Source: Saprospiraceae bacterium (GTDB lineage: Bacteria > Bacteroidota > Bacteroidia > Chitinophagales > Saprospiraceae). From it: a DNA stretch of 41,997 nt. Under the pieces are notes generated by a model that was not told the DNA's origin, did no database searches, and worked only from the letters and a program-made list of their open reading frames with translations. Within the stretch, counting starts at the first letter, position 1; each line of letters starts with the position of its first letter. Location of the stretch: NCBI GenBank assembly GCA_031373565.1, contig JANMMV010000697.1, positions 1 through 41,997 of the forward strand, given 5' to 3'. Below are positions 1 through 41,997 of the stretch, in pieces. The translations under genes and the position numbers were made by a program.

Positions 1-587
1 TATTCAAATAAGCCAAAAATGGGTCGCAAGAGGAAAACCGAAAGAATAGTAAGAAGTCCAAATGAAGCGTAAAAAACACCACCTGCTAAGATTATTCTTA
101 TAAAAGTCGTTTTCCTCGCAATAAATGCACCAGACAAACCAGTAAAAGCAAAAATAATCAAGATTGTTTTTGAGATCAAGAAAAAAATTCTTGTTATAGC
201 GACCTCATCCGTAAAAAGGACCTTGTATATATGGAGTAATAAAAAAAATGAAATTGTGCAGTAAAAAGAAATAACTGCAAATTTGACAATCTTTGCATTG
301 TTGTTAATATCAATCACTTTGGCAATAAAATAAACATAACTAAAAAGCATATACAGTATCAATGGATGGTCGATAACATATGCAAAAGTCTGTGAGGTAT
401 TTGTAAAAGAATCATATCCGGTGACTCTCCTAAAAACTAAATATAATACAACTGATAGTAGATAATTCGCATAAAGAAACATAAATTGATCCTTCTGTTG
501 AATATATAGAATAGCATGGTAAACAAACATGATGGAAGCTGCTCCCAAGACAAACCATTCAATACTCACGACATTATAACCGCCCAT
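1..587 (-). CDS. Multi-pass membrane protein, N-terminal part only (runs off the left edge). 7TMR-DISM-like 7TM receptor module, probably the front end of a sensor kinase.
   Basis: ATG at 587-585 lies 2 nt after the stop of the response-regulator gene. I translated this frame by hand down to position 3 and found no stop. The product (MGGYNVVSIEWFVLGAASIMFVYHAILYIQQKDQFMFLYANYLLLSVVLYLVF...) is a chain of hydrophobic helices. It is absent from the ORF track because it is open at the window edge. Confidence 0.5.
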   Translation of the reverse strand, partial: MGGYNVVSIEWFVLGAASIMFVYHAILYIQQKDQFMFLYANYLLSVVLYLVFRRVTGYDSFTNTSQTFAYVIDHPLILYMLFSYVYFIAKVIDINNNAKIVKFAVISFYCTISFFLLLHIYKVLFTDEVAITRIFFLISKTILIIFAFTGLSGAFIARKTTFIRIILAGGVFYASFGLLTILSVFLLRPIFGLFE

Positions 588-589
588 AG

Positions 590-1228
590 CTAGGTAAGAT
601 CGTTACGTCCCTTCAATGCATATGATACCGCTTCGCCTAGCGAGTGAACTTGCAGTTTTTCATATATTTTTTTGATATGATTATTAACTGTACCGTAAGT
701 AATACCGCATTTTTCAGCGATCATCTTATAACTATCGCCGCTAGATAAATAATTTAATACTTCAGATTCTCTTGGTGATAGGCTACTCATCTTCGTATCT
801 GACGTTGTAGGCTTTTTAATAAAATTCATAACTTGCATTGCAACGCTGGGGGTCATGAAAGCACCACCATTATGAACTTCGATGATACTTTCAATAATAT
901 GATTTATGGAAGCTTTTTTTAATATATATCCTTCTGCCCCATATCGCAAAGCATTAAATATCTTATCACTATCTTCATATACAGTTTGCATAATTATTCT
1001 AATATGGGGAAATTTTGATTTAATTTTCCGAACGCCTTCTATCCCGTCTGTGATAGGCATCTCTATGTCCATCAGCACAACATCAGGCTTGGTATTGAGC
1101 ATCTCCGCATCAGTATTTGAACAGTTCGTTGCGCCACCAACATATTCCATAGATTCTGTCAATTCGAGTAATGCAATGAGACTGTCTCTCCTTGCGTCAT
1201 TATCATCATATATAAAAACTCGTATCAT
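590..1228 (-). CDS. NarL/LuxR-family two-component response regulator (REC + LuxR HTH)
   Basis: Receiver motifs are present: IYDDND, VVLMDIEMP (phospho-Asp) and ILKK. The C-terminal LuxR HTH reads LSPRESEVLNYLSSGDSYKMIAEKCGITYGTVNNHIKKIYEKL. Confidence 0.9.
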   Translation of the reverse strand: MIRVFIYDDNDARRDSLIALLELTESMEYVGGATNCSNTDAEMLNTKPDVVLMDIEMPITDGIEGVRKIKSKFPHIRIIMQTVYEDSDKIFNALRYGAEGYILKKASINHIIESIIEVHNGGAFMTPSVAMQVMNFIKKPTTSDTKMSSLSPRESEVLNYLSSGDSYKMIAEKCGITYGTVNNHIKKIYEKLQVHSLGEAVSYALKGRNDLT

Positions 1229-1413
1229 TGTGTAAACTTAAAAAGATCGATGGATATTACATCTCGCAGACCAAAGGCGCTATCTAATGACCTTTTAAAC
1301 TGCAAGAATCGGTAAAAATAAAATCAAATATTGATTAAAAAATTGGACAGTTGATTACCATATTCCACTAGATAAAACACTTCTGTCACATTAATGTTTA
1401 TCTTGAAAGAATA

Positions 1414-1444
1414 AGAGCTGTTCAAATTTTTATTAAACAGCTCT
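1414..1444 (-). terminator. Hairpin terminator downstream of the 1514-2215 gene
   Basis: AGAGCTGTT (1414-1422) pairs with AACAGCTCT (1436-1444) as a 9-bp stem with a 13-nt loop. The minus-strand 3' flank is T-rich (ttattctttc). Confidence 0.5.
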
Positions 1445-1513
1445 TTTCAATATTAACTAATTTTTAAAAATAAGATATTCAAAAGGCGGGAAGACCACGT
1501 TCACTTTTCTTAA

Positions 1514-2215
1514 TTACTTCAAAACCGAAAACTCTTTACCTACTTTCTTACCTAGTTTCCAATTCATCCTCACAAAATACTTCTTGTTGTTGATTTTACA
1601 TCTACCCCACATTTCGCCCTTTTGATTCGCATCAAAAAAATCAATATTTATTGAGTTTAGACCTCTGCTGTCACTAAACGAAGCTTTGTTTGTTTTGGCA
1701 TTAACTGAAAAAATGGAATTCACACGCAATTTCTCAAAATTCTTATCATTTGCATTTAGAACGGTAATCTTAACACCTTCAAATTTAATATCAGGACTTT
1801 CTTCATTTACTGATAAATTACTTAAATTTGTAGAATCAGCAATCGCAACTTTTCCACTATTGTTGCCAGGAAAAACGGGATCGCTGATTACTGATCGACC
1901 ATCATCATTTGAAGGGGCTTCGTACCAAGAGAATCCAACTTGAGCTGCAGCACTTTCAGAACTTTTACTACTTGACCAATAACCGAGGTGATGCCATATA
2001 GCACCACAACCTGATTCGGGTACATCAACAGGCTGCAGAGGAGATTGTATCGTGTTGTTATCAGGATTGTCAGGCGGCGCTGTATGGGATGATTTTTTAT
2101 CACCAGATTTCTTTTGTTGGTTAGAAGATCCGTTATATCCTTGTGCCATCACGAATTGTGAAGAAAGGATAAAGAATAGAATTAACAGGTTTGGAGTTTT
2201 AAAAAATGTTTTCAT
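1514..2215 (-). CDS. Secreted hypothetical protein
   Basis: 233-aa ORF with signal peptide MKTFFKTPNLLILFFILSSQFVMAQ, followed by a low-complexity Ser/Asn/Pro-rich linker. I recognise no family. Confidence 0.6.
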   Translation of the reverse strand: MKTFFKTPNLLILFFILSSQFVMAQGYNGSSNQQKKSGDKKSSHTAPPDNPDNNTIQSPLQPVDVPESGCGAIWHHLGYWSSSKSSESAAAQVGFSWYEAPSNDDGRSVISDPVFPGNNSGKVAIADSTNLSNLSVNEESPDIKFEGVKITVLNANDKNFEKLRVNSIFSVNAKTNKASFSDSRGLNSINIDFFDANQKGEMWGRCKINNKKYFVRMNWKLGKKVGKEFSVLK

Positions 2216-2353
2216 TGATAAATTATTTAATGAATTATAAAAAATGGTTTAATAAATCTAGATAGGTCGGGGTATGAATCTTGGTAATTATGCTTATATT
2301 TCTATATTTCATAATGCTAGATTCATCCAAAAATGAATATAGGGTTGATATGA

Positions 2354-3571
2354 TTAATTAGTTAGAGTTTGTAGTATTGCTTGCCGCCTAGTTGCTAAGT
2401 CAATGACTATTGCACGTCCGTTCTTAGCACCTTTCACTAATCCTATAAGTGACCCTTGACGGTCAAAAACGTGTGAATTTAATGGGTGATAACCACCGAT
2501 AGAAAATACGCCAACGCCGTTTTGATCAGTATCCACTTCTCTTACAAAATCTTCTTCGGAATAATTAAATTTAGACTTTCCAAAAACTTTGGCCGCTGCA
2601 ATCGAATTTGTCCCAGAAATTGGAGAAAATGGGAAGCTAATATCATTGGGAAATGAAACTTTCATCACAATTACATTGGAAAGGGGATCGTCGAAAACTT
2701 TTTTGAATTTTACAGATGTTGCCACATTGTTTGGATATGCTGTGCCGATGTTGATGCCATCAGCAACAAATGCTGATTTGGGTAAAATAAAGTGTTTTGG
2801 ATCAATAAAAATGACCACATATATTAGATTATTTGCAAAAATTTTACATAAAACGGGACTACTTAAAATATTAACAGGTATCGATGGAGGGATGATAGCG
2901 GAATTAGAATGAGCTGCAGGAGTAGCTACCGTAATTGCCCCAAGTCCGCTAAAAATTGTCATGAAAGGGATCAAATTATGAATAAAACACGATGTAACTC
3001 CTACCATTGAAGTGTTATCTTTATAAATACCAATGACGTGGCCTAGGCTATTTACTACAGGAACTCCAGCTCGATCAGGGGTACAAAACTGAGCATCACT
3101 ACCAATGGCTCCTGCTGCCGCCTGTTCAATGTTGCTTATGTTTAAAACATCTGAAAATCGATTATATGAGTAGATCGGAGACGGATAAGCGGGAAGCTGA
3201 TCAGCAAATTTTAAAACTTCATAACTTATGCCCGGCTCCATTTGGTCCAGACGGATCAGTGTCCACTTGCTTTTGAGTTCGGTAGGAGTTATGTCGGTGT
3301 AGTTAGCGAAATGAGAGTAAATATCTTTTTCAAGCAACAATTTTACTGGATCAAACCCCTGTAAAGCATTAACACTAGTTAGCAGGATTTGATCAGCGAT
3401 AAAAAAACCACAAACAGTTTTCTTAGTGCCGTAATCTCGACGGATGGTGATTGTAGCTTTTTTTAGCCTTTCTTTTATTTGTTCGGAAGATATCTGCTGG
3501 CTAAAAGTGATTGTAATAAGCAATGTTTGAAAAATGAATATTAATATGATATGTCTTAATAGATTGTGCAT
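2354..3571 (-). CDS. Secreted protein with two degenerate trypsin-fold (S1C/Trypsin_2-like) domains, probably catalytically inactive
   Basis: Start chosen at the Met giving signal peptide MHNLLRHIILIFIFQTLLITITFSQQ; the ORF is open back to 3622. CGFFIADQILLTSVNAL and PDRAGVPVVNSLGHVIGIY resemble the His and Ser regions of HtrA-like proteases but carry N and A at the catalytic positions. The C-terminal half repeats the pattern (GGYHPLNSHVFDRQGSLIGLVKG). Confidence 0.6.
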   Translation of the reverse strand: MHNLLRHIILIFIFQTLLITITFSQQISSEQIKERLKKATITIRRDYGTKKTVCGFFIADQILLTSVNALQGFDPVKLLLEKDIYSHFANYTDITPTELKSKWTLIRLDQMEPGISYEVLKFADQLPAYPSPIYSYNRFSDVLNISNIEQAAAGAIGSDAQFCTPDRAGVPVVNSLGHVIGIYKDNTSMVGVTSCFIHNLIPFMTIFSGLGAITVATPAAHSNSAIIPPSIPVNILSSPVLCKIFANNLIYVVIFIDPKHFILPKSAFVADGINIGTAYPNNVATSVKFKKVFDDPLSNVIVMKVSFPNDISFPFSPISGTNSIAAAKVFGKSKFNYSEEDFVREVDTDQNGVGVFSIGGYHPLNSHVFDRQGSLIGLVKGAKNGRAIVIDLATRRQAILQTLTN

Positions 3572-3636
3572 TTTATTATTGTTTAGGATCTGAAAATATG
3601 TTAATTGATTATAATTTTTCAAAGTATGTTACATGT

Positions 3637-4875
3637 CTATCGCATCATGCAGGATATGGAAACAACGGGTAAAAAGGTCTTTAATTTTAGTGCTTTGTCA
3701 AAAATTGTTTGCATACTAAAATTTAAACTCAAATTCTTATTTATGCGCCAATCACCTCCGAAATTAAATCGATAAGGATGAACGATTGTCCAATTGACAG
3801 TTTCAGGTGCGATCTCAAAATTATCAGGCGTTATAAATACTTCTTTGATAGCTTCGAAAGGAGTTTTAAGGGATCGTCTCTCGTATATATACTCTACAAA
3901 AAAAGTATAAAAAGGACTTCCATATCTAAGGTTGGAACCAAAGGTCACAATGTTGTTTCCAGCAATAGAGAGTGTATCAAACTGAGCACCGTTGTTATCG
4001 AAAATGCTAAAATTAACTTCCTCATCATATCTATGTACTCTTATTAATGCGCTCAACAGTAGATTTTTACCTATTCCTTTTCCAGCATTAATCCAAAGCC
4101 CATTTGCAGTGGATCTATTAAGTCTTAAAGATGCAAGTCCACCAGTAGAGTCAGTTACATAAGAATTTATCGCTCCATAACCTACATCAACCCAAGAAGA
4201 ATTCCAGTGTTCTGCAATAATTGTCAGTGCTCGCTCATTGATTAAACTCTGTCTTCGACTATTGAACGACAATAATTCTACTTCCAAATTTTCTATTTGT
4301 TTCCTTATCTCAGGTTTAAGTAAAATATTAGACATGGTGTCCAGCCCTTTTTTCAAAAGCTTAAGTTCCTCTTCAATTTCTTTTCTATCGTCTGTCAGTG
4401 ATTTTTCGATATCCTGATAATAATCTCTTTCAAGTAATGGGTCCTTCTCTTTAAACAAATTTATTTTGGACGCAAAGCCAATCCGTCTATCTCTATTTTC
4501 ATCAAGTACGGTTCCCGCTGATAGATCTAAACTTGACAATTTTCTTTTCCAAGCAGGCGCGTTCTGATATTTCTTGATATCTCTCCGATTGTATAGCATC
4601 TCCCATATTGGTTGTGATTGTAGTGCAATATTTGGGCTTAAACTCCACGATTTAAATGCCCAATCAACTTTGAAATCTCTAATATCATTTGATCTAACCA
4701 CTTGTGAAGGCGTCACTCCCATCAAATCAAATACGGGAGATGCCGGTATGCTAAATTCAGATGGAGAAAGTCTTTTAGCGTCTCCATTATTCTGATTATT
4801 TACTTGCGCCTTGAGAATGAATGATGAAATGAAAAAAATGAAAGTGATATGAACAATTTTGGTATTTCGGATCAT
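3637..4875 (-). CDS. Secreted or outer-membrane hypothetical protein with a central coiled-coil segment
   Basis: 412-aa ORF with signal peptide MIRNTKIVHITFIFFISSFILKAQ. Beta-rich flanks surround a charged heptad-like stretch (DIEKSLTDDRKEIEEELKLLKKGLD...ENLEVELLSF). It lies 14 nt upstream of the trypsin-fold gene. Confidence 0.6.
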   Translation of the reverse strand: MIRNTKIVHITFIFFISSFILKAQVNNQNNGDAKRLSPSEFSIPASPVFDLMGVTPSQVVRSNDIRDFKVDWAFKSWSLSPNIALQSQPIWEMLYNRRDIKKYQNAPAWKRKLSSLDLSAGTVLDENRDRRIGFASKINLFKEKDPLLERDYYQDIEKSLTDDRKEIEEELKLLKKGLDTMSNILLKPEIRKQIENLEVELLSFNSRRQSLINERALTIIAEHWNSSWVDVGYGAINSYVTDSTGGLASLRLNRSTANGLWINAGKGIGKNLLLSALIRVHRYDEEVNFSIFDNNGAQFDTLSIAGNNIVTFGSNLRYGSPFYTFFVEYIYERRSLKTPFEAIKEVFITPDNFEIAPETVNWTIVHPYRFNFGGDWRINKNLSLNFSMQTIFDKALKLKTFLPVVSISCMMR

Positions 4876-5077
4876 GATATAAAGGTATTTTCGAATTAAT
4901 GTTTGTAATTATATTGCAAAGGTGGAGTCTTTTGGATAGGTGTACAATAGCTAAATATAGACATATATAATTGGGTACACTGATAGCAATCAGATGCTTA
5001 GGCATATAAGTGTGCAACAACCCAAAGCAGGCATTCCTATGAAAAAATGACAAATAGCTTGTCTAGATAGTAGTAAA

Positions 5078-7093
5078 TTACTTGGATTTATAGCTAATAC
5101 TAGGTAGGGGAAGATTGCCCTTTATTTTAACCCCATGACCTAATGACGAAATAATTTCAACATTTCCGTTCATTTCAATAATCCTTTTCTTGATATTAAT
5201 TAGTCCATTTCCTTTCTTTGAGTTAGCGCTGTCGAAACCTACTCCATTATCGCTGATTTCAAAAGCAATAGTATTGTTGTCAACACCCATAGATATTTTC
5301 ATAGCAGTTGCATTACTATACTTAGCGATATTGTGTAAAGCTTCTTTGGAAACCAACAATAGATTTTTTCGCATTTTGTTTGAAATCATTATGACGTTTA
5401 CCATATCATCTATTTCAATATCAATGGATATAGTACTTTCCGCAAATGAATCCTTAGTATATTGAGTAATTCTGTTTTTTATGGAGATAGATTCTTGATC
5501 GACGCTCTTCAAACTCCATATTATATCTTCCATTCGCTCCATTAAGTCTCTACTATGCCCTGAAATCTTTTGAATCATGTCTTGGGCCTTCACTGGTTCA
5601 GAAGTGTAAAATTTGCTAGCTAGTTCAGAATAGATAGAAATACTGCTCAGGGTAGATCCAATATCGTCATGAAGGTCAGCGCTGATGCGACTTTGCTCTG
5701 CCATGATTGCATTTTGCTCATCAATTAACTTTCTTCTTTTCATTTGCCTTATCGTGATCATAAATGATGCGGCAATTAGCAATAGAATTATCGATAGCAA
5801 ATACTTTATAATCCTATCTTTATAATTGACTTCTCTAGCTAAGTTATTATCGTCTTCTAAACGACTTATTGTTTCATCTTTCTCTTTGGCTTTATAGGCA
5901 GCATCTAACTTGTTAGTCAATTCCGCAACATTTCGCCGATTCAAACTATCTTGTATAGTATTTCTGGTATATAGCGCTTCATAGGAGCCTTTGTAATCCT
6001 TCAAAGATGCTAAAATTTTAGCTTTAAGATGATAGGCTGATAACTTATTACTTAAATTGCTTCCTTTATGAAAGATACTCGAGTCAATGTAAATGCTAGC
6101 TAATCTAAGATCATTTTGTGCATAATAGCTCTTCGATAAGTCACCATAAAAAACGTCCAGCATGTACAACTCATTAGTAGATTTAGCAATACTGATGGTC
6201 TTCTTAAAATTTATTATTGCGTCATCATATTTCTTCTGCAAAAAACTAATGTTACCAAGTCCTTGATACGAATATAATAAGGCAGAAGGACTTTTTATGA
6301 TCTTGATCTGATCTTTGTAAATTCCTTCAGCTTTTTCCAGTTTTCCATCTTGAATGTACCATGTAGCGAGTGCTTGTAAGCATACATTTTTTTGAGTATC
6401 ATTGTTAAACTCTAGTGCATCGCAATATGCATTATCCAAATATTCTTTAGCTTTTGCTCGCTGACCTTGCCCTTCGAAACAATCGGCAATGATAAGTTTT
6501 ACGTAAACACTCAATTGTCTTATCTCAGCATAAGGCGAAATGGTATTTACGCTATCAGCTTTCATAAAATATCTTAAGGATTGTTCAGATTTCCCTATCG
6601 AGTGATTAATTCTACCTTTTATTTCATATATGTTACCTAAAAGCCTTTTATTAGTTATTAATCCGATCTTTTCTGTGGCCAGAGACGCATAATATGATGC
6701 CTTTTCAAATTTACCAGTGTGATGATATAGATTAGCCAGGAGACTACAAGTGTTGACCACATCATTCGAATTGTTGGGAACCGATTCATTTTTCAATGAC
6801 GCCAAAAGCCATGTTTCCGCTTCTGGTGTCTGGCGTTGAAACCAATAGTGTTCACCTATCATAAAAGCGTAACGCGCTGCTTTATCCTTGGTATTCATAG
6901 CACGATACAAGATTATTAAGCTATCTACACTCGCATTTTTATTCTGTTGAGCGTCAAATTCGGCTTTAAGAATAGATTTTGAATAGGATTTCAACTGAAA
7001 AGGACAAGCAAATATTAATAGTATCAAAAAATGAAAAATACATCGCTTACTAGCAGTAATTTTTGGCGATTGTTTCATATTCGAAAATGACAT
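5078..7093 (-). CDS. Sensor histidine kinase: signal/TM, extracytoplasmic TPR array, TM, HisKA_3 dimerisation domain, HATPase_c
   Basis: At least 8 TPR-like repeats, e.g. YQGLGNISFLQKKYDDAIINFKKTISIAK. TM segment IIKYLLSIILLLIAASFMITI. H-box ISADLHDDIGSTLS (NarL-partner type). N-box EALHNIAKYSNAT. G-boxes ISDNGVGFD and GNGLINIKKR. Confidence 0.85.
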   Translation of the reverse strand: MSFSNMKQSPKITASKRCIFHFLILLIFACPFQLKSYSKSILKAEFDAQQNKNASVDSLIILYRAMNTKDKAARYAFMIGEHYWFQRQTPEAETWLLASLKNESVPNNSNDVVNTCSLLANLYHHTGKFEKASYYASLATEKIGLITNKRLLGNIYEIKGRINHSIGKSEQSLRYFMKADSVNTISPYAEIRQLSVYVKLIIADCFEGQGQRAKAKEYLDNAYCDALEFNNDTQKNVCLQALATWYIQDGKLEKAEGIYKDQIKIIKSPSALLYSYQGLGNISFLQKKYDDAIINFKKTISIAKSTNELYMLDVFYGDLSKSYYAQNDLRLASIYIDSSIFHKGSNLSNKLSAYHLKAKILASLKDYKGSYEALYTRNTIQDSLNRRNVAELTNKLDAAYKAKEKDETISRLEDDNNLAREVNYKDRIIKYLLSIILLLIAASFMITIRQMKRRKLIDEQNAIMAEQSRISADLHDDIGSTLSSISIYSELASKFYTSEPVKAQDMIQKISGHSRDLMERMEDIIWSLKSVDQESISIKNRITQYTKDSFAESTISIDIEIDDMVNVIMISNKMRKNLLLVSKEALHNIAKYSNATAMKISMGVDNNTIAFEISDNGVGFDSANSKKGNGLINIKKRIIEMNGNVEIISSLGHGVKIKGNLPLPSISYKSK

Positions 7094-7423
7094 TTAGATA
7101 TTTACTTTTAGATTGGTTGTTCAATGCATTATATTTAATATTCAAAAGTTGTATTGCTCACATACTCGATTCATTTACGAACAATTGATTTTAACATAAA
7201 AGTAACCCTTTTAATCAAATATTATCAACAATAAGCTGAAATAGATAAGCATACCCATCGATGCTCCCGCCATGATTTAACTAATTCTATGGCTGTCCTT
7301 TTAGCAAATTAATGCCAACACGTGCCTGCATTCATCAATTTTGCCTTTCGAGAAATAGCAACTTATTTCACTTCTGTTTCATAAAGGGTTACTTAAATAT
7401 GATCATTTGAGCGTGTTGAGCCA

Positions 7424-7736
7424 TTAATCTGCGAAAGCATAGTTGGCTTTGTTGACAAGATTTCCAGTGAGTAAATTGACTAATTGCTTGCTTGTTTTAA
7501 TCATTTTGGTGAATTTGGATACGTCCGAGTATTCTCGCCATAAACAAAATGAGCTTTGGTAAATGTTTGTAGGTATTCTTGAACCCAGAATACGCATTAG
7601 AAATGAATCCCATAGCTTGACAAGCAACGGGGTGAACTTTATGAAAATCTGACTTCATATTTGTCATCGTTCTTACTTCGACAAGCTCAGTACGACGCAT
7701 TTTTATGTAGTCAACGTGAAAAGGCCTCATGAACAA
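7424..7736 (-). pseudogene. Two overlapping short ORFs in different frames; possibly a frameshifted gene remnant next to the IS
   Basis: ORFs 7497-7736 and 7424-7627 overlap out of frame on the same strand. I recognise no family. They sit directly left of the IS110 non-coding region. Confidence 0.2.
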
Positions 7737-8037
7737 CTGCCTACCTTTAGATTTGCATTTTAAATAAATTAATCATATTATGATTATTATTATGTATTAC
7801 AATGGGGGTTCTAGGGGGTGTTGAAAAGTGTTAATTTTGTGGAAAAGTTGAGACAAAGTGTGGCAAATTATACTGCCTACTAAGTAAACCTTAAGCGGCG
7901 TTTTAATCCACACTTTGCTCAAAAGGTTAAAAAGACAGATAGAAAATTAGGGTAAAACCCATTAACAAGGTAATCGTCCTTCACCTTTTATCTCAACTCG
8001 TTCGTAAAATTTATTAATTCTTAAAACCGTTATTATC
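7737..8037 (+). ncRNA. Candidate bridge/seek RNA region of the IS110 element (unverified)
   Basis: A 300-nt ORF-free stretch lies immediately 5' of the recombinase ATG. It has a perfect 10-bp inverted repeat CAAAGTGTGG (7854-7863) / CCACACTTTG (7908-7917) around a 44-nt loop, and a small GGGT-AAA-ACCC hairpin near 7951-7961. Confidence 0.3.
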
Positions 8038-9063
8038 ATGTTTAAGTTTATCGTCGTTGCCGACATTTCAAAAGACAAAATCAATTTTGCTCTACGTTTT
8101 GTAAACGACTTTCCTCTTGAAAGAGAAGTAGAGAATACAACTTCTGCTCTCAACAAATTTATAAAGGAAGTTCAATCATTAGTTAAAAGCATAGCCAAAG
8201 AAAAGAAGGCTGAATATTCTCTTGAATTTATCATGGAGCATACGGGTATTTATGGCAATCTTCTTGTTGAATGCTTGGCTGGACATAAGGTAGCAATGTA
8301 TGTTGTTGCTGGACTCGAAATCAAAAATAGCACTGGGATCAGTCGCGGTAAAAATGACAAAATTGATGCTCGACGTATAGCAGATTATGGGGTAAGATTT
8401 GCCGACAAATTGAAGCCTTATACCTTGTGTGATCAGACACTATCTGAACTCAAGGGTTTGAATACTTTAAGAGCCCAAATGGTAAGGATCAAAGCACAAC
8501 TAACACAAGCTAAGGATGATAATAAAAAATTTCAAAGTAAAGAACTTCTAAAAAAGTCTGAAAAAATAAAAAAGCCAGTAGTGAATGAATTAGATGAAGC
8601 TATTGAGAAAATTGAAGTCCAAATGCTGGAGTTAATAAAAAGCGATGAGTCAATAAATGAAAATTATAAGATCGCTCAATCAGTCCCTGGGGTAGGTAAA
8701 ATTGTAGCAGTAGCATTCATATGTGCTACTAATAATTTTACAAAGTTTCATTCAGCCAAAGCATTAGGTAGTTATTGTGGCGTAGTACCATTTGGCAAGG
8801 AGTCAGGGAGTTATAAAGGAAAGGACAAGATTTCTCCTATTGCAAATAAAGCATTAAAAACGCTGCTGCATCTTGGAGCTGTTGCCAGTATTAGTGGCAA
8901 AAATGCTTTCGCAGTATATTACCAAAGAAAAGTGGCAGTGGATAAGAAGAATAAAATGCTCGCCCTTAACAATGTAAGGAATAAAATAGTAAAAACAATG
9001 TTTGCGTGCATCAAAAATAAAACCAAGTACATTGCGGATTATTCGTTTTCATTTGCAGCCTAA
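8038..9063 (+). CDS. IS110-family transposase/recombinase (DEDD RuvC-like N-domain + Transposase_20 C-domain)
   Basis: DEDD elements: VVADISKDKINFA, MEHTGIYGNLL and KNDKIDARRIADY. The C-domain has SVPGVGKIVAVAFICATNNFTKFHSAKALGSYCGVVPFGKESGSYKG, typical of IS110/IS1111 enzymes. Confidence 0.9.
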   Translation: MFKFIVVADISKDKINFALRFVNDFPLEREVENTTSALNKFIKEVQSLVKSIAKEKKAEYSLEFIMEHTGIYGNLLVECLAGHKVAMYVVAGLEIKNSTGISRGKNDKIDARRIADYGVRFADKLKPYTLCDQTLSELKGLNTLRAQMVRIKAQLTQAKDDNKKFQSKELLKKSEKIKKPVVNELDEAIEKIEVQMLELIKSDESINENYKIAQSVPGVGKIVAVAFICATNNFTKFHSAKALGSYCGVVPFGKESGSYKGKDKISPIANKALKTLLHLGAVASISGKNAFAVYYQRKVAVDKKNKMLALNNVRNKIVKTMFACIKNKTKYIADYSFSFAA

Positions 9064-9214
9064 TCCGCAAAATGTGGATAAATCTGTGAATAGACTTTAT
9101 ACAACCAATTTTATCAACATAAAAAAAATCAGTTATACATTAAAAAAAAATAAATTAATACTTGTTTAAACCATAGAAAACGCCACGAGCCAGTTGTTCG
9201 TGGTTCAGGCCCTT

Positions 9215-9235
9215 AAAGCCATTTCGTATGGCTTT
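9215..9235 (+). terminator. Weak hairpin downstream of the IS110 recombinase gene
   Basis: AAAGCCAT-TTCGT-ATGGCTTT forms an 8-bp stem with a 5-nt loop. The T tract after it is short (the stem's own TTT, then CTT). Confidence 0.3.
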
Positions 9236-9333
9236 TCTTAACGGCCATCTTGTGTATCATTTTTATCCAGATTTCTTGCTAAACACAAAATTCTACACAA
9301 TCCCTAGACATCATGTGGTTGTCTTATGCAAAC

Positions 9334-9492
9334 CGCGGGTTATGTACGGGTTATGTACGAGTTGTATACGGGTTGTGTACGAGTTGTGTACGAGTTGTAT
9401 ACGGGTGAGCTACGGGTTGCATACGGGTTGCATACGGGTGAACTACGGGTGAGCTACGGGGCAACGTCGGGACAACGTCGGGACAACCTCGG
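9334..9492. repeat. Tandem array of 14 complete 11-bp units plus one partial unit, consensus TACGGGTTGTG, in strict register with no indels
   Basis: I parsed the units by hand; unit starts are at 9334, 9345, 9356 ... 9477, 9488. CG at unit positions 3-4 and G at position 6 are invariant. The variable tail drifts from TTATG to TTGTG/TTGTA, then TGAGC/TTGCA, then ACAAC along the array. Confidence 0.9.
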
Positions 9493-9885
9493 AAAAATGA
9501 CGCACTATCTATGGGACCGGATAACGATTTATGTCGTCCTGAAATAGCTAAACATGTTAAGCAATTAATCCAAAAACAACTAAACAGTTTGTAAAATTAA
9601 TCCAAAAAAACTAAAAAACTCATTTTTTTATTTATAGTAGATTAATAAATTTGCGATACTGAATAAACATCAAAAATAGGTAATTTTTTGGTCGATGATG
9701 CAATCTCGTATTCTCACCAAAAGCAAAATAATCTATGGCATAGGCTCGTAGGTATTCTTTAACTTTGTCGCATGTAGCCTTCAGATCGTGCATAATTGGC
9801 ATATTCAAGGTCGTTGACAATGCACTAATATGCTAATTTTCAATAATATCTGCGATCTTTTTTTTAATTTTTTAAGCTCAACACG

Positions 9886-11043
9886 TCACTTTATTCTATT
9901 GTATTTTTTTAACAAATCTATGACTAATTTATGCGGGAGACCATAAGCTTTGTTTCCATTAATGCCTTCCATAGTTTCAGCCGCAACCATAGCATTAATA
10001 ATGGCTTCTTCAACCGCCTGCACAGTCGCATCAAATAAAGGGTTGATTAAATCATTGGGCAATTCGGCCAATTTTGTGAAATTTTCTCGCTGAAAAGCGG
10101 ATGGGTTTGCAGTGGAAAATGCAATAAAAATATCACCGGAACCGTTTTCACCACGGCCTCCAACGATACCTATTCCCAATGGAACTCTTGTGGCAATTCT
10201 TTTAAGTTGATGGGGCAGTAAAGGAGCATCAGTAGCCACTACTACTATAATGGAACCATCTCCTAATTGATAAGATGGCGGAGCTTTAAATTCGTAGTTC
10301 ATCGTATCTTTTAATTCCTTTCCGATAGGAACACCGGCAATTGTAAAATTCTTTTTACCTCCAAAATTTGATTGTACCAAAACCCCAACCGTGTAAGTAG
10401 AGTCTTTAACTTTTACAACTCTAGAAGAAGTACCTGTGCCACCCTTAAAGCCCAAACACATCATTCCTGTGCCGCCACCCACATTTCCTTCTTGTAAATA
10501 TCCCGGTTTGGCACTGTCTAGTGCTTCATAAGCATTTTCTTCCTTTACATGGAAACCATAAATATCATTTAAAAAACCATCATAGGTTTCTGCTACCACA
10601 GGATAGGTGTACCAAAAGTCTTCATTGTACCAGCCCGTTTTCACATACCATTTTAACACGGCATCCCTTACCACACCCACGCTGTTGGTATTGGTTATCA
10701 TAATGGGGCCTTCTAGAAACCCTGATTCTGTTATCCACGTGGTGCCTGTCATTTCGCCGTTGCCATTTAACGAATACCAATTGGCAAAAACGGGGTTGTT
10801 GTTTCTGCCCCTCGGCAATATAGCTGTAACACCTGTTCTGATGGGTCCTTTACCTCTTACGTTTTGGCCTTGGCCTGCAATAATAGTACTATATCCAACT
10901 TCCACACCTTTGACATCGGTTATGGCATTATATTTACCAGTAGTACCGTTGAACGGAATTCCGATGTCTCGGGCCCTGGGATTTTGGGATAAAACGGCAA
11001 AAGGGATGAGGATAAAGAGCAGGAAAATGTTATTTCTTCTCAT
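9886..11043 (-). CDS. Secreted DmpA/BapA-type aminopeptidase (peptidase family S58 / P1)
   Basis: Start taken at MRRNNIFLLFILIPFAVLSQ (signal peptide); the ORF is open to 11103. Family hallmarks: ITDVKGVEVGYSTI, GVTAILP, GGGTGMMCLGFKGGTGTSSR and IIVVVATDAPL. Confidence 0.8.
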   Translation of the reverse strand: MRRNNIFLLFILIPFAVLSQNPRARDIGIPFNGTTGKYNAITDVKGVEVGYSTIIAGQGQNVRGKGPIRTGVTAILPRGRNNNPVFANWYSLNGNGEMTGTTWITESGFLEGPIMITNTNSVGVVRDAVLKWYVKTGWYNEDFWYTYPVVAETYDGFLNDIYGFHVKEENAYEALDSAKPGYLQEGNVGGGTGMMCLGFKGGTGTSSRVVKVKDSTYTVGVLVQSNFGGKKNFTIAGVPIGKELKDTMNYEFKAPPSYQLGDGSIIVVVATDAPLLPHQLKRIATRVPLGIGIVGGRGENGSGDIFIAFSTANPSAFQRENFTKLAELPNDLINPLFDATVQAVEEAIINAMVAAETMEGINGNKAYGLPHKLVIDLLKKYNRIK

Positions 11044-11121
11044 TTGGATAATTGATTTTTTGATTAAAAAATTGAAAAAATATTGATTGGTAGCAATGGG
11101 CAATTCAGTTAGGTTGATTTT

Positions 11122-11571
11122 TTAACTTCGTTTGATTAACGTTGAGTGAAGGTGTTTTACCTTCCACCTTTTTTTTTCTTTTGCTAAAATTGCGGTTTCC
11201 AGCCAATGCACCGTTGCTTGATTTCCGTCCTTGGTTATTGCTGAACTAAGCCGATACGTAACCCATGCCGTTTTTTTATCTGTTCTGGTTTTGATGAAAT
11301 CAAAAGTATTGGTACGCTTAAAATCTGTTGCCTTATTCATTGTGATTGCTTTCTTGATAAGCGAATCTAAATTCCATACCTGTCCATATTCGTACAAGGA
11401 GATATCAGTGGTAGAATAAGTTTTCAGGCTGACTGAATCATGGTTCGAGATAGCTTCAAAAAAATTCACCACAGTATATTTTGCATCTTGCTGGTCTTTG
11501 GTAGAAGTTTGCTGGGCTAGCAACAAAGTTGAAACAGAAGTAAGAATGATGAAAAGGGATTCTTTTTTCAT
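11122..11571 (-). CDS. Small secreted NTF2-fold protein (SnoaL/DUF4440-like)
   Basis: 149 aa with signal peptide MKKESLFIILTSVSTLLLAQ. The overall pattern (VVNFFEAISNHDSVSLKTY...AWVTYRLS...HWLETAILAKEKKRWKVKHLHST) is typical of the NTF2-like cone fold. Confidence 0.55.
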   Translation of the reverse strand: MKKESLFIILTSVSTLLLAQQTSTKDQQDAKYTVVNFFEAISNHDSVSLKTYSTTDISLYEYGQVWNLDSLIKKAITMNKATDFKRTNTFDFIKTRTDKKTAWVTYRLSSAITKDGNQATVHWLETAILAKEKKRWKVKHLHSTLIKRS

Positions 11572-11738
11572 TTTTGAATTTGTTTTTTCGTTAAAAAATT
11601 AGGTCTTTTCATCCCATATTTACTTGATAGTTGGCGCATCTACTACAATAATGAGCCGATTACATGTTTTATACCGCTCAATATGTAAATAGTGGCGAAT
11701 GTGCTTTATTTTACAAACAAATCTACCACCATTTTTCT

Positions 11739-13259
11739 TTATGAGCTTGTCTCTCTGTCTAATACTTCAAGAACTTTATTGTAATAATCAGTGGCACTTT
11801 CCATCGTTCTTCCGATACTTACTAGACCTAATTTGCCATATTGAGATAATGCACTAATCAGGTGGAACATAACTCCTTCTTCTTTTGAATTGTCATAGTG
11901 TAAGCCATTGTACATAGCAATATCTATAAGATCTAGCGGAGTCAAACCTTTATATTGATCGTTCTGTAGATTATCGGTTGCAAAATAAAATCTTTCCGTT
12001 CCGTCTGGTAGAATAAATGAGCCATTACTTTCGTCATATACACCATTAGTGAGAAACTGCAACATAAGGTATGGATGCGTAGTCCCCCCTTTTCTGAGAT
12101 TTATTTCAATAGCATAATGCGTCCAAACATCGTTTTTAAGCACACTCATAAAGTCAATTCCAAATCTACCCAAGACGCCCAGAGATGACATTTTGGTGGC
12201 TATTTCCCGGCAAATATTGCCCAATTCTACGGCATAATCTTTGTTAGCAGGAAATGTGGCTCCCAAAAATACCTGACCGCTTTCTCCGCCTAGACATTGA
12301 TCGTGGGTAGAGATGATGCATATTTCTCCCAATGGATCAATTCTGCATTGCACAGACGGTGATGTAAGGATCTCGCCGACAATAAATTCTTCGACAATAC
12401 CGCCAAAACTAATAAATTTCTTTAGATACTGGTCGTATCTAACATTTTCCGCTACAATTTTAGTTTTCAGGATGATATTTTCTCTTACCCACGACTCCAG
12501 TATCGATGGATCAGCAGGAGCTCCATCGTAGGAAAAGATGGCATTGCCATCACCCGAAAATCCATCATTAATTTTGATTACAGCCTTGTGGACGTGGGGG
12601 TTTTCAACTTTTAAATGATACAATGCTTTTATGATATCATCTTCATTTTCAAGGTATTCTATTCCTTTCGGGAGAAGGATGTTTAATTCCTTAAATAAAG
12701 TTCTGCAGCCGCTTTTTGTACCTAAATAATTTAAAGCGGGATCGCATCCATAAATCGGTAGATTTAAATTTAGCGCTAGTGTTTTTTCAAATTCTGTTAC
12801 ATTAAAAAATACAAGATGTGCTGGATATTCAGCAGGAATACTCTTTTTTATCCTCTGTATGAGTCTCGGACGTTTTAATATTTTTTCAGTTAATGATACA
12901 TTTCCTGCATCATAACAACTCAGTAATGTTAAACGTTTTCTGGCATGCTCAGCTATGATACCAGGTAGCATATGCAAATAATAGTCTATGATGATGGGTG
13001 CTATGGGAACACTAGTGATAAAGGTGAGAAAAGTTTCTGGCATTTTCAGTAATAACAACATACACAACATTCTCTCTTCGTAGTAATAATGACCTTTCAC
13101 CCTAGATAGAATTTGCTGGTCCAGTGTAAGGCTCGGAATTACTACAACGGCACGTCGCGCCAGCCTATCATTGAAAACTTCTGCATACTGTTCAGCAAGC
13201 GCATCCTGCAATTCTTCAAATCTGCGATCAGAAGCATTTGTTAAATTATATTCCATCAT
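11739..13259 (-). CDS. PGM1-like ATP-grasp protein (pre-ATP-grasp + ATP-grasp; putative carboxylate-amine/peptide ligase)
   Basis: VVVIPSLTLDQQIL...YEERMLCMLLLLKMP...IIIDYYLHMLPGIIAEHARKRLTLLS...GTKSGCRTLFKE matches, from memory, the conserved cyanobacterial/Bacteroidota family related to the pheganomycin peptide ligase PGM1. Confidence 0.65.
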   Translation of the reverse strand: MMEYNLTNASDRRFEELQDALAEQYAEVFNDRLARRAVVVIPSLTLDQQILSRVKGHYYYEERMLCMLLLLKMPETFLTFITSVPIAPIIIDYYLHMLPGIIAEHARKRLTLLSCYDAGNVSLTEKILKRPRLIQRIKKSIPAEYPAHLVFFNVTEFEKTLALNLNLPIYGCDPALNYLGTKSGCRTLFKELNILLPKGIEYLENEDDIIKALYHLKVENPHVHKAVIKINDGFSGDGNAIFSYDGAPADPSILESWVRENIILKTKIVAENVRYDQYLKKFISFGGIVEEFIVGEILTSPSVQCRIDPLGEICIISTHDQCLGGESGQVFLGATFPANKDYAVELGNICREIATKMSSLGVLGRFGIDFMSVLKNDVWTHYAIEINLRKGGTTHPYLMLQFLTNGVYDESNGSFILPDGTERFYFATDNLQNDQYKGLTPLDLIDIAMYNGLHYDNSKEEGVMFHLISALSQYGKLGLVSIGRTMESATDYYNKVLEVLDRETSS

Positions 13260-13508
13260 ACTAAAAAATTTTAGTAAAATTAGACAAAATTATTAAATAC
13301 AAGATGATCTCAATCATTTCTGATGTTGATAAAGATTAGATCGACATTATCACTGTTTCAACAACAAAGCGCAGGAGTACCAAAGATGTATTTAGTTCCT
13401 TTTCGTGATAATATTTTTTAATTGAAAATCAAGATGCCCGCATTGCTATATCACAAAAGCAAGTTGATCTGCAAATTTGGCTCATGTTACTTCTCAATGT
13501 ATTTTATT

Positions 13509-13536
13509 GCCTACTCAGATCGGTTTTCGCTTACCC
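13509..13536 (-). repeat. Copy 3 (most diverged) of a ~28-nt intergenic motif AAGC(C)GAAAACC....GAGTAGGC
   Basis: The minus strand reads GGGTAAGCGAAAACCGATCTGAGTAGGC. It lies about 250 nt upstream of the ATP-grasp start codon. Confidence 0.4.
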
Positions 13537-13798
13537 GTGTTGTTATTTCTTTTTCCAGCCCAAAACAATTTCTGTACTCAGCAGTGCTATCGCCCATGAT
13601 AACCAAACCATGGTTGTACCTTTCTCTCTTCAAAAGTACTTATCATCAGATGCGCTATTGGTAAATCAACAAGCCAACAAAAATTAACAAAAGCAAATGT
13701 GAATACGATTGCCGTGCGCACGGGTTTCTGCAAGCCCCGCGTTTTGTTATTTAATTAAAAAAAATGAGAGAGTACAGAGAATGTATTTTCTCATTTTT

Positions 13799-13830
13799 AA
13801 AAAGGAAGAGCCTGCTGCTAGACTCTTCCT
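13799..13830 (-). terminator. Rho-independent terminator of the 13961-14704 gene
   Basis: AGGAAGAG (13803-13810) pairs with CTCTTCCT (13823-13830) as an 8-bp stem with a 12-nt loop. A T5 run follows on the minus strand (A-run 13799-13803 on +). Confidence 0.55.
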
Positions 13831-13960
13831 TTATGGTTTTTGAATAGGAATTATGCGGTACGTTTTTGAGAAAACGTCATGTTTAGTCTATTTTGATAAA
13901 TCTCCCCACCCGGCATAAAGTCCTTGATGGAGAGATATTATACTAACAAAACAATTATCT

Positions 13961-14704
13961 TTATTTAGAACTTAAGTCCTTACGCATGAATAAAAGTTCG
14001 CTCCAGCTGTCGTTGATGTACTCGCTAGCATTGTCTAGGTACTCTTCCCATGATCCTTCGCCATTGACTGACTCATAGGTACCTTTGAATGGTTTGCGAT
14101 ATCCTACTGCTTTCTCTTTTAATCCTTGTTGAAATCTTCTGGTAAGTGTGTATTGTCCAGGACCTGATGCATTAGATGCATAAACGGCCATCGTTATGTT
14201 ATCAGCTTTCCAAGCTTTTCTCAATTCTTTAAGCATTTGTTCGACTTTATAGTCTTTGCCAAGCTTAGGATAGATATGCGTTATCTGGATTTTCTCCGTA
14301 AACGCACCCAGTGCTACCGTACTAAGAGAGTCTTGGTACACAGAATATCCAGCTGAACTCCTATCTGTCAAGTGGATAGCTACGTTTTTGTGCCAGTCCA
14401 TCATGTGCTCAGCCCCTAGATCGCCTCTCGTGTCTTCAGCAGCCCAGCTAGTAGGGCCCTCGGTGATATGATATCCACCTGCGTCGGGACCAGATTGGAT
14501 TTGGAATACTCGCCAATGATGTTCACCAGTGTGATACTTTTGGGCATGTGCTGCGAGTGCTTTTTCAAATTCCATCACTTTGTCCACTTTGGGAAAAATT
14601 CTCTGTGTGGAAATGACGTTTTTTACCTGTCCGAAGCCTATGATAGGAAGCATCAAAAGAATAAAAAGAAGGTTTTTGGTTTTTAAACTAAAATTGGTTT
14701 TCAT
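13961..14704 (-). CDS. Secreted hypothetical protein, two-lobed, possibly distantly related to the two paralogs upstream
   Basis: 247 aa with signal peptide MKTNFSLKTKNLLFILLMLPIIGFGQ. The layout is two halves of about 100 aa (beta strand, then an amphipathic helix such as KVMEFEKALAAHAQKY and YKVEQMLKELRKAWKA). I recognise no family. Confidence 0.7.
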   Translation of the reverse strand: MKTNFSLKTKNLLFILLMLPIIGFGQVKNVISTQRIFPKVDKVMEFEKALAAHAQKYHTGEHHWRVFQIQSGPDAGGYHITEGPTSWAAEDTRGDLGAEHMMDWHKNVAIHLTDRSSAGYSVYQDSLSTVALGAFTEKIQITHIYPKLGKDYKVEQMLKELRKAWKADNITMAVYASNASGPGQYTLTRRFQQGLKEKAVGYRKPFKGTYESVNGEGSWEEYLDNASEYINDSWSELLFMRKDLSSK

Positions 14705-14727
14705 AATAAAAGATTTTTTGGTGTAAT

Positions 14728-14757
14728 GCCTACTCTAATAAGGTTTTCGGCTTCGCC
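14728..14757 (-). repeat. Copy 1 of the ~28-nt intergenic motif
   Basis: The minus strand reads GGCGAAGCCGAAAACCTTATTAGAGTAGGC and ends 23 nt before the ATG at 14704. Confidence 0.5.
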
Positions 14758-14810
14758 TGGGTATTAAGAATAGTTGCTTGAGATAACACAAAGCATATAT
14801 TTTATATTTT

Positions 14811-15605
14811 TTAGTCTGTTATATCTACTAGCTCCCATACTTCTTGAGAAACCATATCTCTCAGTTCATTCAACTTAGTGGTAAAATTGGCGATATCATC
14901 CTTAGGATATACTTTTTTGTACTCATCTCCCATACCTGTTTTTCCACTTGCCCATGACAATGCCTGGTCTACGGTAGTAAAGGTAAAGCTAACTGAATAG
15001 TTACTTTCACTGATATTGGTAGCATAGGTTCGTTTCCATACATTAAATCCTTTTAGTTCCCCTGCTTTTATACACTCTTCAAGCACTGGCTTCAAAGTTT
15101 CCAATAATTTTTCATAAGCTGCACCGCTGCCCTTTTTGACATCTAAAAGATTTATTTGCACATATTCGCCTGGAATAATCTTAGCTCCAACACCCCACTT
15201 ATAGGTATAAAGATCGGTGGCTACAGTAGTTCTTACATTGTTCAATGATGTAAAAAAGTCAGATGCTTCCTTCACACTCATTGCTTTGAAACCTGTATCC
15301 CAAGTACCTTCTGCTTTCATTTCGATACCGCTAGGAAATACTGAAAGCGTAGCATAATTAAAATCCATACTGCTACCTCGTGGATATGTTCTACGGTATA
15401 GCTGCCACGAATTGATGGTCTTATTAGCAACTCTTGCATCTGCAAGCTTTCTTGATGTTTTCATGTCGATCAGAAAACTCTCATTCATATTGGGTAAAGT
15501 TTTGATATAATTTACTTCACCATAAGGGCCTTGTGCTTGACACTCGTTGAAAGAAAACAATGTAGTTAAGGCAACTACCATGATTGTTAAAGAAAATGTC
15601 TTCAT
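14811..15605 (-). CDS. Secreted protein of unknown function, paralog A
   Basis: Start taken at MKTFSLTIMVVALTTLFSFNECQAQ. The track ORF extends to 15764, but that extension reads through the conserved operator repeats. It aligns end to end with the 15898-16707 product, e.g. IKTLPNMNESFLIDMKTS.KLA..RVANK.INSWQLYRR and the C-terminal DEYKKV.PKDDIA......ELRD.VSQ...ELVDITD. Confidence 0.8.
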   Translation of the reverse strand: MKTFSLTIMVVALTTLFSFNECQAQGPYGEVNYIKTLPNMNESFLIDMKTSRKLADARVANKTINSWQLYRRTYPRGSSMDFNYATLSVFPSGIEMKAEGTWDTGFKAMSVKEASDFFTSLNNVRTTVATDLYTYKWGVGAKIIPGEYVQINLLDVKKGSGAAYEKLLETLKPVLEECIKAGELKGFNVWKRTYATNISESNYSVSFTFTTVDQALSWASGKTGMGDEYKKVYPKDDIANFTTKLNELRDMVSQEVWELVDITD

Positions 15606-15674
15606 TGTAAAAGATTTTTTTTGTTGGTTAAATAATGATTGTTTATTAAGTTTATTTTTGAGTAATTGATAATA

Positions 15675-15770
15675 CAAAGGTATGGGCAGAACAAGGATTG
15701 GAGATAGTAGAAATCTCGCAAAATATAGGAGAAATCTCGCATTCTTACCGTAAATTCTGAGCATTTTCGG
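15675..15770 (-). promoter_or_regulatory. Promoter/operator module A (leftward -7 box plus phased direct repeats)
   Basis: CAAAGGTA at 15675-15682 is TACCTTTG (TAnnTTTG) on the minus strand. GAAATCTCGCA occurs at 15710-15720 and again at 15731-15741, 21 nt start to start. A related AAATTCTGAGCA ends at 15763. Confidence 0.6.
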
Positions 15771-15832
15771 TTAATTTCGATGTTGATGATAGTTTTTAGC
15801 CTTTACAGAATAAAAGAACGTAAAAAGCTAAC

Positions 15833-15875
15833 AAAAAAAAACTGTCAGGTTTCACCTTATGGCAAAACCTGACAG
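15833..15875 (-). terminator. Strong rho-independent terminator of the 15898-16707 gene
   Basis: CTGTCAGGTTT (15842-15852) pairs with AAACCTGACAG (15865-15875) as an 11-bp stem. It is followed on the minus strand by a T9 run (A-run 15833-15841 on +). Confidence 0.8.
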
Positions 15876-15897
15876 CTAACAAAACATGGTATGATTC

Positions 15898-16707
15898 TTA
15901 ATCCGTAATATCCACCAATTCATAAAGCCCTTGCGATACTACATCTCTCAGTTCACTAAACTTGGCACTCCAAATAGCTATGTCATCCTTAGGAAATACT
16001 TTTTTGTACTCATCTCTCACATTAGTTTTTCCACTTGCCCATGATAATGCTTGGTCTAAGGTAGCAAAGCTAAAACTAACAAAATAATCAATTTCTCCAT
16101 TGACATTAGTCTTATAGGTGCGTTCCCAAACATTGAATCCTTTTAGCTTTCCAGCTTTTATAGCCTCTTCAAGCACAAGCTTATAAGATTCCAATTGTTT
16201 TTCATAGTCTGCACCCTTTCCAGTTTTTACATTGTTACTGTTTATTTGTACGTATTCGCCAGGTAGCATCTTAGATCCAACACCCATTTTGTAAGTTATA
16301 CAATCATTGGCTACTACTGTCCTTGTATTGCCAACGGATGTGTAGAAATCAGCAATATCTTTTGCACTCATTCCTTTGATGACAGCATCATTGGCGCCTT
16401 CTGCTTTCATTTCTACTCCACTTGGATATACCGCAAGGGTAAAATAATTATGATCCATACTGCTACCCGTTGGCATTGCTCTGCGATATAGTTGCCAAGA
16501 ATTGATGTTCTTATTCGCAACTCTTCCATTGGCCAATTTCTTTGATGTTTTCATGTCTATCAGAAAACTCTCATTCATGTTTGGTAAAGTTTTTATAAAA
16601 CTTACTATACCATAAGGGGCAGGTGCTGTTTGGGCTTTGATAATAGCCGATGTTGAAAATAAGGCAATGATGATTACCAATGTTGAAAGAAATTTGTTAA
16701 TTTTCAT
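15898..16707 (-). CDS. Secreted protein of unknown function, paralog B
   Basis: 269 aa with signal peptide MKINKFLSTLVIIIALFSTSAIIKAQ. By eye roughly two thirds identical to paralog A over its full length. Confidence 0.85.
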   Translation of the reverse strand: MKINKFLSTLVIIIALFSTSAIIKAQTAPAPYGIVSFIKTLPNMNESFLIDMKTSKKLANGRVANKNINSWQLYRRAMPTGSSMDHNYFTLAVYPSGVEMKAEGANDAVIKGMSAKDIADFYTSVGNTRTVVANDCITYKMGVGSKMLPGEYVQINSNNVKTGKGADYEKQLESYKLVLEEAIKAGKLKGFNVWERTYKTNVNGEIDYFVSFSFATLDQALSWASGKTNVRDEYKKVFPKDDIAIWSAKFSELRDVVSQGLYELVDITD

Positions 16708-16774
16708 TTTAAAAAAATTTTGTTGGTTAAATAATGATAGATATTTATGTTTAATATTTGAAAAATTGATACTG

Positions 16775-16891
16775 CAAAGATAAAGGCGAGACCTTCCACG
16801 TAGCTAAGACGTTTCTCGCAAAAAACCATACATTTCTCGCATTCAAACCGTAATTTCTGAGCATATACCGTAAATTCTGAGCATTTTGCGG
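16775..16891 (-). promoter_or_regulatory. Promoter/operator module B, between paralog B and hybrid sensor 1
   Basis: CAAAGATA at 16775-16782 is TATCTTTG on the minus strand. CGTTTCTCGCA is at 16810-16820 and CATTTCTCGCA at 16831-16841 (21-nt phase). The 20-nt unit ACCGTAA(T/A)TTCTGAGCAT is tandemly duplicated at 16847-16886. Confidence 0.6.
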
Positions 16892-16956
16892 CGCGTTAAT
16901 CATTTTTGGTTCCTTTTTTGGTAATATTTCACTTTAACTTGATGTATCTTTAGTTC

Positions 16957-19900
16957 ATGATCTTTCGTCCCACATATCTCAAATCCCTTGCTCGTTGTAT
17001 TACCATATTCACAATGTTGATCAGCGGTACTACATTCGGTCAGTTCAAATACGAAACCCTATCCACTGCCCAGGGTCTCTCCCAAGGGTATATCTGGGAC
17101 ATCTTACAGTGTAAGGATGGTTTCCTCTGGATGACTACCAAAGCTGGACTCAATCGCTATGACGGTTACTCATTCAAAGTATACAGCCACGACGCTTTTG
17201 ACCCATATTCTATTACGAGCAACAATATTTTATTTCTTTATGAAGATAGTAAAGGTCGCATTTGGATCGGCAGTGATCATGGACTCAATATTTTCAACAA
17301 AAAAACAGAAAGATTTTACAAGCTGTATCACGATGCTAAAAATCCAAATAGCCTTAGCGGCAATGTAGCAGATGATCAAATCACAGAACTCTCTGACGGT
17401 CGTTTTTTAATCAATACGTCTAATATAACCTTTGATATAGTCACCCTTCCAGAAGATTTTTTCGAGGATGAAGGTGGTATAAAAATTGAACACATCAATA
17501 AACCCAAAAATTCCTTTAACGCTGCTAATTACTATAATGAAGTAACATACACCGATTCAAAAAATATTACATGGTACAAATGTGATAATAACCTATACCG
17601 TTTTAATGCGAAAACTGACCAATTCGAATTGCAAAAAGTAGACAACGTGTCGGGTAACCAAATTATAAAAAATGAAGATGGTAGTGTTTGGTTTGGTGAT
17701 GAATATATAAGTTTGTTTGACGGCATCAATGTTTACCCAACATTTACCAAGCCTATGTTTAACGGTCATACAGGATATGTTTTAACGGAAGACAATGGAA
17801 GGTTGTGGCGGTCTAATAACAATCTTGGTTTCCTTGAGATTTTTGATATCTCTACGTGGCAAAAAGGCAAACCAATCGACCCTGAAAAGCATATCATTGC
17901 TAGCGATCAAAATGTTTATTGTAACAAAATATTTAAAGACAGAACCGGCTTGGTTTGGTTAGGTCTCAATGGCTTTGGCGTGCGGAAATATTCGTTTGAA
18001 TCCGAAAAATTCAACCACATCGCTCCAAATAAAAGTATCAGAAAAATCATTGCAGATCCCCAAAACAACCTGCATGTACATGCATGGTACGGACATTTTA
18101 AGATCGATACGAAAGGTAATTTGACAGACAATATCTGGGAGTTTAAACGCGGACTATCACTAGATTATTTTATTGCCAAAACTGGGGATCTATGGTTGAC
18201 TGAAAGAACGGATGTCAATTCAAAAACGATTACTTCATTACAACAAATCAACCCTACCACAAAACTAAGCAAAATCTATACATTTGATCTCGAAGGTAAT
18301 TACGACTATCCACAACATATTATTGAAGATCAGAATGGTCGATTGTGGTTTGGAGGATTGAATGGATATTATTTAGTTTTTGATCCAAAAAGTGGTACTT
18401 ACAAAGAATACAACACCAAAAAAAATACTCCCACAACGACGCAATATAATGACCATAATGGTATTGTATGGATGGGTACTATGGAAGGATTTGCAAAAAT
18501 TGAGTCTAAAAATATTTTAACTACGGCTCCTAAAATTACATGGTATAGCAATGACCCAAATAATAAAACCTCGCTTAATAGTAATAATATAAGCACCTTT
18601 CTTGACGATCCTGTAGATCATGATTTATTGTGGATAGGTACCAAAGGCGGTGGCCTCAATCTCATGGAAAAATCATCAGGCAAGATCAGACATATTACTG
18701 TGAATCAAGGCTTGTGTGACAATACCGTTTATGGCATTTTGGATGACGAAAAAGGCAATATCTGGGGAAGTACCAATAATGGCCTTTTCTGTATATTGAA
18801 TAGTGCCAATCGCAAAAGCAATTTTGAAATCCGACACTTTACTGAAGCAGCAGGACTTCAAGCGGCTGAGTTCAATACAGATGCCTATGCTAAGCTACCT
18901 AACGGCCACCTGGCCTTCGGAGGCATCAATGGAATTAATGTTTTCGACCCAAAAGAAATTTTGATTGATACCATTATGCCCAATATATTTATTACAAAAC
19001 TCATCGTGGGCAATCAAGTTATAAAACCCTTTGATAATAGTAATATCCTTTTCCAAGCCATCGAATTTACACCATCCATTACCTTGAATCATATTCAGGA
19101 TGTATTTACCATCGAGTTTTCGTCTTTGGATTTCAGAGCGCCTGAACAAATAAAATACAGGTACAAACTAGATGGTATTGACGAAGATTGGTTGGAAATA
19201 GGCAAAAGAAGAAGTGTCACTTATTCCCACTTGCCAGCTGGTTCTTACACGTTCAAAGTACAAGGCAGCAATAGCTTAGGAATATGGAATGATAAAGTCA
19301 GAGCATTAAAGATCATAATTTTGCCTCCATGGTATGCATCATGGTATGCCTATTTATTTTATGTGATATTACTTGGCTTAGGTATTCGAGCATATTACAG
19401 ATATAAACTCGAGCAGAACAAAATGGCAACTCAACTGCAATTTGAACAAAACGAAAACCATCGTGTCAAAGAACTCGATAAGGTCAAAACGGATCTATAC
19501 ACTAATATCACTCATGAATTTAGAACGCCACTAACAGTTATCCTAGGTATGGTGCAGCACATAAGGCGTTCCGCCGCCGATCACTTAGACAACGGTTTGG
19601 ACATGATCGAACGAAACGGCAATAATCTTTTGCGGTTGGTAAATGAAATGTTGGATTTATCAAAGCTGGAAGCGGGCAAAATGGAATTAAATCTTACACA
19701 AGGTGATGTGATTAATTTTATCAGATATATTGTAGAGTCATTCCATTCGGTGGCAGAAAGTCAAGACAAAAAAATGCATTATCTCTCTTCAATCGACACG
19801 ATGTACGCACAATATGATCAAGAGAAAATACGACAGATCGTATCCAATTTACTATCCAATGCATTGAAATTTACATCCAAAAAAGGAGACATTTATCTAT

Positions 19901-21066
19901 CCATTTCCCAAGAAAACAAGAATCAGCTCTGTATCAAAGTCAAAGATACAGGCCGTGGTATACCTGAAAGCCAGCAACACCATATTTTTGATAGATTCTA
20001 CCAAGCTGACAGTACACACACCCGACACGCTGAAGGTACTGGCATAGGACTTGCATTGACTAAAGAACTGGTACAACTCATGGCCGGACACATTTCAGTC
20101 AAAAGCCCACCAACAGGATCAAAAAAAGGTACAGAGTTTACAGTCATCTTACCACTAGAGATCATCACAGATTATATCGAAGATGAAACCATCCAAAAGG
20201 CTTTTGTAGTTAAATCAAAGATAGACGATAACGATCCATTTAGGCATATTGATTTTCAAAACCAAACTAACCCAGATAAAGAACTGATCCTATTGGTAGA
20301 AGATAACGCTGACGTAGTGGCATACACTGCTAGCTGTCTTCAAGATTACCGATTGGCAGTGGGTAAAGACGGTCAGGAAGGTTTGGATATAGCACGTGAT
20401 CTAGTTCCTGATCTAATCATTACAGATGTCATGATGCCATTTATGGATGGTTTTGAAATGACACGAAACCTGCGTATTGATGTGCGTACCAGCCATATTC
20501 CTATTATCATGCTTACAGCCAAAGCGGATATGGACTCTAAACTCGAAGGCATAGATTATGGTGCAGAAGTTTATCTCGAAAAACCATTTAATGTCGACGA
20601 ACTTAAGTTGCGAGTGCGCAAATTACTAGACCAAAGGATGATCTTGCAAAATGCCTATGCTTCCAAGTTGGGGCTACAAACTTTGTCAAAAGAAATTACC
20701 AATAACGAAGAAAAGACTAATTATGATGATATTGTATTGCCTCAGGTAGAAAATGCATTTGTTAAAAAGGTAACATTAGAGATAGAAGCGCACCTATCCG
20801 ATGAAAGTTTCAGTGTAGAGCAACTTGCTAGAAGTCTATTTATGTCTTATTCACAATTGCAACGGAAACTCAATGCGCTCATTGGCATGCCACCCAATCA
20901 ATTTATACGACACTTGCGCCTCCAAAAGTCTAAAGAGCTCTTAAGTACAACGGAGGATACGATCCTTAACATTTCGATGAATTGCGGTTTCAGCGATCCG
21001 AGTTACTTCGCCAAAGTTTTCAAACAAGAATTTGGCATCACACCCCAGGATTGGAGAAATGGGTGA
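16957..21066 (+). CDS. Hybrid two-component system sensor/regulator 1: periplasmic beta-propeller repeats + Y_Y_Y, TM, HisKA, HATPase_c, REC, AraC-type HTH
   Basis: Y_Y_Y region YRYKLDGIDEDWLEIGKRRSVTYSHLPAGSYTFKVQG. TM segment WYAYLFYVILLGLGI. H-box ITHEFRTPLTVILGM. REC motifs LLVEDNADV...IITDVMMPFMDGFEM...MLTAKA. AraC HTH CGFSDPSYFAKVFKQEFGITPQDW. Confidence 0.9.
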   Translation: MIFRPTYLKSLARCITIFTMLISGTTFGQFKYETLSTAQGLSQGYIWDILQCKDGFLWMTTKAGLNRYDGYSFKVYSHDAFDPYSITSNNILFLYEDSKGRIWIGSDHGLNIFNKKTERFYKLYHDAKNPNSLSGNVADDQITELSDGRFLINTSNITFDIVTLPEDFFEDEGGIKIEHINKPKNSFNAANYYNEVTYTDSKNITWYKCDNNLYRFNAKTDQFELQKVDNVSGNQIIKNEDGSVWFGDEYISLFDGINVYPTFTKPMFNGHTGYVLTEDNGRLWRSNNNLGFLEIFDISTWQKGKPIDPEKHIIASDQNVYCNKIFKDRTGLVWLGLNGFGVRKYSFESEKFNHIAPNKSIRKIIADPQNNLHVHAWYGHFKIDTKGNLTDNIWEFKRGLSLDYFIAKTGDLWLTERTDVNSKTITSLQQINPTTKLSKIYTFDLEGNYDYPQHIIEDQNGRLWFGGLNGYYLVFDPKSGTYKEYNTKKNTPTTTQYNDHNGIVWMGTMEGFAKIESKNILTTAPKITWYSNDPNNKTSLNSNNISTFLDDPVDHDLLWIGTKGGGLNLMEKSSGKIRHITVNQGLCDNTVYGILDDEKGNIWGSTNNGLFCILNSANRKSNFEIRHFTEAAGLQAAEFNTDAYAKLPNGHLAFGGINGINVFDPKEILIDTIMPNIFITKLIVGNQVIKPFDNSNILFQAIEFTPSITLNHIQDVFTIEFSSLDFRAPEQIKYRYKLDGIDEDWLEIGKRRSVTYSHLPAGSYTFKVQGSNSLGIWNDKVRALKIIILPPWYASWYAYLFYVILLGLGIRAYYRYKLEQNKMATQLQFEQNENHRVKELDKVKTDLYTNITHEFRTPLTVILGMVQHIRRSAADHLDNGLDMIERNGNNLLRLVNEMLDLSKLEAGKMELNLTQGDVINFIRYIVESFHSVAESQDKKMHYLSSIDTMYAQYDQEKIRQIVSNLLSNALKFTSKKGDIYLSISQENKNQLCIKVKDTGRGIPESQQHHIFDRFYQADSTHTRHAEGTGIGLALTKELVQLMAGHISVKSPPTGSKKGTEFTVILPLEIITDYIEDETIQKAFVVKSKIDDNDPFRHIDFQNQTNPDKELILLVEDNADVVAYTASCLQDYRLAVGKDGQEGLDIARDLVPDLIITDVMMPFMDGFEMTRNLRIDVRTSHIPIIMLTAKADMDSKLEGIDYGAEVYLEKPFNVDELKLRVRKLLDQRMILQNAYASKLGLQTLSKEITNNEEKTNYDDIVLPQVENAFVKKVTLEIEAHLSDESFSVEQLARSLFMSYSQLQRKLNALIGMPPNQFIRHLRLQKSKELLSTTEDTILNISMNCGFSDPSYFAKVFKQEFGITPQDWRNG

Positions 21067-21477
21067 TAGGTAAAGCATGTAGGATAGAATGTTTAGGGTT
21101 TGTAATATCTGAAGTAGGTACTAGAATGATTTCCTACAGGAAATAACTCCACGGCTGACTGGTATAGAAAGGTTTTGTGAATAGCAAATCCATTTTAGAA
21201 AGTACCTATTTTGTGAAGGGTGTAATAGGCATACTTCTGCCAAAGCCAATGCTGTTGTTGAATAAAAAATAAGGGACTGTTAATATTGATAAACCACTGA
21301 CAATAATGGCATTAGCATCTTTTGATAATCAAGAAAATAACGAAGGTAAATAGTTGTGCAATTCAGCAAGGGCAACACCTACTAATAATCCGTCCAATCG
21401 GCAATATTTAGGATCATAGATTGTTTGTATCCATAACGCCCTGTTTTCTATTCCGGAACTTTGCTGGATGTGTTACG

Positions 21478-21507
21478 TCTACTCTAACAAGGTTTTCGGC
21501 TTTCACT
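21478..21507 (-). repeat. Copy 2 of the ~28-nt intergenic motif, here with no gene downstream
   Basis: The minus strand reads GTGAAAGCCGAAAACCTTGTTAGAGTAGAC, 25 of 30 positions identical to copy 1. Confidence 0.5.
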
Positions 21508-21564
21508 ATGATTGATGAAAACTTGAAATTTTTCTGATCCAATTATTTGATACAATGGATGTTG

Positions 21565-21659
21565 CAAAGTAAAGGTCAAAACAAGGGTGGGAGATAGGAG
21601 AAATATCGTATAATATAGGCGAAATCTCGCTTTTTACAGTAAAATCTGATCGTTTTCAG
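21565..21659 (-). promoter_or_regulatory. Promoter/operator module C (orphan), upstream of hybrid sensor 2
   Basis: CAAAGTAA at 21565-21572 is TTACTTTG on the minus strand, so the TA of the -7 box is altered. GAAATATCGTA is at 21600-21610 and GAAATCTCGCT at 21621-21631 (21-nt phase). ACAGTAAAATCTGATCGTTTTCAG is at 21636-21659. The box-to-repeat spacing is 35 nt, the same as in modules A and B. Confidence 0.55.
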
Positions 21660-21723
21660 ATCTCAGTATGAAAAAGACAAACTTTAAACTAAGACTTTGG
21701 TGTCCTTTCTCTATTTTTACCCT

Positions 21724-24700
21724 ATGAATATTTTCCCAAAGAATATCAGCTCTTTTCGATTCATTTGGTTGGCACTATGGATACTATGTAGTCATATGAG
21801 TTATGGCCAATTGAAGTATGAGACACTCACTACTTCAGATGGATTGTCGCAAGGTATGGTATTTGATATTTTACAAGATAAGGAAGGATTTATTTGGATA
21901 GCCACTAAAGATGGATTAAACAGGTATGATGGCTATGAGTTTAAAGTATTTTCAAATGACCCATATAATGATCAAAGTCTAAGTAGCAATACTATTTCAA
22001 GATTATTTGAAGATAGCAAAGGTAGGATTTGGGCTACTACTGAAAATGCTGGCTTAAATATCTATGATAAAATTAAAGGTGTTTTTTACAGGTTGCAAAA
22101 TAGTTTGACCAACACTAATAGTATATCTGGAAATAATATTAGAGCGATAGAAGAATTGCCAGATGGCAGGATGTTGATAGCGACAGTTGGTCGTGGAATA
22201 AATATTGTTACTTTAACAGAAGAGTTTTTTAGTAAAGGTTCTTCCCCGCTTATTATTAAACTTAACATGCCTAATAATAGTGAAGTATATGGCATTGGTA
22301 AAGATAAAAATGATAGAGTCGTCATTGGAGCTATGGATGGCACGACATATGAACTGGACTATAAGAATTTGAGCTTCATCCCGATTAACAATGGAAAATT
22401 ATATAATAATGGCTACCTAACAGAGGAGGGAAGTGTCATCATCAATAACAACCTATTTTTGGATGATGGCAATAGCATAATGCCTTTATTTGATACAGAT
22501 AAATTACCAGAAGGTAATATTATATTCAGACCAAATGAGACCCTTTGGGATTTACATCATAGGGAACAACATTTTTACGATATCAGTAGGTGGGAAAATG
22601 GTATACCCCTAAGTTGGAAAGAAAAACTTCCTATTGAAAAAAATACAAGAATCATTTATCCATTCATTATTGATAGGTCAGGGATTTTGTGGGCTGGCAC
22701 CGTCGGCTATGGTCTTAGGAAATACAAGATCAAAAAAAGCATATTTAGAACTTTAGCTAGAGGAAATAGCATCAGACTGATCAAACCTTATTCTGAAAGT
22801 GAAATATATTGTGTCGACTACGGATATCCTTGGTTGAAGTTAAAAGCGGATAATGTAGTGGATGTCAATGCATTTAGTAAAATTCCATCGGTGAGCCAGA
22901 TAGACAATATTCTTGTTTCAAAAACAAAAGATATTTACATAAAAAGCGACAAAAAAGGTTATTTTAAATATACACCTACGACCAATACACTTGTAGAACT
23001 TCCAAATATAAATGCAAAGCAGACATTCGGTAAAAAACAACCATTTATAGAGGATAAACGTGCTTCTGTGTGGTTTCCTGGCTTAGATGGTCAGATTACT
23101 TTGTTTGATCCAATCACGCAAAAATCAGATAGTTTTAATATAAATCAAAGTGGTGACAAAATCATCATTACGGCGCTGCTCGAAGATAAAAATGAAACTT
23201 TTTGGATTGGTACGGAAACTGGTTTTGCAAAAGTTAATTTAAAACGAGATAATATTTCATCTTCTGTTGTAAGGTGGTACAATAACGACTTTAAAAACAG
23301 AAATTCACTTAGCTATGATCATGTGACTTCTTTTTTAGATGATCCAAATGAACCTCAAACATATTTATGGATATCTACAAAAGGTGGTGGAATTAATCGT
23401 TTAAATAAATTGACTGGGGATTTCTTGCACCTTTCCACTAAAGATGGCTTACCAGATAATGTGGTTTATGGCTTGCTTGATGACCAATCAGGAAATATTT
23501 GGGGTAGCACCAATAAAGGAATTTTTTGCACGCTTATTCAAAAAAATAAGCCTAACCTTGAAATTAGTTTTCGTAATTTTACGAAGAGAGAAGAACTTCA
23601 GGATGATGAATTTAATACAGGTGCATTTGCAAAACTACCCAACGGAAACTTAGCTTTTGGAGGTGTCAATGGATTGAACGTTTTTAATCCTAAAGATGTA
23701 TTACAATCTAGTTTTATACCAAATGTCTTTATTACAAAAATTCTTGTAGAAAATAATATTGTCTTACCAAATGATAATACAGGTGTTCTTAGTGAAAATA
23801 TTGAAAAAGCGAAATCCATTACATTAACCCATTTACAAGACATCCTCACTCTTGAATTTGCATCATTAGATTTTTCTAACCCTTTACAAAACAAATATCG
23901 TTATCAGCTCATAGGTATAGATAAGGACTGGATCCTAAGTAACACTCGTCGTTCTGCAACATATTTACATCTTCCTGAAGGAAATTATGTTTTCAAAGTG
24001 CAAGGTAGTAACAGTGAAGGTATTTGGAGCGAAAATGTAGCAGCTTTGCAAATCAATATTTTGCCGCCATGGTGGAAGACTTGGTGGGCTTATCTCTCAT
24101 ATACCTTACTATTTGGCTTTTTGATAAGAACGTATCTACAATATAGGTTAAATCAATCCAAAATAGAGTCGCAATTGATCGTTGAACAAAATGAAGCTAG
24201 GCGAATCAAAGAACTGGATAATATAAAAACGCAGCTTTACACCAATATCACCCATGAATTCCGTACGCCATTGACTGTAATCTTGGGTATGGTGCAGCAA
24301 ATAAAAGGCGCACCAAAAGAACATTTAGAGAACGGTCTCGAGATGATCGATCGTAATGGTAGAAACTTACTAGATCTTGTTAACGAGATGCTCGATCTGT
24401 CAAAACTCGAAGCAGGCAAAATGGAGTTACATATGGTGGGTGGCGATGTCATCCATTTTTTGAGATATATCGTAGAGTCATTTCACTCGATGGCCGAAAG
24501 CCAAAACAAAAAAATGCATTATCTTTCTTCATTAGATACTTTGCACACAGCTTATGATACGGAAAAATTACGCCAAATTCTTTCCAATCTTCTGTCAAAT
24601 GCGTTAAAATTTACACCAGAAAAAGGAGATATTTACATTTCAATTGGTACTGTAGATCGGCATAACGCTGAGAATAAAAAAATACTTGTCATCAAGATCA

Positions 24701-25836
24701 AAGATACGGGTAAGGGCATCACAGATGACCATCTCCCATATATATTTGATCGTTTTTACCAAGTAGATACTAGTCATACCCGTAAAGCAGAAGGCACAGG
24801 TATCGGATTGGCACTCACCAAAGAGCTAGTTCAACTCATGGGTGGTACAATAGATGTTAAAAGTCCACCAGTAGGGGCCAAAAATGGAACAGAGTTTACC
24901 GTAACGATACCTATGACTATTAGCCTTGATGCAGTAGGTATGAGTGATACGCCAGTTCATCAAAGTATCACCCCTTCGAAAAAGTCAAATCAAAGTCTAG
25001 TTATCGATATTGAAAATCCAAAACGCCAGAAGCCCACAAACCACCTAATCTTACTTGTAGAAGACAACGCTGACGTAGTCGCGTATACTGCTAGTTGTCT
25101 ACCTGATTATAAGCTGGCAGTAGGTAAAGATGGGCGTGAAGGCTTTGAGATAGCATGTGAGATCACACCTGATTTGATTATCACTGACGTCATGATGCCC
25201 TATATGGATGGCTTCGAAATGACCCGAATGCTACGTAATGACGAACGTACGAGTCACATTCCCATTATCATGCTTACTGCCAAAGCAGATATGGAAAGTA
25301 AACTTGAAGGCATCGAGCATGGTGTGGACGCATACTTAGAGAAGCCATTTTATAAAGATGAATTGCTCCTCAGGATAAAGAAATTACTAGAGCAGAGAAA
25401 GCTATTGCAAAAGGTATATTCTAAACTTGTGGGTCTAGACCAACCCATCCCTGATGTGACTACTGATAAAAACGCCGAAGCGAACAACCAGCTAGACGAC
25501 ATCGAAATTCCGGTCTTGGAAAATGAATTTGTCAAAAAAATTCGTCTTGAAATTGAGAAAAATATAGGTGACGAATCTTTCAACGTTGATCACCTCGTCA
25601 AAAACTTGTTTATGAGTTACTCTCAAGTTCACCGCAAGTTGAGTGCAGTAATTGGACATTCACCCAATCAATTTATTAAGATAATCAGACTTCAAAAGGC
25701 AAAAGAATTACTAAAGACTACCGACCACTCGATTGCCAATATAGCTGCGCAATGTGGCTTTAATGATCCAAGTTACTTTGGCAAAGTATTTAAACAAGAG
25801 TATGGGGTAACTGCGCAAGAGTGGAGGAACGGGTAG
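21724..25836 (+). CDS. Hybrid two-component system sensor/regulator 2 (paralog of sensor 1, same domain order)
   Basis: Start taken at ATG MNIFPKNISSFRFIWLALWILC; the track starts at a TTG at 21697. Y_Y_Y region YRYQLIGIDKDWILSNTRRSATYLHLPEGNYVFKVQG. Identical H-box ITHEFRTPLTVILGM. REC motif IITDVMMPYMDGFEM. AraC HTH CGFNDPSYFGKVFKQEYGVTAQEW. Confidence 0.9.
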   Translation: MNIFPKNISSFRFIWLALWILCSHMSYGQLKYETLTTSDGLSQGMVFDILQDKEGFIWIATKDGLNRYDGYEFKVFSNDPYNDQSLSSNTISRLFEDSKGRIWATTENAGLNIYDKIKGVFYRLQNSLTNTNSISGNNIRAIEELPDGRMLIATVGRGINIVTLTEEFFSKGSSPLIIKLNMPNNSEVYGIGKDKNDRVVIGAMDGTTYELDYKNLSFIPINNGKLYNNGYLTEEGSVIINNNLFLDDGNSIMPLFDTDKLPEGNIIFRPNETLWDLHHREQHFYDISRWENGIPLSWKEKLPIEKNTRIIYPFIIDRSGILWAGTVGYGLRKYKIKKSIFRTLARGNSIRLIKPYSESEIYCVDYGYPWLKLKADNVVDVNAFSKIPSVSQIDNILVSKTKDIYIKSDKKGYFKYTPTTNTLVELPNINAKQTFGKKQPFIEDKRASVWFPGLDGQITLFDPITQKSDSFNINQSGDKIIITALLEDKNETFWIGTETGFAKVNLKRDNISSSVVRWYNNDFKNRNSLSYDHVTSFLDDPNEPQTYLWISTKGGGINRLNKLTGDFLHLSTKDGLPDNVVYGLLDDQSGNIWGSTNKGIFCTLIQKNKPNLEISFRNFTKREELQDDEFNTGAFAKLPNGNLAFGGVNGLNVFNPKDVLQSSFIPNVFITKILVENNIVLPNDNTGVLSENIEKAKSITLTHLQDILTLEFASLDFSNPLQNKYRYQLIGIDKDWILSNTRRSATYLHLPEGNYVFKVQGSNSEGIWSENVAALQINILPPWWKTWWAYLSYTLLFGFLIRTYLQYRLNQSKIESQLIVEQNEARRIKELDNIKTQLYTNITHEFRTPLTVILGMVQQIKGAPKEHLENGLEMIDRNGRNLLDLVNEMLDLSKLEAGKMELHMVGGDVIHFLRYIVESFHSMAESQNKKMHYLSSLDTLHTAYDTEKLRQILSNLLSNALKFTPEKGDIYISIGTVDRHNAENKKILVIKIKDTGKGITDDHLPYIFDRFYQVDTSHTRKAEGTGIGLALTKELVQLMGGTIDVKSPPVGAKNGTEFTVTIPMTISLDAVGMSDTPVHQSITPSKKSNQSLVIDIENPKRQKPTNHLILLVEDNADVVAYTASCLPDYKLAVGKDGREGFEIACEITPDLIITDVMMPYMDGFEMTRMLRNDERTSHIPIIMLTAKADMESKLEGIEHGVDAYLEKPFYKDELLLRIKKLLEQRKLLQKVYSKLVGLDQPIPDVTTDKNAEANNQLDDIEIPVLENEFVKKIRLEIEKNIGDESFNVDHLVKNLFMSYSQVHRKLSAVIGHSPNQFIKIIRLQKAKELLKTTDHSIANIAAQCGFNDPSYFGKVFKQEYGVTAQEWRNG

Positions 25837-25958
25837 AACTTCGGATGTAGAATGCTTGAACGCTTACATGAAACACTATTTCGCAAAATACTTTTTGCAA
25901 GGCAATGTCAGGCGCATGAAATTATTTTTATCATCTTTACGCCTTCAAATTACAAAGT

Positions 25959-26405
25959 ATGCTGACAGTTTATAGTGATGATTATCTTATGGGGCAAGCT
26001 ATCAAAGAAGCCGAAAAAGCAGCTGAAGCAGGTGAGATACCTGTTGGAGCCATCGTTGTCTGTAATAAACAAATTATCGCACGAGCCCATAACCAAACCC
26101 AAGTATTGGATGATGTGACAGCACACGCAGAGATCATGGCTATTACGACAGCCTCTCAGCATTTAGGTGCAAAATATTTGAAGGACTGCACCCTATTCGT
26201 AACATTAGAACCATGCGTCATGTGCGCGGGGGCTTTGTATTGGTCTAAGATATCGCGAGTGGTTTACGGAGCTAGCGATGAAAAACAAGGCTTTATGAGG
26301 TACGGCAAAGATTTATTACATCCGAAGACAAAATTAGAATTTGGGATCCAGCATGACGCTTGTGCAGCTTTGATGAAATCATTCTTTGCAGACAAACGAC
26401 TTTGA
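25959..26405 (+). CDS. tadA: tRNA adenosine(34) deaminase
   Basis: CMP/dCMP deaminase zinc motifs HAEIMAI and PCVMCAGAL. The 148-aa size and the N-terminal MGQAIKEAEKAAEAGEIPVGA are typical of TadA. Confidence 0.9.
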   Translation: MLTVYSDDYLMGQAIKEAEKAAEAGEIPVGAIVVCNKQIIARAHNQTQVLDDVTAHAEIMAITTASQHLGAKYLKDCTLFVTLEPCVMCAGALYWSKISRVVYGASDEKQGFMRYGKDLLHPKTKLEFGIQHDACAALMKSFFADKRL

Positions 26406-26413
26406 TCCTTTGC

Positions 26414-27175
26414 TTACATATACCTTCTTCGGACTAGCTTAATAAATTGCTCGGCAGCGGTCACACGTTTTTCAGCAGTCCAATCGTATTTCATTACTAA
26501 TTGCTCAACTATGTATTGCTTCGCTTCGTCGTAACCTGATAGATTGTTGAGTTGGTGGAGTGTATCTGCAAAGTGATCTTTATTGTTTCCGAAAAGTTCT
26601 TGCAACATCAATACTCGCTCGTTGATACCCATGGACTTAGTGAGATCTTTGATCGGCGTCAGTGATAATTTCTCGGAAAGATCTTGGGCAATTTCTTCAT
26701 CGAATAGTTCCCTTACAAGTGCCGGATGACTTGCTAGACTAAACGCTGGCGTAGCCTGCATACTTGCTTGTGGGGCTGATGGCTCAGGTGTTGCCAGGTT
26801 CTCATTGCGCTGAGCAGGTGCTGGCGGAGCGACAGGCTCCACAACAAGGGGCGCCACATATTCGACAACAACTGGTACCGGCTCAACCATTGGTTCAGGT
26901 GCAGCGATAGGCGTAGGTTTCTCAACGGCAACATTCACTGGTGGCTGGGGCACTGCTGCTACTTTTGGTGCAGATGGAGCAACAGATTTTATAATGGATT
27001 GTCCGTCAATCGCTAAATCATATAGATCTCTTATATAGGAAAGTAGTAGGTCACGCTCAAGCGGGCTCAATGGAGAACCCTCGTCGAGGCTATCCAAAAT
27101 GATTGATATTTTTGCAAGATTTTTGTTGAAAAGGTGGATGTCCATTGATTGATGTTGTTTTGAATAGGTGGTCAT
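26414..27175 (-). CDS. Hypothetical protein with a central Pro/Ala/Val-rich linker
   Basis: Start taken at MTTYSKQHQSMDIHLF; the ORF is open to 27241. Helical N- and C-terminal domains are joined by about 90 aa of PxP/AP repeats. It converges on tadA with an 8-nt gap. Confidence 0.6.
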   Translation of the reverse strand: MTTYSKQHQSMDIHLFNKNLAKISIILDSLDEGSPLSPLERDLLLSYIRDLYDLAIDGQSIIKSVAPSAPKVAAVPQPPVNVAVEKPTPIAAPEPMVEPVPVVVEYVAPLVVEPVAPPAPAQRNENLATPEPSAPQASMQATPAFSLASHPALVRELFDEEIAQDLSEKLSLTPIKDLTKSMGINERVLMLQELFGNNKDHFADTLHQLNNLSGYDEAKQYIVEQLVMKYDWTAEKRVTAAEQFIKLVRRRYM

Positions 27176-27503
27176 GGCGATGTCATTTAAAAAGTGATAG
27201 AATATAGAATAGATGGTAATTATATTTTCGCCTACAGGCAAATGCTATTCCATACCATTCCATAACGGTAATAATTCCATTTTATTTTATCGGGAATAAA
27301 TGACTGTCCATTATATTACAATTATTTATAATATATCAATTATTGTACCAAATTTCTGGAAAGCTTCCAATGCAATCACTTACTTGCAAAAAATGTATAT
27401 TCTCAACCAAATTGTCAACAGATATAAATAAATATCATATTTGTAAAGAGAATTTGGCTTAAATGCCTTTTATTTGTGGCATCAATCAATCTCAACTTTA
27501 AAG

Positions 27504-28094
27504 ATGTTTTTAGAGCCTAGTTTCAGATCGCAACGCAGCGGATGGATAGAAGTTATCTGCGGTTCGATGTTTTCGGGAAAGACCGAGGAGCTCATTCGTA
27601 GGCTCAAACGAGCACGGATCGCCAACCAACGAGTACAAGTTTTCAAGCCGTCTAAGGATACTCGATATGATGTTATAAAAGTGGTGTCACATGATGAGCG
27701 AGCGGTGGATTCGATTCCTGTATTGTCAAGTTTAGAAATCCTCGATCATGTTAGAGATATCAATGTTGTGGGTATAGATGAGGCACAATTTTTTGATGAT
27801 AGATTGCCAGATGTATGTCAAAAGCTGGCTATAACAGGTGCAAGGGTTATCGTGGCAGGATTGGATATGGATTTTAGAGGATTGCCTTTTGGTCCCATAC
27901 CACAGCTCTTGGCGGTAGCCGAATACATTACCAAAGTGCACGCCATCTGTCCACATTGCGGCAATTTAGCGACGCATTCCTACCGACTTAGTAAAGAGAA
28001 GGACATCGTGGTCCTTGGCGAAAAAGATAAATATGAGCCTCGATGTCGAATCTGCTATGAAATGGGCAATATTCTTGATTTAAGACTTATTTAA
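27504..28094 (+). CDS. tdk: Thymidine kinase
   Basis: P-loop [17 protein letters not shown], motif VGIDEAQFF, and the zinc ribbon CPHCG...CRICY. The ATG at 27504 is preferred over the TTG at 27474. Confidence 0.9.
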
Positions 28095-28150
28095 TGATAG
28101 ATCTGTATTTTCATGAAATTTTTTGACTCACACGATCGTTATCTATCTAT

Positions 28151-28987
28151 ATGACTAAAGATATTATTGCGAGTATACTTTTACTTAGCGTCGGTGCACT
28201 ATTCATAAATGCACAGATCAAAGATGCTAATAGCGATATTCCACACGAGTGCGATTTGTCTAATGGCGCATTCAAAGGTGGGGAGCATTTGGTTTACAAA
28301 GCGTACTACAATTGGGAGTTTGTATGGGTTTCGGCTGGTGAAGCTGATTTTAAGATAGTAGAATATGCCGATACATATGATGTCAAAGTCTATGCTAAGA
28401 CCTATAAGAGTTATGATCCATTTTTCAGGGTTAGGGACTATTTCCATTCTGTAATTGATAAGAAAACACTATTCCCTAAGTATTTTACACGTATCGTCGA
28501 AGAAGGAAATTATAGAAAATTTGACTCTCTGGTATTCAACACAAATCAGCTTTCTGCCGTAAGTTACAATGGCCGAACAAAGGCTACCGCTGTTAAGAAA
28601 TACATTCCTGTTCAGCAGTGTACTCATGATTTATTGTCAGTCTTATATTTTATGCGTAATATTGACATCAATGCCTATAAAGTAGGGGAGAATGTGCCCA
28701 CACGGATCTTGTTTGATGAGAACGTTTATCCCATCAAAGTACGATACGAGGGCAAAACCAAAAATCATCATATTAAAGATGTAGGAACTTTTAACACCAT
28801 CAAAGTGATACCAGATCTTGTTACAGGCAATGTATTCAAGGATGGCAATCGGATGCATGTTTGGGTCACCGATGATGCAAATAAGATGCCCTTGCTTATT
28901 GAGTCACCTCTAGCCGTGGGTACTGCCAAAGCACTACTAAAATCCTACGGAGGACTTCGAAATAAATGTACATCTAAAGTAAAGTAG
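28151..28987 (+). CDS. DUF3108-family secreted protein
   Basis: Signal peptide, then FKGGEHLVYKAYYNWEFVWVSAGEADFKIVE...FFRVRDYFHSVIDKKTLFP, which matches my memory of the DUF3108 pattern. Confidence 0.7.
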   Translation: MTKDIIASILLLSVGALFINAQIKDANSDIPHECDLSNGAFKGGEHLVYKAYYNWEFVWVSAGEADFKIVEYADTYDVKVYAKTYKSYDPFFRVRDYFHSVIDKKTLFPKYFTRIVEEGNYRKFDSLVFNTNQLSAVSYNGRTKATAVKKYIPVQQCTHDLLSVLYFMRNIDINAYKVGENVPTRILFDENVYPIKVRYEGKTKNHHIKDVGTFNTIKVIPDLVTGNVFKDGNRMHVWVTDDANKMPLLIESPLAVGTAKALLKSYGGLRNKCTSKVK

Positions 28988-29721
28988 TGGGTAGAGTAAA
29001 TGCTAAGATTGCTATCGTTATACTAACGATGTGTTATAAATGTGCAGCAGCTCAGTGTAAATATGATTCAGTTTTTACCTATGTCTATGAAAACAAGTGG
29101 TCTGACAATCAATATTACTCAACTACCGATTCTACCTTAAGCCTAAAAGAGCCAAGGCGTGCTTACCTTGATTTATATGATGCCACTGGTCTTTTGAAGG
29201 AAAGGTTGTACAGTTATGCATCAAGAAATGATTGGGAATTTAAAACTCTCTTTATTTACGATAAGCTCGGAAGACTGGTGTCAGTTAGTGAAGGAGTTAG
29301 GTGGGAAAGAAAGATAAATTTCCACTACGATGCTGCGGTCTTAACTGGATATACTGAAAATAGTCAGACTGGGATTAGTGAATATGGGATTAAAAAGGAA
29401 AAAGGAGGGTATCTAATGACTAGGGTAAACAGTGAGACAAATAAAAAGGATTTAAGTAGATGTGTCTTGAAAGACATTCCGAAACACAAAAAATATATCT
29501 ATGGTAATATTGATTTCCTAGATATGGATTTGTGGTTTAATTCAACTGTGATAGGTGTAGAATCTAAATATCCTGACGTATTATATCCAAGAACGGACGA
29601 TGGCACCTTATATGTGCTACAGTCATCTGATAATTGTGGCAACCCTACAATGTACTATGAACAAAACGCGGAAACTAAGTCTATTTTGTATATTTGTCAA
29701 AAGGAATATAGATACAAATAG
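28987..29721 (+). CDS. Hypothetical secreted protein or lipoprotein
   Basis: The GTG start overlaps the preceding TAG (TAGTG). N-terminus KIAIVILTMCYKCAAAQC. It contains one YD-repeat-like element, IYDKLGRLVSV. Confidence 0.45.
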   Translation: MGRVNAKIAIVILTMCYKCAAAQCKYDSVFTYVYENKWSDNQYYSTTDSTLSLKEPRRAYLDLYDATGLLKERLYSYASRNDWEFKTLFIYDKLGRLVSVSEGVRWERKINFHYDAAVLTGYTENSQTGISEYGIKKEKGGYLMTRVNSETNKKDLSRCVLKDIPKHKKYIYGNIDFLDMDLWFNSTVIGVESKYPDVLYPRTDDGTLYVLQSSDNCGNPTMYYEQNAETKSILYICQKEYRYK

Positions 29722-29798
29722 GTCATTAAACCCCAAATTTTGAAATCTATTTTCCATTTTGGCATAGTCTACCGTGTACTCCTCGTATCTTTACGGCC

Positions 29799-30584
29799 AT
29801 GAAAGCTAAAAAATCCTTTGGACAACATTTTCTTATTGATGAGAATATTGGTCGTGAGATCAGTGAATCATTGCTCGTGAAAGAGTTTGGCAATCGAGTA
29901 TTGGAGATCGGGCCGGGCAAGGGATTTCTAACGAAGTATCTGGCTGCTAATTCTGAGATAGAACTCAAAGCAGTAGAAGCTGACGCGGATATGGTGACTT
30001 ATTTGACACAAAATAATTTATTAGACGCTGATCAGATCATATTTCTAGATTTCTTAAAGTTAAGTCTACAGAAGGTTTTCGATGGACAACAATTCAGCAT
30101 AATCGGTAATTTCCCCTACAATATATCTTCACAGATATTATTCAAAATGCTCAATCATAAGGAACTAGTACCTGAGATGGTGGGCATGTTTCAAAAAGAA
30201 GTGGCAGATAGAGTCGTTTCTCCACCTGGATCTAAGACCTATGGCGTCATCAGTGTATTGGTGCAAGCCTTTTATGAAGGGAAGACGATTATCAATGTCG
30301 GACCACAATGTTTTAATCCACCGCCCAAAGTCAATTCAAGCGTTATACGATTAACGCGCAAAGCAAATTTGGAGCTGGGCTGCGATGATCGATTGTTTAG
30401 GCATGTTGTCAAGTCAGCTTTTGGCCAGCGCCGCAAAATGCTTCGCAATACGCTAAAACCTATCGTCAGCGATCCAGCTGTGTTAGAAGATATATTCTTC
30501 AATCAGCGTCCAGAACAGCTCGGCGTTGAACAATTTGTCTATATTACTAATTTATTACAACAACATATCCATACTACACCATGA
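29799..30584 (+). CDS. rsmA: 16S rRNA (adenine1518/1519-N6)-dimethyltransferase
   Basis: MKAKKSFGQHFLIDENI, SAM motif VLEIGPGKGFLT, and IGNFPYNISSQILF. Confidence 0.9.
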   Translation: MKAKKSFGQHFLIDENIGREISESLLVKEFGNRVLEIGPGKGFLTKYLAANSEIELKAVEADADMVTYLTQNNLLDADQIIFLDFLKLSLQKVFDGQQFSIIGNFPYNISSQILFKMLNHKELVPEMVGMFQKEVADRVVSPPGSKTYGVISVLVQAFYEGKTIINVGPQCFNPPPKVNSSVIRLTRKANLELGCDDRLFRHVVKSAFGQRRKMLRNTLKPIVSDPAVLEDIFFNQRPEQLGVEQFVYITNLLQQHIHTTP

Positions 30585-31027
30585 GTTTAGAAATACGCAT
30601 CAACGAAGATCTTAAAGACGCTATGAGAGCAAAAGATCAAGCAGCCCTTCGTTCTATACGAGCAGTAAAAGCGGCCATTCTTATATTTAAAACAGATGGG
30701 AGTGGTAATGTACTTGATGAGGATAAGGAAGTAAAACTTCTTCAAAAACTCGTCAAGCAACGCCAAGACTCATTGGAAATTTTCATGAAGCAAGGACGTG
30801 AAGACCTTGCTGTCACGGAACGAGAAGAGATTGCCATTATCCAGAAATACTTACCTGCCCAATTATCTGCCGATGAATTGCGAGCAGCTATCCAATCTTT
30901 GATCACAGAATCAGGTATCACCGATGCCAAAGAAATGGGCAAGGTAATCGGACTCGCTAATCAAAAATTAGCCGGTAAGACTGAAGGCAAATTGATCGCA
31001 GCGATGGTCAAGGAATTACTAGGATAG
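30581..31027 (+). CDS. yqeY: GatB/YqeY domain protein
   Basis: 148 aa. INEDLKDAMRAKDQAALRSIRAVKAAI...REEIAIIQKYLP...MGKVIG is the typical YqeY pattern. It has a 4-nt overlap with rsmA. Confidence 0.85.
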   Translation: MSLEIRINEDLKDAMRAKDQAALRSIRAVKAAILIFKTDGSGNVLDEDKEVKLLQKLVKQRQDSLEIFMKQGREDLAVTEREEIAIIQKYLPAQLSADELRAAIQSLITESGITDAKEMGKVIGLANQKLAGKTEGKLIAAMVKELLG

Positions 31028-31032
31028 AAATA

Positions 31033-31764
31033 TTATCTTGGTATTGCAACGTAGAAAAATTCCCCTTCTAGGCTGTAAGATTTCTCTAATGCTGCTAAAT
31101 CTAAAGGAGCGGCTTTTTTGTGATATTGTAGCAGCGGAAACAGATTATATTGCGCTGAAGTGAAATAGCCATAAATATCTTGGGGCGTCGTATCATAAGC
31201 ATCGCTAGCGCCCAGCCCGAACTCAAAAAGAACAACAGGTCTGCATCGCACTATGGTCGATCTCCCACCTTGCAACACACCAAGTTCTGCGCCTTCGACA
31301 TCTATCTTAATGAGTTTGATAATCTCATCTTTAGGTACGATATCGTCCAATTTCTTGATGGCAACGGGGATCTCTATTATCTCAGGATCGGCAATATCGT
31401 ATTTACGTTTTCGAAGGCCACTGTAAGCGGGCGCGTTTTTAACATATTGAAAGGTAGCTTGCCCATCTTGCGCCGCTAAGGCATAGGGAAATATATGATG
31501 TTGGCTGCCATATCGGCTTTTTAACTTATTGTAAAAAGCGGGTATCGGTTCAAATCCATAGTGTGCATTTGTAGGAGCATACTTGATAAAATCATCAAAT
31601 ACTTCACCTTTATGACAACCTACATCTACGCAAATCCCACCGTCAACTAAAGCATCCTTGATAATTCGCGTGGTGTAATGATCATATTTGAGATTGGTCG
31701 TAAGATGGAGACCCATCCATTGAAGGACTTTGCGTATTTTATCCTTTGCAAGAACAACTATCAT
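31033..31764 (-). CDS. FkbM-family SAM-dependent methyltransferase
   Basis: SAM-binding CVDVGCHKGEV and the family motif LIKIDVEGAELGVLQGG. The ATG overlaps the sucB stop codon by 1 nt (TAATG). Confidence 0.8.
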   Translation of the reverse strand: MIVVLAKDKIRKVLQWMGLHLTTNLKYDHYTTRIIKDALVDGGICVDVGCHKGEVFDDFIKYAPTNAHYGFEPIPAFYNKLKSRYGSQHHIFPYALAAQDGQATFQYVKNAPAYSGLRKRKYDIADPEIIEIPVAIKKLDDIVPKDEIIKLIKIDVEGAELGVLQGGRSTIVRCRPVVLFEFGLGASDAYDTTPQDIYGYFTSAQYNLFPLLQYHKKAAPLDLAALEKSYSLEGEFFYVAIPR

Positions 31765-33011
31765 TATAAGTCCATCATCAATGTCATCGGATCTTCGAGA
31801 AGTTCTTTGACTTTGACAAGGAAGGTCACCGAAGTACTACCATCTATCACACGATGGTCATAGGATAATGCTAGGTACATCATTGGTCTGATAACAACTT
31901 GCCCATCTACAGCTATTGGTCTGTCCTTGATGGCATGCATTCCAAGAATGGCCGATTGTGGCTCATTAATGATCGGTGTGCTTAGTAGTGACCCGAAAAT
32001 ACCGCCATTCGTAATCGTAAATGTACCTCCTTTCATTTCGTCTAATGTCAGCTTACCGTTGCGTGCTTTCTCCGCTAATTCTTTGATCTTGAATTCAATA
32101 TCAGCAAATCCCATTGACTCAACGTTGTGCAAAGGTGGAACAACCAGTCCCGTAGGTGTCGAAATAGCAACTGATATATCCACATAATCATGATAGATGA
32201 TATCATTGCCATCGATCATGGCATTGACATCAGGCATCTCCATCAGGACTTTGGCGCATGCCTTGGCAAAAAGCGACATGTATCCTAATTTGATGCCATT
32301 CTTAGCAACAAAACGGTCTTGATAAGTCTTTCGAAGTTCGTTTAGCCCAGTCATATCCACTTCATTAAAAGTAGTGAGCATAGCCGTATTATTTTTAGCT
32401 GATACGAGACGTGCGGCTATGGTTTTACGCATACGCGACATCTTCTCTACCTTTATTTCTCTAGAACCAGGTACGATTACCCTTGGCGCAACTGGTGTTG
32501 GCGCTGCTGGTGTAGTGGTCGCAGATGGTGCAGGAGCCGTTGATTTGTTTTCGACTGCCTTTTGGGCATCTTCTTTCGTAATACGTCCTTCTTTTCCTGA
32601 TCCCGCGACGGCGCTAGCATCAACATTGCCTTCTCTCAATATCTTACCTGCTGCCGGGGATGGGTGACCAGCTGCATAAGAAGTGGTTGTATTAGTCGGT
32701 GTTTCAGCTACAGCCACCGCTGGAGCAATAGCAGCTGCAGGACTGCTTGATGTACTAGCTGAGCTATTAGCAACAGAAGTATCAATTCTAGCAACAAGTG
32801 CTCCGATCGCAAGATCATCTCCCTCTTTGGCAACAAAGATGAGCTTACCTGAAGCTTCAGCTGGAAACTCGAGCGTCGCCTTATCGGACTCAAACTCGCA
32901 AATTGGTTCATCCGCTTTGACGTAGTCGCCATCCTTTTTTAACCACTGTGATAGTGTCACTTCTGTAATGGATTCGCCGATAGTAGGCACTTTCATTTCT
33001 ATAAGACTCAT
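31764..33011 (-). CDS. sucB: 2-oxoglutarate dehydrogenase E2 component, dihydrolipoyllysine-residue succinyltransferase
   Basis: One lipoyl domain ([26 protein letters not shown]...[11 protein letters not shown]), Ala/Pro/Thr linkers, an E3-binding segment ([16 protein letters not shown]), and a catalytic domain with SYDHRVIDG. Confidence 0.8.
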
Positions 33012-33271
33012 ATATACTTGTATTTGATAAGGCTATTTATACTGATTAATAGGACAAAGTTACAGGAAAAGCAGTGCCTATCCAAAAATGTAGAATTGTA
33101 TTTAAAAAATACTTTAGGGTATATTGATAATAATTTTAGATTACTTTAAATATAATAACGTATTGGTAAAGAACTGCTAGATTTGAACATGTTAGCCAAA
33201 GTGAATGTTTTTAAAGTTTTGTCAATGTGGCGACTTGAGCATCAGGCCATAAAAAATATTAACTATCTTAC

Positions 33272-34102
33272 ATGAACTATAAAAGGATCTTAATCATCGT
33301 TGGACTACTTTTTTCGTGCTATCAGCAGTCATACCTGCAGACAACGATTAAGCCTAACAAAATATATAGCAATAAGAGCAACTTTTACATCGGCTGGGGC
33401 TGGAACCGAAGCTGGTATTCAAAATCTGACATAACTTTCGAAGGTAACGGCTATGATTTTGTACTTCAAAATGTAGAATCGAAGGATCGGCAATCGAAGT
33501 TTAGATTTGATAGATACCTATATCCAGCTAATATGTCAATACCACAATACAACCTTAGGATTGGGTATTTTATTAATAAAAAATACGATATTTCTATTGG
33601 TGTAGATCATATGAAGTATGTCATGGTCCAAGACCAAACTGTCAAAATAGATGGACAAATAGCAAACTCTGGAACGAGTTACGATAAATCCTATTCCAAC
33701 GAAAATATAGTCTTAGCAAAAGATTTTCTAAAGTTTGAGCATACTGACGGGCTCAACTATCTCAATGCGGCGATCAGGAAAACAGAGCCATTTTATAGTT
33801 ACAAAGCTATAGATCTACAGCACATCTTGGGCATAGAAGCTGGCGCAATGATGCCTAGAACAGACGCGACTTTGCTCAATCACCCTAGACATGACGCTTG
33901 GCATCTTGCGGGATATGGTATTTCTGCAGTACAAGGGATTAATATCACATTTTGGAAACACTTATTTATACAAGCTGAGATCAAAGAAGGATTTACGTCC
34001 TTACCTGACATCCGCACTACGTCAGAAAAGGGCGATAAAGCGAGTCAGCATTTTTTCTTTTTTCAATACAACTGGTGGATAGGCGGGAAGGTAAGGATTT
34101 GA
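33272..34102 (+). CDS. Hypothetical outer-membrane (beta-rich) protein
   Basis: 276 aa with a signal peptide. Alternating aromatic/polar beta-strand pattern (FYIGWGWNRSWYSKSDITF..., FFFFQYNWWIGGKVRI at the C-terminus). Confidence 0.55.
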   Translation: MNYKRILIIVGLLFSCYQQSYLQTTIKPNKIYSNKSNFYIGWGWNRSWYSKSDITFEGNGYDFVLQNVESKDRQSKFRFDRYLYPANMSIPQYNLRIGYFINKKYDISIGVDHMKYVMVQDQTVKIDGQIANSGTSYDKSYSNENIVLAKDFLKFEHTDGLNYLNAAIRKTEPFYSYKAIDLQHILGIEAGAMMPRTDATLLNHPRHDAWHLAGYGISAVQGINITFWKHLFIQAEIKEGFTSLPDIRTTSEKGDKASQHFFFFQYNWWIGGKVRI

Positions 34103-34318
34103 TTTACCTCTTGTGGAATCTCATTAATTATGCCACATTCCACCGCGGATGATGTAGATTTATCAGGTCATAAGGCACGATTGAATGCATAGGCCTAGGG
34201 AATTAAATAATGTGGGTATTTGGTATCTTCTCTGTATAGATACAAAATTAAGACTGTAAATACTTACAATCCTCATAACAAAAATTAGTATTTGACAACA
34301 GTAGGCTTTTAAAAAGAC

Positions 34319-34879
34319 TTACCTGATCACGGCAAATTTCATTTTATAATCTGCCTTGATCCTGCCTGCCTTGATGTCGGCCAGTTTGCGAGAGATGAGT
34401 TTTTTCTTTAATGGTTTGAGTTTATCAATAAACAAGATACCTTCTATGTGATCATACTCATGCTGAATGACACGTGCATTTATTCCTTCATATATCTCAT
34501 CGTGCGCCTTGAAGTTTTCATCAAGATATTGAATACGGACCTTTGGCATACGATCTACTTCACCACGAATTTCAGGGATACTGAGACAGCCTTCTTCGTA
34601 GGACCAATATTCACCAGACTCATCTACGATTTTGGCATTGATAAAAGTCTTTTTGATACCCTCATCTTTACGGTCATCATCCATAATCTGGATAGAATCC
34701 ACGACAAATAATCTAATGGCGAGCCCGATCTGAGGCGCAGCTAGACCGACCCCATGCGCGTCGTACATCGTTTCCCACATGTTGGCGAGTAGAGTGGAAA
34801 GTTCAGGATAATTCTTCGTTATTTCTTCGCCCTTCTTCTTTAGAACTGGTTGACCCAAAGCGTATATCGGTAGTATCAT
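34319..34879 (-). CDS. def: Peptide deformylase
   Basis: Motifs GVGLAAPQIG, EGCLSIP and QHEYDHIEG. Start taken at MILPIYALGQPVLKKKGEEI; the ORF is open to 34927 but would then overlap ruvX. Confidence 0.9.
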   Translation of the reverse strand: MILPIYALGQPVLKKKGEEITKNYPELSTLLANMWETMYDAHGVGLAAPQIGLAIRLFVVDSIQIMDDDRKDEGIKKTFINAKIVDESGEYWSYEEGCLSIPEIRGEVDRMPKVRIQYLDENFKAHDEIYEGINARVIQHEYDHIEGILFIDKLKPLKKKLISRKLADIKAGRIKADYKMKFAVIR

Positions 34880-34886
34880 TGTATTT

Positions 34887-35297
34887 TTAAATGTGTTTAA
34901 GGTATTTTTGTAAAATGATGACCGCACTCACTCTATCAACGAGTGCTTTGCCTTGTCTAGATATCTTTTTGGCACCGCTTGCCATGATTACTTGTTTCGC
35001 TTCAACGGACGAGAATTGTTCATCAGCAAAATCAATCACAATCTCAGGCCATAGTTTTTTAATTTTGGCGGCAAATAGATCGATATCACCCTTGATATGT
35101 GTAAAATTGCCGTCCTTGTGAAATGGTAAACCTATGACTATCTTTTCGATTTTTTCTTTATTGATGTATGTGCTTAGGTACGAGATCACCTGGCTCGTCT
35201 CTACGGTCTCCAATGCTGTTACAATGATCTGAAAAGGATCTGTCGTAGAGATGCCACAGCGCTTGGTTCCATAATCTATACCTAAAATTCGTGCCAT
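34887..35297 (-). CDS. ruvX: Holliday junction resolvase-like / pre-16S rRNA nuclease YqgF
   Basis: MARILGIDYGTKRCGIS at the chosen start, and VDRVSAVIILQ near the C-terminus. Confidence 0.85.
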   Translation of the reverse strand: MARILGIDYGTKRCGISTTDPFQIIVTALETVETSQVISYLSTYINKEKIEKIVIGLPFHKDGNFTHIKGDIDLFAAKIKKLWPEIVIDFADEQFSSVEAKQVIMASGAKKISRQGKALVDRVSAVIILQKYLKHI

Positions 35298-35840
35298 AAG
35301 AGCACAAAGGTAATGAAAGCAGTCGAAATGATATAAAGTCACTCAAGAATGTAGTCATATATTTAGGGTCAATTTGAAATAAAATCGATCCACGCTACCA
35401 ACTTATAAGGAATGGATCTAAAAAGAGCTTGACTTAAGAGCGTAAGTCCAAGATTTAAGTTACCAATAAAATTACGCATTTTAAACCTGTCTCCGCAAGC
35501 TGCTTTTAAAAAAAAATGCGGGAATATCACTCCTTATTTATTAACGATGTTGTGCCTCGTGACATGGTTTGCGAACTGAAACGAGCCATTCTATGGCTTC
35601 TTTCCCAATGTTGTCCCGCGCACTCCCATTTGCGCTATTTGATATGGACATTTCTATCGTAATCTATTCTTCGTTCGTGTTTTTTCTCAAACTACAAGTG
35701 ATTAACAAGTGCGACGCTGACGGCTATTGGGATAAATACAAGTAAAATTTCAATAATCATATTGCATTACTTTTGACTCTATTTTTTTGCGAGATTTCGG
35801 TCTATTATATTTGATCCAAATATATGCAGTTTTGAACACT

Positions 35841-35960
35841 ATATCGGCGGTTACCTTCATTGTATAGCTCGCAAACGATTAGATTACTCACTTTTAGTGG
35901 ATTGTATTAATAACACATTTTACCAAAAAAAAGGCCCACATTCAGCATGTAGGCCTTTTT
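35841..35960 (+). ncRNA. Hypothetical small RNA, defined only by a promoter-like box, an operator half-site and a shared terminator
   Basis: CAGTTTTG at 35827-35834 is a near -7 box on the + strand. One exact GAAATCTCGCA half-site lies on the opposite strand at 35788-35798, at nearly the same spacing as in modules A-C. The bidirectional hairpin at 35933-35955 is followed by T5 on +. Confidence 0.2.
35925..35960 (-). terminator. Bidirectional rho-independent terminator downstream of the PPIase gene
   Basis: GGCCCACAT (35933-35941) pairs with ATGTAGGCC (35947-35955): 8 bp plus 1 mismatch, with a 5-nt loop. It is flanked by A8 on the left and T5 on the right. Confidence 0.7.
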
Positions 35961-35982
35961 GCAATAATCTTAATTGCTTATC

Positions 35983-37026
35983 TTAGTTATTGATTTTGAT
36001 CAACTCTACTTCGAAAATCAAGTCAGCTTTTGGAGGAATAACGCCCGGATAACCTTGCTCTCCATAAGCCATATTCCAAGGAATGTACAACTTGTATTTT
36101 GCTCCTTCACTCATCAATTGAACGCCTTCTGTCCATCCTGGGATGACTTGATTGAGGCCAAAATCTATCGGTTGTCCTCTTTCAACAGAACTATCAAATA
36201 CTTTACCATCAGTCAATTTGCCTGTGTAGTGAACTTTGACATTGCTTGTCGCTACTGGTTTAGGACCACCTTTGCCTTCTTGGATCACGATGTAACCTAA
36301 GCCGCTTGGTGTGAAATTTGTAAACTCACCTTTTACTTTCTCGCTGATTAGTTTTGCTGCTGCTGCTTCTGCCTCTTTCTTTTGTGCACTGATCGACTTT
36401 GCATCTTCGAACGTTTTATTAGCATCCCATTTTTCAGCAACAGCGCCTTTGCGTAATATTTTTAGAGAGACGATACTGTCATTTTGCTTGATCGCGTTGA
36501 CAACATCCATTCCTTTGATCACATGACCGAAAACAGTATGCTTATTGTCTAACCAAGGTGTTTCTTTGTGCGTTATGAAGAACTGGGAGCCATTTGTAGC
36601 AGGACCAGAGTTAGCCATGCTCAAGATACCAGGACCCGAATGTTTTAGTGTTGAATCGAACTCATCATCAAATTTATAACCAGGATCACCTGTGCCTGTG
36701 CCCAGTGGGCAACCACCTTGAATCATAAAATCTGGGATAACGCGGTGAAATTTCAAACCATCAAAAAAGGGCTGACCAGCGGCTTTTTTGTTATTTGCCA
36801 TGGTACCTTCAGCTAGCGCTATAAAGTTAGCCACAGTGATAGGTGTCTTCACATGCTCGAGTACTAAGAAGATATCTCCTTTGTTCGTTTCGAATTTAGC
36901 ATACATGCCATCTGCTTGGCTCTTTAAAAATTCTTGATCCATTTTATTTAGTTTGCTTGATTTTTGAGCAGTTACTTTACCAAATATAAGTAGTGTAGCT
37001 GATAAGATTAAAAAGATTTTATTCAT
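35983..37026 (-). CDS. Secreted dual-family peptidyl-prolyl isomerase: N-terminal cyclophilin domain fused to a C-terminal FKBP domain
   Basis: Signal peptide [21 protein letters not shown]. Cyclophilin motifs [32 protein letters not shown] and HTVFGHV. An Ala/Lys linker follows. FKBP motifs [26 protein letters not shown] and [23 protein letters not shown]. Confidence 0.85.
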
Positions 37027-37055
37027 TTTTGACAGTTTTAAAAAATTTTAAGTTG

Positions 37056-37063
37056 CAAATATA
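37056..37063 (-). promoter_or_regulatory. -7 box (TATATTTG) for the PPIase gene
   Basis: CAAATATA on + equals TAnnTTTG on the minus strand, about 30 nt upstream of the ATG at 37026. Confidence 0.45.
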
Positions 37064-37131
37064 ATTTATTTTTATAATGTGTATCGCTATTTTTGACATA
37101 TAAAAACACGCACAATAAAAATGACACTATT

Positions 37132-38136
37132 TTAAGACTGTTTTCTAGTCAAAAAGTTAGTTTTTAATCCATAAAGTTGTGTTAAAATTAATAGCAGAGC
37201 CCCAAAAGCAAAAATCCAGTAATAACTATTAGCTCTTGACATGGATTTAATTTCATGTATTTCTTTTGACGATGCATCCAGAAGTTGGTCAATGTCATTA
37301 CTTACATTTTGGGATTGCTCTATATCATAACTCTTACCGCCACCACTTGCTGCTATGTCAGCCAACGCTTCAAAATTGACTTTTGAGAGGACAGGTTCTC
37401 CATTTTCATCCATTTTGTAGCCATCACGATTGTTTTCGATCATCGGTATATATCCGCCTTTATCTGTCCCCACGCCGATTGTGAAGACCTTCATATTGAG
37501 ATCTGCGGCTTCTTCAGCAGCATCTGTAGCATCTTCTTCATGATCTTCTCCATCAGACAGTATGATCAAAGCTCTGCTGGCTGGTGTTTTTTGCTGCAGG
37601 TTGCGCGTAGCTAATTTGATAGCTGATCCGATGGCTGTGCCTTGCGTTCCCGCCATCTGGGTATTGATCGCTCTAACAAAAGTGATCGCTGCCCCTAAAT
37701 CATTGGTCAATGGCATCTGTAAATATGCGCTTCCTGCAAATAATATCAGGCCTATTCTATCTCCTTTGCGAGAAGTCATGATGTCTTCAGCCAGTTTTTT
37801 TGCTCTTTCGATTCTTGAAGGTGCGATATCCTGCGTATTCATACTATTGGAAATATCGATAGCTAAATAGATATCAGAACTTGCTACTGTGACAGATTCT
37901 TGCTGATGTCCCCATTGTGGATTGGCGATAGCGAACGTCAAAAGTACTAGTAGGCCAGCAAACCAAGTCATGCTATTTTTTGGCGACCATTGCGGTGCAT
38001 TAACCGTAAGGAGCTTCCGAAGTGCACTATTACCTATGCCAGCAGTATTTTTGGATTGAACGTATCTATACAATAAGTATGCGATGACGATGAGTAGCAG
38101 CAAAACAAATCCTGGTATGTATTCGATCCTAATCAT
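37132..38136 (-). CDS. batB: BatB-like membrane-anchored von Willebrand factor A protein
   Basis: N-terminal TM segment. VWA MIDAS motif LAIDISNSM, then ILFAGSAY, ALIILSDGEDH and VFTIGVG. C-terminal TM segment YYWIFAFGALLLIL. Confidence 0.75.
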   Translation of the reverse strand: MIRIEYIPGFVLLLLIVIAYLLYRYVQSKNTAGIGNSALRKLLTVNAPQWSPKNSMTWFAGLLVLLTFAIANPQWGHQQESVTVASSDIYLAIDISNSMNTQDIAPSRIERAKKLAEDIMTSRKGDRIGLILFAGSAYLQMPLTNDLGAAITFVRAINTQMAGTQGTAIGSAIKLATRNLQQKTPASRALIILSDGEDHEEDATDAAEEAADLNMKVFTIGVGTDKGGYIPMIENNRDGYKMDENGEPVLSKVNFEALADIAASGGGKSYDIEQSQNVSNDIDQLLDASSKEIHEIKSMSRANSYYWIFAFGALLLILTQLYGLKTNFLTRKQS

Positions 38137-38138
38137 AC

Positions 38139-39158
38139 TTATATCAGCGTGTTGTTTCTAAAATAGGTCAACGACAATATCCACCATAGCATCATCAAAA
38201 TAACACTAGCTAATAGCCATGGTCTAAAGGTATCTTTGTATTGCTTCGTAATATTGGTATCAATAGCTGATTTTTCTAATCGATTGATTTCGGCATAGAT
38301 ATTCTTAAGGTTTTCTTCGTTTGTAGCTCGGTAGTATTGACCATCGGTACGTCTTGCTATTCTGTCTAATAGTTCTTCGTCGATCTGCACTCTCGCCATT
38401 CCATAGATGTATTCTCCGTACCTGTCAACTCCCTGAAATGTCTCTGCCACACCAGTTGTTCCTATTCCGATTGTGTACACTTTGATATCGTATTCCTTGG
38501 CTAATTCAGCGGCGGTCATCGGGTCGATATCTCCTGAATTGTTTTCACCATCAGTCATTAGGATGATGATTCCGGATTTAGCTTTGCTTTCTTTGAGTCT
38601 GTTGACCGCAGAAGCTAATCCCATACCGATAGCAGTACCATCCTTGAGAATACCGGGTTCGATACTTTCTATGATAGATGTCAATACTTCGTGATCAAAC
38701 GTGATGGGGCATTGTGCAAAACTTTCACCTGAATATATCACCAAACCTATACGGTCATTCTGTCTTTGTCGCACAAAATCTGCAGCCAATAATTTGGTCG
38801 CTTCTAGACGATTGGGCTGAAAATCTCTGGACAACATACTAGCGGATACATCCAATGCAAGCATGATATCAATGCCTTCTGTCTTGATCGCTTCGTCTAC
38901 CAAAGGAATGCGTGGTCTAGCCAACGCAAAAATAATACATGTAGCAGCGGCGTATATCAAAATAGGTAAATATGGGATCAAACGAGCCCTAAAGGATATT
39001 GGCATTTTAGGACCACCAAGATGCGACATCTTCAAGGTGGGGGTGAGCTTATTTTTCTCCTTCGAAGCAAATGTCCGGTAAGCAAGCCAAAGCAATGGTA
39101 TGAAAAGCAAAAAACACCAAGGATGAGCCCAATCATATGAAAACAGTGATCTCATCAA
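38139..39158 (-). CDS. batA: BatA-like membrane-anchored von Willebrand factor A protein
   Basis: N-terminus FSYDWAHPWCFLLFIPLLWLAY plus a second TM segment. MIDAS motif LALDVSASM, then GLVIYSGESF, IIILMTDGENN and VYTIGIG. C-terminal TM segment. Confidence 0.75.
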   Translation of the reverse strand: MMRSLFSYDWAHPWCFLLFIPLLWLAYRTFASKEKNKLTPTLKMSHLGGPKMPISFRARLIPYLPILIYAAATCIIFALARPRIPLVDEAIKTEGIDIMLALDVSASMLSRDFQPNRLEATKLLAADFVRQRQNDRIGLVIYSGESFAQCPITFDHEVLTSIIESIEPGILKDGTAIGMGLASAVNRLKESKAKSGIIILMTDGENNSGDIDPMTAAELAKEYDIKVYTIGIGTTGVAETFQGVDRYGEYIYGMARVQIDEELLDRIARRTDGQYYRATNEENLKNIYAEINRLEKSAIDTNITKQYKDTFRPWLLASVILMMLWWILSLTYFRNNTLI

Positions 39159-40165
39159 TTGACTGCTTTAGTTTGGTGTACAAAGTCTATCGCTCGATCG
39201 AGAAATTGTGCATGAATGTCAATGCCCGGTTCGGCTTCTGCAAATTTGACAAGGTCGGCAATATCCAGAATCTCATCCATCTCGTGCATTAGTTCTTTAG
39301 AAATGCCGGTCTTCTTTAGTGCGGACAAGATCTGACTTGAAGTCATTTTAGGAGCTGATATGCTATATCTCTCGTGTATATATTGGCGCATGATATCCGT
39401 AAGTTGGGTTTGGAAAGATTTGTGTTTGCCTTCTAACCAGATTTTGTCCACCTTTAATTGTTGGAGTCCTTTGAGCGCCGTTTCGTGTGCTTGGGGATTG
39501 TTAATGAGTGGTTGAATCACTTTCTTACGACGGTTTTTTACCCACTTCCATACCAACCATAACGCCAAAATACCTGCAATGATCCATCCTATCCACAGAT
39601 AATCAACCCAAGTCTTTTGCTCGGCGATGATGTCCTTGATGGGATTGATAGACAAACTATCACTTTGAGCGACTCGACTAGGCAATAGTACTGTCAGCAG
39701 GGCCGGTTGGGTTTGAATGACTTTGGCAGTGCTATCAGCAACGATTGTTATGCCTGGGATCTTGAATTGTCCATGGTTATAAATCGCTATTTTGATCGTA
39801 TTTCTGAATGACACGAAACCACTTTCGGTTGTGAGTTCTATCTTGTCAAGACTGATCATTTGATCAAAGTCATTGAATGCCCATTTTCCGTAGTCCAATA
39901 TCTCAAGATCAGCTTTCGCATCATATTGTAAGCTATCTAGTAGATACGAAAGGTTCTGAAGCTCACCAAAATTGCTAAAATTGACCCCTTTACAGTCTGC
40001 AGAAGTAGGCACTTTTGCATATAATTCTACTTGCACGATGTCACCGATCGTCACCGTATCTTTTAGCGGCTTGGCTGTTGAGATGATTTGCGCGTTAAGA
40101 TCATAATAACCTAGGGCGATACTGCAAACCACAGCTAATATCTGGAAATATCTTTTCATCATCAT
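39155..40165 (-). CDS. Bat-operon membrane protein: signal peptide, extracytoplasmic domain, single TM, cytoplasmic helical domain (DUF4381-like core)
   Basis: 336 aa. TM segment WVDYLWIGWIIAGILALWLVWKWV followed by KNRRKK. Its position between DUF58 and BatA matches the small TM protein of Bat operons. It has ATGA-type overlaps with both neighbours. Confidence 0.5.
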   Translation of the reverse strand: MMMKRYFQILAVVCSIALGYYDLNAQIISTAKPLKDTVTIGDIVQVELYAKVPTSADCKGVNFSNFGELQNLSYLLDSLQYDAKADLEILDYGKWAFNDFDQMISLDKIELTTESGFVSFRNTIKIAIYNHGQFKIPGITIVADSTAKVIQTQPALLTVLLPSRVAQSDSLSINPIKDIIAEQKTWVDYLWIGWIIAGILALWLVWKWVKNRRKKVIQPLINNPQAHETALKGLQQLKVDKIWLEGKHKSFQTQLTDIMRQYIHERYSISAPKMTSSQILSALKKTGISKELMHEMDEILDIADLVKFAEAEPGIDIHAQFLDRAIDFVHQTKAVN

Positions 40166-41037
40166 CGCCTAGCTCTATTGTGAAAAAACGTCTGCAATGC
40201 TCTGAAACAATCTTGATCAGTACTAATATCTAATGTCGCTGCACCCGCTTGGGCAAATGCATTTTTATACTTCTCGTCCCAATACTTAAAATAATCGGCA
40301 TAATGTCTTCTAACGCTGGTATCGTCGGTATCCACCCATAGATCACCACTATTTTTGATATCACGCATACGAACTAAACCGCAAGCCGGGAGATTTTTCT
40401 CAATTTCATCATAGATTTTGATCCCTATGACGTCATGTTTATTGTTCAAAACTTTGAGCGACGCAAGAAATCCATCATTCATAAAATCAGAAATAACAAA
40501 GACAATACTTCGTTTTTTCTCAACATGATAGAGATATTCAATGGCTTTCGATAGATCACATGACAGGGTCGATGGTTCATGACGCACCATTTCGGTGATG
40601 ATTTTGAGCATGTGCTGTTTGCCTTTCTTAGGGGCAATATATTTTTCAACACCTTCAGTACATAAGAGAGCGCCTACTTTATCTTGATTATTAGTAGCTG
40701 AGAAAGCGATAGCTGCGGACAATTCTATCAATGTTTCGATTTTGAATTGTTGGGTCAACCCAAAATACATAGAAGCAGACATGTCGGCTATAATGACGAC
40801 ATTGAGTTCTCGTTCTTCCTCAAAAATCTTTATGTGTGGAGAATTGGTCCTAGCTGTTACATTCCAATCTATATTACGCACATCGTCACCATACTGATAA
40901 TCCCGAACCTCGCTAAAGGACATACCCTTGCCTTTGAAAGCAGAATGATAGTCACCACCAAACAGCTGTTGTGTTTGCCATTTGGTTTTGAGCTCTATGC
41001 GTTTGACTTTTTGTAATATCTCCTGTGCGGACTTCAT
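40162..41037 (-). CDS. DUF58-family protein (MoxR-associated, VWA-like)
   Basis: Start taken at MKSAQEILQKVKRIELKTK, where its ATG overlaps the upstream stop as ATGA; the track ORF extends to 41202. Hallmarks: YHSAFKGKGMSFSEVRDYQYGDDVRNIDWNVTAR and VVIIADMSASM. Confidence 0.8.
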   Translation of the reverse strand: MKSAQEILQKVKRIELKTKWQTQQLFGGDYHSAFKGKGMSFSEVRDYQYGDDVRNIDWNVTARTNSPHIKIFEEERELNVVIIADMSASMYFGLTQQFKIETLIELSAAIAFSATNNQDKVGALLCTEGVEKYIAPKKGKQHMLKIITEMVRHEPSTLSCDLSKAIEYLYHVEKKRSIVFVISDFMNDGFLASLKVLNNKHDVIGIKIYDEIEKNLPACGLVRMRDIKNSGDLWVDTDDTSVRRHYADYFKYWDEKYKNAFAQAGAATLDISTDQDCFRALQTFFHNRARR

Positions 41038-41997
41038 TTCAGTAAGATATCTTTTAAAATGGACTTGTTTTTTATGTATTGAGCTACTTGTAAGTATGGA
41101 ATAACGATCTCCAGCTCTCCAAAAATAGTACTGAAAGGACTTTTTAGGACAATGCCTTCTTGCGACAAGATCGTATGTGGGAATAACTGTTCCAATGCCC
41201 ATTTCTTTTTATCCTGCGACAAAATCACATGCTGATGATACGTCTCGACGGTCTCTTTTAGTAATTCATCTGTATTGAACTCTGATGCAAACACATCTTT
41301 GATCTTGATTTCGCGACCTTCGTTTAGATTGTAAATAAATGATACCATATCAGTGCCGTTATGCCACGAGGATTGGAAATAAATGGTTCCGCTGATCAGA
41401 TCATCGAGAAACAAGCTTACTTCTACCCATGATTCGGCTGATTGTGACCATCGATCGGCCAAACCCAGTTTTTGGTTCTTTTGTGAAGAAAGCTCCTTGG
41501 TATTTTTCAGTATCCACTCACGACATTGATCTTCTATCCAAAGATCAAATTTTTTATGCCCAAGCACTGGTCTTCTACATTGCATGCGACAGATATTGTC
41601 CGCATGGTTGAAGCAGTCATAGGTCATTTTGCGGGCAGCCTTTATGGTTTGGACGTTTTCATAATTGCCATCATCAAGTCTCGACAAGGCAATCTTCGTC
41701 ATGTCTAAGGTATCGATGACGATGGTCATGCCGTGGAGGGCTGACTTAGGGTCGTTGATAGGTAGATTATAAATACGTTCTATTTCAGGTTTGATAATGG
41801 CGTCTGTGGTCAATACATCGTTTTGCCATATTTGATAAGTAAATATTTCAGCTTGACGCTTGATATTCATTTTGGTAGCTTTGTCATCAACCTTGCCAGA
41901 AAAGTATTGCTCCCAGTATTTATCTCTACAAAGGGTAGGTTGGTAGTCATTAAAAGCATTTACAAAATGAAGCGCAAAAGGAATAGCCCGCTTTTTA
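41034..41997 (-). CDS. Hypothetical protein with a DUF3298-like C-terminal domain; 5' end probably beyond the window
   Basis: The frame stays open from 41870 to the right edge (hand translation ...FALHFVNAFNDYQPTLCRDKYWEQYFSGKVDDKATKMNIK...). SSWHNGTDMVSFIYNLNEGREIKIKDVF and the tail QEGIVLKSPFSTIFGELEIVIPY resemble the DUF3298 pattern. No P-loop is present. Confidence 0.45.
   Translation of the reverse strand, partial: KKRAIPFALHFVNAFNDYQPTLCRDKYWEQYFSGKVDDKATKMNIKRQAEIFTYQIWQNDVLTTDAIIKPEIERIYNLPINDPKSALHGMTIVIDTLDMTKIALSRLDDGNYENVQTIKAARKMTYDCFNHADNICRMQCRRPVLGHKKFDLWIEDQCREWILKNTKELSSQKNQKLGLADRWSQSAESWVEVSLFLDDLISGTIYFQSSWHNGTDMVSFIYNLNEGREIKIKDVFASEFNTDELLKETVETYHQHVILSQDKKKWALEQLFPHTILSQEGIVLKSPFSTIFGELEIVIPYLQVAQYIKNKSILKDILLK

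Follow-up and report, generated by a model that had tools for sequence, protein, structure and literature searches.

An 11-bp tandem array beside an IS3-family right-end relic in a Saprospiraceae genome, and its pairing with this IS lineage across Bacteroidota

Introduction

Why should a bacterial genome carry a run of 11-bp units in unbroken register within a patch that is otherwise poor in genes, and is such an array a functional DNA site or a product of the mobile elements around it? The question is raised by an array in the window analyzed here, the whole stretch of 41,997 nucleotides that covers positions 1–41,997 (forward strand) of contig JANMMV010000697.1 of the Saprospiraceae assembly GCA_031373565.1. 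A first-pass annotation, made from the sequence alone, described the array as lying next to an IS110-family element and proposed that it might be related to the insertion target or the 3' end of that element, or that its period suited cooperative protein binding or intrinsic curvature. Long simple sequence repeats of prokaryotes with units of 5–11 nt are distributed unevenly among lineages and are unexplained, according to those parts of PMC4679880 that summarize Mrazek et al. (2007), and G-rich heptamer repeats have been documented (PMC4692102). The assembly is a fragmented metagenome-assembled genome of 868 contigs (4.49 Mb, 38% GC), and the copy numbers given below are therefore lower bounds. 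Contigs, loci and genomes are designated by C, L and G numbers, respectively.

Results

The array and its sequence

The array comprises 14 full units, one every 11 nt from 9334, and ends in the partial unit CTCGG at 9488 (Table 1); the strict register originally described is borne out both by the sequence and by the register print. Positions 3–4 are CG and position 6 is G in every unit of the window array, with G or A at position 5, and thus the CG..G core reported as invariant is indeed so. On the minus strand the units are of the GTTGTCCCGAC, GCTCACCCGTA, TGCAACCCGTA and CATAACCCGTA types. Tandem Repeats Finder (TRF) reports a period of 11 at 9336–9439 (9.5 copies, 83% matches, score 108) and again at 9457–9492 (92% matches), together with a weak 33-bp higher-order period (score 139). 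CGNG recurs in register over as many as 14 consecutive units, as compared with 2–3 units when the window is resampled 200 times under a first-order Markov model. Having a unit of no more than 11 nt and a length far beyond chance, the array is a long simple sequence repeat. The GC content is 0.53 in the array and 0.25–0.33 on either side, in agreement with the GC-richness noted at first, and the GC skew of the array is +0.37. The order of the blocks, with two TTATG units, four TTGT(A/G) units, a block of TGAGC, TTGCA and TGAAC units and three (G/A)CAAC units, had also been read correctly, and the growth by local in-register duplication that was deduced from it is supported by this block structure and by the variation in unit number between homologous copies. 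Two open reading frames that cross the array (9228–9452 and 9326–9547) have no Pfam match and are open because the units contain no stop codon; they are repeat artefacts, as had been annotated. In a search for variation in unit number between strains at this locus, two exact-protein look-ups and one metagenome scan for the junction gave no match.

Table 1. Features of the mobile-element patch that contains the array (positions are those of the window)
Feature	Position	Strand	Basis or remark
IS982 3' end: terminal inverted repeat 7411–7427, last ~25 codons, second partial N-terminal coding copy	7411–7584	-	Homology to C830
Element B, left part (~265-bp hairpin-bearing repeat), nested in the IS982-derived element	7585–7744		Uninterrupted on C296 and C385
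IS110-family element, transposase gene 8038–9063	7745–9179	+	Inserted in the hairpin loop of element B
Element B, right part	9180–9278		Comparison with uninterrupted copies
Linker on the far side of the array, including GCTAAACACAAAAT	9279–9333		Kept in sister copies on C549, C155 and C767
11-bp tandem array, 14 units and a partial unit	9334–9492	+ (G-rich strand)	Sequence, TRF, register print
Degenerate sequence that resembles an IS3-type terminal-repeat tip, between relic and array	9503–9523	-	Sister consensus TGACATTGTCCCATAGATAGTG, judged by eye
IS3-family right-end relic ("post" module)	9532–9640	-	77.5% identity to the L029 IS3
IS982 5' end: terminal inverted repeat 9886–9870, leader, first ~35 transposase codons	9674–9886	-	Homology to C830

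Units 7–14 of the plus strand present eight consecutive GGG tracts with 8-nt loops, one tract every 11 nt. Loops of this length are long for stable quadruplexes. The array might nevertheless act as a nucleic-acid structure, either as a plus-strand G-quadruplex, of the kind that is documented for G-rich intergenic repeats in Xanthomonas and Nostoc (PMC4692102), or as a repeat-containing RNA. We consider this very improbable because most of the sister arrays described below lack GGG, the strands fold no better than their shuffles (z = -0.86 and -0.95), and the module adjacent to the array has no consensus structure (alifold on 11 copies, energy 0) and no Rfam match, a search that covered the window and seven related loci. 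A structured RNA family was rejected on the same results.

The IS110-family element and its target

The right end of the IS110-family element is at 9179, and the 155 bp between it and the array are occupied by another repeat and a linker, so that the array is not next to the element as had been stated. The transposase is assigned to the family by a match to NF033542 (143.4 bits, cut-off 140). Uninterrupted targets on C296 and C385 place the insertion point between ...ctgcctAC and gcc..., in the loop of the hairpin that belongs to element B, a repeat distinct from the array. The second assembled IS110 copy, on C396, which is the only other IS110 end in the assembly, abuts a different hairpin and has no array, and some 26 other arrays have no nearby IS110 sequence. 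That the array is a target or an end part of the adjacent IS110-family element was suggested by their proximity and by the known insertion of IS110-family elements in repeated sequences; because the array neither abuts the element nor recurs at the other copy, this proposal was rejected and we regard it as scarcely credible. The first-pass annotation itself had held that a lack of linkage to IS110 copies elsewhere would count against it, and C396 and the other arrays show that lack. The broader idea that the array is related to the end or target of an IS does stand, but the element concerned is, as described below, the right end of an IS3-family IS and not IS110.

On C396 (locus L071, 1468–2251), the IS110 sequence ends at the contig edge and its flank is the hairpin tcgaagtttgcaacttcga, which lies directly upstream of a 191-residue Y1_Tnp/IS200-like (RAYT-type) gene. 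This flank suggests that IS110 may target REP-like hairpins in this genome. Element B is itself dispersed, with ~20 partial and at least three full copies in the genome (for example C296:7085–7347 and C385), and on C689 an 11-bp array of the GCACACTTATA type is followed immediately by the left part of element B.

An IS982-derived element carries the array

The genome contains, on C830, a full-length 1037-bp master IS with perfect 17-bp terminal repeats, ACGTGTTGAGCTATTAA. Its transposase matches NF033520 (178.6 bits, cut-off 130), has DDE_Tnp_1 domains and belongs to the IS982 family, the members of which are ~1 kb long with terminal repeats starting with AC and variable target duplications, for example 7 bp for IS1187 (PMC7335449). 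Comparison with this IS identifies 7411–9886 of the window as a non-autonomous derivative of it. The terminal repeats, GCGTGTTGAGCCATTAA at 7411–7427 and ACGTGTTGAGCTTAAAA at 9886–9870, match those of the master copy, and homology to the parent covers IS positions 1–222, the last ~83–85 nt and a partial N-terminal piece, with no intact transposase. In place of the transposase interior, the derivative has an AT-rich module (9493–9640), the array and a conserved linker. The IS982 ends at both sides explain three stray open reading frames, 9632–9820, 7424–7627 and 7497–7736, the latter two being out of frame. The first of these was considered as a gene and rejected; it corresponds to the start (~35 codons) of the IS982 transposase gene, and its copies have stop codons and indels that are not multiples of three.

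The derivative is dispersed, the genome having 25 matches to its 5' end, 13 to its 3' end and 22 to its internal module, and the relic-plus-array unit is present in about 15–20 copies of 70–82% identity. A complete sister copy of 624 bp on C270 has a 7-bp target duplication, TAATTTA, and two different 11-bp arrays, and a short form without an array on C266 has an 8-bp duplication, TAAAGTAA; these sizes fit those of the IS982 family (PMC7335449). No target duplication was found at the window copy, the flanks of which, catttga and cacttta, have 4 of 7 positions in common; its two ends may therefore derive from separate copies. Base 9886 is both the first base of the terminal repeat and the last base of the TGA stop codon (9886–9888) of an S58 peptidase gene, and thus the insertion is flush with the end of that gene. 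The S58 orthologues in G007 and G008 (79–81% identity) have another gene directly after them, indicating that the repeat patch lies at a break in synteny and has no orthologous locus there.

The array lies outside the tip of an IS3-family right-end relic

Within the AT-rich module, 9534–9612 corresponds to positions 1604–1683 of a complete 1687-bp IS3-family element at L029 (77.5% identity). The tip of this relic is at 9532, where the plus strand reads TGTC--GTCCTGAAATAGC, and the array starts 40 bp outside it. The relic contains two degenerate direct copies of a subterminal unit. The tip-like sequence that lies between relic and array (Table 1) is of a type that was not found to be general in other lineages. 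The end motif has a 28-nt consensus, ACCTGTATAGCTATTTTAGGACGAGACA, with 15 instances listed in this genome; the window copy, which runs from 9557 to 9530 on the minus strand, is diverged. When metagenomes were scanned with the last 21 nt of the motif, 61 loci were found, the majority of them in soil, rhizosphere and wastewater. Six loci, L029, L097, L109, L114, L121 and L124, have a complete IS of 1574–1688 bp in which the motif forms the right terminal repeat; the first of these was obtained from a genome scan and the other five from the metagenome scan. These complete copies have orfA and orfB, TG...CA ends and, where preserved, 3-bp target duplications, and orfB encodes an IS3-family transposase (NF033516, 231 bits, cut-off 160). 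The genome under study keeps just the last 85–115 bp of the IS, at 18 or more sites, and a phylum-wide scan for the left tip gave only 4 loci in 401 genomes.

Pairing of the IS3 right end with 11-bp arrays

An array was called where a 44-nt segment within the first 132 nt of a flank had an identity of at least 0.70 at lag 11. In the genome under study, every instance of the 28-nt motif that has downstream sequence is followed by an 11-bp array, and with a looser motif this holds for 14 of 19 IS3 relics. Among non-redundant metagenome flanks of the IS3 right end, 20 of 44 have an 11-bp array, as compared with none of 29 when the call is made 400 nt further out at the same loci, none of 50 on the IS side and none of 2000 random 132-mers of this genome. 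With six other periods, only one of 51 flanks reaches the threshold, and that is a heptamer. The array begins 0–27 nt from the IS3 tip in 17 of the 20 array-bearing flanks. The consensus units are unrelated across lineages (for example CATAGCAAAGC, GTTCCCACTGA, ACCAAACGCAC, CTGGGAATTGC and TTCGATTTAGG) while the period stays at 11. A variant tip, TGACCCGTCC..., was found at four loci that belong to other families of the class, and three of them show this geometry. The pairing of the right end with an 11-bp array is thus a general feature of this IS3 lineage in Bacteroidota, irrespective of the unit sequence. An origin of the units as copies of the IS3 tip was rejected, the similarity being no higher than that of random 11-mers (4.6 of 9 positions as compared with 4.7 in the null). 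Left-end flanks, a small set, have an 11-bp array in one of six and none of three cases.

At L145 (G023:C15, 140–290), the left-end flank of a complete-looking IS3 has an array with a period of 10 bp, of the GGACAAAATA type, ~40 nt from the tip. Proteins that share an N-terminal motif, G-x-[VI]-G-[ND]-[IM]-x-[YF]-Y-K, are encoded beside three different array or IS3-end loci: L032 (4048–5022) and, by sequence, L044 (2859–3836), together with L114 (6118–6828) and L136 (from 594 nt beyond the tip onward); the coordinates for L044 and L114 refer to reverse-complement views. The L032 protein has no Pfam match.

Variation among sister arrays

The array is not unique to its locus. Approximately 27 arrays with a period of 11 were found genome-wide, detected as 30 regions, whereas periods of 9, 10, 12, 13 and 14 give 1–8 regions each, and a scan for two GTCGGGACAAC units found the window's array type in six Saprospiraceae species. 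These other Saprospiraceae contain a dispersed element of ~280 bp, type "b", that is free of IS3 sequence, often has the array at its end and keeps the order of units across copies and species. The sister arrays of this genome have blocks in a shared order, which on the sense strand of the element is GTTGTCCCGAC, GCTC(A/C)CCCGTA, then NNNAACCCGTA, GATACTCCGTA or GATACTTAATA and sometimes GCACACTTATA. The sizes of the blocks vary from copy to copy and occasional 10-nt units on C341 and C406 break the register, a signature of slippage or unequal exchange and not of strict selection for phase. Some sister arrays, with TATTAAGTATC and GCACACTTATA units, lack the CG..G core entirely. Many contig ends coincide with 11-bp arrays. 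The genome also has 7-, 8- and 9-bp arrays and 22 arrays of 21-bp units of the AGGTACTTCGTGAGACTCCTC type that total ~4.6 kb (for example C130:6200–6549, C231:881–1223 and C406:1–60); on C406 the 21-bp array abuts an 11-bp array.

These comparisons bear on the proposal that the array is a functional phased DNA site, either a platform for cooperative protein binding or bent DNA that modulates a promoter, and is kept by selection. A period near the helical repeat, the invariance of the core in the window array, the retention of GTCGGGACAAC units in six species with the conserved unit order of type "b" and the presence of promoter-like TTTG/TAnnTTTG motifs adjoining some arrays are consistent with such a site, as is the promoter activity of BrickBuilt, the closest published analogue (PMC4596501). 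In a rough wedge model, the predicted curvature of the window array exceeds that of 99.5% of random 159-mers from the genome, in accord with the curvature that had been proposed, but it stands only at the 30th percentile when shuffled units are arrayed in tandem, and TACGGAGTATC and GTCGGGACAAC, the units found most often in the sister arrays, are nearly straight. Intrinsic curvature as a selected property of the family was therefore rejected, being generic to 11-bp repeats and low in the common sister units. A role of the arrays as upstream promoter elements was also rejected because they have no orientation bias to the flanking genes (13 versus 9 downstream, 14 versus 13 upstream) and only about half of the copies retain the promoter (-7) motif. 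A bias of G-rich repeats towards positions after stop codons was looked for and is absent from this array family. The arrays are accompanied by no DNA-binding gene and, given also the sister arrays that lack the core or break the register, we consider it improbable that the array is a site of this kind.

Order of events at the IS3 end

The constancy of the period beside the IS3 tip could arise in two ways. The arrays may be older than the insertions, with the IS3 lineage inserting preferentially at one edge of an array in a fixed orientation. This account, to which we give somewhat less than an even chance, is supported by four sets of loci. (i) At L121, a complete IS3 is located within an array and has units on both sides. 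(ii) At L029, a 3-bp duplication, AAT, is flush with both IS3 tips, and 10 nt separate it from the start of the array. (iii) L081 and L140, the latter from the genus-mate G015, are homologous; the order at L081 is IS3 end, TAA, a 12-nt end-like tip, array and a small gene, whereas L140 has the flank, a 16-nt tip, array and the small gene of L081 without any IS3, and the arrays have 3.5 and 5.5 units, respectively. (iv) L042 and L044 are paralogues in one genome that have a common array, one with IS3 and one without it. Since the unit sequences are unrelated, such homing would need recognition of the period or shape of the DNA and not of its sequence; we know of no mechanism for target recognition of this kind. 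An end-like tip before the arrays, which would explain homing, is clear only in L081 and L140 and shows no general enrichment. At L137 (G204:C10, 331–570), three IS3-type tips in the same orientation lie within 240 bp beside one array, a pile-up of ends that suggests repeated insertion at one spot. A conserved 65-residue open reading frame (MSKFSR...) is found at L140 (G015:C11, 1609–1806), L142 and L081, ~35 nt downstream of an array of the GATAGTGTATG type, which comes after a 12–16-nt IS3-type tip; the frame beside the L140 array has no Pfam match.

Alternatively, the IS3 end could make the arrays, repeated nicking by the transposase at the right (donor) end and repair synthesis into the flank duplicating about one helical turn per round, in which case the window array would be a fossil of this activity and any flanking sequence could become an 11-bp array. 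In the IS3 family, asymmetric use of the right end as the donor is established for IS2. A constant period with unrelated unit sequences would be expected on this account, as would arrays that start so close to the tip and are absent 400 nt away. Tandem duplications of 10–11 nt of the tip occur in 5 of 44 flanks (L075, L088, L126, L127 and L133), and those in L088 and L133 are in phase with the array; 23-nt tip duplications are present on C269 and C424. The arrays are also mainly on the right-end side, for which there are few left-end flanks to compare. On the other hand, the homogeneity of the units has no polarity, the proximal and distal halves having values of 0.808 and 0.811, respectively (Wilcoxon p = 0.86), and growth of the array next to the tip was rejected on this ground. 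The units on both sides of the IS at L121 and the flush duplication at L029 also argue against generation, as do arrays that have no IS3 remnant (the type "b" elements of other Saprospiraceae, C713 and C24 here), and IS3-family elements are not known to have such an activity. We therefore consider generation rather unlikely; the weight that is left after homing and generation have roughly these shares lies with other or mixed histories.

In either case, one Bacteroidota IS3 lineage would be mechanistically coupled to DNA with an 11-bp period, irrespective of its sequence, the transposase reading the period or shape of the target, or the processing of the donor end creating tandem duplications of one helical turn in the flank, and the window array would be a fossil that was later amplified by an IS982-derived transposon. 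Such coupling is conceivable but doubtful.

Discussion

The array is probably a minisatellite within layered mobile-element debris, a reading that includes the account in which arrays pre-exist and the IS3 lineage homes to them, and no host function is indicated for it. The layers can be put in order. The interior of the transposase of an IS982 element was exchanged for cargo, namely the last ~110 bp of an IS3 and an 11-bp array, and transposition of the IS982 type, with target duplications of 7–8 bp in sister copies, spread this relic-plus-array unit to some 15–20 loci, where the copies then drifted to 70–80% identity. The unit numbers later changed in register and in blocks, probably by slipped-strand mispairing or unequal exchange. 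Afterwards, the hairpin repeat entered the window copy, and the IS110 was inserted inside that repeat.

A minisatellite with a 23-nt unit is present in the BrickBuilt MITE of Porphyromonas gingivalis (Klein et al. 2015, PMC4596501). This MITE is similar in being a non-autonomous Bacteroidota element with a spacer-less tandem minisatellite between a unique leader and tail, and in being present in multiple copies that are always intergenic and vary in unit number. It differs in the length of its unit and in having small inverted-repeat ends of its own with no identified parent IS, and it is not reported to be associated with an IS3 end, in contrast to the window array. The IS982 family and its MITEs (Fayad et al. 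2020, PMC7335449) share with the system described here the ~1-kb master, AC-starting repeats, DDE transposase and 7–8-bp duplications, and their deletion derivatives that retain just the ends resemble the window element. The latter is unlike IS982 MITEs in carrying foreign cargo, an IS3 end and a minisatellite, and in having no recognizable target duplication; without its nested inserts it is ~785 bp, which is large for a MITE.

Of other IS3-family elements, IS1397 and ISKpn1 target REP/BIME sequences and IS911 inserts beside sequences that resemble its own ends. Like the lineage described here, these elements recur, in a fixed orientation, at intergenic repeats of a single kind and form end-to-end pile-ups (here L081 and L137), but they use a conserved sequence or hairpin, whereas the repeats described here share only the 11-bp period. 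Direct repeats of 11 bp are also known from the parC centromere of plasmid R1, where they are iterons bound by ParR. The arrays resemble parC in their contiguous 11-bp direct repeats in helical phase and differ from it in their dispersal on the chromosome, in having no par or rep genes nearby and in the lack of conservation of their units. A plasmid centromere or iteron array was rejected for the window, where the neighbours are a sensor kinase, the S58 peptidase and transposase remnants and the unit sequences vary freely. The repeats of the type treated by Mrazek et al. are like those described here in being long intergenic arrays of short units that are uneven among lineages; in the parts of PMC4679880 that deal with them, heptamers dominate, and neither an 11-bp class of the present kind nor coupling to an IS end is described. 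A literature search of incomplete coverage gave no report of a class of 11-bp arrays coupled to an IS3-family end.

The analysis resolves a 2.8-kb gene-poor patch that had been unexplained into a stack of four mobile elements, and it removes the false lead of the array as an IS110 target. It also provides a handle on a class of bacterial repeats, long arrays with units of 5–11 nt, that has long been noted without explanation: about half of the copies of a defined IS3 lineage border at one end, on its outer side, on an array of one such class, in which the period of 11 bp is fixed and the sequence is free. The short-read assemblies break at these arrays, which matters for the binning and annotation of Saprospiraceae from wastewater and soil. 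If the IS3 lineage homes to arrays, this would be target recognition by the periodicity of DNA, and if it makes them, the arrays would be a new mutational by-product of copy-out/paste-in transposition.

Follow-up and report, generated by a model that had tools for sequence, protein, structure and literature searches.

Hybrid two-component sensors (HTCS) are viewed, with few exceptions, as sensors of glycans in control of polysaccharide utilisation loci (PULs). The predicted HTCS sites of Bacteroides are direct repeats with a period of 20-21 bp (PMC3878776). The association of these sensors with SusC/SusD-containing PULs, which a preliminary description of the locus analyzed here took to be the norm, has exceptions that were already known: 11 of the 36 HTCS of B. 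thetaiotaomicron lack SusC/SusD, and not every Bacteroides HTCS has targets nearby (PMC3878776).

Here we analyze a 41,997 nucleotide stretch of DNA from a Saprospiraceae bacterium rather than a Bacteroides (contig JANMMV010000697.1; hereafter, the window), in which two HTCS genes lie next to three genes for small proteins with predicted signal peptides. HTCS1 (16957..21066, plus strand) combines propeller, Y_Y_Y, HisKA, HATPase, receiver and AraC HTH domains, as identified by Pfam, and is divergent from the first of the small genes, famA1. HTCS2 (21697..25836, plus strand; start at TTG 21697 or ATG 21724) is a second hybrid sensor recognized by Pfam. These two are the only ORFs in the window longer than 700 aa, and there is no other ORF of the size of a TonB receptor. 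The absence of SusC/SusD and glycoside hydrolases that was noted initially was borne out for the window ORFs of at least 150 aa that were scanned against Pfam, a set that excludes 10607-11086, 41034-41870 and nearly all shorter ORFs. Rfam and tRNA scans were both empty.

Three Predicted Exported Proteins of a Single Superfamily

The products of famA1 (15898..16707, minus strand; 269 aa) and famA2 (14811..15605, minus strand; 264 aa) have 65% sequence identity from end to end and the same C-terminal ...ELVDITD tail, so that the paralogy and the coordinates given in the preliminary description both hold. For famA2, an alternative longer frame (317 aa) starts at 15764, but this ATG lies within a predicted operator repeat (see below), and the homologs together with the conserved leader favor 15605 as the start. 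The closest orthologs of famA2, with 89-93% identity, come from Saprospiraceae MAGs (L008, L009 and L030), and in L029, famA forms a multi-paralog array.

The third gene, famB (13961..14704, minus strand; 247 aa), encodes a remote homolog of famA. The two families show no similarity in BLASTP searches or in hhalign comparisons of narrow alignments, and their kinship becomes detectable only after the famB profile is broadened with 50%-identity representatives. The broad profile matches famA with a probability of 96% (hhalign, E 3e-9) and retrieves 45 of the 48 famA ORFs (hmmsearch). On the basis of these profile comparisons, famA1, famA2 and famB are members of one undescribed protein superfamily. 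The arrays of 250-aa c23 paralogs that follow famB were also considered as potential members and rejected.

None of the 94 famA homologs is informatively named. The famB family is much larger, with 2093 homologs (~2100 clusters at 90% identity, 337 at 50%), and is strongly conserved (~65% identity across families, 78 invariant columns in 31 sequences). The homolog records include relatives in Ferruginibacter, Chitinophaga and Spirosoma. None of the three proteins matches a Pfam or NCBIfam model at E<=1, and PDB sequence searches with single sequences and profiles yielded nothing significant for the window proteins, in agreement with their original designation as proteins of unknown function. 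A literature search found no paper on the famA/famB family or on HTCS in Saprospiraceae.

In all three proteins, the N-terminus shows an n-region rich in K, then a hydrophobic core and, at -3/-1, small residues, with cleavage predicted between IKA and Q in famA1, CQA and Q in famA2, and GFG and Q in famB. In famA, the predicted +1 glutamine, Q26, is invariant; in the famB clade, it is 93% conserved. Both agree with the Bacteroidetes Q-rule for proteins exported via SPase-I, i.e., Gln at +1 (PMC10653852). Most likely, then, all three are Sec/SPase-I exported and located in the periplasm, in line with their initial description as secreted.

Predicted Duplicated Alpha+Beta-Barrel Fold and Conserved Residues

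The AlphaFold2 model of famA1 (pLDDT 83, pTM 0.77) shows a beta-alpha-beta-beta-alpha..beta unit twice, and the duplication is detectable by hhalign of N-lobes against C-lobes in both families (96.9%, E 1.7e-10 for famB; 87.7%, E 3.4e-6 for famA). Foldseek searches with the famA1 model retrieve tandem ABM-like proteins, chlorite dismutase/HemQ and sulfur oxygenase reductase. The famB model, built from a shallow alignment, is less reliable (pLDDT 51 overall): its N-lobe is poor, and only the C-lobe is usable, at moderate confidence. This C-lobe structurally matches single ABM/NIPSNAP domains, whereas the assignment of the famB N-lobe to the ferredoxin-like fold comes solely from the internal duplication (96.9%). 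Relatives give sub-threshold Pfam matches to ABM (3.6e-5), DUF6614 (7e-5), NIPSNAP (1.8e-3) and Dabb (0.045); the window proteins themselves do not score above the gathering threshold of any curated ABM, NIPSNAP or Dabb model. Both the division of each protein into two halves and the tandem ferredoxin-like (Dabb/NIPSNAP) fold, originally a guess, thus stand, and the models and the internal duplication indicate that each protein joins two ABM/NIPSNAP/Dabb-type alpha+beta-barrel lobes in a single polypeptide. The closest structural matches of famA1 are themselves proteins without known function.

The two families differ in their conserved residues. The famB clade conserves a His/Asp cluster (H53, H58, D91, H100 and D103) in which the His pair falls in a predicted helix; all its conserved histidines are in the N-lobe, and there is no conserved cysteine. 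In famA, neither an invariant His or Cys nor such a cluster is present. From sequence conservation, the famB cluster could bind a metal if its residues come together in the folded protein.

Linkage to Hybrid Sensors and Variable Cargo

The metagenome scan for loci was run with the narrow famB alignment, and many of the loci possibly come from related species, which might inflate the counts. Among the informative famB loci, 37 of 66 have a divergent HTCS upstream (median distance 269 bp), and 17 of 66 instead carry a TPR histidine kinase together with a LytTR regulator; the corresponding numbers for famA loci are 17 of 34 for an upstream HTCS and 8 of 34 for TPR-HK/LytTR. About 18-26% of the loci in the famB and famA surveys lack a nearby sensor. 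The proposed tie between orthologs of these genes and hybrid sensors therefore extends to other genomes.

Orthologs of HTCS1 (72-89% identity) are found upstream of famA operons, whereas HTCS2 represents the ortholog type that is divergent from famB in other genomes; in 32 of 34 cases, the famB-linked HTCS is closer to HTCS2 (~58%) than to HTCS1. The locus in the window thus has the appearance of two fused modules, HTCS1 with famA and HTCS2 with famB, each of which stands alone in other genomes.

In this window, the three proteins are indeed the only cargo, as first described, but this does not hold in general: in relatives, famB heads long, variable operons that encode transporters, peptidases, RidA and small alpha+beta proteins. 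More specifically, the genes after famB include those for MFS transporters, M19, M20 and S9 peptidases, an amino-acid permease, amidohydrolase, RidA and DUF4440/SnoaL proteins, along with giant T9SS proteins and dioxygenase-like genes. One locus (L048) has galactose genes and a gene for a SusD-like protein beyond the HTCS.

Promoters and Predicted Operators

The promoter and predicted operator of famA1 (16775..16884, minus strand) comprise four tandem repeats with a period of 20-22 bp (16884-16867, 16864-16847, 16842-16826 and 16820-16804) and the -7 box TATCTTTG (16782-16775). Those of famA2 (15675..15764, minus strand) comprise three repeats (15764-15747, 15742-15725 and 15720-15704) and the -7 box TACCTTTG (15682-15675). 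Both arrays, with a common period of 20-21 bp, lie upstream of a TAnnTTTG -7 box, and all three copies of the 18-mer ATGCTCAGAATTTACGGT in the window are at these two promoters (0.02 occurrences expected by chance). A scan for sigma-70 promoters was uninformative, with 50 sites against 45 expected; Bacteroidota promoters use elements other than those of the sigma-70 type.

The array, the -7 box and the leader of famA are conserved across 8 genomes, and the famA1 predicted operator in particular is conserved in L003, L006, L008, L009, L012, L030 and L034. Across 1.47 Mb of loci, famA operons were the only ones preceded by tandem operator pairs, and these pairs are kept in L005/L136 and L028 despite the lack of an adjacent HTCS. 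In HTCS2-type loci, a different conserved repeat pair precedes famB. Given this conservation, the repeats at the famA1 and famA2 promoters are predicted to be HTCS operators. Because both promoters carry conserved tandem repeats of the HTCS type, the "wiring" of the sensors to small exported proteins that was suggested initially appears to be more than adjacency.

An orphan promoter copy (21470..21651, minus strand) is divergent from HTCS2 and has no gene after it. It includes three repeats (21651-21636, 21630-21615 and 21609-21594), a -7-like box (21573-21565) and a copy of the famB leader. The leader segment itself (14721..14776, minus strand; repeat family D5) is 73% identical to its duplicate beside HTCS2 (21470-21525), with 96% identity over 24 nt in blastn. 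No famB pseudogene remnant was found in the gap between HTCS1 and HTCS2.

Predicted intrinsic terminators on the minus strand follow famA1 (15840..15877; a 17-bp stem and a U-run, fold -26.1 kcal/mol, z -8.4) and famB (13804..13829; a hairpin and UUUUU, fold -18.1 kcal/mol, z -5.2). These elements define the putative transcription units, according to which famA1 is monocistronic and famA2-famB is bicistronic.

Proposed Role and Alternatives

Taken together, these observations suggest that the hybrid sensors probably act directly on the transcription of the neighboring famA and famB genes. Since the superfamily genes are located directly behind promoters with the repeat sites expected for HTCS, the sensors appear to control an output other than sugar harvesting. 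We consider it reasonably probable that the exported double-barrel proteins are promoter-proximal direct targets of the adjacent HTCS and have a role in handling a small non-glycan compound. Under this scenario, a periplasmic signal would activate the propeller/Y_Y_Y sensor, and phosphotransfer would free the AraC-type domain, which would then bind the repeat arrays, with their period of 20-21 bp, that immediately precede the weak Bacteroidota-type promoters of famA1 and famA2-famB. A small non-glycan compound in the periplasm might be the substrate or ligand of the proteins, with famB potentially acting as a metal-dependent enzyme through its His/Asp cluster and famA as a cofactor-less enzyme or binder. 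In a wider setting, peptides or compounds derived from amino acids could be taken up and degraded, which we propose because no other annotated theme is as frequent in the genes after famB in relatives; the theme is weak, however, given the heterogeneity of this cargo.

A different role, which we regard as unlikely, is that of a co-sensor: famB, and perhaps famA, would be a periplasmic accessory that binds or generates the signal and docks on the periplasmic domain of the kinase, in the manner of LuxP-LuxQ and TorT-TorS. That famB is constant beside sensors as unrelated as the propeller/Y_Y_Y HTCS and TPR-HK/LytTR, while later genes vary widely, is compatible with such a role, as is its very high conservation. 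Furthermore, the TPR region of the kinase precedes a membrane segment and the N-terminus is signal-like, so that on a reading of the sequence this region could face the periplasm. Nevertheless, famB is situated downstream of a promoter with putative operators like ordinary cargo, its His/Asp cluster seems catalytic rather than adaptor-like, the fold is unrelated to that of known periplasmic binding-protein co-sensors, and famA occurs in multi-paralog arrays as in L029. That the adjacency is incidental, with the sensors regulating distant glycan loci and the three genes being unrelated neighbors, is very improbable. The SusD-like and galactose genes of L048 and the Bacteroides HTCS that lack local targets (PMC3878776) could be taken to favor it, but chance adjacency fits the data poorly: the divergent arrangement is seen repeatedly, with HTCS of 35-89% identity, conserved repeat arrays in the shared intergenic region face famA/famB, and no other HTCS gene is present in 758 kb of DNA flanking famB loci.

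With respect to biochemistry, the structural matches to chlorite dismutase and coproheme decarboxylase, and the JGI name "heme-degrading monooxygenase HmoA" attached to 3 of the 94 famA homologs, raise the prospect of heme or tetrapyrrole handling by exported relatives of IsdG/HmoA heme oxygenases or of chlorite dismutase/HemQ. IsdG/HmoA proteins have a conserved Asn-Trp-His catalytic triad in which the His is a ligand to the heme iron; famA has no invariant His, and in famB the Asn and Trp are not conserved across the clade. The proximal His in the C-lobe of chlorite dismutase/HemQ/DyP has no invariant counterpart in the famA C-lobe, and the famB histidines are in the N-lobe. The lack of an invariant His or Cys leaves famA without an obvious axial ligand, the window proteins have no ABM or Cld Pfam match, the TM-scores to Cld/HemQ are just 0.43-0.50, and no TonB-dependent receptor or heme-uptake gene was detected among the window ORFs scanned; for these reasons, we deem heme handling highly unlikely.

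The preferred reading, direct targets with a non-glycan role, can be taken further, although we put little weight on this extension. The famB-type proteins would be the defining part of a new non-glycan "utilisation locus" of environmental Bacteroidota, with a role comparable to that of SusC/SusD, and would act as periplasmic metalloproteins that generate or present the inducer to HTCS and TPR-HK/LytTR, the inducer possibly being a peptide- or amino-acid-derived small molecule. If so, sensing by propeller-type HTCS extends beyond carbohydrates. The locus points to a recurrent, sequence-conserved alternative sensor output in Saprospiraceae and Chitinophagaceae, two families with high abundance in soil and activated sludge; this output is an exported double alpha+beta-barrel family that has no curated model and comes with predicted operators open to direct testing. 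The ligand of these HTCS is probably not a glycan, in which case the known signal range of this sensor class would widen, and the study of many "hypothetical" genes of environmental Bacteroidota would gain a starting point.

Comparison with Known Systems

Structurally, the closest counterparts are dimeric alpha+beta barrels (ABM PF03992, NIPSNAP PF07978, Dabb PF07876) and their tandem versions (PDB 2pgc, 3f44, 3mcs), which share with the window proteins the ferredoxin-like beta-alpha-beta-beta-alpha-beta lobe, here present twice within a single chain (Foldseek E 5e-10 to 2e-8 for famA1, TM up to 0.75 on the target). Unlike those families, the window proteins show no membership at the sequence level, have different sets of conserved residues and are predicted to be exported, whereas ABM-family enzymes are typically cytoplasmic. 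A ferredoxin-like barrel is also found in sulfur oxygenase reductase, one of the structural matches of famA (TMq 0.56-0.57), in which a mononuclear Fe is bound by His86, His90 and Glu114 (PMC7398979). The His pair H53-x4-H58 of famB, with the conserved D91, H100 and D103, is reminiscent of this site. However, the enzyme has an H-x3-H-x23-E site and an essential cysteine, whereas famB has H-x4-H and no conserved Cys, famA has neither, and famB differs further in being exported and in lacking evidence of a 24-mer; the resemblance is a lead only.

In gene organization, the pairing of a sensor kinase gene with one for a small exported protein recalls LuxP/LuxQ and TorT/TorS. LuxP and TorT, however, have periplasmic-binding-protein folds, whereas famA/famB are predicted alpha+beta barrels. 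Another parallel is with the HTCS-controlled PULs of Bacteroides, which have the same sensor architecture, a target operon divergent from the regulator and predicted operators made of direct repeats at a spacing of ~21 bp. The loci described here differ from these PULs in their hosts, Saprospiraceae and Chitinophagaceae, and in the replacement of SusC/SusD and CAZymes by a hallmark first gene for a predicted periplasmic tandem alpha+beta-barrel protein.

The exported proteins and the sensors of the window

The three exported two-lobed proteins of the window are encoded on the minus strand: famA1 (15898–16707, 269 aa), famA2 (14811–15605, 264 aa) and famB (13961–14704, 247 aa). Over their full length the first two show 65% identity, and both carry the C-terminal tail ELVDITD; a 317-aa ORF for famA2 was rejected as an artefact, its ATG falling within an operator repeat. 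The two hybrid two-component sensors, HTCS1 (16957–21066) and HTCS2 (21697–25836), both on the plus strand and 1370 aa long, each contain propeller repeats, Y_Y_Y, HisKA, HATPase, receiver and AraC HTH domains identified by Pfam. HTCS2 may start either with TTG (21697) or with ATG (21724), and tblastn alignments of its orthologs mostly begin past residue 10–40. No other window ORF exceeds 700 aa, and the scanned window ORFs of at least 150 aa contain no SusC, SusD or glycoside-hydrolase domains.

famA1, famA2 and famB all start with an n-region, a hydrophobic region and small residues at −3/−1, followed by Gln, which is invariant at +1 in famA and present in 93% of the famB clade; a Gln in this position fits the Q-rule described for SPase-I substrates of Bacteroidetes (PMC10653852). 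The three proteins have no lipobox and, by Pfam, no T9SS C-terminal domain, and we infer that they are periplasmic.

A superfamily of tandem alpha+beta barrels

Searched against Pfam and NCBIfam (E ≤ 1) and against PDB sequences, the three proteins yielded no match. The link between famA and famB is invisible to narrow profiles; the broad famB alignment (A3), built from 50%-identity representatives, aligns with famA at an hhalign probability of 96% (E = 3e-9), and its HMM matches 45 of 48 famA ORFs. When each family was halved and compared profile against profile, internal duplication was detected both in famB (N-half versus C-half, 96.9%, E = 1.7e-10) and in famA (87.7%, E = 3.4e-6), and the C-halves of the two families match each other at 96.3%. 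The AF2 model of famA1 (pLDDT 83, pTM 0.77) has the topology beta-alpha-beta-beta-alpha..beta, twice. In Foldseek it first matches functionally uncharacterised tandem alpha+beta-barrel proteins (2pgc, 3f44, 3mcs), and after these chlorite dismutase/HemQ, an anthrone-oxidase-like protein and sulfur oxygenase reductase. For famB the model has low confidence overall (pLDDT 51); residues 136–240, which form the C-lobe, reach pLDDT 60–86 and match single ABM/NIPSNAP domains. Weak Pfam matches in a few relatives are to NIPSNAP, ABM, Dabb, rhaM and DUF6614. The guess of tandem ferredoxin-like folds made by eye in the preliminary description is thus supported by the comparison of halves, the model topology, Foldseek and these weak matches.

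The N-lobe of the famB clade contains conserved H53 (92%), H58 (91%), H100 (89%), D91 (84%), D103 (82%), S128 (92%), G72 (100%) and G76 (91%), whereas famA keeps Trp, Arg, Lys and Glu at similar places of both lobes. At the sequence level, the famB His pair in a predicted helix, together with the carboxylates, may recall the iron site of sulfur oxygenase reductase (His86, His90, Glu114; PMC7398979), although the spacing differs.

Linkage to sensors

Homologs were found in Saprospiraceae, Chitinophagaceae, Ferruginibacter and Cytophagaceae MAGs, some of which come from activated sludge according to isolate names and record titles. Saprospiraceae supply the nearest loci (88–89% identity for HTCS1, 92–93% for famA2), and therefore the Bacteroides frame in which the sensors had initially been placed is not literally applicable. 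famA has only 94 relatives; famB has 2093, at ~65% identity, and its profile reaches 337 clusters at 50% identity. Arrays of several superfamily members occur in locus L029 (10001–17688; one famA, two distant famA paralogs at 26–30% identity and one famB at 47%) and in L044 (9076–11805; famB, famA and a second famB at 47%).

Among the 34 famA loci of the genome collection with at least 1.5 kb upstream, an HTCS lies within 4 kb upstream in 17, the alternative TPR histidine kinase/LytTR pair (TPR-HK/LytTR) is found in eight, and neither in nine. For famB, 66 loci extend 700 bp or more upstream; 37 of them have a divergent HTCS, its N-terminus at a median of 269 bp, and 17 have the TPR-HK/LytTR pair (a few more by ORF clustering). 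The famB-linked HTCS are closer to HTCS2 (~58%) than to HTCS1 in 32 of 34 cases, and those linked to famA in Saprospiraceae are HTCS1 orthologs (72–89%); thus, by sequence similarity, the window unites two modules found apart elsewhere, HTCS1 with famA and HTCS2 with famB. The window also encodes, at 590–7093 on the minus strand, a TPR/HisKA_3 kinase (5078–7093) and a LuxR-type response regulator (590–1228), separated by three ORFs without a Pfam match (1514–4875); this pair is of a different two-component type from the famB-linked TPR-HK/LytTR.

Predicted operators and transcription units

The HTCS1–famA1 gap contains four tandem repeats on the minus strand, a predicted operator: ATGCTCAGAATTTACGGT (16884–16867), a copy of it with one mismatch (16864–16847), ATGCGAGAAATGTATGG (16842–16826) and TGCGAGAAACGTCTTAG (16820–16804). 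A −7 box, TATCTTTG (16782–16775, minus), and a conserved leader come next; TAnnTTTG is the Bacteroidota −7 element. Array, box and leader are kept in seven other genomes, whichever gene comes first. In the window the 18-mer has three copies where 0.02 are expected. The third (15764–15747) lies upstream of famA2; downstream of it come two GCGAGATTTCNCCTAT boxes with 21 bp spacing and then a TACCTTTG box. In the 1.47 Mb of locus sequence retrieved, tandem operator pairs are confined to the region upstream of famA operons, in famA orientation; they are present in L005/L136 and L028 although no HTCS adjoins there. Upstream of famB, HTCS2-type loci have a conserved pair of another sequence, GAATTaATCC..CAATTTGTCC, with 20 bp spacing, and a third site besides. 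Bacteroides HTCS sites predicted by comparative genomics are direct repeats ~21 bp apart (PMC3878776).

Since a strong terminator lies behind famA1 (−26.1 kcal/mol, z −8.4) and another behind famB (−18.1 kcal/mol, z −5.2), and the famA2–famB spacer is unstructured, famA1 is probably transcribed alone and famA2–famB together. The promoter and leader of famA2 and the first 10 residues of its signal peptide (MKTFSLTIMV; 15600–15764) are common to unrelated DUF4440-like genes, which occupy the first position behind the HTCS1 operator in L006, L009 and L012; this cassette seems to be reused before different mature proteins.

An 80-nt promoter module is present in three copies, at the famA2 and famA1 promoters and just upstream of HTCS2 (21554–21633, minus, 79% identity to the famA2 copy), where the famB leader (14721–14776) is also copied (21470–21525, minus). 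This orphan operator/promoter module with its leader copy (21470–21651, minus) is divergent from HTCS2, is followed by no gene and reads antisense into the 3' side of HTCS1. The arrangement resembles a scar of block insertion or recombination; on the simplest reading, the HTCS1–famA1–famA2 block came between the HTCS2-divergent promoter and famB.

Variable cargo

In relatives, famB invariably comes first, and the sets of genes behind it vary: an MFS transporter (Acatn/AmpG-like), RidA, M19, M20 and S9 peptidases, an amino-acid permease, an amidohydrolase, a beta-lactamase-fold protein, DUF885, DUF3500, DUF2306, an intradiol-dioxygenase-like protein, DUF4440/SnoaL, lipocalin and cupin proteins, and arrays of membrane-anchored paralogs. 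Such arrays, in L066, L073, L080 and L081, comprise 4–7 tandem unannotated paralogs of ~250 aa, which neither the famA nor the famB profile detects. Behind famA2-type genes in Saprospiraceae lie a 430-aa gene of unknown kind and a giant T9SS LamG protein. Downstream of famB on the same strand, the window has a separate cluster without an operator (9886–13259, minus), encoding an ATP-grasp ligase (IQCH/PGM1_C domains, weak BesA-like match), a DUF4440/SnoaL protein (11122–11571) and an S58 (DmpA-type) aminopeptidase; in L021, too, S58 and DUF4440 genes stand beside famB–famA. An IS110-family transposase is encoded at 8038–9063 (plus), ~800 bp from the S58 gene, and IS110 copies flank the HTCS in L137. 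The commonest annotated theme is peptide/amino-acid metabolism, in a mixed picture. A DUF58/VWA/BatA-type gene run at 37132–41202 (minus) resembles the Bacteroides aerotolerance (Bat) operon and is unrelated to famA/famB.

Proposed function and comparison with known systems

Taken together, the data support well a new superfamily of exported tandem alpha+beta-barrel proteins that are promoter-proximal, conserved partners of HTCS or TPR-HK/LytTR in loci other than polysaccharide utilisation loci. We propose that HTCS would activate famA/famB directly via the repeat arrays, and that the products would act in the periplasm on a small non-glycan molecule, famB possibly in a metal-dependent manner.

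The main rival is that famB is a co-sensor, as its constancy beside two unrelated kinases would suggest; however, famB sits behind a predicted operator, and its conserved residues look catalytic. Heme handling by famA/famB is poorly supported, and the famA alignment contains no invariant His or Cys. Chance adjacency of sensors and famA/famB is likewise poorly supported: no other HTCS occurs in 758 kb of famB-locus flanks.

A literature search found no description of the famA/famB family or of the HTCS–famA/famB locus type. HTCS without SusC/SusD are already known, accounting for 11 of 36 in B. thetaiotaomicron (PMC3878776).

Follow-up and report, generated by a model that had tools for sequence, protein, structure and literature searches.

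Phased direct repeats beside two hybrid two-component sensors of a Saprospiraceae bacterium: a candidate operator for AraC-type domains

Direct repeats averaging 21 bp apart were predicted in 2013 as the motifs of hybrid two-component sensors (HTCSs; RegPrecise motifs of Ravcheev et al., PMC3878776), and in the literature searched HTCS sites have been defined only for the polysaccharide utilization loci (PULs) of gut Bacteroides. The window analyzed here, a 41,997-nucleotide stretch of DNA from a Saprospiraceae bacterium (contig JANMMV010000697.1), contains two HTCS genes and three intergenic regions, A (15675-15770), B (16775-16891), and C (21565-21659). Each region has a leftward Bacteroidota -7 box (the reverse complement of CAAAGnnA) and, upstream of that box, three to four direct half-sites that recur every 20-22 bp. 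Are these arrays the operator through which the sensors control the leftward genes? A sequence-only reading had proposed them as a candidate operator of the adjoining AraC-type sensors at leftward promoters of secreted-protein genes, and four lines of comparison now favor that proposal: co-occurrence with sensor orthologs, phase lock to the promoter, conservation of the sites, and replacement of the motif where a TPR-AraC regulator takes the place of the sensor. We consider it probable that the arrays form an operator at which the HTCS AraC domains act as activators. The setting is not a PUL. In a survey covering all ORFs but three at 39155-41870, neither a SusC/SusD pair nor carbohydrate-active enzymes adjoin the sensors, and the neighborhood consists of genes for family-less secreted proteins, an ATP-grasp protein, a SnoaL-like protein, an S58 peptidase, an IS110 transposase, and housekeeping functions.

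The sensor genes and their own -7-type boxes are positioned as follows:
16957..21066, plus strand: gene of HTCS1 (hybrid two-component sensor 1), 1369 aa
21724..25836, plus strand: gene of HTCS2 (hybrid two-component sensor 2), 1370 aa from the ATG at 21724
16945..16952, plus strand: -7-type box of the HTCS1 gene, TATCTTTA, exactly 4 nt before the ATG
21712-21719, plus strand: equivalent -7-type box of the HTCS2 gene

Both proteins consist of a Reg_prop/Y_Y_Y sensor, HisKA, HATPase, and REC domains, and a C-terminal AraC HTH_18 domain; all seven Pfam families exceed the gathering score in both, which gives each the domain set of an HTCS. The S/CHIP latch motif, conserved in the receiver alpha3-beta4 loop of HTCSs (PMC11253607), is present in both translations as RTSHIPIIMLTAK. 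The sensors are ~50% identical overall, ~39% in the sensor domain and 63-65% in the DNA-binding domain (DBD). The HTCS1 mRNA is predicted to be leaderless.

Leftward of the arrays, on the minus strand, are the putative targets:
14811..15605, minus strand: gene A, a 264-aa secreted protein without a Pfam family, assigned to promoter A
15898..16707, minus strand: gene B, a 269-aa secreted paralog, assigned to promoter B
15840..15877, minus strand: intrinsic terminator of gene B, a 17-bp stem and a T run
13961..14704, minus strand: gene of a 247-aa secreted protein, downstream of gene A

The terminator makes A and B separate transcription units, and the 247-aa gene is probably in one operon with gene A. 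Gene B is predicted to encode a tandem ferredoxin-like (dimeric alpha+beta barrel) domain pair.

The promoters and arrays have the following components:
15675..15682, minus strand: promoter A -7 box, TACCTTTG, perfect TAnnTTTG (plus strand CAAAGGTA at 15675)
15703..15763, plus strand: array A, three direct half-sites, TCT starts 21 and 21 nt apart
15703-15720, plus strand: half-site A1, GATAGTAGAAATCTCGCA
15724-15741, plus strand: half-site A2, TATAGGAGAAATCTCGCA
15746-15763, plus strand: half-site A3, TACCGTAAATTCTGAGCA
16775..16782, minus strand: promoter B -7 box, TATCTTTG, perfect TAnnTTTG (plus strand CAAAGATA at 16775)
16804..16883, plus strand: array B, four direct half-sites, TCT starts 21, 21, and 20 nt apart
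16804-16820, 16825-16841, 16846-16863, and 16866-16883, plus strand: half-sites B1, B2, B3, and B4
21565..21572, minus strand: promoter C -7-like box, TTACTTTG, one mismatch to TAnnTTTG (plus strand CAAAGTAA at 21565)
21593..21652, plus strand: array C, three half-sites, two of them degenerate, spacing about 21
21593-21610, plus strand: half-site C1, ..AATATCGTA
21614-21631, plus strand: half-site C2, ..AATCTCGCT
21635-21652, plus strand: half-site C3, TACAGTAAAATCTGATCG

The sequence-only reading had located this architecture correctly: boxes at 15675, 16775, and 21565, an 11-mer 35 nt after the C of each (15710, 16810, and 21600), a second 11-mer 21 nt further on (15731, 16831, and 21621), and in region B a duplicated third element, whose fourth copy lies 20 nt on at 16876. 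The unit itself is not the 11-mer, but a 17-18-bp half-site, (A/T)ACCGTAAWWTCTGAGCA or ..ACATTTCTCGCA, and in A, B, and C alike the half-site centers are ~21 bp apart, as in HTCS operators. The third element (TCTGAGCA at 15756 and 16856, TCTGATCG in region C) had been regarded as merely related to the others; far from being accessory, the TCTGAGCA element is the best conserved unit of the arrays. Half-site A3 reaches the maximum score (32.8 bits) on a matrix built without any A sites, and C3 attains only 12.2 bits on the distal-site matrix. Promoter and array C look partly decayed and vestigial.

The TAnnTTTG consensus of Bacteroidota sigma-A promoters occupies -12 to -5 (PMC9723704). Boxes A and B match it perfectly, as had been claimed, but box C is imperfect; the position of the box is fixed in orthologs. 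From the boxes, transcription is predicted to start at ~15670 in promoter A, so that the leader would run 65 nt up to the gene A ATG at 15605, and at ~16770 in promoter B, with a leader of 63 nt before the ATG at 16707. The boxes lie about 65-70 nt from the ATG, rather than ~60 nt as first estimated. Relative to its predicted leftward start, array A would span about -33 to -93. No -33 TTTG element is present at the expected place in these promoters, where the proximal half-site sits instead; this is as expected of an activator-dependent promoter, and the -33 motif is not universal among Bacteroidota sigma-A promoters.

Chance is excluded as the source of the phased repeats. In the window, TCTCGCA-N14-TCTCGCA has two exact matches versus 0.10 expected, and there are two phased TCT(C/GA)GCA clusters (of three and four members) versus 0.003 expected, which take up seven of the eight plus-strand matches to that motif. 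Tandem Repeats Finder independently detects a period-20 array at 16823-16885. Two-unit clusters of the looser motif TYT-N1-2-GCA occur only at chance level in the window and related loci, so only arrays of at least three units are meaningful; a sigma-70 promoter scan was uninformative (32 matches versus 28.8 expected). Regions A, B, and C are paralogous copies and thus not three independent observations: A is 81% identical to C over 94 nt, matching it over the array, and A and B have in common the leader TTTTGTTGGTTAAATAATGAT (15619-15639 and 16719-16739), a likeness already pointed out in the earlier reading.

Each of the nine distinct HTCS1 orthologs (68-89% identity; Saprospiraceae metagenome loci L023, L025, L027, L036, L030, L034, L031, L003, and L006) is accompanied by the array in the intergenic region shared with its divergent neighbor. 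Three HTCS2 orthologs (65-70% identity) have four to five units of a related motif (ATAGTAAAAATCAnGCA), and at the nine HTCS1 and three HTCS2 loci the motif lies upstream of the genes adjoining the sensor. The genes behind the HTCS1-ortholog arrays vary (a gene-A ortholog, an S9 peptidase gene with gene A, the 247-aa gene with gene A, or a RibD_C gene), and the arrays are conserved in spite of this variety. Orthologs of gene A (88-93% identity) are the usual divergent neighbors of sensor-1 orthologs, and in L030 and L040 an ortholog of the 247-aa gene comes first after the array. Across 523 kb of related loci, arrays of at least three units are found only beside HTCS1 orthologs. The exact site-2/site-3 composite occurs at only two loci in a scan of the metagenome collection, and both are intergenic regions of this kind.

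In the orthologous alignment, mean pairwise identity rises from 0.72 and 0.81 at sites 1 and 2 to 0.88 and 0.92 at sites 3 and 4, compared with 0.52-0.62 in the flanks; the closest orthologs are highly similar, so part of this conservation is inherited rather than selected. The -7 box is kept, conservation is lowest (0.52) in the spacer that separates the box from the array, a CTGCAAAGnTA block is conserved in eight of nine sensor-1-type promoters, and A-type -7 boxes are conserved in related loci. Register was compared over 15 rows, comprising 14 promoters reached via HTCS orthologs of two clades and promoter A of the window. The first 21-nt unit begins 23 nt from the G of the box in all rows except L034, in which it is shifted, and L031 (68% identity), in which only the distal pair is clean and the third site is out of phase. 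Small ORFs overlapping the arrays (16751-16903 and 15602-15742, both on the minus strand) were rejected as coding because the orthologous alignments have 1-2-nt indels inside them.

Among orthologs of gene B, the closest (79-88% identity) adjoin a TPR-AraC regulator (585 aa, with an N-terminal HTH_18; loci L016, L019, and L022), and their 21-nt triple repeat is a different one that keeps the register. These loci resemble the window in the target family, in the order of box, 15 nt, and three 21-nt units, and in that conservation is higher in the distal units than in the proximal one. They differ in regulator architecture, in an unrelated half-site sequence (CTTAGTACATTGTTGC), and in a co-directional regulator gene with a terminator between regulator and target. 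Because the repeat differs where gene-B orthologs adjoin TPR-AraC, the motif tracks the regulator and not the target. This replacement bears on the possibility that the arrays are a true operator bound by another factor, such as an OmpR-type or another AraC-type regulator encoded elsewhere, with a merely positional link to the HTCSs. OmpR-family regulators also use direct repeats, and an OmpR-type two-component pair lies just past the gene-A ortholog in L023, L024, and L035; however, neither the window nor most of the orthologous loci contain the pair, the HTCS is the sole regulator common to every array-bearing locus, and the motif switches when the neighboring regulator does. We regard an operator for another factor as unlikely.

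Equally improbable is an array serving chiefly the sensor genes, through autoregulation or by repressing the rightward HTCS promoters, with the leftward genes incidental. Arrays B and C do lie upstream of HTCS1 and HTCS2, the units nearest the HTCS gene are the best conserved, and BT4124 of Bacteroides represses its targets. Yet array A has no rightward gene and lies directly downstream of a terminator; the register is locked to the leftward -7 box rather than to the HTCS start, the stretch between array and HTCS being variable (identity 0.52-0.57); and the HTCS -7 box is at least 60 nt from the nearest unit, which points the opposite way. The arrays may nevertheless serve both directions. A residue of recent segmental promoter duplication, leaving repeats without sequence-specific function, would fit the mosaic paralogy of the regions (A like C over the array, A like B over the leader) and is very improbable, since the internal 21-bp periodicity needs a separate explanation, conservation of the sites exceeds that of the flanks even between loci with HTCS proteins just 68-78% identical, and the unrelated repeat of the TPR-AraC loci has the same geometry.

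On the preferred reading of the arrays as HTCS operators, array B is provisionally assigned to HTCS1 and arrays A and C to HTCS2. Array B is of the sensor-1 type; A and C appear closest to the HTCS2-ortholog arrays, which they resemble in the 5' half (ATAGTAGAAAT). The core of the HTCS2-ortholog motif is TCACGCA or TCAAGCA, versus TCTCGCA, and the A/C assignment rests on these three orthologs and partly on the proximal-site matrix trained on HTCS1 loci, which does not recover A1, A2, C1, and C2, whose 5' halves differ. Since cores are shared, HTCS1 and HTCS2 may cross-regulate, and with unlike periplasmic domains two signals could enter one small secreted-protein regulon. Near-identical AraC helix-turn-helix units had been put forward as grounds for a common operator. 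The quoted helix motifs turn out to be family-wide in HTCSs and so carry little weight alone for shared specificity, but both HTCS2 recognition helices are found identically in HTCS1 orthologs that keep the operator.

Each region would thus be a leftward, activator-dependent sigma-A promoter preceded by three to four tandem half-sites with ~21 bp, or two helical turns, between them. A half-site would comprise two conserved patches separated by roughly one turn, (A/C)CGTA or AGTA and TCT(C/GA)GCA, a structure that would fit one AraC-type domain with two helix-turn-helix units. The membrane-anchored hybrid sensors would be dimers, and phosphorylation would release their C-terminal AraC domains, which would then fill half-sites in pairs along a single face of the DNA. 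The distal sites, which are well conserved, may act as anchors. The proximal site is more degenerate and spans about -33 to -50, where the -33 TTTG is absent; it would be filled on activation, and its occupancy could recruit RNA polymerase in the manner of araI1-I2. In the Proteobacteria, araI1-I2 of AraC and the class II sites of the XylS, RhaS, and MelR type consist of ~17-bp direct half-sites 21 bp apart from center to center, of which the stronger is distal and the weaker is proximal, abutting or overlapping the upstream promoter element. In contrast to those sites, the promoters here have the Bacteroidota sigma-A -7 TAnnTTTG rather than -10/-35 elements, the regulator is an inner-membrane hybrid kinase rather than a soluble ligand-binding protein, and there are three to four units rather than two.

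The HTCS operators of Bacteroides thetaiotaomicron are alike in the regulator (Reg_prop/Y_Y_Y, HisKA, HATPase, REC with a SHIP latch, and AraC HTH_18), in direct half-sites ~21 bp apart in promoters adjoining the HTCS gene, and in having no more than two sites per promoter, each made of two half-sites. At the bt4114 and bt4108 promoters, the BT4124 footprint covers two sites, each of two half-sites, 21-22 bp apart (JBC 2026; PMC13292587). BT4124, the only footprinted HTCS, acted as a repressor in the published assay (PMC13292587), whereas the position of the arrays upstream of -33 suggests activation here, a direction assumed from site position only. B. thetaiotaomicron belongs to the Bacteroidales, whereas the window and its relatives are Saprospiraceae of the Chitinophagales with a clade-specific half-site sequence, and the targets here are small secreted proteins of predicted tandem ferredoxin-like fold, with an S9 peptidase in relatives, and no SusC/SusD or glycoside hydrolase genes. 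Paralogous HTCS pairs with common motifs are known (BT4111/BT4124 and BT4178/BT4182; PMC3878776). Like them, this locus has two HTCS genes with related DBDs and a proposed common, or nearly common, direct-repeat motif; unlike them, it has sensors only ~50% identical (39% in the sensor domain), arrays that differ in the 5' half of the half-site, and a seemingly vestigial array C.

The layout is already published for Bacteroides HTCSs, so these arrays add a case, here outside a PUL, and leave the known picture of HTCS DNA recognition unchanged. They provide a concrete operator proposal for an environmental Bacteroidota HTCS clade, with half-site consensus, unit number, and position relative to the -7 box, and the comparison indicates that the motif goes with the regulator and not with the target. 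One promoter geometry used by two AraC-type regulators could aid regulon prediction in uncultured Bacteroidota and the design of inducible promoters. A wider reading is conceivable, though we would sooner doubt than expect it. A fixed-register AraC rule may govern Bacteroidota sigma-A promoters (21-bp units 23 nt from the -7 G, a proximal unit replacing the -33 element, and distal anchors) and be used interchangeably by HTCS and TPR-AraC regulators; promoter modules might be swapped between paralogs, rewiring regulators; and HTCSs outside the Bacteroidales might run a non-glycan regulon of secreted tandem ferredoxin-like proteins and peptidases, layered with DUF805b leaders, the sensor mRNAs being leaderless.

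Several minor features accompany the locus. A lone exact 14-mer, GAAATCTCGCAAAA (35785-35798, minus strand), has no second unit at 21 nt and a BLAST E value of 0.09 and was treated as chance, and TCTCGCA at 1262 was ignored as a single copy. Queries with the 247-aa, A, and B proteins and with the L040 and L037 neighbors found no decayed gene behind promoter C (21067-21480). Two RNA motifs lie on the minus strand:
14727..14760, minus strand: DUF805b-like RNA motif, leader of the 247-aa gene
21476-21509, minus strand: weaker DUF805b-like copy behind promoter C

These copies score 33.5 and 17.9 bits against DUF805b (Rfam RF02914), for which the gathering threshold is 35.6 bits; in L002, L003, and L010 the homologous leaders reach 36-43 bits.

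The repeat arrays in the three leftward promoter regions of the window are probably a further member of an operator type already known from the hybrid two-component sensors (HTCSs) of Bacteroides. Regions A (15675-15770), B (16775-16891) and C (21565-21659), whose coordinates in the sequence-only reading all proved correct on rechecking the sequence, open as follows:

15675, read on +, opening of region A (-7 box): CAAAGGTA
16775, read on +, opening of region B (-7 box): CAAAGATA
21565, read on +, opening of region C (-7 box): CAAAGTAA

The box of region C is imperfect. In each region a first 11-mer with TCTCGCA at its end (ATATCGTA in C) starts 35 nt after the first base of the box, a second starts 21 nt past the start of the first, and a third element, TCTGAGCA (TCTGATCG in C), follows another 21 nt on; region B holds an extra copy of the TCTGAGCA element 20 nt beyond the third. 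The 21-nt phasing claimed in the earlier reading holds, but the true unit is a half-site of 17-18 bp rather than the 11-mer, and the distance from box to ATG, put there at about 60 nt, measures 65-70 nt. With TAnnTTTG placed at -12 to -5, as in Bacteroidota promoters (PMC9723704), the half-sites are predicted to span about -33 to -50, -54 to -71 and -76 to -93 from the inferred transcription start sites, and in B also -96 to -113; no -33 TTTG element is present in these promoters.

The repeats far exceed chance. TCTCGCA-N14-TCTCGCA has two matches in 42 kb where 0.10 are expected. For TCT(C|GA)GCA there are two phased clusters, of three and four members, where 0.003 are expected; they take in seven of the eight plus-strand matches in the window. 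Tandem Repeats Finder independently reported a period-20 array at 16823-16885, and a matrix from the distal sites of HTCS1-type promoters finds only A3 (maximum score), B3, B4 and, weakly, C3 in the window.

The adjacent genes HTCS1 (16957-21066) and HTCS2 (21724-25836) are classical hybrid two-component systems, both encoding Reg_prop/Y_Y_Y, HisKA, HATPase, REC and HTH_18 domains and the SHIP latch motif known from the HTCSs of Bacteroides. Overall identity between the two is about 50% (periplasmic sensor 39%, REC 79%, DNA-binding domain 65%). The secreted, paralogous products of genes A (14811-15605) and B (15898-16707) belong to no Pfam family; the AlphaFold model of the gene B product (pLDDT 83.6) predicts a tandem ferredoxin-like (dimeric alpha+beta barrel) fold, nearest to the solved structures 2pgc, ABM-type monooxygenases and Cld/HemQ. 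One terminator separates gene B from promoter A:

15877-15840, terminator with a 17-bp stem

No SusC/SusD pair or CAZyme was found among the window neighbours of the arrays. The closest relatives are Saprospiraceae and Chitinophagales MAGs.

Within the window, A matches B over the leader, the leader and -7 box of promoter A (15619-15679) being 82% identical to those of B (16718-16779), and the A array (15675-15768) is 81% identical over 94 nt to that of C (21565-21657). Judged by these alignments, promoter A is a mosaic, B-like in leader and box and C-like in its array. As paralogous mosaics, A, B and C are not independent observations. The position held here by gene B, beside HTCS1, is normally taken by gene A orthologs in related loci, which together with the mosaic points to shuffling of promoter modules and genes within the locus.

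The earlier reading proposed seeking the repeats in related genomes, and the array is kept in the divergent intergenic region beside HTCS1 in all nine distinct ortholog loci fetched (68-89% identity). The order is CTGCAAAGnTA, a variable stretch of about 15 nt, then GGAGCTAAGACATTTCTCGCA, AAAAACCATACATTTCTCGCA, TTCATACCGTAAWWTCTGAGCA and TATACCGTAAATTCTGAGCA. The genes behind the array vary between loci:

L025, L036, L028: gene A ortholog
L023, L006: S9 peptidase and gene A
L030: 247-aa secreted-protein gene and gene A
L034: gene A/B-family homolog, about 60-63% identical to either
L031: RibD_C gene

In locus L003, S9 peptidase N-terminus fragments (8060-8700) lie between the array and the first intact gene, and an intact S9 peptidase lies further downstream (10993-13143); by sequence, the fragments look like a partial duplication or pseudogene.

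In the alignment of the HTCS1 ortholog promoters, sites 1-4, proximal to distal, average 0.72, 0.81, 0.88 and 0.92 in pairwise identity and the -7 box 0.79, with flanks at 0.52 (box-array spacer), 0.57 (towards the HTCS gene) and 0.62 (leader). Arrays of at least three units are confined to HTCS1-ortholog intergenic regions across 523 kb of fetched loci, and an exact scan of a metagenome collection for TCTCGC-N6-ACCGTAAWWTCTGAGCA returned two loci, both such regions. Mere duplication residue is a less likely account of the array similarity.

Three HTCS2 orthologs (65-70% identity; L037, L038, L040) have a CAAAG box followed by four to five tandem units, such as ATAGTAAAAATCACGCA and GATAGTAGAAATTGCGCA. 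Half-site A1 (GATAGTAGAAATCTCGCA) is almost identical to the proximal unit of L038, and the TCTCGCA core is common to arrays A, C and B; by this comparison A and C resemble the HTCS2 type in their 5' half, with the core as in B. Among 15 promoters (14 reached via HTCS orthologs of two clades, plus window A), the first 21-nt unit lies 23 nt from the G of the box, with the 21-nt phase kept, in 13, the exceptions being L034 (shifted) and L031.

Gene B's closest orthologs (79-88% identity; L016, L019, L022, L004) have no adjoining HTCS; their neighbour is a regulator of 585 aa that combines TPR repeats with an AraC HTH at its N-terminus. Their promoters hold three 21-nt units of unrelated sequence (AGAAACTTAGTAYATTGTTGC) in the same register to a TAACTTTG box, the proximal unit again being the most degenerate. 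These perfect-phase repeats (GCAACAATRTACTAAGTTTYT) stand directly upstream of the box:

L016 6433-6520
L019 9820-9910
L022 5540-5625
L004 1-60

They form a second, different candidate operator with the geometry of the HTCS promoters. Geometry is thus common to both and sequence changes with the regulator; the motif tracks the regulator, and gene B of the window would have been rewired to an HTCS-type promoter. Binding of the window arrays by another regulator is less likely.

The recognition-helix motifs cited earlier as evidence that both sensors use the arrays are present, but they are family-wide and prove little alone. More telling is that the first recognition helix of HTCS2 (SYSQVHRKL) is identical to that of P0097 and the second (DPSYFGKVFKQE) to that of P0101 and P0105, all HTCS1 orthologs retaining the operator. 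HTCS2's own orthologs deviate at helix positions (S[THQ]SQ and D[AV]SYFGKVFRQE), and the core of their arrays differs from that of the window. The shared helices suggest that HTCS1 and HTCS2 in this genome may recognise overlapping sites, as proposed for the BT4111/BT4124 and BT4178/BT4182 pairs (PMC3878776).

For 16 HTCSs of B. thetaiotaomicron, the motifs predicted by Ravcheev et al. are without exception direct repeats whose half-sites are spaced 21 bp on average (PMC3878776), and a 2026 footprint of BT4124 comprises two sites, each of two half-sites 21-22 bp apart (PMC13292587). The window arrays resemble these operators in all features tested; they differ in taxon, in half-site sequence, in lacking PUL context and probably in the sign of regulation. 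No paper defining HTCS sites outside Bacteroides was found in the searchable literature. The analysis shows the anatomy of the arrays, their conservation and their association with the HTCS genes; from these we infer HTCS binding and activation, most likely by a phosphorylated dimer whose two AraC domains would occupy adjacent half-sites on one DNA face. The well conserved distal units would serve as anchors, and it would fall to the weaker proximal unit, beside polymerase, to bring activation of the leftward promoter to completion.

The HTCS genes themselves, in 11 of the 14 sequences compared across two clades (12 of 14 if L040 starts at an upstream ATG), have a TAnnTTT(G/A) -7-type box that precedes the ATG by exactly 4 nt, against a chance rate of about 0.002 per position:

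window 16945-16952 and 21712-21719, +, HTCS gene -7-type boxes
L003, L006, L023, L025, L027, L030, L036, L037, L038, L040, equivalent boxes

This spacing predicts leaderless HTCS mRNAs, and the box at 21712-21719 moves the HTCS2 start from the ORF-finder TTG 21697 to ATG 21724. A role of the array mainly in autoregulation of the HTCS genes is less likely than activation of the leftward promoter.

A leader element that is conserved between loci, GCCGAAAACC-N4-5-AGAGTAGGCA, corresponds to the DUF805b RNA motif of Rfam (RF02914):

window 14727-14760, -, DUF805b-like, 33.5 bits against a threshold of 35.6
window 21476-21509, -, DUF805b-like, 17.9 bits against a threshold of 35.6
L002 8080-8112 and 9060-9092, L003 8805-8837 and 9946-9978, L010 3756-3788, DUF805b, 36-43 bits, above threshold

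It lies some 20-25 nt ahead of the start codon in various genes for secreted proteins, also between cistrons; the window copies are downstream of HTCS-type promoters. Behind promoter C (21067-21560, -), about 400 nt hold no ORF, and no trace of the 247-aa gene, gene A or gene B was detected there, an arrangement also seen in the HTCS2-ortholog locus L037 (3268-3680); this stretch represents the decayed start of an operon or else a non-coding transcript so far unrecognised. A 700-nt gene-free gap (13260-13960) between the 247-aa gene and an ATP-grasp gene contains a weak match to a related DUF805 RNA family (13504-13570, -; 25.9 bits, E 0.25).

Elsewhere, a tandem repeat of about 14 copies occupies 9336-9492, its unit being 11 nt long (CGGGTTGTGTA) or, in other readings, 22 or 33 nt; it lies between an IS110-family transposase gene (8038-9063) and the 3' end of an S58 peptidase gene. 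At the left of the window, there is a separate signalling module (590-7093, -), in which three family-less ORFs lie between the gene for a LuxR/GerE-type response regulator (590-1228) and that for a TPR-HisKA_3 histidine kinase (5078-7093).
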